This document shows, in pieces, positions 1 to 64,000 of a stretch of 64,000 nt of DNA. The first letter of the stretch is position 1; each line of letters opens with the position of its first letter. The stretch comes from Amphiscolops sp. MND2022 (lineage: Eukaryota). The notes below the pieces were generated by a model. That model was not told the origin of the DNA and made no database searches. It saw only the letters and a list, made by a program, of their open reading frames with translations. The translations under genes and the position numbers were made by a program. The DNA lies in contig OZ076409.1 in NCBI GenBank assembly GCA_964187785.1, positions 26,476,001-26,540,000 on the forward strand, given 5' to 3'.

Positions 1-3000
1 AAGAATGTGAAGAAACAATCGATGCCACCGAGCACTGCGACAAAAAGCTCGGCTATGATGTCTCCTGCGGAAGATGATGTCTCTTGAGTCGGTTAAACTG
101 GTAGTGAACACATGTGCGCCATTGGAAGAGTCCACCGGAGTGTATGTTCATATGAGTGTTTCATATTTTATTAAACATGATGATATTTCGAATGAACGTG
201 ACGTACTTTGAATATTTTTTTTGAAAACATGCATTACAGATGTTCTTGGAAATGGGCAAAAAATATTGTAAAGGACTGGCTTTAGCTGACGCTTAAGTTA
301 CCGCAGAACTATTGAACGGCTGCAGTGTAACGTCACACAAAGAGTTGCAAGCGAACAAGGACAACAAAAATTCCGAATTGGAAGACCATCTGACTGAAGA
401 GTACCAAATATCGTTGAAAGATTTTTTCCAACCGATCAAGTTCATTATTGACCGGCCAGACGTTATACAAGTCTTGACGTTTTCGCAAGAAGAGATGTGG
501 AAAAAAGTATCGGAATGAACTTAGCTGGGTTGTTGGCTAATATTCCAACATCTGAAGAGTTGCCAGCGGATGCTCATGTATCTCTGTTCCAGCGAAAAAA
601 AAGAACAATTGATGGTAGCGCCTTTGTCTTTCGTTGACCATTCTCGCTGGCCAAACTTATTTCACACTATAAATCAAGAAGTGATGTCACTCAGGTCTCT
701 TCGGACAAGGACGGAGGGTGAAAAAATAACTGAAGTATGGGCTGGAATATTTTGGCAATTACAACGAAGAATGTTTGTGTCCACATATAGAACACCATTC
801 AAAGGTGAAGATCTTTTGGAGTGTGTTGGCGATGCTCCGACCTTATACGGTCGCAAAATTGCCCGGAGGCTCTGGTCGAGAGAGGAGCTCAGTAACTCCA
901 TTATGTCCCCGGGGAAAAATTTGGAGTTCAGGGAGTATCCCCGCAGTCCCATGACTCCAACGCGGAAGCTCTCTTCCATGGTTAATAGTTTCATGGCGAG
1001 AATTGATTTGCGGAAGTAAAAAGTTCTGCATGTATCGTTGTAATTTGATGTTTTAACCTTAGGTCGATGCATTGTTTGAAAATATGCACGCTATAGATGC
1101 TTGTTCGAAAGTTTTTGTTTCGTTGATAATTTTTGTTTGCTCAGAGCGCGTTGAACACAAGTTCCTTTCCCTTCCGGGATGCTAGATCAAGTCCCGCAAC
1201 AGCGTCGACCATTTGGGAACGGAGCTGAAAAACAGTTCTAAGAACGTGAAGAAACAATCGATGCCACAGAGCACTGCGACAAAAAGCTCGGCTATGATGT
1301 CTCCTGCGGAAGATGATGTCTCCTGAGTCGGTTAAACTGGTAGTGAACACATGTGCGCCATTGGAAGAGTCCACCGGAGTGTATGTTCATATGAGTGTTT
1401 CATATTTTATTAAACATGATGATATTTCGAATGAACGTGACGTACTTTGAATATTTTTTTTGAAAACATGCATTACAGATGTTTTTGGAAATGAGCAAAA
1501 ATTATTGTAAAGGACTGGCTTTAGCTGACGTTTAAGTTACCGCAGAACTATTGAACGGCTGCAGTGTAACGTCACACAAAGAGTTGCAAGCGAACAAGGA
1601 CAACAAAAATTCCGAATTGGAAGACCATCTGACTGAAGAGTACCAAATATTGTTGAAAGATTTTTTACAACCGATCAAGTTCATTATTGACCGGCCAGAC
1701 GTTATACAAGTCTTGACGTTTTCGCAAGAAGAGATGTGGAAAAAGGTATCGGAATGAACTTAGCTGGGTTGTTGGCTAATATTCCAACATCTGAAGAGTT
1801 GCCAGCGGATGCTCATGTATCTCTGTTCCAGCGAAAAAAAGAACAATTGATGGTAGGGCCTTTGTCTTTCGTTGACCATTCTCGCTGGCAAAACTCATTT
1901 CACACTATAAATCAAGAAGTGATGTCACTCAGGTCTCTTCGGACAAGGACAGAGGGTGAAAAAAATAACTGAAGTATGGGCTGGAGTATTTTGGCAATTA
2001 CAACGAAGAATGTTTGTGTCCACATATAGAACACCATTCAAAGGTGAAGATCTTTTGGAGTGTGTTGGCGATGCTCCGACCTCATACGGTCGCAAAATTG
2101 CCCGGAGGCTCTGGTCGAGAGAGGAGCTCAGTAACTCCATTATGTCCCCGGGGAAAAATTTGGAGTTCAGGGAGTATCCCCGCAGTCCCATGACTCCAAC
2201 GCGGAAGCTCTCTTCCATGGTTAATAGTTTCATGGCGAGAATTGATTTGCGGAAGTAAAAAGTTCTGCATGTATCGTTGTAATTTGATGTTTTAACCTTA
2301 GGTCGATGCATTGTTTGAAAATATGCACGCTACAGATGCTTGTTCGAAAGTTTTTGTTTCGTTGATAATTTTTGTTTGCTCAGAGCGCGTTGAACACAAG
2401 TTCCTTTCCCTTCCGGGATGCTAGATCAAGTCCCGCAACAGCGTCGACCATTTGGGAACGGAGCTGAAAAACAGTTCTAAGAATGTGAAGAAACAATCGA
2501 TGCCACCGAGCACTGCGACAAAAAGCTCGGCTATGATGTCTCCTGCGGAAGATGATGTCTCCTGAGTCGGTTAAACTGGTAGTGAACACATGTGCGCCAT
2601 TGGAAGAGTCAACCGAAGTGTATGTTCATATGAGTGTTTTATATTTTATTAAACATGATGATATTCCGAATGAACGTGACGTAATTTGAATAATTTTTGG
2701 AAACATGCATTACAGATGTTCTAGGAAATGAGCAAAAATTATTGTAGAGAACTGGCTTTAGTTGACGTTTAAAGTTACCGCAGAACTATTGAACAGCTGC
2801 AGTGTAACGTCACTTGAATAGTTGCAAGCAAACAAGGACAACAAAAATTCCGAATTGGAAGACCATCTGACTGAAGAGTACCAAACATCGTTGAGCGATT
2901 TTTTCCAACTGATCAAGTTCATTATTCACTGGCCAGACGTTTTACAAGTCTTGACGTTTTCGCAAAAAGAGATGTGGGAAAAGGTATCGGAAAGAACTTA

Positions 3001-6000
3001 GCTGGGTTGTTGGCTAATATTCCAACATCTGAAGAGTTGCCAGCGGATGCTCATGTATCTGTGTTCCAGCGCAAAAATGAACAATTGGTGATAGGGCCTT
3101 TGTCTTTCGTTAACCATTCTCGCTGGCCAAATTCATTTCACACTATAAATCAAGAAGTGATGTCACTCAGGTCTCTTCGAACAAGGCAGGAGGGTGAAGA
3201 AATAACTGAAGTATGGCATGGAATAATTTGGGCAATTACAACGAGGAATGTTTGTGTCCACATATAGAACTCCATTCAAGGGTGAAGATCTTTTGGAGTG
3301 TGCTGGCGATGCTCCGACCTTATACGGTCGCAAAATTGCCCGAAAGCTCTGGTCGAGAGAAGAGCTCAGTAACTCCATTGTCCTCGGGGAAAGATTTGGA
3401 GTTCAGGGAGTATCCCCGCAGTCCCATGACACCGCCGCAAAAGCTCTCTTCCGTGGTTAATAGTTTCTTCGCGAGAATTGTTTTCCGTAAGTAAAAAGTT
3501 CTGCATGTATCGTTGTAATTTGATGTTTTAACCTTAGGTCGATGCATTGTTTGAAAACATGCACGCTATACATGCTTATTCGAAGGTTTTTATTTCGTTG
3601 ATATTTTTTGTTTGCTCAGAGCGCGTTGAACACAAGTTCCTTTCCGTTCCGGGATGCTAGATCAAGTCCCGCAACTGCGTCGACCATTCGGGAACGGAGC
3701 TGAAAAACCGTTCTAAGAATGTGAAGAAGCAATCGATGCCACCGAGCACTGCGACAACAAGCTCGGCTATGATGTCTCCTGTGGAAGATGATGTCTCCTG
3801 AGTCGGTTACATTGGCAATGAACACATGTGCGCCATTGGAAGAGTCAACCGAAGTGTATGTTCATATGAGTGTTTTATATTTTATTAAACATGATGATAT
3901 TCCGAATGAACGTGACGTACTTTGAATAATTTTTGGAAACATGCATTACAGATGTTCTTGGAAATGAGCAAAAATTATTGTAGAGAACTGGCTTTAGTGG
4001 ACGTTTAAGTTACCGCAGAAATATTGAACAGCTGCAGTGTAACGTAACTTAAATAGTTGCAAGCGAACAAGGACAACAAAAATTCCGAATTGGAAGACCA
4101 TCCGACTGAAGAGTACCAAACATCGTTGATTTTTTCCAACCGATCATGTTCATTATTCACCGGCCAGATGTTATACAAGTCTTGACGTTTTCGCAAGAAG
4201 AGATGTGGAAAAAGGTATCGGAATGAACTTAGCTGGGTTGTTGGCTAATATTCCAACATCTGAAGAGTTGCCACCAGATGCGCATGTATCTGTGTTCCAG
4301 CGCAAAAATGAACAATTGATGGTAGGGCCTTTGTCTTTCGTTAACCATTCTCGCTGGCCAAACTCATTTCACACTATAAATCAAGAAGTGATGTCATTCA
4401 GGTCTCTTCGGAAAAGGAAGGAGGGTGAAGAAATAACTGAAGTATGGGCTCGAGTATTTTGGCAATTACAACGAAGAATGTTTGTGTCCACATATAGAAC
4501 TCCATTCAAGGGTGAAGATCTTTTGGAGTGTGCTGGCGATGCTCCGACTTATACGGTCGCAAAATTGCCCGGAAGCTCTGGTCGAGAGAGGAGCTCAGTA
4601 ACTCCATTATGTCCCCGAAGAAAGATTTGGAGTTCAGGGAAAATCCCCGCAGTCCCATGACACCAACGCGAAAGCTCTCTTTCATGGGTAATAGTTTCTT
4701 TGCGAGAAATGTTTTCCGGAAGTAAAAAGTTCTGCATGTATCGTTGTAATTTGATGTTTTAATTTTAGGTCGATGCATTGTTTCAAAATATGCACGCCAT
4801 AGATGCTTATTCGAAAGTTTTTGTTTCGTTGATGTTTTCTGTTTGCTCAGAGCGCGTTGAACACAAGTTCCTTTCCGTTCCGGGATGCTATATCGAGTCC
4901 CGCAACAGCGTCGACCATTTGGGAACGGAGCTGAAAAACCGTTCTAAGAATGTGAATAAGCAATCGATGCCACCGAGCACTGCGACAACAAGCTCGGCTA
5001 TGATGTCTCCTGTGGAAGATGATGTCTCCTGAGTCGGTTACAAGGGTAATGAACACATGTGCGCCATTGGAAGAGTCAACCGGAGTGTATGTTCATATGA
5101 GTGTTTTATATTTTATTAAACATGATGATAATTCGAATGAACGTGACGTACTTTGAATAATTTTTGGAAACATGCATTACAGATGTTCCTGGAAATGAGC
5201 AAAAAATATTGTAAAGAACTGGCTTCAGCTGACGTTTAAGTTACCGCAGAACTATTGAACAGCTGCAGTGTAACGTCACACAAAGAGTTGCAAGCGAACA
5301 AGGACAACAAAAATTCCGAATTGGAAGACCATCTGACTGAAGAGTACCAAACATCGTTGAAAGATTTTTCCAACCGATCTAGTTCATTATTCACCGGTCA
5401 GATGTTATACAAGTCTTTACGTTTCCGCAAGAAGAGATGTGGAAAAGGTATTGGAATGAACTTAGCTGGGTTGTTGGCTAGTATTCCAACATCTGAAGAG
5501 TTGCCAGCGGATGCTCATGTTTTTCCAACCGATCAAGTTCATTATTCACCGGCCAACAGGCCAGACGTTATACAAGTCTTGACGTCTTCGCAAGAAGAGA
5601 TGTGGAAAAAGGTATCGGAATGAACTTAGCTGGGTTGTTGGCTGATATCCCAACATTTGAAGAGTTGCCAGCGGATGCTCATGTATCCGTGTTCCAGCGC
5701 AAAAATGAACAATTGATGGTAGGGCCTTTGTCTTTCGTTAACCATTCTCGCTGGCCAAACTCATTTCACACTATGAATCAAGAAGTGATGTCACTCAGGT
5801 CTCTTCGGACAAGGAAGGAGGGAGAAGAAATAACTGAAGTATGGGCTGGAGTATTTTGGCAATTACAACGAGGAATGTTTGTTTCCACATATAGAACTCC
5901 ATTCAAGGGTGAAGATCTTTTGGAGTGTGCTGGCGATGCTCCGACCTTATACGGTCGCAAAATTGCCCGGAAGATCTGGTCGAGAGAGGAGATCAGTAAC

Positions 6001-9000
6001 TCCATTATGTCCCCGGGGAAAGATTTGGAGTTGAGGGAGTATCCCCGCAGTCCCATGACACCAACGCGAAAACTCTCTTCCATGGTTAATAGTTTCTTCG
6101 CGACAACTGTTTTCCGGAAGTAAAAAGTTTTGCATGTATCGTTGTAAGTTTTAACCTTAGGTCGATGAATTGTTTGGAAATATGCACGCTATAGATGCTC
6201 ATTCGAAGGTTTTTGTTTGGTTGATATTTTTTGTTTGCTCAGAGCGCGTTGAACACAAGTTCCTTTCCGTTCCGGGATGCTAGATCAAGTCCCGCAACAG
6301 CGTCGACCATTTGAGAACGGAGCTGAAAAACCGCTCTAAGAATGTGAAGAAGCAATCGATGCCACCGAGCACGGCGACAACAAGCTCAGCTATGATGTCT
6401 CCTGCGGAAGATGATGTCTCATGAGTCGGTAAAATTGGTAGTGAACAGATGTGCGCCACTGGAAGAGTCAACCGGAATGTATCTCATATGAGTGTCTCAT
6501 CTTTTATCAAACATGATATTTCGAATGTACGTGACGTACTTTGAATATTTTTTTGAAAACATGCATTACAGATTGTTCTTGGAGATGAGCAAAAATTGTT
6601 GTAAAGAACTGGCTTTTGGTAACGCTTAAGTTACCGCAGAATTATTGAACGGCTGCAGTGTAACGTCACACAAAGAGTTGCAAGCGAACAAGGACAACAA
6701 AAATTCCGAATTGGAAGACCATCTGAGTGAAGAGTACCAAACATCGTTGAAAGATTTTTTCCAACCGATCTAGTTCATTATTCACCGGTCAGACGTTATA
6801 CAAGTCTTGACGTTTTCGCAAGAGGAGATGTGGAAAAAGGAATCGGAATGAACTTAGCTGGGTTGTTGGCTGATATTCCAACATCTGAAGAGTTGCCAGC
6901 GGTTCCTCATGTATCTGTGTTCCAGCGCAAAAATGAACAATTGATGGTAGGGCCTTTGTCTTTCGTTAACCATTATCGCGGGCCAAACTCATTTCACACT
7001 ATGAATCAAGAAGTGATGTCACTACGGTCTCTTCGGTCAAGGAAGGAGGGTGAAGAAATAACTGAAGTATGGCATGGAGTAATTTGGGCAATTACAACGA
7101 GGAATGTTTGTGTCCTCATATAGAACTCCATTCAAGAGTGAAGATCTTTTGGAGTGTGCTGGCGATGCTCCGACCTTATACGGTCGCAAAATTGCCCGGA
7201 AGCTCTGGTCGAGAGAGGAGCTCAGTAACTCCATTATGTCCCCGGGGAAAGATTTGGAGTTCAGGGAGTATCCCCGCAGTCCCATGACACCAACGCGAAA
7301 ACTCTCTTCCATGGTTAATAGTTTCTTCGCGAGAACTGTTTTCCGGAAGTAAAAAGTTTTGCATGTATCGTTGTAATTTGAAGTTTTAACCTTAGGTCGA
7401 TGAATTGTTTGGAAATATGCACGCTATAGATGCTTATTCGAAGGTTTTTGTTTGGTTGATAATTTTTGTTTGCTCAGAGCGCGTTGAACACAAGTTCCTT
7501 TCCGTTCCGGGATGCTAGATCAAGTCCCGCAACAGCGTCGACCATTTGAGAACGGAGCTGAAAAACCGCTCTAAGAATGTGAAGAAGCAATCGATGCCAC
7601 CGAGCACGGCGACAACAAGCTCGGCTATGATGTCTCCTGCGGAAGATGATGTCTCATGAGTCGGTAAAATTGGTAGTGAACACATGTGCGCCACTGGAAG
7701 AGTCAACCGGAATGTATCTCATATGAGTGTCTCATCTTTTATCAAACATGATATTTCGAATGTACGTGACGTACTTTGAATATTTTTTTGAAAACATGCA
7801 TTACAGATTGTTCTTGGAGATGAGCAAAAATTGTTGTAAAGAACTGGCTTTTGGTAACGCTTAAGTTACCGCAGAATTATTGAACGGCTGCAGTGTAACG
7901 TCACACAAAGAGTTGCAAGCGAACAAGGACAACAAAAATTCCGAATTGGAAGACCATCTGAGTGAAGAGTACCAAACATCGTTGAAAGATTTTTTCCAAC
8001 CGATCTAGTTCATTATTCACCGGTCAGATGTTATACAAGTCTTTACGTTTCCGCAAGAAGAGATGTGGAAAAGGTATTGGAATGAACTTAGCTGGGTTGT
8101 TGGCTAGTATTCCAACATCTGAAGAGTTGCCAGCGGTTCCTCATGTATCTGTGTTCCAGCGCAAAAATGAACAATTGATGGTAGGGCCTTTGTCTTTCGT
8201 TAACCATTCTCGCTGGCCGATTTCATTTCACACTATAAATCAAGAAGTGATGTCACTCAGGTCTCTTCGGAAAGGGAAGGAGGGTGAAGAAATAACTGAA
8301 GTATGTGCTCGAGTATTTTGGCAATTATAACGAGGAATGTTTGTGTCCACATATAGAACTCCATTCAAGGGTGAAGATCTTTTGGAGTGTGCTGGCGATG
8401 CTCCGACTTATACGTCGCAAAATTGCCCGGAAGCTCTGGTCGAGAGAGGAGCTCAGTAACTCCATTATGTCCCCGGGGAAAGATTTGGAGTTCAGGGAGT
8501 ATCCCCGCAGTCCCATGACACCAACGCGAAAACTCTCTTCCATGGTTATTAGTTTCTTCGCGAGAACTGTTCTTCCGGAAGTAAAAAGTTTTGCATGTAT
8601 CGTTGTAATTTGAAGTTTTAACCTTAGGGCGATGAATTGTTTGGAAATATGCACGCTATAGATGCTTATTCGAAGGTTTTTGTTTGGTTGATATTTTTTG
8701 TTTGCTCAGAGCGCGTTGAACACAAGTTCCTTTCCGTTCCGGGATGCTAGATCAAGTCCCGCAACAGCGTCGACCATTTGAGAACGGAGCTGAAAAACCG
8801 CTCTAAGAATGTGAAGAAGCAATCGATGCCACCGAGCACGGCGACAACAAGCTCAGCTATGATGTCTCCTGCGGAAGATGATGTCTCATGAGTCGGTAAA
8901 ATTGGTAGTGAACAGATGTGCGCCACTGGAAGAGTCAACCGGAATGTATCTCATATGAGTGTCTCATCTTTTATCAAACATGATATTTCGAATGTACGTG

Positions 9001-12000
9001 ACGTACTTTGAATATTTTTTTGAAAACATGCATTACAGATTGTTCTTGGAGATGAGCAAAAATTGTTGTAAAGAACTGGCTTTTGGTAACGCTTAAGTTA
9101 CCGCAGAATTATTGAACGGCTGCAGTGTAACGTCACACAAAGAGTTGCAAGCGAACAAGGACAACAAAAATTCCGAATTGGAAGACCATCTGAGTGAAGA
9201 GTACCAAACATCGTTGAAAGATTTTTTCCAACCGATCTAGTTCATTATTCACCGGTCAGACGTTATACAAGTCTTGACGTTTTCGCAAGAGGAGATGTGG
9301 AAAAAGGAATCGGAATGAACTTAGCTGGGTTGTTGGCTGATATTCCAACATCTGAAGAGTTGCCAGCGGTTCCTCATGTATCTGTGTTCCAGCGCAAAAA
9401 TGAACAATTGATGGTAGGGCCTTTGTCTTTCGTTAACCATTATCGCGGGCCAAACTCATTTCACACTATGAATCAAGAAGTGATGTCACTACGGTCTCTT
9501 CGGTCAAGGAAGGAGGGTGAAGAAATAACTGAAGTATGGCATGGAGTAATTTGGGCAATTACAACGAGGAATGTTTGTGTCCTCATATAGAACTCCATTC
9601 AAGAGTGAAGATCTTTTGGAGTGTGCTGGCGATGCTCCGACCTTATACGGTCGCAAAATTGCCCGGAAGCTCTGGTCGAGAGAGGAGCTCAGTAACTCCA
9701 TTATGTCCCCGGGGAAAGATTTGGAGTTCAGGGAGTATCCCCGCAGTCCCATGACACCAACGCGAAAACTCTCTTCCATGGTTAATAGTTTCTTCGCGAG
9801 AACTGTTTTCCGGAAGTAAAAAGTTTTGCATGTATCGTTGTAATTTGAAGTTTTAACCTTAGGTCGATGAATTGTTTGGAAATATGCACGCTATAGATGC
9901 TTATTCGAAGGTTTTTGTTTGGTTGATAATTTTTGTTTGCTCAGAGCGCGTTGAACACAAGTTCCTTTCCGTTCCGGGATGCTAGATCAAGTCCCGCAAC
10001 AGCGTCGACCATTTGAGAACGGAGCTGAAAAACCGCTCTAAGAATGTGAAGAAGCAATCGATGCCACCGAGCACGGCGACAACAAGCTCGGCTATGATGT
10101 CTCCTGCGGAAGATGATGTCTCATGAGTCGGTAAAATTGGTAGTGAACACATGTGCGCCACTGGAAGAGTCAACCGGAATGTATCTCATATGAGTGTCTC
10201 ATCTTTTATCAAACATGATATTTCGAATGTACGTGACGTACTTTGAATATTTTTTTGAAAACATGCATTACAGATTGTTCTTGGAGATGAGCAAAAATTG
10301 TTGTAAAGAACTGGCTTTTGGTAACGCTTAAGTTACCGCAGAATTATTGAACGGCTGCAGTGTAACGTCACACAAAGAGTTGCAAGCGAACAAGGACAAC
10401 AAAAATTCCGAATTGGAAGACCATCTGAGTGAAGAGTACCAAACATCGTTGAAAGATTTTTTCCAACCGATCTAGTTCATTATTCACCGGTCAGATGTTA
10501 TACAAGTCTTTACGTTTCCGCAAGAAGAGATGTGGAAAAGGTATTGGAATGAACTTAGCTGGGTTGTTGGCTAGTATTCCAACATCTGAAGAGTTGCCAG
10601 CGGTTCCTCATGTATCTGTGTTCCAGCGCAAAAATGAACAATTGATGGTAGGGCCTTTGTCTTTCGTTAACCATTCTCGCTGGCCGATTTCATTTCACAC
10701 TATAAATCAAGAAGTGATGTCACTCAGGTCTCTTCGGAAAGGGAAGGAGGGTGAAGAAATAACTGAAGTATGTGCTCGAGTATTTTGGCAATTATAACGA
10801 GGAATGTTTGTGTCCACATATAGAACTCCATTCAAGGGTGAAGATCTTTTGGAGTGTGCTGGCGATGCTCCGACTTATACGTCGCAAAATTGCCCGGAAG
10901 CTCTGGTCGAGAGAGGAGCTCAGTAACTCCATTATGTCCCCGGGGAAAGATTTGGAGTTCAGGGAGTATCCCCGCAGTCCCATGACACCAACGCGAAAAC
11001 TCTCTTCCATGGTTATTAGTTTCTTCGCGAGAACTGTTCTTCCGGAAGTAAAAAGTTTTGCATGTATCGTTGTAATTTGAAGTTTTAACCTTAGGGCGAT
11101 GAATTGTTTGGAAATATGCACGCTATAGATGCTTATTCGAAGGTTTTTGTTTGGTTGATATTTTTTGTTTGCTCAGAGCGCGTTGAACACAAGTTCCTTT
11201 CCGTTCCGGGATGCTAGATCAAGTCCCGCAACAGCGTCGACCATTTGAGAACGGAGCTGAAAAACCGCTCTAAGAATGTGAAGAAGCAATCGATGCCACC
11301 GAGCACGGCGACAACAAGCTCGGCTATGATGTCTCCTGCGGAAGATGATGTCTCATGAGTCGGTAAAATTGGTAGTGAACACATGTGCGCCACTGGAAGA
11401 GTCAACCGGAATGTATCTCATATGAGTGTCTCATATTTTATCAAACATGATATTTCGAATGTACGTGACGTACTTTGAATATTTTTTTGAAAACATGCAT
11501 TACAGATTGTTCTTGGAGATGAGCAAAAATTGTTGTAAAGAACTGGCTTTTGGTAACGCTTAAGTTACCGCAGAATTATTGAACGGCTGCAGTGTAACGT
11601 CACACAAAGAGTTGCAAGCGAACAAGGACAACAAAAGTTCCGAATTGGAAGACCATCTGACTGAAGAGTACCAAACATCGTTGAAAGATTTTTTCCAACC
11701 GATCAAGTTCATTATTCACCGGCCAACCGGCCAGACGTTATACAAGTCTTGACGTTTTCGCAAGAGGAGATGTGGAAAAAGGTATTGGAATGAACTTAGC
11801 TGGGTTGTTGGCTGATATTCCAACATCTGAAGAGTTGCCAGCGGTTCCTCATGTATCTGTGTTCCAGCGCAAAAATGAACAATTGATGGTAGGGCCTTTG
11901 TCTTTCGTTAACCATTATCGCGGGCCAAACTCATTTCACACTATAAATCAAGAAGTGATGTCACTACGGTCTCTTCGGTCAAGGAAGGAGGGTGAAGAAA

Positions 12001-12074
12001 TAACTGTGAAGTATGGGCCGGGGTATTTTGGCAGTTGCAACGAGGAATGTTTGGGTCCACATATAGAACTCCAT
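1..12074. repeat. Tandem macrosatellite, ~1.23-kb unit, ~9.7 copies in the window (probably continues upstream of position 1)
   Basis: The anchor 'aagaa(t/c)gtgaa' recurs at 1, 1240, 2479, 3715, 4946, 6338, 7573, 8805, 10040 and 11272 (periods 1239, 1239, 1236, 1231, 1392, 1235, 1232, 1235, 1232). Similarity stops abruptly after 'atagaactccat' at ~12074. Confidence 0.98.
5602..6123 (+). pseudogene. BEN-domain-like protein fragment; longest open copy in the macrosatellite (homologous copies at e.g. 570-1019, 1956-2258, 7104-7352, 9571-9819)
   Basis: Translation ...APTLYGRKIARKIWSREEISNSIMSPGK...RSPMTPTRK. A downstream segment in each unit (open in 4778-5032) reads ERVEHKF...YIESRNSVDHLGTELKNR. 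This matches the BEN pattern (aR.L...LFs.EEL..s...G....r..ld..k...v...f...i...in....). Copies carry different frameshifts and stops. Recognised by eye only. Confidence 0.6.
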
Positions 12075-12599
12075 GGGAGAAGTGTCGTGGTATCGAACCA
12101 GATCACAAGCAAGGGTGGCCGGTGAAAAGGTAGTGTCGTTGAATCTGAAGGCTTGAGAAGAAAAATTACAAAAAATGTCGGAAGCAAATGTTTCATCGCA
12201 AAGGTCTTTCAACCAAGCCTAGTTGATTATCGCTAGTTTTCGCTCAAAAAACATTCACCAGGTCAAAAAAAGAATTAGTTCGAAATGTATTAATACATTG
12301 TGAAAAAGGAGATCATTAGTACTTCCAATCTTTTAAAATTCGGTCTGTATTTATACTACAGGAATCGACTCGAAAAAAAATAGTTGCAATAATCAACTGG
12401 GAGGTACAGAAGTGTAAAACGTGTACGGAACATACCATTTGTGGCGTCGTTGGAAGGTACAGTTCTTCTCGAGGCAAGCAAATGAAGACAAAAGCAGAAA
12501 GTCAGCTATACGAAATACACTAGAAATACATAATCTGAGTCTTCTCTTCTACGCTCAGAATCCATGGATGTATTCGACGACAACTAATTTTCCGTTCAT

Positions 12600-14796
12600 G
12601 AAGCATCAGTTGCAGAGGGAAGTGAATTAATTTGCGTTGAACCTGTTCGTTGCACGACGCCTCTCCACCTTCCATGTTCGTTAGAGGTTTCTCTGCCGCA
12701 GGAAGCTTCTCTCGATGGTGATAATTCTTCCGACAACGACTTCTTCCTATTCGACGCCGCTCAAACAACCATGGACAAAATCGAAAAATTGATCATTGAT
12801 TACGCCGTGTGACATAGGTTACCGGACAATGCCCTTGAGGAGCTCTTGAAAAGGAACTATCAAAGCAACTCCTACCAAAGCCGAACAGCGTTCCCAACAG
12901 GGATGGGTTGACCATATGTCATGTGTGTCTTTGCAACTAAGATTTTTCAAACATTTTCACTTTAAAACGAGTCCATGGGCGATTTCATGTTCCAAGCTGG
13001 CTTCTTTCCGCCGAAGAAAAACAAATGGTATTGGCAAAATTTTTTGATTACCACGTCCACTCTGAATCTTTTTATACGATCTTAGCCTATGCCACCTACC
13101 CCACACAAACCAATCCTACAGGCAACACTGTGAAATTCTGTTTGCCTAGAAAGCTCATGATCCTCTTTGGCCGTTTCAATTTGGCCTGCAGCGCTGCGTG
13201 CTTTCCTAGCTAATTGAGTCTATTATTTGGTTTTGATGTGAGGGATTTTTCCGTTTGGTTCTGAAGAGAACTTTCAATACAATTGTGGAACTACTGTCAT
13301 CTCGCTTCCAATCCAAGGATATGGGTATTTTTTAAAAGATTTTTTTTGCCGTGGCGTGTAAATTATGACCCGAAAACGCAGGAGGTTGTACTCCATCAAA
13401 TAGCTCATCGCTGTTCTCATTCAGTCTCAAGCATAGTGGAACCCAAGTAGCTTCTGATGGAATTGAAGTGCTAGCCCTCTGAAGTCAGCTTTTGAATGTT
13501 GTGGATAGGAATTCTGATGCTCTTTTGCTTGAAAAAACACTGACTTCATTTATGAATACTGATGGTAAAACGCCTTTCCGTTCGGCGAAGAAAACTTTGT
13601 GGCCTTTCTGGGCTATATCGATACCCTACCAAATTCTCGGCGAGCTGCGTTCGAGAATTTGGCGTTAATTGCTGGAAAGAATCGTTAACACCACATTTTT
13701 GAGTCATAGGTCCAATGATAGGATAAGAATTGAACGAATATTATCGGATGTTTACAGCAACAAACTCTCGAGCACTTCGCAATCGAATTGAAAGACTATT
13801 TTTGCGAACTGGTTGCTAATTAAAGAAAATCATACATTTGAAACTGGAGAGCCTTTAGGTGCTTTCCAGAACAACTTCCCGCAGTTATATAGCCTTGACT
13901 CTCAGAGTTTCAATTCTCAATCACTGAGAGATTTGTGCGACCAGGTCCGATGTAAAAGTCCTCTCTGGAGGAACTCAGCTTTTGTGTTCGAGTTAGCCAA
14001 TCTTTTCCTTCTGAGATCTGTTCAAGGAACCAGGAAAAAACTTTCATATGTAGTGGATAACTTCGTCTTCCGTCAAAACAAGTATCCAACTCGTGTTTTT
14101 TTTGGAAACGTTTTTCGATGACCGTTTCACTGAAGTATCTGAAGAGTGCAGGAAGTTTGCTTTAATCGGATGCGGACCTGGAGGGTTGAAAAGTCGTCAT
14201 TTTTTCCTCAGCGGTCAAAAACTTTACCGTCTCTCGCCTACAAAAGACTCGGCGGCAATTGGAGCGAAGGCCTAACCAGGCTAACAAGCAACAAAATTGT
14301 AGGGGCAGTTGCTGACCACAGTGACTCAGCACAATCAAACAGTGTCATTGTTGTGAGTTACCGTGCAAAGTCACTTTGAAACCTTTTATCGAGACACCTG
14401 GACTTTCTTTTTCGCTACGTTTGGCGAATTAGACGAACATTTTTGTTGTCGCAGCCAAAGAGTTTCTCACATTGCGCGATATTGTTCTCTCTGGAAACTT
14501 GGAAAGCTGTTTGATCAGTTTATTGAGAGAAGGTTTCGATCAAAATTACACTTGTATTTAAACATTGCCGGGTGTTCATGATCACTAAATTTGATTTTAC
14601 TATCAATTGGAAAGTTTTTCTTCCAAATGCTATGTCGCAAATTTCATTGACGTGATTTTTGGACGTAAATTTCAACCTATAATTTCATGAAACTATACTC
14701 AGTACCATGTTGATTTGTTTCTCAGAGGAAAAAGTTCAAAATTGAATAATCAATTACTCTTTCTTTACCAGAGTCCATATGTTGGGTGACTCAAAT
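12600..14796 (+). pseudogene. Decayed CMC/EnSpm (CACTA)-superfamily transposase, copy 1
   Basis: ~12790-12855 reads LIIDYAV*HRLPDNALEELLK (N-terminal helix motif). ~13549-13620 reads FMNTDGKTPFRSAKKTLWPFWA (Transposase_21-type NTDG..F.S...LWP motif with the first catalytic D). 13813-14121 contains LYSLDSQSFNSQSLRDLCDQVRCKSPLWRNSAFVFELANLFLLRSVQGT (DUF4218-like 'HL..QV..GPLW..SAF.FE..N'). Stops, frameshifts and an internal deletion are present. Confidence 0.8.
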
Positions 14797-16657
14797 CAAC
14801 TAAGATTTTTCAAACATTTTCACTTTAAAACGAGTCCATGGGCGATTTCATGTTCCAAGCTGGCTTCTTTCCGCCGAAGAAAAACAAATGGTATTGGCAA
14901 AATTTTTTGATTACCACGTCCACTCTGAATCTTTTTATACGATCTTAGCCTATGCCACCTACCCCACACAAACCAATCCTACAGGCAACACTGTGAAATT
15001 CTGTTTGCCTAGAAAGCTCATGATCCTCTCTGGCCGTTTCAATTTGGCCTGCAGCGCTGCGTGCTTTCCTAGCTAATTGAGTCTATTATTTGGTTTTGAT
15101 GTAAGGGATTTTTCCGTTTGGTTCTGAAGAGAACTTTCAATACAATTGTGGAACTACTGTCATCTCGCTTCCAATCCAAGGATATGGGTATTTTTTAACA
15201 GATTTTTTTTGCCGTGGCGTGTAAATTATGACCCGAAAACGCAGGAGGTTGTACTCCATCAAATAGCTCATCGCTGTTCTCATTCAGTCTCAAGCATAGT
15301 GGAACCCAAGTAGCTTCTGATGGAATTGAAGTGCTAGCCCTCTGAAGTCAGCTTTTGAATGTTGTGGATAGGAATTCTGATGCTCTTTTGCTTGAAAAAA
15401 CACTGACTTCATTTATGAATACTGATGGTAAAACGCCTTTCCGTTCGGCGAAGAAAACTTTGTGGCCTTTCTGGGCTATATCGATACCCTACCAAATTCT
15501 CGGCGAGCTGCGTTCGAGAATTTGGCGTTAATTGCTGGAAAGAATCGTTAACACCACATTTTTGAGTCATAGGTCCAATGATAGGATAAGAATTGAACGA
15601 ATATTATCGGATGTTTACAGCAACAAACTCTCGAGCACTTCGCAATCGAATTGAAAGACTATTTTTGCGAACTGGTTGCTAATTAAAGAAAATCATACAT
15701 TTGAAACTGGAGAGCCTTTAGGTGCTTTCCAGAACAACTTCCCACAGTTATATAGCCTTGACTCTCAGAGTTTCAATTCTCAATCACTGAGAGATTTGTG
15801 CGACCAGGTCCGATGTAAAAGTCCTCTCTGGAGGAACTCAGCTTTTGTGTTCGAGTTAGCCAATCTTTTCCTTCTGAGATCTGTTCAAGGAACCAGGAAA
15901 AAACTTTCATATGTAGTGGATAACTTCGTCTTCCGTCAAAACAAGTATCCAACTCGTGTTTTTTTTTGGAAACGTTCGATGACCGTTTCACTGAAGTATC
16001 TGAAGAGTGCAGGAAGTTTGCTTTAATCGGATGCGGACCTGGAGGGTTGAAAAGTCGTCATTTTTTCCTCAGCGGTCAAAAACTTTACCGTCTCTCGCCT
16101 ACAAAAGACTCGGCGGCAATTGGAGCGAAGGCCTAACCAGGCTAACAAGCAACAAAATTGTAGGGGCAGTTGCTGACCACAGTGACTCAGCACAATCAAA
16201 CAGTGTCATTGTTGTGAGATACCGTGCAAAGTCACTTTGAAACCTTTTATCGAGACACCTGGACTTTCTTTTTCGCTACGTTTGGCGAATTAGACGAACA
16301 TTTTTGTTGTCGCAGCCAAAGAGTTTCTCACATTGCGCGATATTGTTCTCTCTGGAAATTTGGAAAGCTGTTTGATCAGTTTATTGAGAGAAGGTTTCGA
16401 TCAAAATTACACTTGTATTTAAACATTGCCGGGTGTTCATGATCACTAAATTTGATTTTACTATCAATTGGAAAGTTTTTCTTCCAAATGCTATGTCGCA
16501 AATTTCATTGACGTGATTTTTGGACGTAAATTTCAACCTATAATTTCATGAAACTATACTCAGTACCATGTTGATTTGTTTCTCAGAGGAAAAAGTTCAA
16601 AATTGAATAATCAATTACTCTTTCTTTACCAGAGTCCATATGTTGGGTGACTCAAAT
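14797..16657 (+). repeat. Second, near-identical tandem copy (1863-bp period) of 12934-14796 containing the transposase remnant
   Basis: 'caactaagatttttcaaacattttcac' occurs at 12934 and 14797. ORFs 13025/14888 and 13813/15676 are offset by exactly 1863. The second copy ends at 'gttgggtgactcaaat' (~16657). Confidence 0.97.
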
Positions 16658-17210
16658 CTCAAAAGGTGTCTGGCACCTTTCTCGAGAGACAAAGACCTTC
16701 TCCGCGTATCTCCAATTCAAGTAAGTGGTCGAATTGTTGGAAGTTGAAGGTTCTAGTTTGACTGGATACTAAATCTCAAATCCCTTTTCAGTAGCTAAAT
16801 TCATTCGTACCTCGAGAGCGGTCTTCGACCTACTTTCCTTGCGAAGTACTTGGAACTGGCAAAATCTTTAGATAGCGTGATCATCTTCTGTGGCAACAAT
16901 GAACTATCAACTTCCATACAAAAGGTATCTCAAAGATCTCAAAGCAAAGAAGCCGGAATCTGTAGCTGCTAGCCTAATAGATTTGAAAGAGTTGCTTCTC
17001 CGAGGAAATACCATGATACAAGTAAAAGTCCTCGTTCTTATTTCGAGACCTGATTTTAGCTGCGAGGTTTTTCAGGCAACAAATGAAATACTATTGGAGC
17101 AAATTCCCGAATGCAATGCCAGCCCCAGGGATATAAGAGCCTCGGGGCATTTCGACTGGGACTATGTCCATTCAAATAAAAACCTCGGTGTTTTTCAAAC
17201 TGCACGATAG
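16633..17210 (+). pseudogene. SGNH/GDSL hydrolase (esterase) remnant, intron-containing, frameshifted
   Basis: Block I 'VHMLGDSNLKR' follows the acceptor tttaccag. There is a donor caa|gtaagt at ~16721 and an acceptor ccttttcag at ~16791. Block III 'VIIFCGNNEL' is at ~16878-16907. After a frameshift the ORF reads VKVLVLISRPD...TNEIL...HFDWDYVHSN (block V DxxH). Confidence 0.7.
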
Positions 17211-17782
17211 TTCAAAAGAATAATTGAATCTCTGCTTTGATTGCTGTTTTGAACTTGAGTCTGGTATCTTCAATTTTCATTTCAAAATATTACAGATCTG
17301 ACATTAGTTGGTAATTTTCAGATCCTACTGCTCTGACCAACAAGTCCGCAACTTGAAAAGCCTATTCAAACAACAGTTACTTGAGTTACTCCGGCGGCAA
17401 TAACTGTTCCTACTTTCGGAATCGATGTAACATCTTTTTGATCAGAGACATTCACAATTTCCATTGCGTCTATACTTGGAGATTGAAAAGCTGTTTTTGG
17501 AAACATTCGAAAAACTCTTCACACGAAGGTTTATCTGGCAGAGTCGAACATGTATTTTGTCCGAGAACTTTTTGATTATCGTCTTACATTTGTTGCCTTT
17601 TCACATGGAATTTTTGATGCTATTTTCGGAAAACTTCAGAAAAAACTTTTCTCAATATACTGACTGCAATATTGAGCAAAAATGTCGAAGAGTCGTTTGA
17701 CATTCTATCCTGAACCGGTGCATTCCAATTGTTTGAAAATTTCTCGCTTTTCGTCTGATATTAGGTTTTGTCGATATATATC

Positions 17783-20273
17783 TGCTAAGATCTCGTTTTT
17801 ATCTATTAAAAACGATGTTGGTGGCAAGTAAATCTCTTTCAACTGTACTGTGCCAGAGTATACTTTTTGACTGAATATCTAAATGTAACAACATAAATAA
17901 GACAGAAATCAATTAGAGTTTGTTTGTAAAAATAATCAAGCAACTCTCTGTCTATGGTAGTTTAGTCTGTGTGAAATGGTTTGACCTCTACATTCCACAT
18001 TCCCCCTCCTCCCGATGGATTCGGTTGTGGGCGATCGTTTTGTTTGGTAGTTCCGAATTAATCGGTTAAGGTTTTGGTTTTCCACCGTTGTCCGTATTTC
18101 ACGGTTGATTGTCCGTATTTCACAGTTAGTTTCTTCTTCATTGTGTGATTGATTCGGTTGACTGGTTTGGCTTCCCTGTAAAACACAATTATTATTTGTT
18201 TTCTTTTTATTATTTGTATGGTACGGGACACCGCCTAATTTTTCGGCTTGTTTTGCATTGGGTATTCTTCTCGACTTTCTCACCGTTTGGTGGGGTTTCA
18301 GACAGTAAATTCGTTGTTATACCTGATTCGGGAGTTGGGTTTGTTTCCTTCGGAAGCAGCTGTAGTTCCTCTACGTTGGTATGGACGGGCTTTCATTCGT
18401 TGGTATTGTAGCATTGGAAATCGTCGTCATCGGATACCATGCTTAAGTCGGTGTCCATTGGTTATCCTGCCGACTTGTCGGGACTTGTGAATTGGCCTTT
18501 TTCATTTCTTGGTTGGTCCTTTCTTTTTAGCCAATCAGCACTGTTCTCCGTGTTCTCCGGTCTTGGTGTCTCTTTTCTGCGGTACATGCAGGTAGTTTCG
18601 GCTGTTTTTGAGCAGGATGGCTTGTCGATTGTGGTTGTCAGTCTAGTGCTGATTCTTTTCGTTGGTGTTGCTGTTGCCTGAAAGGGCATCGGGTTAGACA
18701 TTAGTTTCCTCTGTAGAGTTTTATTCATGTCAGTAGTTACGGTGTGTTTGGTCCCCAAAACCGCGATTTGCGGTTTATTGTTAAATTTTCTTCCAAGCGA
18801 CCTTTTTGTATGTGCTTTTTCGAAAAAAGTAAACGGATAATTAGTATTTTTCCCGTTACTTACCGTATTTGACGGTTTTTGCTTTGGGTGAAGGTCATTC
18901 CTCTCCGATATTTCGGGTCGTTGATTTTCTTCTTCGACATCACCAGAAGGTCTGTGATCTCGCCGGCAGTGTTGCGGGTGATGTAGAGTGATAAGTCCTT
19001 GACGTCAACTGAAATAGCATTTTTTAAGTCAGATAGTTTTGTCCCGGGTTCTCGTCCAAAATGCAGTTCAAAAGGGGTTTTCTTCATTTCTGAATGTATA
19101 GTAAAACGGGGGACATATAGTGCTTTGTTTAAGCTTTCTCGTAGGTTTTGTGTTTCTTCTAAGTTTGTCTTTATCAGATTCTTCAGTGATTGGATGGTTC
19201 TTTCAACCAATCCGGTACCAGTGTGAAGGTTTGGTGTACCGTATTTACGGATTATATTGTATTCTTTGCAGAAGCTTTTATATTCTTTTGAAATAAAAGC
19301 GCTGCCGTTGTCCGATGTAATTGTTTTCGGTACTCCGTATACGTTTATGTATTCCCGTAGGAATGTTATAACCGTATCGAGGTTTGTATTTTTACACATT
19401 TTTGCTACCGGCCAGCGGCTATTTTTATCTACGGCTACTAATATAAAGGGGGAGGAATCTAAGTGTTTACTGTTAAGGTTTCCCGTGAAATCGATTTGGA
19501 TTTCCTCTCCTGGGTATTTTGGCGGTTCAAGTTTGGATTTTTCAGTGCTAGGTAGTTGTGTTTTTAAATTCTTACCGGCATTTAGGCATGCGCAACAAGT
19601 TTTCGCGTTCTTCTCTATGTCCGCTCGCATATTTGGCCACCAGAAGAAAACTGCGTCATTGCACATCTTGTTTATTCCTGGGTGGCCGAAATGTAACGCG
19701 TTGAGTGCGGCGTATCGCGGGCTTCTTGGAATGATGATTCGATCATCCACCGTCGTTATTTTCCAGCGGTGAGACAGTTTCTCCGCTACTTGCTTGTAGT
19801 CTTCTGGGATAGCCTGGATGTTATTTTCTTCGATGCAGCACTGTACTTCAATTAAGTCTGGGTCGGCTGCTGTTTCTTTGATCAGCGTCTCCAGGTCGAG
19901 CATAAAATCAAGTTCCGCGGATCTGATGTTATCCTCTTGCTGGCGCTTTCTCGCTGCCTTTGTTTCGATGATTTTTTAATCCGCACATAATGAACGGCTA
20001 TTTCCTCGATCGGGCAGTCACGGTATTCTTGAACAGGGATTGCTGGGTATGATCCCGGTTCTTCTGTTATTACCTGTTCTTCTGGTGACGAGGAGACCGT
20101 GGATTCGGTATCTGGTGCGGCTTTCTGGGTGCTGATGGTTTCTGGGTTTGTTTCGGCTGATGTGCCGGGTGTTTCTGGGATTTCGTCCCTAAAGTTTTTA
20201 AAATAACCGCCTCCGATATGTGTGACGCGGTTTTCCTCTTTTCTTCGTAGACGAATGTCCTCTTCATTCCACA
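17783..20273 (-). mobile_element. Internally deleted Ty3/Gypsy LTR retrotransposon
   Basis: An integrase ORF lies inside. The minus-strand polypurine tract GGGAGGAGGGGGAA (18000-18013) is followed directly by TGTGGAATG...TTAGCA (putative 3' LTR 17783-17999, TG...CA). The 5' end at 20273 begins with nearly the same 15 nt (TGTGGAATGAAGAGG). Flanks are atatc / aaatc (imperfect 5-bp TSD), and the element splits a host repeat. Confidence 0.8.
18860..19903 (-). CDS. Ty3/Gypsy integrase (H2C2 zinc finger + rve DDE core), remnant of pol
   Basis: LHFGHPGINKM...WWPNMRADI...CCAC (HHCC); QIDFTG, VAVDKNSRWP, YGVPKTITSDNGSAF, TGLVERTIQSLK (D-D-35-E); KTPFELHFGR. Confidence 0.93.
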   Translation of the reverse strand: MLDLETLIKETAADPDLIEVQCCIEENNIQAIPEDYKQVAEKLSHRWKITTVDDRIIIPRSPRYAALNALHFGHPGINKMCNDAVFFWWPNMRADIEKNAKTCCACLNAGKNLKTQLPSTEKSKLEPPKYPGEEIQIDFTGNLNSKHLDSSPFILVAVDKNSRWPVAKMCKNTNLDTVITFLREYINVYGVPKTITSDNGSAFISKEYKSFCKEYNIIRKYGTPNLHTGTGLVERTIQSLKNLIKTNLEETQNLRESLNKALYVPRFTIHSEMKKTPFELHFGREPGTKLSDLKNAISVDVKDLSLYITRNTAGEITDLLVMSKKKINDPKYRRGMTFTQSKNRQIR

Positions 20274-20276
20274 AAA

Positions 20277-21880
20277 TCCAATAATTTTTTTCTAAACTAT
20301 CCGAATTTTTGACGTAATATCTGAAGTGAAGAGCTATATCCCAATTTCCGACGTTATATCGGAACTATATTGCGTTTACCGCGGAGAAGGCGGATGTTCG
20401 TTATATTCGAACTTCAGAAATGTTTTCCGAGCACGAAAGGAACCTCAGCTGTTTTTCGGAACATTTTGTGTTTTTCATAATGTCCGAGCTTAGTTCAAAA
20501 ACTTGATCTTTTCAAACTTCGGTATAGCGCCGACTTGCGAGCAATATTGAGCAAAAACGTTGAGTACTACTTGACACCCAGACTCTAACTGATGCCACTG
20601 ATCTTTTTGGAACTTTGGGTTTCGTCTCGCTTTGAATCAGAGAATTGAATGTGTTAAAAATTCTTTTATTTCAGACTCTTAAGTCGTGTTAGTTTTCTGG
20701 TCACATCGTCCTTGCAGTTGGAGTGCTTCAGAGATGGCCGCAGTTCAAACTGACGCTACAGACGATTAAGATGTGGCAGCTGATTTCCCAATTCGGTGGC
20801 TTTGAAATCCAAGAACTTTTTGATTTTTCTCGTATAATGTTTGCGTTTTTACTTGGAATCTTTGAAGCTGTTTCCGGAACCTTTCGGGGAAAATTTCATA
20901 CGAAGTTTTTTTGAAACATTCGAACAAGTTTTGTTGTTATCGAAACCTTTATTTTCAACTTACTGATTGCCAAATTGAGCAAAAATCTCGAGTACTAATT
21001 TGACACCCTCACCTGAACCATGTCTTGCCTTGTATCAAAATACGAAAGTATTAGAAATTTGCATTTCAGACTCTCTAATCGTGGAAAATTTCTGGTCTCG
21101 TCGTCCTTGCAGTTAGAGTGCTTCAGAAGTGACCGCAGTTCTAACTGACGTTTGAGATGTGGAAACTGGATTTTCAATTCTCTGGCTTTTTAATCCGAGA
21201 ACTTTTTGATTATTGTCTTACATTTTTGCCTTTTTACATGGAAATTTCGATGCTGTTTTCAGAAAACTTCAGATAAAATTTCATAAGAGGTTTTTGTAAA
21301 GCATACGAACATGTTTCTTTTGTTATCGAAACTTTTTTTCATTATACTGATTGCAATAATGAGCAGAAATGTCGAGGAGTAGTTTGACTTTCTATCCCGA
21401 ACCGATGCCTGTGAATTGTTTGAAAATTTCTCACTTTTCGTCTGATATTCGGTTTTGTCCATATATTTCCAATAATTTTTGAGGTAATAGCTATCCAAAT
21501 TTTTGAGGTAATATCCGAAGTGAAGAGCTATATCCCAACTTTCGACGTTATATCCGAACGTTTCGGAACATTTTCTGAGTTTTTATCACGTTCGAGCATA
21601 TTTTAAAAACATTGATCTTTTTGAGCCTTTGGTTGAGCGCCGACTTGAAGACAATATTGATCAAAAATGTCGAGTACTATTTGACAACCTTACTTGAACC
21701 TATTGTCTCTGATTTGTTCGAAAACCTTGCTTTTTGTCTAGCTTTGAATCAAAGTATCCAATGTTTTAGAAACTCTTTTGTTTCAAACTCTCCAACCGTG
21801 GTAGTTTTCTGGTCTCGTCGTCCTTGCAGTTGCAGTGCTCCAGACGTGGTCACAGTTCTAGCTGACGTTTCAGTCGTTTG
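20277..21880. repeat. Degenerate clustered repeats (also ~17300-17780), related to the HINE-like family
   Basis: Variants of 'gagcaaaaatgtcgagtacta(t)ttgacacc' and 'tcgtccttgcagtt(g/a)gagtgcttcaga' recur near 17672, 20548, 20976, 21360 and 21657. 'gcgccgactt' occurs at ~20527 and ~21637. Confidence 0.6.
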
Positions 21881-22444
21881 AGAAGTGACACCTGGTTTGG
21901 TTTTGCAGATTTGAGAAGCTACGAACTCGTATTGGCCTAAGCAACTTCGCATGATTTGATAAATAATTTCGAATGCTTATTAACTGTCTTTTGTTTATTT
22001 GTCTCCTTTTGTGATGATAGAATTGATTTTTTCCATTGGATTGACTGTTCGAGGTTTCAAAGCTGTTCCAGGTTTAAGATCGATCGGAGCCTTCGTTTTT
22101 TTGCTTCCTAATTTTTCAAGGAAAGTCTGCACACTGCTTGGAAATTTTTTCAAAGTGCATGGATGTGCTTTAAGCATTTTACAACCTGCTTTGAAGTTTC
22201 ACAAAAATTTTCCATGCATGCTCTCTGAATTTTTCATGTTTTACAAAAAATTAGCCTGCATGTTTCCATGCAGCATGTAAAATGTTCAGGCAATCTCGAC
22301 TAGGGCAATATCTTCAAATCAAGTTCCATACATATTTGCTGTAACAGCACTAAAAGCTAGTAATTTGTAAATTTTGTAGAGTAATACAGAAAAATTGTCA
22401 CCATATTTTGAACTACATGCAATGTTTGCTGGACTTTTGAACTA

Positions 22445-22622
22445 CAGTAAACCCTCGATTATACGCCTTTCGATTATCCGCCAACTTTGGACATCCGCCA
22501 CAAAGCTACCGCGACATTTTGCTATAACACCCGTTTCTAAGCTCCCTTGATTAACCGCCACTCTCACTGATCCGCCATAATTCACGCTGGACCGATGGTG
22601 GCGGATAATCGAGGGTTTACTG
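22445..22622. mobile_element. 178-bp Tc1/mariner-pogo (Tigger-like) MITE
   Basis: 23-bp TIRs CAGTAAACCCTCGATTATACGCC / GGCGGATAATCGAGGGTTTACTG (1 mismatch), flanked by TA at 22443-22444 and 22623-22624. Confidence 0.9.
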
Positions 22623-23310
22623 TACATGTATGTAATGTTTGCCTTATTCTAAATTTGCTAGAGACCACACTTAGTCAGGAGTACCAAACAGCAAAATTTG
22701 AGCTAGTTTTGTCCCTTGTCGAAAATCAGTTTTCGTGTAAATTTTCAAATTCGTCTGTTTCGTCTCGCTCCCCTTTGGTATGGCGTTTTTCAGATATAAT
22801 AAAGTCACCTATTGCACCCTCATGGGCAAATGTAAAACATGAATTACACTGTTTAAAGTCATCGAATACAGACCGCATTAGTTCAGAATTTTCAATATTA
22901 GAAGCCGCGACCCCGAAAAAAACCGCAGCTAGTAATTGAGTCAAAATAGTCACGAGAAGACGTGTCAAAATGCGCTTGAATTTCGATTTCAGGAAATACG
23001 GCAATGAAACACTCACCAAAATCCCTTCAGATAAATATAATAAAAGCAGCAGTAAGAACGAATAAGTCTGAAGAAATCAATGGAGCGAATGAAAGTCATA
23101 AGCTAGAAATATCATAGACGTATGCCTGACTCTATTTTGATGTCTATCGCTCAATGCACAAAGCGCATTTCTGAGAAAAGCAAAATATGAAATGACTGAG
23201 TGAAAGCACGTAAGGTTTCTGAAGCACCAGAATAGCACTAAAATCAGACAAATACGGCAGATAGCGAAGACACAAAGGGGGGTAGGTTGGCTTGACGAGT
23301 TTATTATCAC

Positions 23311-23640
23311 GGGACGGTAAATAACGTCCAAAGAAATAACTTCTAAAAGATTTGTTAGTAAATAACGTCCAAAGAAGGCAATCGTGATCTGTCACAGTCA
23401 CATACCTCTAGTGCCCTAAATGCAGGAGCACAGCGAAGCGACGTGCCATTACCAATCTACGGACTGGTTTTTACGAAGGCCGACCTGTAATGGTGCGAAG
23501 CCCCTGGGAATGATGAAGCCCGAGTACAACAACTTTTCAATGTTTTCTTTTCTAGATTAATTCTTAACCATCTTTGGACTTTAATGCCTTTAAATAGTCT
23601 TGGACGTTATTTCTAATTTGCTTTGGACGTTCTTTCCTCC
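23311..23640. mobile_element. Foldback-type MITE remnant
   Basis: Repeated 'aataacgtccaaag' at the left end and 'ttggacgtt' at the right end. The internal core 'catacc..tagtgccctaaatgcaggagc..agcgaagcg' is shared with the MITE at 36728-37154. No clear TSD. Confidence 0.5.
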
Positions 23641-24483
23641 AACATTTATCGCATGGTGAAAAATACGACGCAATATGCTGTGTGTGCGGCATGCCATTAG
23701 TAATTGTACGATTGAAAATTTTTCGAATCTGGAGTTCCAAAAATAACCACTTGGATGCATTGCAGAAGGAAGCAGGAAGAACGACTAAGGAATAACGTCT
23801 CGAGCCATGCCATTTCATGTTTTCATTGAAAGAAACGCGTTTTTCGAGGGGCCCCAAAAATTTCGCCCCTTTGGATACTTTTTGCCACTCTGAAATAATG
23901 AAATACTTTTTGCCACAGGAAATAAAAATTTCCTGAAAGCAACCGTGAGCATTTCTATAAAACATTGCGTTTTATGAGCTTTAAGTGGGTGGTCTTGTTA
24001 TCTCTTGTTTCAGGAGTTCTGCTTACCAAAACGTCTAGTAGTTGGATATATTCACTTATTTAAGCATGAAATCGAATCGTGTTTTTTTTTCGAAATCGTG
24101 TAAAGCTGTACTTCGTGCAGCGGTACAGCAATAGTCGTGTAATGCAACACGGTGCATGAAACGACGTTAACTCGCTGGTTCTTTGTAGTTTTACACGTAA
24201 TCATCTTGAACTGAGCGGCTCTTTTTTCCTACTTTATGACGCTTAGAGACATTTTTTGCTATAAAATACTATAGCATGAAATAAGTGAACAATTCTTATT
24301 CTTCCTTGCATTAATTTTCCGCCCATCTCAAGCACTCGCAAAAATCTTTTCCTCTCACTAAAAGTTTGATTATTTGGGGGCGTATTGTTCACAAGGCCAG
24401 GCCTGGGCGGTAGATAATGGACAAGGGTGAAGCTATGGCCAAGAGCTGCCTAAGGAATGCACGGTATGTATACTCATCTCAAA

Positions 24484-27400
24484 TGTTCACTTCTTTAGAT
24501 CCTAGATAAAATCAAGTCACAATTCGATCCTAGATAATTTTGAACATTTTTGATCCTTGTAACGGCTGCTTGCCCTTATCCTGCGCTGAGGCTTGACAAA
24601 CTTTACGCCGCCCTGATCCGTTGCTTAGTACTGTGGACCGTTACTAAAACAATCCTGGTTTTCATGTTTAATGGACTGTATCCTTTGACTGGTGGGTCCG
24701 ATGTGATCCGTAACACACTTCCCTCACTGTATCTTCACGCGCTCCGGCTCTCCAACTATGAGAGTAGCTACTTAGTCGCTCTAACTCTAGCGAAAAGTTG
24801 TGATGATTGAGAAGTTGATCAATTAGTCTTTTGGTCGTAAGACCCAACTTGACTATAGCTATTCAGTGGAGAAAATTCTCTATCTAATAATGGTATAAAT
24901 GTGGTTCACAATTCTACAGTAAATATAGAGCAAATATCAGTTGAAATATGTGGTATAAATAAAAGACATTTAGGTGAATTATTAAAGTTATTGAATATGT
25001 AAACAAAACACATGGCAAGTCTTGAAAGTGGGTTAGGTGGGCTCAAAAGGATGTTTACACAAAGTAAATATCATCAATTGCAACAGCTCCATTCTAAAGT
25101 GGTCATAAAGGTAAATAGCAATGTTTACATTTTAGTCTCAATGAGCTTGAATACCACACATGTGAGGGGTAAAGGTGGTTACAATGGGTGAATGACCTTG
25201 AAACTTAGCCGGGGTGTTCGTGTTAGGTAGCTGCATATGTGTGCCAGGTTTCGTGGCTCTTCGACTAATAGTTGTCGAGAAAATCCCGAGTGGTGGGTTT
25301 CTCGATTTGGTCTCCCCTCGACTTTTTATCAAAATTTCATCTACGTTTTTAAGAGTTTAAGTTCTTGTTTCTTAACCAGCATATTCCAAATCGAGTTTCT
25401 TTGCCTGCTGATGACTGGCGCCAACATTGCCGGCCCTGCTTTTGTGCCGAAAAACACTTTCGTAGAACATGGGTGCCAGTCTCACTACTGGTCGCTTGAG
25501 TTTTGTCATCAATCGTCGTTGTCTTTCTGAGATCCCTAGTTTCATTGTCATGTTTGTCAGCTGTTTGCTGTGTTCTTCTCTGCTGCAATGATTTTCCAGC
25601 CCATAATCTACTCCGCAGACCATAAGGTTGTTTTCCACATGTTCACATAACACAAGTTTCCCAATTAACACAAGCTTCATCATCATGTCCGACATTTATT
25701 ACGTTCAATCAATTTCCTTTCTTTTGAGCCTTCGAACGGCAAGATACAAGAATGCTTCTGTTCATTTAACTCAGCTTCCATAATTACTTCAATATGCAAA
25801 AGTAGATTTCTATGTAAATAAAAAATATCTCAAGCCAGTTTTCCAAGATTCGCTCTGTTAAACAATTCACCATCAAAGTTGGCTGACCGCGGTGGAGGTT
25901 TATTAAAAGGAGTTTGTTTTCTGAACTTTCTATAATCCTGTTTTGGATCTGCTCTTCTTGAAAGGTAGTTGACTCATCGATCATCATAATCAGTAGAAAA
26001 AGAGACTTTTAAACATTACGACGACTGAAGATTTTTTCTTCTCTGTTAAATGTTCTCTGTGCATTCAATGGCAATAGATCTGTATTTTGAAATCAATTGC
26101 TGCACTACATTTTGCTCTCTGCTTTCTGACACATCGTTTTCCGTAGTTACATCCGAGTTTTCTCCCAGTAACTGCAATGATATGGAGTTTCGCTCTCCAT
26201 TCTGTTTGTAGAGCGTCACCGAGCTTCTTTCACCACAAAACCCTAACTTTTTATCATCTGGGTTTCTACGAGGCTCTGATAGTTCATGAGAAACTTCCAA
26301 TTCACCAAAAGTCATATACTGAGTCCACATTGACTAGAACGGTGCAGCCAGCCCATTGCAAGACCCATTGCGCCAACTTGCTGTTGCTGGAACTTTCAAA
26401 GAACACATTTGCGTTCCTGGCACTGATAGGTTGTCTCTCAAATCATGTAGCCAAACTGTGTCATTTTGTATTCCATTCTCGTTCAACTGAGTTCCTTCCT
26501 CCATTTCCTGTATCAGGTTCCAGGTAGTTTCAATCTTCCAAGCTCTTTTCTGTTGCTTGCGGTGGCCTTTGCTCAATTGAGTTTTGTCAATGTCATTAGC
26601 TTGTGACACTGCGTCTATCCCAAAGTTTCCATTACCAATCCAAGGGTTCCATACATTATTATTCATCGGGATAGTTTCTTCAACAAGGCTTACTTCGAAG
26701 TCAAATTCAGTTTTCTTTCCAAAAGGTGCATTCACGTTATGTGTTTCACCTTTGGCATTGACTTTCACAGGTTTGTCATGTTTCATTACAACGTAACATA
26801 GCTTTTGATACATGACTCTTTCATTCCAATCGTCTTGCAGTGCAAATTGCTGCTCATGCACAAATTCAAACCTTTCGACAAAACCAAAGCATTTGTTTCT
26901 TTCTTCAAGGAGTAGAGTATCGGCATTGAAGGTTGTCACTAGGAACAAGTTCGCTTGTTGTGCGTGCTGCAGTACAGTGGTAACTTCTGCACTCTCCTGC
27001 AACTGTTCAAAATGCACATTCGATTCTTTCAAAGCTTGCTTGCTAGATGCGAATGCTAGGTTTCTATGCTCTTTCCTCATTACCTTCCTTGTGTAATTCA
27101 AGTTCTCCTCTGTTTGCACTATCGAATGCTTACTCATGACCAAGTGAATCTCTTCTTCCAAAACTTGTTTGGTATCCACGTGGAGGGTTTCTGAACGGAA
27201 GTTTCGCCCACAGATTTCTATAACGAACGTTTCTGTTTCTGACCAGTTCTGTATGCATTCCGCTGTGAGGAGCTTCGAGGTTCCTTTGTTTGCAAGATTC
27301 ACTTCTGGTTGTAATTGTGATCTTCGTCTGCATGCTCCATTATCAGCATTGGTTCTGTCTCTCCAATCAGCTTGCTCATCGGCTTCTGCGTGAGGTTTTG

Positions 27401-28180
27401 AGTCCCTCATAGGTGCGGAGAACATTCCTTCGTGAACTAATTTCACTGCATTCTCTGGTTTTGAATGTACTGATACTGCAATATTGGACTTAGCCCCGTT
27501 CTGAGCTTTCTGTCTTGTCCATCCATCCTGAATCTTCCGTGAAACTGTCGACTGGTGAGATACTTTGGAAGCTAGTCCCCTGACTGCTCGACGCTTCCGC
27601 TATTTCTCTTTCCTTTTCAGTTATTCTAGCTTTTCGGGCAAGCTCTGCATGCAAGTCAGCTATTTCTTTTTGTATTGCTTCGCGCTTCAGTTTCTATAGT
27701 CGGGCTTGCAGTTCTTCTGGCTCTTTCAGAGCCTTTACTCTCAAATTAAGAACTCGTCTAGCACTTAAAGTTTTCGAAACCACTGAGCTTCTGTTGCTTC
27801 TGGTTTCAACAAGATCTGAATGTTTGCCCAGTTCCTCTTTTTGTAATGATCCAGGCTCGCTTCTTTGGTCTTTAAATTCCGATTTCTGATCCTCCGCTTT
27901 CTCTAATGCTAGAAGAACCAGTCGATCTCCATTACACTCCTTCGAGCTAACTGTTGTTCAGTTGTCCATCTGGATTGTTTTGCCAGGCACCTTACCCTTT
28001 TCTTCGAGTAGTGATGTCACATCGTTGACTGAGTTTTCCAATTCAGATATGCTGTCTTCTAGCCACAGGGAGGTTCTTGGTCATTTGTCCTTGACGGCGT
28101 CAGCGATTCCTTTTCACTAGCCGTTTTCTTTATACAATTTTGTTTTGTCTGATTGACACGTCTTTGCCTCACCTTCCTTG
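24484..28180 (-). mobile_element. Decayed BEL/Pao LTR retrotransposon remnant
   Basis: ORF 25372-25695 contains TKLKRPVVRLAP, like the BEL/Pao C-terminal DUF5641 'RPIVKL.P' end. It is followed by purine-rich aaaagcagggccggcaa and TGTTGGCGCC (putative LTR start at 25426; candidate end ...AACA at 24484). Upstream are gag-like, low-complexity coiled-coil sequences (26334-27446 and the stop-containing 27450-28000). Boundaries are approximate. Confidence 0.5.
26334..27446 (-). CDS. 370-aa ORF, probably degenerate gag-region sequence of the BEL/Pao remnant; no recognisable domain
   Basis: Long open frame, E/Q/K/N-rich, within the putative LTR element on the same strand. No motif identified. Confidence 0.3.
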   Translation of the reverse strand: MKLVHEGMFSAPMRDSKPHAEADEQADWRDRTNADNGACRRRSQLQPEVNLANKGTSKLLTAECIQNWSETETFVIEICGRNFRSETLHVDTKQVLEEEIHLVMSKHSIVQTEENLNYTRKVMRKEHRNLAFASSKQALKESNVHFEQLQESAEVTTVLQHAQQANLFLVTTFNADTLLLEERNKCFGFVERFEFVHEQQFALQDDWNERVMYQKLCYVVMKHDKPVKVNAKGETHNVNAPFGKKTEFDFEVSLVEETIPMNNNVWNPWIGNGNFGIDAVSQANDIDKTQLSKGHRKQQKRAWKIETTWNLIQEMEEGTQLNENGIQNDTVWLHDLRDNLSVPGTQMCSLKVPATASWRNGSCNGLAAPF

Positions 28181-28189
28181 TGCGGGGGC

Positions 28190-28960
28190 ATCTGATATCT
28201 GAAAATAGTATTATCTCTGGAAGTCAATATGGTTTTCAGCCAGAAAAGTCTTGCATAGATGCAATTGTGTCTATTACCGAATCCATAAGAACGGAAATCG
28301 ATAGAAAGTCTCTAGGACAGGCTTGTTTCAAGATCTGCATACAGCATGACACGCTGGGTCATAATATCTTGTTACAAAAAATGGAAAAATATGGATGTAG
28401 AGGTCCGATTCATGACATGATGAAAAGTTGGGGATAGATGACACTATGTAGACATGAATGGAAAAGAACAAATCAAAAAAGAATCACAAAAGGTGTTCCA
28501 CAAAGATCCATATTAGGGCCTTTCCTCTTCCTACTGTATATCAATTACTTGGATTCTTCGAGCGGAATTAGTAAAGTGTCTATGTTTGCAGATGATACTA
28601 CTATATTCAACGCAAAGAAAGAAAGAAAGTTTCACAATGTAAACGGAAAAAGTCTTAATTTCTGACTGGATGACGAGTAATAAGTTAACGATCATTATTG
28701 ACAAATGTGAAGTTATGTGTTTTGGATCTGGAAATCCACCTCCACTGAAAGTTAAAGATACACCAATCCAATATAAAATATCTTGTGAATATCTTGGTAT
28801 GCATGTAGACAAATGGCTTCGGTTCAATCAGCATATTGAATAACTGGTCAAAAGTTGAACAAATTTTGTGGACTAATTTATATGATTCGACACACGTTCC
28901 CATGAAATTGCCTACTGATAATTTATAACTTTTACGCAAAATCTCTGACTAATCATGGAA
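28190..28960 (+). pseudogene. Non-LTR (CR1/L2/Jockey-group) reverse transcriptase fragment
   Basis: SQYGFQPEKSCIDAI...IDRKSLGQACF; GVPQRSILGPFLFLLYIN; SMFADDTTIF (YADD box); downstream 'KYLG' region (gaatatcttggtatgcatgtagac). Frameshifted. Confidence 0.9.
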
Positions 28961-29044
28961 TCATTTTTATTTTGAAAGTTATGTTTAATATTGCAACTTT
29001 TTATTGATCTACGCCATTGAATTAACTCTTCTTCTATTCAATTA

Positions 29045-30225
29045 TTCACTGTATCAGTTTATACCGCCTTTAAATCTCAGACTAAAGCAAATATAAGTAC
29101 TAAGCGTAGACGAAGTCTCGCATTCGCATTTGAATGCAGGCGAAGCTCGCGGCGAACGAATATTTAACACTCGTTCGCTTCATCTCAATACCTCGGCGTG
29201 CCAAAGCATGAATACCATTCGCTCGCTTCATCACACGAGAATTGAAATGTCGTCGTCTACAGCTTGAGAAAATAAACTCTCACGCTTATAGTCACTGCTG
29301 AACAAAATATCTGAATTATTCAGTATCGTGCCAAGAAATAAACTAAAAAAAGACATCTTGAGATTTCAATAATATTCCTGCTAAAGCAGAAAGAATAATA
29401 GAATCATATCTGGAATGCCAATACACTCCTGTTTAATCATTATTTAGCGCACAATTAATCACTGTACCAGTTGATACCGCCTATATATCTCAGACTAAAG
29501 CAAATATAAGTACTAAGCGTAGACGAAGTCTCGCATTCGCATTTGAATGCAGGCGAAGCTCGCGGCGAACGAATATTTAACACTCGTTCGCTTCATCTCA
29601 ATACCTCGGCGTACTAAAGCATGAATACCATTCGCTCGCTTCATCACACGAGAAATGAAATGTCGTCGTCTGCAGCTTGAGAAAATAAACTCTCACGCTT
29701 ATAGTCACTGCTGAACAAAATATCTGAATTATTCAGTATCGTGCCAAGAATTGTACTAAAAAAAGACATTTTGAGATTTCAATAATATTCCTGCTAAAGC
29801 AGAAAGAATAATAGAATCATATCTGGAATACCAATACACTCCTGTTTAATCATTATTTACCGCACAATTAATCACTGTACCAGTTGATACCGCCTATATA
29901 TCTCGGACTACAGCAAATATAAATACTAAGCGTAGGGGAAGTCTCGCATTCGCATTTGAATGCAGGCGAAGCTCGCGGCGAACGAATATTTAACACTCGT
30001 TCGCTTCATCTCAATAACTCGGCGTACTAAAGCATGAATACCACTCGCTCGCTTCATCGCACGAGAATTGAAATGTGGTCGGCAGCTTGAGAAATTTAAA
30101 TCTCACGCTTATAGTCACTGCCGAACAAATTATCAGAATTTCTCAGTATCATGACAAAAATTGTACTGAACAAAAAAGTTGATTTCTTGAGATTTTAATA
30201 ATATTCCTGCTATCGCAGAAATAAT
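29045..30225. repeat. ~2.8 tandem copies (413-bp period) of a dispersed repeat
   Basis: 'cactgta' anchor at 29047, 29460 and 29873. The core 'cgcattcgcatttgaatgcaggcgaagctc...cactcgttcgcttcatc' is also found at ~35640-35900, ~42505-42680, ~43180-43310, ~44370-44800 and ~61985-62410. Confidence 0.92.
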
Positions 30226-30473
30226 AAAAATGTCTGCTTGTTCCTTCAACATTTTGAGGTGATTGGGAAAAATTGATTTGATAACATTCCCTGAGCATTT
30301 TCAGCGCGACCATGTAACAGTGTAAAACATTTGTTTTAGCGAATATTCAAAGATAATGTTACAAATAATTCCACGGGTTGAAATTCGTTCCGAGAAAGTG
30401 CGCGGGGAAAAGGGAAGCCACTTTTATTATAACAATTAGTCTTTTGTAGCTGAACACAATCTTGTCGAAATAC

Positions 30474-33400
30474 CTGAGCTGGAGAAAACTCGTCGTTGCT
30501 CTTGTTGGACATAAGTCCCCTGGCAACTCTGCCTCCCCCTCCGGACATGGTACCCAACAACTCCACCAACTGACCCCCTAGGGTGACCACTCGCCACCTC
30601 TGGCTGCCGTGAAGTGCCACATTGCGGGCTTGTTCGATGCTATCAGCCACTAGGGTGTCTCGCAGAGCGTATTAGAATGCACCTGCGTGTTCTGGGTTCT
30701 TGTTCACTTGATCGAATAGACGCACCGTTCTGTTGGGTCTGAATGAAACACATGAAATTTAGAAAATCACAAGTCAATTAGGAAACAACCCAAGTTTGGG
30801 CCTCGCTGAACGGTCAAAAAGCATAGTATTTCATATATGCGAAAGCGCAATTTCTAACAAACCAAAGGATAATTTTTTGATCGTCTTCTAGGTATTAAAA
30901 TGGAGTTAGCAGATGTGTGGCAGATGGACCATTTAGTGAAAGTTCTGTGATCTGGAAAAAACATTCAGGGTTTGTAATTTAGATAAAAATGTAATATCAT
31001 CAAAAGGGGACCTCTTGGGGCTACTGCATGCACTTTAGAACTTAGGCTAGCATATAGTGAGTTTCAATCAGAAGTGAAAACTGTTCGTGTTTTGCGGCAG
31101 AACTGAATTTGTGGAAACACCACCTTGTCAATAAAGGGGAATAAAAGAATTGAACGCATAGACTGTCTTTCGAATTCCAAGCTCACATTCGAAGTAATTC
31201 GAATTCCAAGTTCCAAGGTTACTTACACTTGAATAGATCTCTGGCTGATCCTGAGATGCTCTCTCATCTAAAACAGATAAAGGGTGTCGATGTTGACGTA
31301 TAAGATGATCATATCAGAGATACACCAGAGCTGCAAAAGGCATCAAAGTTGACACGTGGCCAGACCCAGCGGTAGTGTAAGACCGGGACAATCCGTCATC
31401 TGACTGAAGCAAGCTTCTTTGTCAAGATCTGCGATCAAAAATTGAATTTCAGAAATTGGGGAATGGACCATACCCGGCGGTAGTGTAAGACCGGGACAAT
31501 CCGTCATCTGACTGAAGCAAGCTTCTTTGTCAAGATCTGCGATCAAAAATTGAATTTCAGAAATTGGGAAATGGACCATACCCGGCGGTAGTGTAAGACC
31601 GGGACAATCCGTCATCTGACTGAAGCAAGCTTCTTTGTCAAGATCTGCGATCAAAAATTGAATTTCAGAAATTGGGAAATGGACCGTACCCGGCGGTAGT
31701 GTAAGACCGGGACAATCCGTCATCTGACTGAAGCAAGCTTCTTTGTCAAGATCTGCGATCAAAAATTGAATTTCAGAAACTGGGAAATGGACCATACCTG
31801 GCGGTAGTGTAAGACCGGGACAATCCGTCATCTGACTGAAGCAAGCTTCTTTGTCAAGATCTGCGATCAAAAATTGGATTTCAGAAATTGGGAAATGGAC
31901 CATACCCGGCGGTAGTGTCAGACCGGGACAATCCGTCATCTGACTGAAGCAAGCTTCTTTGTCAAGACCTGCGATCAAAAATTGAATTTCAGAAATTGGG
32001 AAATGGACCATACCCGGCGGTAGTGTAAGATCGGGATAATCCGTCATCTGACTGAAGCAAATTTTTTTGTCAAGATCTGCGATCAAAAATTGAATTTCAG
32101 AAATTGGGAAATGGACCATACCCGGCGGTAGTGTAAGACCGGGACAATCCGTCATCTGACTGAAGCAAGCTTCTTTGTCAAGACCTGCGATCAAAAATTG
32201 AATTTCAGAAATTGGGAAATGGACCATACCCGGCGGTAGTGTAAGACCAGGATAATCCGTCATCTGACTAAAGCAAGCTTCTTTGTCAAGATCTGCGATC
32301 AAAAATTGAACTTCAGAAATTGGGAAATGGACCATACTCGGCGGTAGTGTAAGACCGGGACAATCCGTCATCTGACTAAAGCAAGCTTCTTTGTCACGAT
32401 CTGCGATCAAAAATTAAATTTCAGAAATTGGGAAATGGACCATACCCGGCGGTAGTGTAAGACCGGGATAATCCGTCATCTGACTGAAGCAAGCTTCTTT
32501 GTCACGATCTGCGATCAAAAATTGAATTTCAGAAATTGGGAAATGGACCATACCCGGCGGTAGTGGAAGACAGGGACAAATCCGTCATCTGACTGAAGCA
32601 AGCTTCTTTGTCACGATCTGCGATCAAAAATTGCATTTCAGAAATTGCGAAATGGGCCATACCCGGCGGTAGTGTAAGACCGGGACAATCCGTCATCTGA
32701 CTGAAGCAAGCTTCTTTGTCACGATCTGCGATCAAAAATTGCATTTCAGAAATTGGGAAATGGACCATACCCGGCGGTAGTGTAAGACCGGGACAATCCG
32801 TCATCTGACTGAAGCAAGCTTCTTTGTCACGATCTGCGATCAAAAATTAAATTTCAGAAATTGGGAAATGGACCATACCTGGCGGTAGTGTAAGACCGGG
32901 ACAATCCGTCATCTGACTGAAGCAAGCTTCTTTGTCAAGATCTGCGATCAAAAATTGGATTTCAGAAATTGGGAAATGGACCATACCCGGCGGTAGTGTG
33001 AGAACAGGACAATCCGTCATCTGACTGAAGCAAGCTTCTTTGTCAAGATCTGCGATCAAAAATTGAATTTCAGAAAATGGGAAATGGACCATACCCGGCG
33101 GTAGTGTAAGACCGGGACAATCCGTCATCTGACTGAAGCAAGCTTCTTTGTCAAGATCTGCGATCAAAAATTGAATTTCAGAAATTGGGAAATGGACCAT
33201 ACCCGGCGGTAGTGTAAGACCGGGACAATCCGTCATCTGACTGAAGCAAGCTTCTTTGTCAAGACCTGCGATCAAAAATTGAATTTCAGAAATTGGGAAA
33301 TGGACCATACCCGGCGGTAGTGTAAGATCGGGATAATCCGTCATCTGACTGAAGCAAATTTTTTTGTCAAGATCTGCGATCAAAAATTGAATTTCAGAAA

Positions 33401-34784
33401 TTGGGAAATGGACCATACCCGGCGGTAGTGTAAGACCGGGACAATCCGTCATCTGACTGAAGCAAGCTTCTTTGTCAAGATCTGCGATCAAAAATTGAAC
33501 TTCAGAAATTGGGAAATGGACCATACTCGGCGGTAGTGTAAGACCGGGACAATCCGTCATCTGACTAAAGCAAGCTTCTTTGTCACGATCTGCGATCAAA
33601 AATTAAATTTCAGAAATTGAGAAATGGACCATACCCGGCGGTAGTGTAAGACCGGGATAATCCGTCATCTGACTGAAGCAAGCTTCTTTGTCACGATCTG
33701 CGATCAAAAATTGAATTTCAGAAATTGGGAAATGGACCATACCCGGCGGTAGTGTAAGACAGGGACAAATCCGTCATCTGACTGAAGCAAGCTTCTTTGT
33801 CACGATCTGCGATCAAAAATTGCATTTCAGAAATTGGGAAATGGACCATACCCGGCGGTAGTGTAAGACCGGGACAATCCGTCATCTGACTGAAGCAAGC
33901 TTCTTTGTCACGATCTGCGATCAAAAATTAAATTTCAGAAATTGGGAAATGGACCATACCCGGCGGTAGTGTAAGACCGGGATAATCCGTCATCTGACTG
34001 AAGCAAGCTTTTTTGTCACGATCTGCGATCAAAAATTGAATTTCAGAATTTGGGAAATGGACCATACCCGGCGGTAGTGTAAGACCGGGACAATCCGTCA
34101 TCTGACTGAAGCAAGCTTCTTTGTCACGATCTGCGATCAAAAATTGCATTTCAGAAATTGGGAAATGGACCATACCCGGCGGTAGTGTAAGACCGGGACA
34201 ATCCGTCATCTGACTGAAGCAAGCTTCTTTGTCAAAATCTGGGATCAAAAATACGCTCCAGTCGTTTTCAAAAAGGAAAAGGAATAAAGATACAGCGTGA
34301 AAAAAAGCAACGAAAGGAAATACGAAGAAACGGCTTTCATGTAGAGATGAAGAATTCCAGCAGTAACTAGTTTTTTTGGACGTTAAGTTAATAGTATGGT
34401 TTACTCGAAACTTTTGATGAGCTGATAGATATTTGTAACATTTTAAAAAAGGTTGTAACGATAGTATTACTACTACAACTACTGAAGACGAATCTTGTCC
34501 AGACCCAGAAAAGTGGCCATTCCCAGATTTCGCCTTCAGCAGCTGCACGTATTTCTTAGCAGTGTCCATGTTGTCTATCACAATGAAACCCAGCCGAGGA
34601 CAGGCGGTGCTAATTGCCACATCTTACCTCTCGTTGATTGACCTCAGGTCACCGAGACGACCCACTATGCCGGGGATGTTGCCCAGGTCACGCCCTTTTA
34701 ACAGAGTCGTTAGCTGTCGGCCTTTGCTCTGATTCTGGCTCACGCTGCTTTTCGCTGTCTCCAACTCTGATCTCACTACTGTAT
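30474..34784 (-). pseudogene. SMC4: Structural maintenance of chromosomes 4 (condensin SMC4) hinge-region fragment, 3 exons, disabled
   Basis: Exon 34494-34784: ELETAKSSVSQNQSKGR...GNIPGIVGRLGDLRSINER*DVAISTACPRLGFIVIDNMDTAKKYVQLLK/fs/NLGMATFLGLDK. Exon 31227-31267: MREHLRISQRSIQV. Exon 30474-30738: PNRTVRLFDQV...AGAF*YALRDTLVADSIEQARNVA...RWRVVTLGGQLVELLGTMSGGG. These match SMC4 GRLGDLG..DVAIS..ATFIGLDK..RLFD..ALRDTLVA..WRVVTL..SGTM.GGG. There are two in-frame TAA stops, one frameshift and a non-GT donor (aag|attcgt). Confidence 0.88.
31364..34252. repeat. 108-bp minisatellite, ~26.7 copies, inside the SMC4 intron, with 1189-bp higher-order structure
   Basis: Unit cccggcggtagtgtaagaccgggacaatccgtcatctgactgaagcaagcttctttgtcaagatctgcgatcaaaaattgaatttcagaaattgggaaatggaccata. 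The 109-bp variant and the ORF boundaries recur 1189 bp apart (32410/33599, 32529/33718). Confidence 0.98.
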
Positions 34785-34942
34785 CTGAAAAAAAAACAAC
34801 ACCTCATTCAAATGTCTCCAAACACTAATCAAAAACTCGCATGAGTTCTTTTGATATTGCCATATCTTATTTTACAAGTTAACAAAAATCTGAAACTATA
34901 TTTTTACATAAACTAAATTTACATAGCAAGTTATATTGGTTA

Positions 34943-35388
34943 TTAGTCGGCGCTTTTATTAATAAAAGAGCCCGACTATTACAGTCACTCGTTTTTTTTA
35001 TTTAAGACAGACTCGAAGCGACGAACGTTAACGTTCAGTATCTTCAACTAAAGGAAACTAAACGAATACCCCGGAAACGCATCTAAGTTATTCCAAAGGG
35101 CCCCCCTTTGGTTTTTTACTTTTTATTTACTTTTTCAAGGAAACCCACAAAACCGGACGTGCCTAAAAGGTCCCCCTTTGGATTTTTTTCGGCACTGTGC
35201 GACTTTTTTTCGAAAATTTTTTAATGTCCCCAAAGGGTCCCCCTTCGAGGTTTTTGATACTTTGCAACGGAATGTATGTTAATAAATCCAGAAGGGTCCC
35301 CCTTTTACATTTCGTTTTTTTCCAAAAAATTGTTTTGCGCTTTTTGAGCCTTAGATATGGCGCCGACTTTAGACGTTCTCGTCTTGTT
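34943..35388 (+). mobile_element. DINE-1/HINE-like (Helentron-associated) non-autonomous element
   Basis: 5' TTAGTCGGCGC...CCGACTA hairpin; 3' GGCGCCGACT subterminal inverted repeat, then AGACG-ttct-CGTCT stem, then terminal TGTT; T-rich flanks; internal ttcggcactgtgcgac and aagggtcccc repeats. Confidence 0.7.
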
Positions 35389-36727
35389 TGAAATATATTC
35401 GAGAATGCTATCCTAAAAACATGGAGTGCACACAATGAATCTAAATGAATTTCGATTCACTTAAAAAGGGCGGCGTTCCGTCAGGATCTTTGATTCAATT
35501 GACTTCAGCTCATGAATTCTTTGTACTCACTACTACACATACAGTAGCCTTCTAAAATATCGCAACCTCGTAGCATAAAATGGCAAAATTCAAAACCAAA
35601 TATCTCAAACTGTCACGAATACTAAAAATGTCTTATCATTATTTAGCGCACAATTAATTTACACCGGCTCTAATTCTTCTCGGACTAAAGCAAAGATAAT
35701 TACTAAGTGTAAACAAAGTTTCGCATTCGCATTTGAATGCAGGCGAAGCTCTCGGCGAACGACTAACACCCATTCGCTTCATTTCAGCGTACGAATAATA
35801 AACACTCGTTCGCTTCATCTCAACTCGACGTACGAAAGCATAAATACCACTCGCTCGCTTCATCGCACGAGAATTGAATTGTCGTCGGCAGCTTGAGAAA
35901 TTTAATACAATATCAGAACTTTTGACGTTATATCCGAAGTTAATTGCGCTTTACTAAGGAGGAGGCCGAGGTTCGAAAATATGCGCTGCCACGTGACCCA
36001 GCACGTTATATAAGAACCTTTGACGTTATATCCGAAGTGCATAACGTTTTACTAAGGAGGAGCCCTCCAATGAGCCCTCCAAAAAACTCTCCGATGAGGC
36101 CCAGTGCGCTGTGTCAGAAACATTTTCCGAGCACGAAAGGCACACTCTGGGTGGGTGAGCATTTTCAAAATCAGGAAACCCAGCTCGCGCTTCGATCATT
36201 CATAAAATCTTCGGGAAAAAGTAATATTTTCAAGTTCAAAATCTTGACGGGAAAAACTAAATCAAAATTAGTTTTAAATCGAATGAGTTTATATGTGTCA
36301 AAAGTTTTAAAAAACTCAATAAAAGCGATGGTCTGAATTTATCTCTGTAGCAATGAACCAAGCCGGGAATGGCCAGAGTTATCTTCAACAGCAGAGTATC
36401 TTGAACATGCAAAGGATAATTTTGGTATCAATATTGCAGTTCCGAAATTTGCCGAAAGGGTACCCCTGAGACTCGAAAATTGCTTTTCCAGTAACTGCAA
36501 AAAACGTCGCACAGTGCGGTAAAAACCCAAATGGGGACCTTTTAGTCTCTCCTCTATTTTTGTAAACATTAAAACGTTGGTTCAACACACGATTGAAACC
36601 CAAAAACACCTGGTTCCCAGCCACCGTCATACTCGCTCTTACCACTAGGCAAAGCGGCGGGAACTACTAGGCCAAGTCAAGTTATACAATTCACAAAAAT
36701 CTGTCAGTTCTCTGGTATCCTTCAAAA

Positions 36728-37154
36728 CGGGAAATGGACGATTCAATCCCAAATGCAAATAGCGACAATTGAGTCCCAAAACAAAATGAGTCCCAAATTC
36801 AATTAAATTTAGGGGGTCGACAATTGAGTCCCGCGACAATTGAGTCCCAAATAAATCAAAAATAAAATATTAATATAACGCAGTCAGATATGTTCACATA
36901 CCCTTAGTGCCCTAAATGCAGGAGCGAAGCGAAGCGGAGCGACGTGCCATATGGCAATGTTTAATGTTGCTACTGGCGAAGGGAGCGAAGCGACCGAGCC
37001 ATACAACAAATATGCCACATTTTCAATTGTCGCTTTCTACATTTGGGACTCAATGGTCGGCATTTGGTAAGTTCATCAAAGTAATTTATTTGGGACTCAA
37101 TTGACGCTTTCTGCATTTGGGACTCAATTTGTTTGGGACTCAATCGTTGTCTCA
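36728..37154. mobile_element. Mutator/foldback-like MITE with 9-bp TSD
   Basis: Direct repeat ccttcaaaa at 36719-36727 and 37155-37163. Modular subterminal repeats attgagtccc(aaa) on the left and tttgggactcaat on the right. Nested in a reverse-oriented HINE-like repeat. Confidence 0.75.
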
Positions 37155-37877
37155 CCTTCAAAAGAGCCACTGCTATCATATACGCTTTCTTCGAAAGCAC
37201 CGATTAAAAGCGCAGGAGACCTCGAGTAGTCAAAGAGACATGTTTAACCCTGAATAGCATTGAGGAACGTTTTTGCACCAATTAAGATGTGCAAACTTCT
37301 AAAGGCACCAGCTGACCGTATGGTAAAGAAAACTCTTGAATAAGATTTTCAGACAAAATTACATAGCATTGCACGCATTTTCAACGATTGTTGAATTGAT
37401 GTCTCCAAAATCAGGAAAAAATCAAAAAAATAGCGCAAAATTTCTGTTTTTTTTTCGTTTTCTTGTGTGGCCACTTGATACCACTGGGGACAAGAGTGGG
37501 TTAAAGTGTTCCTAGCATGTTTTGAAACATGTAAAAAGGCAGTCAAAGACACAACGCGTGCAAAGTTTTGGCGCAAAGGCCGGAGCCAGAGCAAAGCCCT
37601 GATTGTCTTCTTTTGAACACTCTATCAAGCGTTTGTCGGACTCGAATAGTTTAGATATTGCGGTTTGAAGCTTAAGCACCAGATTTTTGTTGGATTCGGA
37701 AAATTCTCGTCCATTTAGGGTTAAACTCCCAAAATTTCAGAACTTTTGTCAAATATCGAAGTGCGAATATTTCTCCCAACTCACGGTAAAAAGAAAATGC
37801 GCAAATTCGCGATTATTTTGTTGGTTGCTTCTCAAAGGCATAGTGCATTTTAAACGGACTGCATCTGGGTATTGTTT

Positions 37878-39281
37878 TTAGTCGGCGCTTTTATTAATAA
37901 AAGCGTCCGACTATTCCAGTCACTCGTTTTTTAGTCGGCGCCTTTTCCCTTAAGGAAAAAAGCCCGACTATTACAGTGGGTAGTTTTTTTCTTTTTCAGC
38001 CTACAATCTCACTCTGAATGGTCCACTTTTCTTACAATCTTTGTTCATTTGTTCAACTAATTTTCTGAGAAGCCGGAGATCGTGGGTTCGATTCTCGCAC
38101 TAAACCACAATTTTTTTATGCTTCCAAAAGTAGATGCGAGACCAAAAGTTTTCTTTCGTTTGTTTTTTTCGTTTTTTTTCGGCACTATGCGACTTTTTTT
38201 CGAAAATTTTCGGATTCTATCAAAGGGTAACCCCTTGCATTTTTTTAAGTTTTCGGTTTGTAAAAACCTTTAATGAGCATGAATGGCCTCTTTTTGAGTT
38301 TTTCGGCATTGTGCGACTTTTTAAAAAATACTTTTCTCGAAAAAAAAATCAATGATAAATTGTCTCAAAAAAATAATTTTTCCAAATGCTTCCAATAGTT
38401 GTTCTTTGAATATTTTTGAGCCTTAGATATGGCGCCGACTTGAGACGATCCCGTCTTGTTTTCTTTTTTTAAGACAGACTCGAAGCGACGAAGTTAATTA
38501 ACGTTCAACTAATTACAGCACTACTAAACTACTGGACCGGCGAACGGGGAGCGCATTTAAGATGGTGCAAAGGGTCCCGCCTTTCAGTTACTCCATTTTT
38601 ATCGTAAGATACAAAACCAGGCGAGACTATAGGGTCTCCCCTTGAGTTTTCGGCACTGTGCGACTTTTTTCGAAATTTTTTTTGTCTCCAAAGGGTCCCC
38701 CTTCAAGTTTTTAAATATTTTACAGCAAACTGAAGTTTCAAAAAACCCAAAGGGTCTCCACTTTCGAATTTTTCGGCACTCTGAGACTGGCTCAAAATTC
38801 TTATTTTCGATTTTTCGTTTTTTTCGAAAATTTTTCATTAATGTCCCCCTTCAATTTTTTAAATATTTTGCAACATAATAGATATTTAACAATCCCAAAG
38901 GGTCCCCTCTTTCAGATTATTCGGCACTATGAGACTGTTCAAAATTGTCATTTTTTGTCTGAAATTAGGTTTTCTCAGTATATATCTACCAATAATTTTT
39001 TCCAAAACTATTCGAAACTTGAACGTAATATCCTGAGTAAAGCGCTATATCCGAATTTTTGACGTAATATCCGAATTATATTCCGTTTTACCAAGGAGGA
39101 GGTGGAGGTTCGAAAGGCGCTCCCATTTGGGCCAGCACGCTATATCCGAAGTTTGAGACGTTACACCCCGCAACAAATTGGATTTTCAAAAAACCCAAGG
39201 GGGCCCCCTTTTACAATTTCAAAAAGTTTGAGCTTTTTGAGCCTTAGATATGGCGCCGACTTTAGACGTTCCCGTCTTGTT
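37878..39281 (+). mobile_element. Composite DINE-1/HINE-like element (two 5' heads, two 3' ends at 38460 and 39281)
   Basis: ttagtcggcgc at 37878 and ~37930. 'gagccttagatatggcgccgactt..gacg.tcccgtcttgtt' ends at 38460 and again at 39281. Confidence 0.7.
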
Positions 39282-39284
39282 CGA

Positions 39285-39495
39285 TGTTTCTGTTTGTAAA
39301 AATTGATAGAATTTTTATTGTTGTTTACTTTCAATGGAAAAAGAAAGCCAAGAAATCCAAGTACCAGAATTCAGGAGTGATTTTGCTGCAAAATTATGCC
39401 ATCGACGAAGACTGGGAGTTCTTTCATTTTTTTACAGTCGGGCCTTCAGCTTGGTGTCACTGTGGCTATTAACTTCACTGGATCTAATGGTTCGG
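39285..39495 (+). pseudogene. Orphan inverted copy of one copine exon plus upstream intron
   Basis: KKKAKKSKYQNSGVILLQNYAIDEDWEF...QSGLQLGVTVAINFTGSNG is nearly identical to copine-B exon 59418-59580 on the opposite strand. The preceding intron-like sequence is also similar. There is a 1-nt frameshift, the acceptor is lost, and MIDAS D is changed to N. Confidence 0.9.
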
Positions 39496-39859
39496 GCCCA
39501 GCCCAGCAGTTTAAAAATCAAAATGAAAGCCCTGATTGTCTTCTTTCGAACGCGCTAAAAATCGTTTGTCGGACTTGAAGTTTTGGAGATACTGCGTTCA
39601 AAGTTTAAACACCAGATTTTTGGATGGATCCTGAAAAATCATCCTCCATTCCGGGTTAATTGCTTCTTTTCTGAGTGCTAAACTTTGAACTAAAAATCAT
39701 TTACAAAAACGTCAATACTCGCTTGCTTTCAATCATTATTACCGAACTTCGCGACCGAAAAATACGCTTGACGTTCTAAAATTTTCCAGATTCAAAATAA
39801 TTCGATTTAAGAGAAATAATTCGAATTTGACAGAAATTCGAATCGTACTGAGAATTAAC

Positions 39860-40376
39860 AGCGAAACTTCGGTAAGTCGCATAGTGCCGAAAAAACTAAA
39901 AGTCACCAACTATACTCCTAAAACGCTGTTGTTTCTGCTGGAAATCGAGAAAAGTAGTTCAGGTTTGGAAAAAATCTGAAAACAAGTCGCATAGTGCCGA
40001 AAAAGTTTAAACGGGGGACCTTTTACCCTTTTTGCAAACATAAAAAACTTTTTGGTTCAGTGCGAGATTCGAACCCACGTACCCCTGCTTCTTAGACCGC
40101 GGGAAATCCGCGTTAACCACTAGGCCAAGTGACTGACTGACTTTTGTAGCATTGAAAAGTTCTCTAAGATACGTTATATCCGGCATTCGTTATATCCGGT
40201 TTGCTTTGCATCCGGTATGGGTTGCGTTATTGTCGAAGGGAACTCCGTAGCACTTTTTAAAGCTCAAATGTAGTATGTAGATGGCCAAATTCGAAGAACT
40301 TTAGCTCAGATCAGGTGTATCGAAAAAAAACTGACGAAATGCCATGACTATTGTCGCTCTAAAGAGCGCCGACTAA
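39860..40376 (-). mobile_element. Reverse-oriented HINE-like element carrying a tRNA-like segment (40053-40129)
   Basis: Ends in gcgccgactaa (reverse of the ttagtcggcgc head) and has agtcgcatagtgccgaaaa repeats. The minus strand of 40053-40129 has A-box TGGCCTAGTGG, B-box GGTTCGAATC and a terminal ACCA. Left boundary approximate. Confidence 0.6.
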
Positions 40377-41308
40377 AAAAATGAAATAACTGGAAATAAA
40401 TTCTCAAGTGTTTACGTGGGATCGAATAGGCGACCCTTCCGTGAAAACTTGACGCTGTAACGACTAGACTATTGTTCATTTGGAGCATTCAATTTCAATA
40501 CAAGCAGGGCTTCTCGGAAAACTACTTTGATCTATTCTACCGGATTAAAAACAAGCCGGGAACAGCCCAAGTCGATGGGAAAAAGTTTGGATACTTATCA
40601 ATTAAATTGACGACCTTGTCGATTTTTAGCAGGCGCTAAGAAATTAAGGACGAGGTGTCGAGGTTTTCGTGCCATCAAGTCAGGTGTTCGTGCTCCGCCG
40701 AACTTGAAATTGTTAAAATTCAAACAATTCGGAATTTTTAACGGACTCTTCTATACACCGATAAAGCAATTATTCAACAGCGCGTAACGAATGGAACACA
40801 ATCAAAATATAAATGCAAAGTTTGTCTTCAAAAATATTTTGGAGCAAAAACGGCGTAAAGAATTTTTTTCTATTTTATGCTGGAAATATTTCCTATAAAT
40901 TTTAATAAAATTTTATATTTTAACTTATCGAAATAAAACTTTCAAATAAAAACTATAAAACATCATAAAAATAAACTACAACGCATCATCCACAACAAAA
41001 ACAAATACCAGGATTCCTAGCAGTGGAATAAGTGAATCATATAATCTATCGAAGTAAATCAACTATCTGCAATTCTACAACACTTCTGGATTAATGGAGT
41101 TAAATGCAAAAACTACAATTTATCAAATGGCCATGATTATTTTGACGAATTTAAAAGCAATCAATAGAGCTCGCTCTGAAACTTATTTAGGTTGGATATA
41201 TTGGAATCAGCAAGTGAACGAACCGTGATTAAATAATTAAAAACTTCGAATTGCACATTTCAGTTGTAGTTTTGATGAGTGAAAAAGGAAGATTATTCAA
41301 GCGCATAT

Positions 41309-42445
41309 CTATGTTCGAAAGTGAACAAATTCAGCGCTGTCGTCAATTTCTACTCTGGGAAGCCACTGGATCCTTTGTTCAGCTTTTTCACTTCCGTAGA
41401 TCTTGCGATATATCATGCCCAGATAGCACAGCGAGTCTTGAGTTGCCTGCCAATTTGGAAAACTGGATTTGACTAGAGACAAAGCTTCGGCATTCGTACC
41501 TCGGCTGGAAGATTCTGGTGAAGATTGTGAAAGGTACAATTGTGGATTGAGAAAGACAGGAATCACATACTGATTTGCAGCATCTATAATTCTAACAATC
41601 GCCTCCAGGTGTTCAGTTAATTTACTCATCTTCTCATAAGCATTGTCATCACACAAATAGCCTCTTATTGTCTGCAAGGGCGGTAAAAGAGACCTCAGAC
41701 TAAACACGGGTGATTTAAGTCCTAATCTAGGATGAGTGCCTAGCATAAAACAATTGAACGCTTCAACTGCAGCTTTTATTTTACTGAACAGTTTGTATTT
41801 CAACAGAAAAAGGTTCAACAGAAATCTCATGTCAGTTCTTGGTGATAGTTCGAGTGTAGAAATATCTTCAAACATGTTTTCACTTTTGTAACTCAGAAAA
41901 AACCCACATGGAAATTTGTTATTAATCAACCACCATTTGACAAAATCATAACCTTCTTGCAACCGATCGAGCATGATGTAAATTGATAGGGCAATGAACC
42001 TGGCCCCTAGACTGTCAGATTTAGACAACCACATCAGAACCAGCAGATGCTCAAGACTGAGCTCCAATGCTAATTTGCTGTCACAAGATGTCCCACACTT
42101 GAACAGAATGAGACCCAGTCTACACCGCGTTGCAGAGTAGTTCGTGGTTCGCGGAAGGTCGTTGAATGAACCAGCGCTGGGTTCATACACGTTTCGAGGC
42201 ACTAGTCCGCTTTTGATATTCCTCAGATGGGCAGCTTCTTCTTCATTTACCATTTTCTGAAGCTGAGTGATTTCAGCACACAATGCACGATGTGCACTTC
42301 GATTAAGCTTTTGGCACTGCATGCTGCAGTAAATTACAGATCTACATTGGGAACATCTCATCATCGCTTTCTCAGGACAATTGCCACAAATAAACTCAGT
42401 GCTCAATGGGCTTACTGCAAACTGATTCAAAATACGACCTGGCAT
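41309..42445 (-). CDS. zf-MYND domain protein (~378 aa, single long exon) with a helical C-terminal region
   Basis: CGNC...RCSQCRSVIYCSMQCQKLNRSAHRALC (MYND). This is followed by PRTTNYSATRCRLG...LEHLLVLMWLSKSDSLGAR...LDRLQEGYDFVKWW. First ATG is at 42445; the frame is open from 42505. Confidence 0.85.
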   Translation of the reverse strand: MPGRILNQFAVSPLSTEFICGNCPEKAMMRCSQCRSVIYCSMQCQKLNRSAHRALCAEITQLQKMVNEEEAAHLRNIKSGLVPRNVYEPSAGSFNDLPRTTNYSATRCRLGLILFKCGTSCDSKLALELSLEHLLVLMWLSKSDSLGARFIALSIYIMLDRLQEGYDFVKWWLINNKFPCGFFLSYKSENMFEDISTLELSPRTDMRFLLNLFLLKYKLFSKIKAAVEAFNCFMLGTHPRLGLKSPVFSLRSLLPPLQTIRGYLCDDNAYEKMSKLTEHLEAIVRIIDAANQYVIPVFLNPQLYLSQSSPESSSRGTNAEALSLVKSSFPNWQATQDSLCYLGMIYRKIYGSEKAEQRIQWLPRVEIDDSAEFVHFRT

Positions 42446-43553
42446 TCCCAAGTAATCTAAAATACAAAGTAGGCTTTTGAGCAACAGGAATATCTGAAAT
42501 AACAATACACTCCTGTTACTTCAAGAGCGCGCGATCAATCAAAGTACCACTATACACCGCCTTTGATTCTTCTCGGACTATAAGTATGTTCCTTGAACAA
42601 ACGAAAATACAAAAACTAATCACGTTTCAATTTGAATGCAGGCGAAGCTCTCGGTGTACGAGTATTTGACACTCATTCGTTTCAACTGGCTATTTTCACA
42701 TCTAACACTTTCAAACATAGATAGTTTGAAAAAAAACGAAGTAACGGAAAAATCTCAACTATAAAAACTTCCGTGGCTTTTCATGAAAATAGACCTCTGC
42801 TAGGCTCAGTAAAAGTTCTGCTTTAGGCTACAGTAACAATAAACTTCAACGGGTCAATAATAACCAGGGACGCATGTGTGGTAAAGGAGTCGGCTTAGGT
42901 CTTTCCTTCTGACTCGCTCGAATTCCAGTCTTGCGATTTTGATAATCTTATTTTGGCCATGTTTCTCACATCCCAGTCATACGATTTTGATGCCATTGCG
43001 TACGCAGGAGCACCTCTGGGGTGTAGAATGACTGTGCAAAAATTATGGAAATCGTATAGACAGTTTTTGAGAAATTTGAAATTTTCATTGAAAGGTCGGG
43101 AGAAAAAAACGATTGCATAAGTAGTCGAAAGTTTTCTAAAAATAAATCTGGAAAACTATGAAATCGTTTTAATTTATTGCACAGCGCACAATTATTCACA
43201 GTACCAGAAACAGTACCTCTTACAAGAACTAAGAGTATATAACGTTTCACATTCGTATTTGAATGCAGACGAAGTTCTCGGTAATTAGCACTCGTTCGCT
43301 TCATCTCTATAAAAAGGAACTGCCTCGCTGCTTCAAGATTTTTATAAGCTAGCCAAAGACGTTAAGTAGCGCTGCCTCATTGCTACCAGAACTCGACAGA
43401 AGTCTGGAAAGATTACTTTTACGTCTGTAACATTTCAGCTTACGCTCAATTATTCAGTTTGTTATCAGAAGAAACTGATATCAGCCTCAGTTAAGAAACC
43501 TGTTATCAGCCTCACTGAAGCGACGAATAACCGATGAAGGCATGCCTGAGACT

Positions 43554-43791
43554 CGGAAAACACTTTCCTTCAATTGAAAATAACAACCAATAGTTTGCGG
43601 AAGACAAAATTCGTTTCGAACAATTTGACAATTTCAAAAAAGAGTCATACAGTGCCGAAAACTTTTTTCAAAAAATGCCGGGAATTTTTCGACACTGTAT
43701 GACTTTTTTGGAATTGTCAAATTGTTCGAAACGAATTTTGTCTTCCGCAAACTATGGTTTGTTATTTTCAGTGGAGGGAAAGTGTTCTCCG
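43554..43791. repeat. Imperfect inverted repeat (~105-bp arms, ~25-bp spacer)
   Basis: cggaaaacactttcc...tagtttgcggaagacaaaattcgtttcgaacaatttgacaatt...gtcatacagtg pairs with cactgtatgac...aattgtcaaattgttcgaaacgaattttgtcttccgcaaacta...ggaaagtgttctccg. Confidence 0.9.
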
Positions 43792-45555
43792 GAAAATGTC
43801 CAAAAAAAGTCCAGAAAGTTTTATGCAGTACTTAAAAATGTTTAAGAACTGTTTTTCAAATATTCTCAAAAAGTTTGTGTCAAAAATATTCGAACGGCGG
43901 ATCCTCAAGGCTTGAAAGGCTACTTTCCAGCTGAAAACATCAAAAACCTATTTGGTGGAACGTTTTCGTGGAAACGACAATCTCTTTGTAAACTTAGATT
44001 AAAAACTTCACAAAAAGCGAAGTGTCAAAAACGAAAGGGGACACTTCGGACACGAAAAGGGCTATTTACTATTTGAAACTATCCAAAAAAATCGAAGGGT
44101 ACTCTTCCACAACCACCAAAGAGGAAGTGTCAAAAACAGTGGCGAAAAACCTATACGGAGCTTTTTAGTTTGAATTAAAAAGTAAACATTGAAAAGACAT
44201 TTTGGCTCCCTTTAGATCTTTAGCGTATTGCAGATCTTTTCTGATCAGAGTTGTAGAGTTTTTGGTCACTTCGAAAGGATTGAAAAAATAGGCTTCTGCA
44301 GGGCAGAGTATTATTTCTGCTTTTAGGCTTTCATGTTCAATAATAGAAAATAGAAGCATATCCTAATCATTTATATACCGCACAAATATTCACTCTACCA
44401 GTTTACACCACCTTTAATTCTTCTCGGACTAAACAAAATATAACTACTAAGCGTACACGAAATTTCGCATGCGATTGCAGGCTAAGGTCTCGGCGAACGA
44501 ATAATTAACACCCGTTCGCTTCATCTAATAACTCGGCGTACGAAAGCATAATTACGAACATTCGCTCGCTTCATCTCAATGAATTCGGCGTACGAATGCA
44601 TAATTCACGCTCGCTCGCTTCATCGCACGAGAAACGAATTGTCGTCGACAGCTTCAGAAATTTAAATCTCACGCTTATATTCACTGCCGAACAAAATATC
44701 TGAATTTTTCAGTAAGTACTCGGAATCGCTAACGAAAGTTGACTGAAAAAAAGTTGCATAGTTCAGATTTCAATATTATTCCTGCTATCGCAGAAATTAG
44801 TTTTAAAAAGGTGAAAAGCCACTTCAATACTCGCGTTCTATTTCAAAAAAGCGCTGGCTAAAATGGACAGGATTAATTCAACTTGAATTAATTGAAAAAG
44901 AGCAAAGGTGTCACCTCGTCAAAACATGTTAAATGGGTTCCTAGAAACTATTTGGTAATGCAGTCGAATCTTTTCAATTAGCTTTGATTTGCAAACAATA
45001 AAAATGTGCATATTAAGTTACAAAAAGCAACAGAAGATCATATGGAAGAGTCGTTTTAAATTGTGGAAGATAGAATTTACAATCATTGTACAATCGATAT
45101 TTTCACTCTTTACAAAATGAAACGTTGTATTCACAAAGGCCTCATTTGTAATAAATATAAGTTTTCTATAATTTGATCAACGATGAAACTTATTGACTAC
45201 CATGTGGTCAAATTCTAGTCAAAGTTGTAAAAGAAGTTGAAAACAAGTTTGACGAGCTTATACAAATTTGTTATAACCCGAGTCAACTGAACGGAAACTT
45301 CAAGAGCCCGAAAACTTCAAAACGTTTGATGGAACCTATAAACCATGGAAAACTTTCAACAGATGGGAAATGTATCTTTTGACATCACGGCACCAATTTC
45401 CATCATCTACGAAAATTAATTACTACAGTTAAAAAACAATCTAATATGAATCACCCAGCCCTACTTTATAACAGAAGCGAGCAGGCGTGACAGCCAACAT
45501 GATTCGATACAGCCAAAGTGGTTCACGTCATTGCGACATTGTTCAACTATGAATT

Positions 45556-53158
<7,603 letters not shown>

Positions 53159-54494
53159 TCTATAATCTGAAAACAACACACAAAGCGATTGTGAAATTTT
53201 CCAGAAATCAGAGGGACATTTCTCATCCCTCGTGAAATTCTAGGTGGAATAACGGTTATGCAACTTCGGCAGTCAGTTGACAATTAAATAGCTCTCTGGT
53301 CAGATCGGAAGCTAGTGCAATAGCGAGCCATACTGGCTTAGCAAGCACCATTAATTGAGGGTCGAGGTACTTGGAGGGTTACGATTGTTTGCCAGTAGGC
53401 GGGGGGGGGGTGTATTAGAAAAAAACCAAATCTCCGGCTCCTTAATACTACCCTGAGATTCAAATAAAATTTCTTTATTTAAATTTCGAGAATTCAAAAC
53501 TTTTTTTAAAAACCTTTTTACATGTATGTACTGTATGGTTGAAATTGTTTTCCGACAAAATATACGAACGGATCGAAGGGTTTCTACTTAGTGGAAGGGT
53601 GACGCAGCCGCAATTAAAGCGGAGATAAAGTTGGGCTTAGAAAGTTGATTCTCACCGTTTTCGTTGTTACAGCGTCGAAATCAATATCTGGTCTCACAAT
53701 GTCGAAAAATGAATGTTCTCTAGCATTTACAATTAGTAAGCCCGGAATGGCTCAGCAAAATTCATACCAAAGACATAAATTAGCAAAAACAATCAATTGT
53801 ATGCCACAAATCATTTCTTCTTCTAGGTCGCTTAGTATCAGCCGCTGGTCAAGTAAGGACACGTCTTCTGTACGAAGGTCACTTTAGGCGTGTCTCCGTA
53901 GCTGATCAGTATTACGTTATTCTCATTTCAGCCAAATTTCATAACGCGTTAAATGTTGATATTTCTAGCCAATTCAATTGCCTTTCGACCTTGTGGGGCC
54001 AAATACTTGATTTCGACGACGCGGCAATATAAGCATATCGTGACAAAAATATCCGATTGCAATTGATATCAACTTGAAGTTCGAACTTAGACAATTTGCG
54101 ACTGTCTCAAGTCGAAATCAAAATTGACGCACTCTAGTCATAAAACTTGGCAACTTGGAGCCACGATGCTTCATTTTGATTACACCCATTAGGCACATCA
54201 CAGTACTTGAAGAAAACTTCTTTTCATAACATCATTTTCATTTTCACACAAAAAATTCATCAATAACAAATTTAGAGCAAATTTTCAGTAATCGTTCGAT
54301 AGAAAAATGAAAATTATCATCGGGACAATTTAAAAGACTGCCGCTTCTGAAAATTGATAACTTATTATGATCTAGAAATTACAAATTTACACACTATCAA
54401 CATGCGTCTTGCACTATACAATGACAGCTGGACGATAACAGAGGTACTGTAGGTTCCAAAAGGTTGCTGCTTTTGTGCTCTCAGGCAAGACAAT

Positions 54495-63266
<8,772 letters not shown>

Positions 63267-64000
63267 CTAGAACATCGAGATGAGTAACAGAAAATGAAAA
63301 TAGAAAAGTCCCCAACTCCACATGAAAAACACTAATATTGAAATACTGTATGTCGTGAGAAATTTGAAGTATCAGCAACAGTTTCCACGCATTGCAAAAC
63401 TGCACACCAGAGCAAAGAACTTAGAGCTGTGTTATGGACTCTATAAAACGAGCTGATCAATTAAAAATTGGTTTCTTCAAGTGTAATTTGTTTGAAATCG
63501 ATCAATGCATCACTCAGTACTGGTATCACATGGTTTCAGATTTGCCAAGCAGCACTGCTAAAGATGAAAAGGTACGACCCCTTTTTCACTATTAACTTTG
63601 AAAACTGCTGTGAGATGTTCGAAGCATGAGCAACGGTTTCTATGATACACGGCATACGAATACACGAAATTTCTGGAGAATATCATCGTGTGTGGAACCT
63701 CGGGACGGCTTTCTTAGCGCCAAATTCGAAAGTTGGTAAGTTTCCAGGGTTCTAAAATGGCTTTAAAAGTATACCATGATTATATTTTAATACAGTCATT
63801 GTCAACAATTCAAAAATTTGGAAATGCATCACTTTGATTACAAAAGTTTCCAGAAAAAAAACGCGGAAAAGGCAATTTTATGAAAAGAATTTAGAAATAG
63901 CGACAGCTTATCAGAGGGCCTTATTTCCTCCACGATACATAATGAGTACACCATTCTTTTTGGAACAGTTATACGATACACGTAAGTTTGCGATACATGA

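Follow-up and report, generated by a model that had tools for sequence, protein, structure and literature searches.

A dead CMCT/EnSpm-type transposon copy in Amphiscolops sp. and its likely Suv4-20-like SET gene

Introduction

Do the decayed genes that lie on one strand within 17 kb of an animal genome belong to a single transposon and, if so, what did that transposon carry? The question is raised by a stretch of 64,000 bases from Amphiscolops sp. MND2022 (assembly GCA_964187785.1, contig OZ076409.1, positions 26,476,001 to 26,540,000), which we call the window. Most documented cases of transposons that encode a chromatin enzyme come from plants, fungi, oomycetes and algae, and in animals H4K20 methylation is tied to heterochromatin and silencing. 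Enlarged En/Spm elements with 4-5 ORFs have been noted (PMC6431247). In red algae, giant Plavaka/EnSpm elements carry PAG1-3, with a SET domain in PAG2 (10.1101/2025.02.11.637652), and SET genes are also carried by HarbingerS, oomycete MuDR elements and Helitrons (cited in PMC12730594 and 10.1101/2025.02.11.637652). SGNH hydrolases are borne by ORF1 of CR1, L2 and RTEX elements, by texim of Helitrons and by ORF3 of rotifer LTR elements (PMC4021074, PMC5408684).

A preliminary description, made from the letters alone, had seen here three decayed genes of the same strand, namely a BEN-like gene in about ten copies, a CMC/EnSpm transposase in two copies and an SGNH esterase, and had proposed that they form one multi-gene element with parts amplified separately. 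In this work we have re-examined the genes, their order, their amplification and the contigs on which their relatives occur.

Results

Four decayed genes in one order

GC content in the window is about 40%, its introns are short and of GT-AG type, and it contains copine genes along with fragments of Gypsy and LINE elements. The genes do lie on the + strand, as had been described, but they are four and not three, a SET gene having been missed. Their order is BEN, SET, transposase and SGNH-like gene, separated in turn by 160, about 327 and 232 bases, and the features are as follows.

1..12074, + strand: tandem array, whose unit is the 3' half of the BEN gene plus the whole SET gene
799..1326, + strand: BEN 3' half of the first full unit (relatives; match of P0043 to the last exon; fold of P0043)
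10832..11358, + strand: last BEN 3' half, 160 bases before the SET start
11519..12236, + strand: terminal, non-chimeric SET gene, a Suv4-20/KMT5B-like pseudogene (tblastn to P0005, Pfam, PDB)
12564..14546, + strand: transposase copy 1, CMCT/EnSpm-type, dead (relatives P0027-P0031)
14779..14796, + strand: first six codons of the SGNH-like gene, a stub that closes the first duplication unit
14797..16407, + strand: transposase copy 2, truncated at its 5' end, part of a 1.86-kb duplication
16640..17252, + strand: SGNH-hydrolase-like pseudogene (motifs, spacing, relative P0033)

A CMC transposase without its core

The sequence evidence supports the earlier identification of the transposase as a CMC/CMCT EnSpm-type enzyme, the clade being assigned by motifs and features rather than by a tree. 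When the longer proteins were searched, the one match among 606 candidates was a cluster of five (P0027-P0031), and its near-intact member P0030 has D66, D150, a CxxC at 169-172, an HxxxH at 367-371 and E391. These residues agree with the CMCT signature, which the accessible part of PMC12730594 gives as C(2)C and H(3-4)H lying after the second D and ahead of the E of the DDE transposase. Pfam Transposase_21 (PF02992) matched with E 1.5e-4 but at 21.5 bits against a cut-off of 28.6, DUF1258 matched with E 0.011-0.014, and DUF4218, a further profile that the preliminary description had named, gave no Pfam match. The Atlas feature score to Transposase_21 clusters was 0.98, and the look-alikes in the Atlas belong to arthropods, rotifers and nematodes, which, with the BEN gene and the general features of the window, speaks for a probably invertebrate animal host. 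Among themselves the long transposases share 95-97% identity, as expected of recent copies; the transposase model (pLDDT 35) is left out of the evidence.

Both copies in the window lack residues ~154-333 of the relative, about 180 codons of the catalytic core, and with this deletion the CxxC, while their HxxxH is altered. Copy 1, with an inferred start at 12564 (the match to P0030 begins at 13429), has many frameshifts, and copy 2 lacks its 5' part as well.

A Suv4-20-like SET gene with an altered pocket

The terminal SET copy aligns (tblastn) to an intact relative of 238 residues, P0005, over residues 1-238 with 73% identity, and carries an early stop and a frameshift near residue 60. Two frames of the array match Pfam SET (E 3.3e-6 and 2.1e-5), as does P0005 itself (E 2.5e-12). 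The first ten PDB entries matched by P0005 are all KMT5B/SUV420H1/H2 (E 9e-14 to 4e-12), and viral vSET follows (E 1.7e-5). Like the host Suv4-20h1/h2 (KMT5B/C) enzymes, P0005 has the equivalents of Ser161 (the SET-I serine) and Tyr217, the NHxCxPN motif and three of the four post-SET zinc cysteines (PMC3874154). It differs from them in its length of only 238 residues, in the last zinc cysteine, which is replaced and has a histidine one place before it, so that the fourth ligand is uncertain, and in the methyl pocket. There Trp174 has become Met, Ala178 Leu, Ile181 Val and Phe191 Tyr, as counted along the alignment, with roles taken from PMC3874154 and the 90-residue offset between h2 and h1 inferred. 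According to the accessible part of that study, these four residues line the hydrophobic pocket that sets me1-to-me2 specificity, and changing Phe191 to Tyr sharply lowers the activity of Suv4-20h1 (PMC3874154).

Because these pocket residues are changed, P0005 appears to be Suv4-20-derived and not a canonical member of that family. Given the tyrosine at the Phe191 site, it may be weak or use another substrate, and its sequence would also allow another product state. A metagenome scan with P0005 found 4 loci, all of them unrelated SET proteins.

A predicted BEN-fold protein

The gene upstream of the SET gene is predicted to encode a BEN-fold, DNA-binding protein, a prediction supported by the modelled fold of a relative. 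HMMER with the BEN half gave 29 matches, made up of 15 short relatives, 1 array protein and 13 long proteins; we dismissed these 13 as chance matches, the 2 that were scanned bearing bacterial Ig/secretion domains. None of the 15 short relatives, most of which are exon pieces, matched PF10523 (BEN) in Pfam, PDB profile searches with the BEN relatives gave no match, and an Atlas search with the BEN half gave no usable one. The full BEN domain is supplied by P0043, an evidently spliced relative on a 938-base contig, which is 45% identical over 47 residues (E 6e-6) to the last exon in the window. Since a spliced protein matches this exon, we placed a phase-1 GT-AG intron at 981-1144 of the first BEN 3' half, between an exon that runs to 980 and the last exon at 1145-1326; there is a frameshift ahead of the donor and a stop within the last exon.

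With the model of P0043 (residues 151-254, pLDDT 76), Foldseek ranks 1-10 were all BEN, the best being Insv (probability 1.00, TM 0.64), and none reached E 0.001. In VIA the first five of 48,161 chains were all BEN (Z 6.2-7.8, next 4.8; rmsd 2.9-3.4 over 82-96 aligned residues), values which stay below 8, may reflect a common helical arrangement and apply to the relative P0043 rather than to the window gene. Structure prediction, which had been suggested as a check, therefore sides with the BEN identity where the Pfam profile is silent.

An SGNH-like gene recognised by its motifs

The gene at 16640 is a probable SGNH esterase. Its blocks stand in the expected order, GDS at 16646, SG at 16817, CGN at 16889-16897 and DxxH at 17160, and once an inferred 71-base GT-AG intron (16721-16791) is removed the spacing between them is about 32/25/91 codons, where E. 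coli TesA has 34/29/84. The series of blocks I, III and V occurs once in the window and in none of 200 shuffles, for a pattern that was written after the motifs had been seen. Transposon-borne SGNH proteins (PMC4021074, PMC5408684) likewise have S, G, N and H blocks in this order and typically spaced; the window gene differs from them in adjoining a DDE transposase, and is likened to them by motif order and not by a sequence match. Its fragments had no match in Pfam, NCBIfam, PHROGs or PDB, nor against TesA; the earlier assignment keeps its motif blocks and gains no support from profiles. P0033 is a relative with 68% identity, and a phage tblastn with P0033 gave 3 weak matches.

Two separate amplifications of dead DNA

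The view that parts of the region were amplified separately is confirmed by two structures. The first is the array at 1-12074, where the BEN-like gene in about ten copies is in fact a chimeric unit; the array as a whole holds SET copies (n=10), BEN 3' halves (n=9) and a BEN tail at base 1. The units stand head to tail and measure 1229-1243 bases, except for a single unit of 1397 bases (1.40 kb) with an internal duplication. The complete units (n=9) are 92.2-100% identical, with a recent two-unit repeat among them. In nine SET copies, all but the terminal one, the gene breaks off at the same fixed junction and runs on into the middle of the BEN gene, after positions 798, 2037, 3275, 4505, 5902, 7131, 8364, 9598 and 10831. 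The window proteins are found on a contig of 420,249 bases and near-identical array proteins on one of 118,620 bases, which is probably the other haplotype. The former also lists P0034, an un-chimeric BEN 5' exon, and six array-type proteins, none of which is encoded in the window; since these six lie outside it, the array continues upstream. The un-chimeric exon together with the fixed junction indicates that the array is a tandem duplication with breakpoints inside the BEN gene and near the SET end.

An early in-frame stop is common to all ten SET copies, the frame change near SET residue 60 is likewise common to the array copies, and a stop in the last BEN exon is common to 8 of 9. Stops and frameshifts so widely held imply that the DNA was already dead when amplified. 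A 2-base deletion is present in 9/9 chimeric units, and not in the terminal SET copy; it brings the core of the SET gene and the BEN half into one reading frame, resulting in fused SET-BEN open frames (for example 5623-6123), and costs the SET gene its C-terminal Tyr and zinc motif. Among indel-free copies pN/pS was 0.53 (11 synonymous and 20 non-synonymous changes, 6 distinct copies) and 0.58 (4 and 8, 4 copies). We do not take these values as selection, because they rest on 31 and 12 changes and the indel-bearing copies were excluded.

The second structure is a duplication of 1.86 kb (12934-14797 and 14797-16658), 99.5% identical with 6 substitutions and 4 gap columns, and hence recent. The duplicated unit stops six codons past the start of the SGNH-like gene, so that, as the preliminary description had noticed, the first SGNH codons fall inside the transposase duplication.

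Linkage on other contigs

The intact SET cluster (4 members) lies on contigs of 59,041, 122,908 and 1,276,419 bases, and the transposase cluster (5 members) on contigs of 59,041, 122,908, 1,276,419 and 253,888 bases. With contigs equated by equal size in bases alone, SET and transposase occur together on 3/3 SET contigs and 3/4 transposase contigs, although one or two loci, present as different alleles, may account for all four transposase contigs. A BEN relative lies on one of the four transposase contigs, that of 1.28 Mb (1,276,419 bases). The P0035 BEN cluster is on contigs of 849,758, 149,233, 746,199 and 1,276,419 bases, and one second contig is unlisted, so three of its four listed contigs are not transposase contigs. 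Eight further one-member BEN clusters lie on other contigs, and closer copies may hide under the 50% representatives; the BEN family is thus spread across many contigs (10 of the 15 short relatives were looked up), as would be the case for mobile cargo. In the range of 59-191 aa, the SGNH search gave two matches among six candidates, the window copy and one on a contig of 179,040 bases; SGNH is on none of the four transposase contigs and none of the three SET contigs.

From these sequence data it is likely that SET and transposase form one unit, and the balance tips slightly towards BEN being part of it. The proposal of one multi-gene element therefore gains from a gene that it did not include, and its BEN and SGNH members are the weaker part of it (1/4 and 0/4 transposase contigs).

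Element ends

Elements of the CMCT clade are marked by terminal inverted repeats of the form 5'-CA..TG (CAC..GTG in EnSpm) and by a target-site duplication of 2-5 bases. We found no termini, TIRs or target-site duplication in the window, in line with the preliminary description; the 5' end lies outside it, and 12000-29000 contains no fitting paired arms. Downstream of the SGNH gene come degenerate 385-base repeats, interrupted by a Gypsy fragment, and then a GCATG-rich stretch that ends in a CCC-type motif at 22295-22305. We take this stretch to resemble animal EnSpm ends, and as a candidate terminus it has no partner within the window. Neither the six frames of 12100-17500 nor the 38 downstream frames/ORFs scanned contain a Helitron or other transposase domain. 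A minus-strand match to Flavi_NS2A (E 4e-4, under the cut-off) was set aside as noise, and scans of viral contigs and of prokaryotes gave no relative.

Discussion

Our preferred reading, with a probability of roughly 0.6, is that the region is a dead copy of a CMCT/EnSpm transposon whose transposase was likely accompanied by a Suv4-20-like SET gene and probably by a BEN gene, the SGNH gene being perhaps a local passenger. The SET gene would then be an H4K20-type methyltransferase that the element has captured and whose pocket has been remodelled. In a live element, whose genes we infer to have moved together, excision and insertion of the unit would fall to the DDE transposase. Repeats close to the element ends would be bound by the BEN protein, by analogy with maize En/Spm TnpA, which binds such repeats, and the SET protein would act on the nucleosomes of the element itself, adjusting its silencing by methylation of a lysine, most likely H4K20. 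As its pocket is unlike that of host Suv4-20, the enzyme is predicted to yield another methyl state, or else not to require H4K20me1 beforehand. After the death of the copy, two local tandem duplications, likely by unequal exchange, multiplied the BEN/SET stretch tenfold or more and doubled the transposase/SGNH-stub stretch.

Could all four genes, SGNH included, be fixed parts of one large CMC element? The SGNH gene begins 232 bases past the transposase on the same strand and has decayed to a similar degree (68% to P0033, against 73% for SET); Helitrons, LINEs and rotifer retroelements are known to carry SGNH genes (PMC4021074, PMC5408684), and gene calls blind to introns might conceal other copies. 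The only other copy seen, however, is on the 179,040-base contig, away from every transposase and SET contig, and we consider this doubtful.

A second explanation, which we find quite unlikely, is a pile of separate insertions, in which BEN, SET and SGNH come from other elements such as a Helitron and the CMC transposase merely lies among them. Both SET and SGNH have been reported as Helitron cargo, the region is a graveyard of transposons, Gypsy and LINE fragments lying close by, and many of the contigs with BEN relatives have no transposase listed. Against such a pile, all three SET contigs carry the transposase, and the frames scanned here contain no domain of a Helitron or another transposase.

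Improbable, too, is a single host locus, domesticated or orthologous and seen in several haplotypes or sister species, as the source of the near-intact SET and transposase genes, whose association would then be synteny and not co-mobility. Contig pairs do look allelic (P0030 and P0028/29 are 99% identical, P0005 and P0023 97.5%), and termini were not seen. However, two sequence groups that are 93-97% alike, together with the far more diverged dead copy, suggest several insertions, and the frames of P0028/P0029 and P0021/P0022 are split, as in decaying transposons. That the array represents new SET-BEN fusions kept as a gene family by selection, as the restored frame in the chimeric units and the pN/pS values might suggest, is highly improbable, since the same deletion destroys the SET C-terminus, the BEN half is frameshifted ahead of its intron, several units have further frameshifts and the counts behind pN/pS are small.

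How does a dead CMCT/EnSpm copy of this kind compare with known systems? It resembles the CMCT clade in the DDE with C(2)C and H(3-4)H of its near-intact relatives, in its nearest profiles (Transposase_21, which scores under its cut-off, and DUF1258) and in having extra genes beside the transposase; it differs in having up to three accessory genes, one of them a Suv4-20-type SET. With the red-algal Plavaka elements it shares the status of a multi-gene EnSpm-superfamily element with a SET accessory, proposed there as a chromatin modifier. In those elements, as far as the accessible part of the source goes, SET is fused to an adenine methylase and its partners are ParB and a 2OG-oxygenase, whereas here a standalone Suv4-20-like SET has BEN and perhaps SGNH as partners. 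HarbingerS, MuDR elements and Helitrons are alike in their SET cargo and differ in transposase superfamily and host, the SET subtype not being stated in the accessible parts of those sources.

In a literature search that excluded Repbase, subscription journals and bioRxiv supplements, we found no report of Suv4-20, BEN or SGNH cargo in an animal EnSpm/CMC element, and the element may already be catalogued. The notable part of it is the Suv4-20-like cargo, not the pair of BEN and SGNH that had first drawn attention. The array, for its part, is a clear example of a satellite-like repeat arising from the inside of a transposon.

What would a SET gene do for a transposon? It recurs on what appear to be the very contigs that bear near-intact transposases, so an enzyme that marks chromatin is likely among the element's own products. 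A much bolder version, which we regard as unlikely, is that an animal CMC transposon, a four-gene element with an SGNH esterase, captured a host H4K20 writer, rebuilt its pocket and paired it with its own BEN reader, rewriting the mark on its own copies; if true, this would parallel, at the level of histones, the VANDAL anti-silencing system of plants. The copy in the window is dead. Near-intact coding sequences exist in P0005 and P0030, so that a direct assay is possible. If the reading holds, a mobile Suv4-20 with an altered pocket, next to a BEN reader, would be a transposon that edits its own silencing mark.

Spacers between the genes of the element

In the dead EnSpm-type transposon, the interval between the SET pseudogene and the transposase holds a short Cys/His-rich reading frame (12380-12520) with the pattern CxxCxxHxxC, which gave no match in a Pfam search and is possibly a zinc-finger exon. 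The spacer between the transposase and the SGNH-like pseudogene (16410-16640) contains broken frames of coding appearance, together with a good splice acceptor immediately 5' of the GDS block, the first SGNH motif, and an upstream exon for the SGNH-like gene may lie within it.

Candidate terminus and other features of the window

The GCATG-rich tract at 22150-22305, which carries a CCC-type terminal motif at its end, is a candidate for the 3' end of the present or of another EnSpm-like element; no partner for this CCC-type end was found in the window. The further features are as follows.

Other features of the window
17460-21900: degenerate repeat of ~385 bases, several copies, interrupted by the Gypsy fragment
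17885-20260, minus strand: fragment of a Gypsy-type LTR retrotransposon, with integrase ORF, polypurine tract and 3' LTR
22443-22624: small element bounded by inverted repeats of 25 bases that are 96% complementary
26334-27599, minus strand: open frame of 421 codons, adjoining the LINE fragment
28150-28950, plus strand: LINE reverse-transcriptase fragment, adjoining that frame
29039-30227: tandem repeat, 413-base unit, 2.9 copies
31360-34252: tandem repeat, 108-base unit, 26.8 copies, long open frames on the minus strand
41309-42520, minus strand: MYND-finger gene without introns, 403 codons (Pfam E 1.1e-8)
43554-43791: further palindrome, ~240 bases
45500-49600 and 54500-57700, minus strand: two copine paralogues in tandem
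58316-58812: near-perfect palindromes, 165 and 100 bases

The integrase ORF of the Gypsy fragment (18860-19975) matches the Pfam families rve and Integrase_H2C2, and the polypurine tract and short 3' LTR lie around 17885-18000. Portions of the degenerate repeat are found again at 38941-39112 and 48437-48606. The ends of the small element are presumably Tc1/pogo-like. The 421-codon frame had no convincing match in a Pfam search. Close to the two tandem repeats lies an exon (30336-30671) that we take to be SMC-like, and the exons of the copine paralogues are 83-89% identical to each other.
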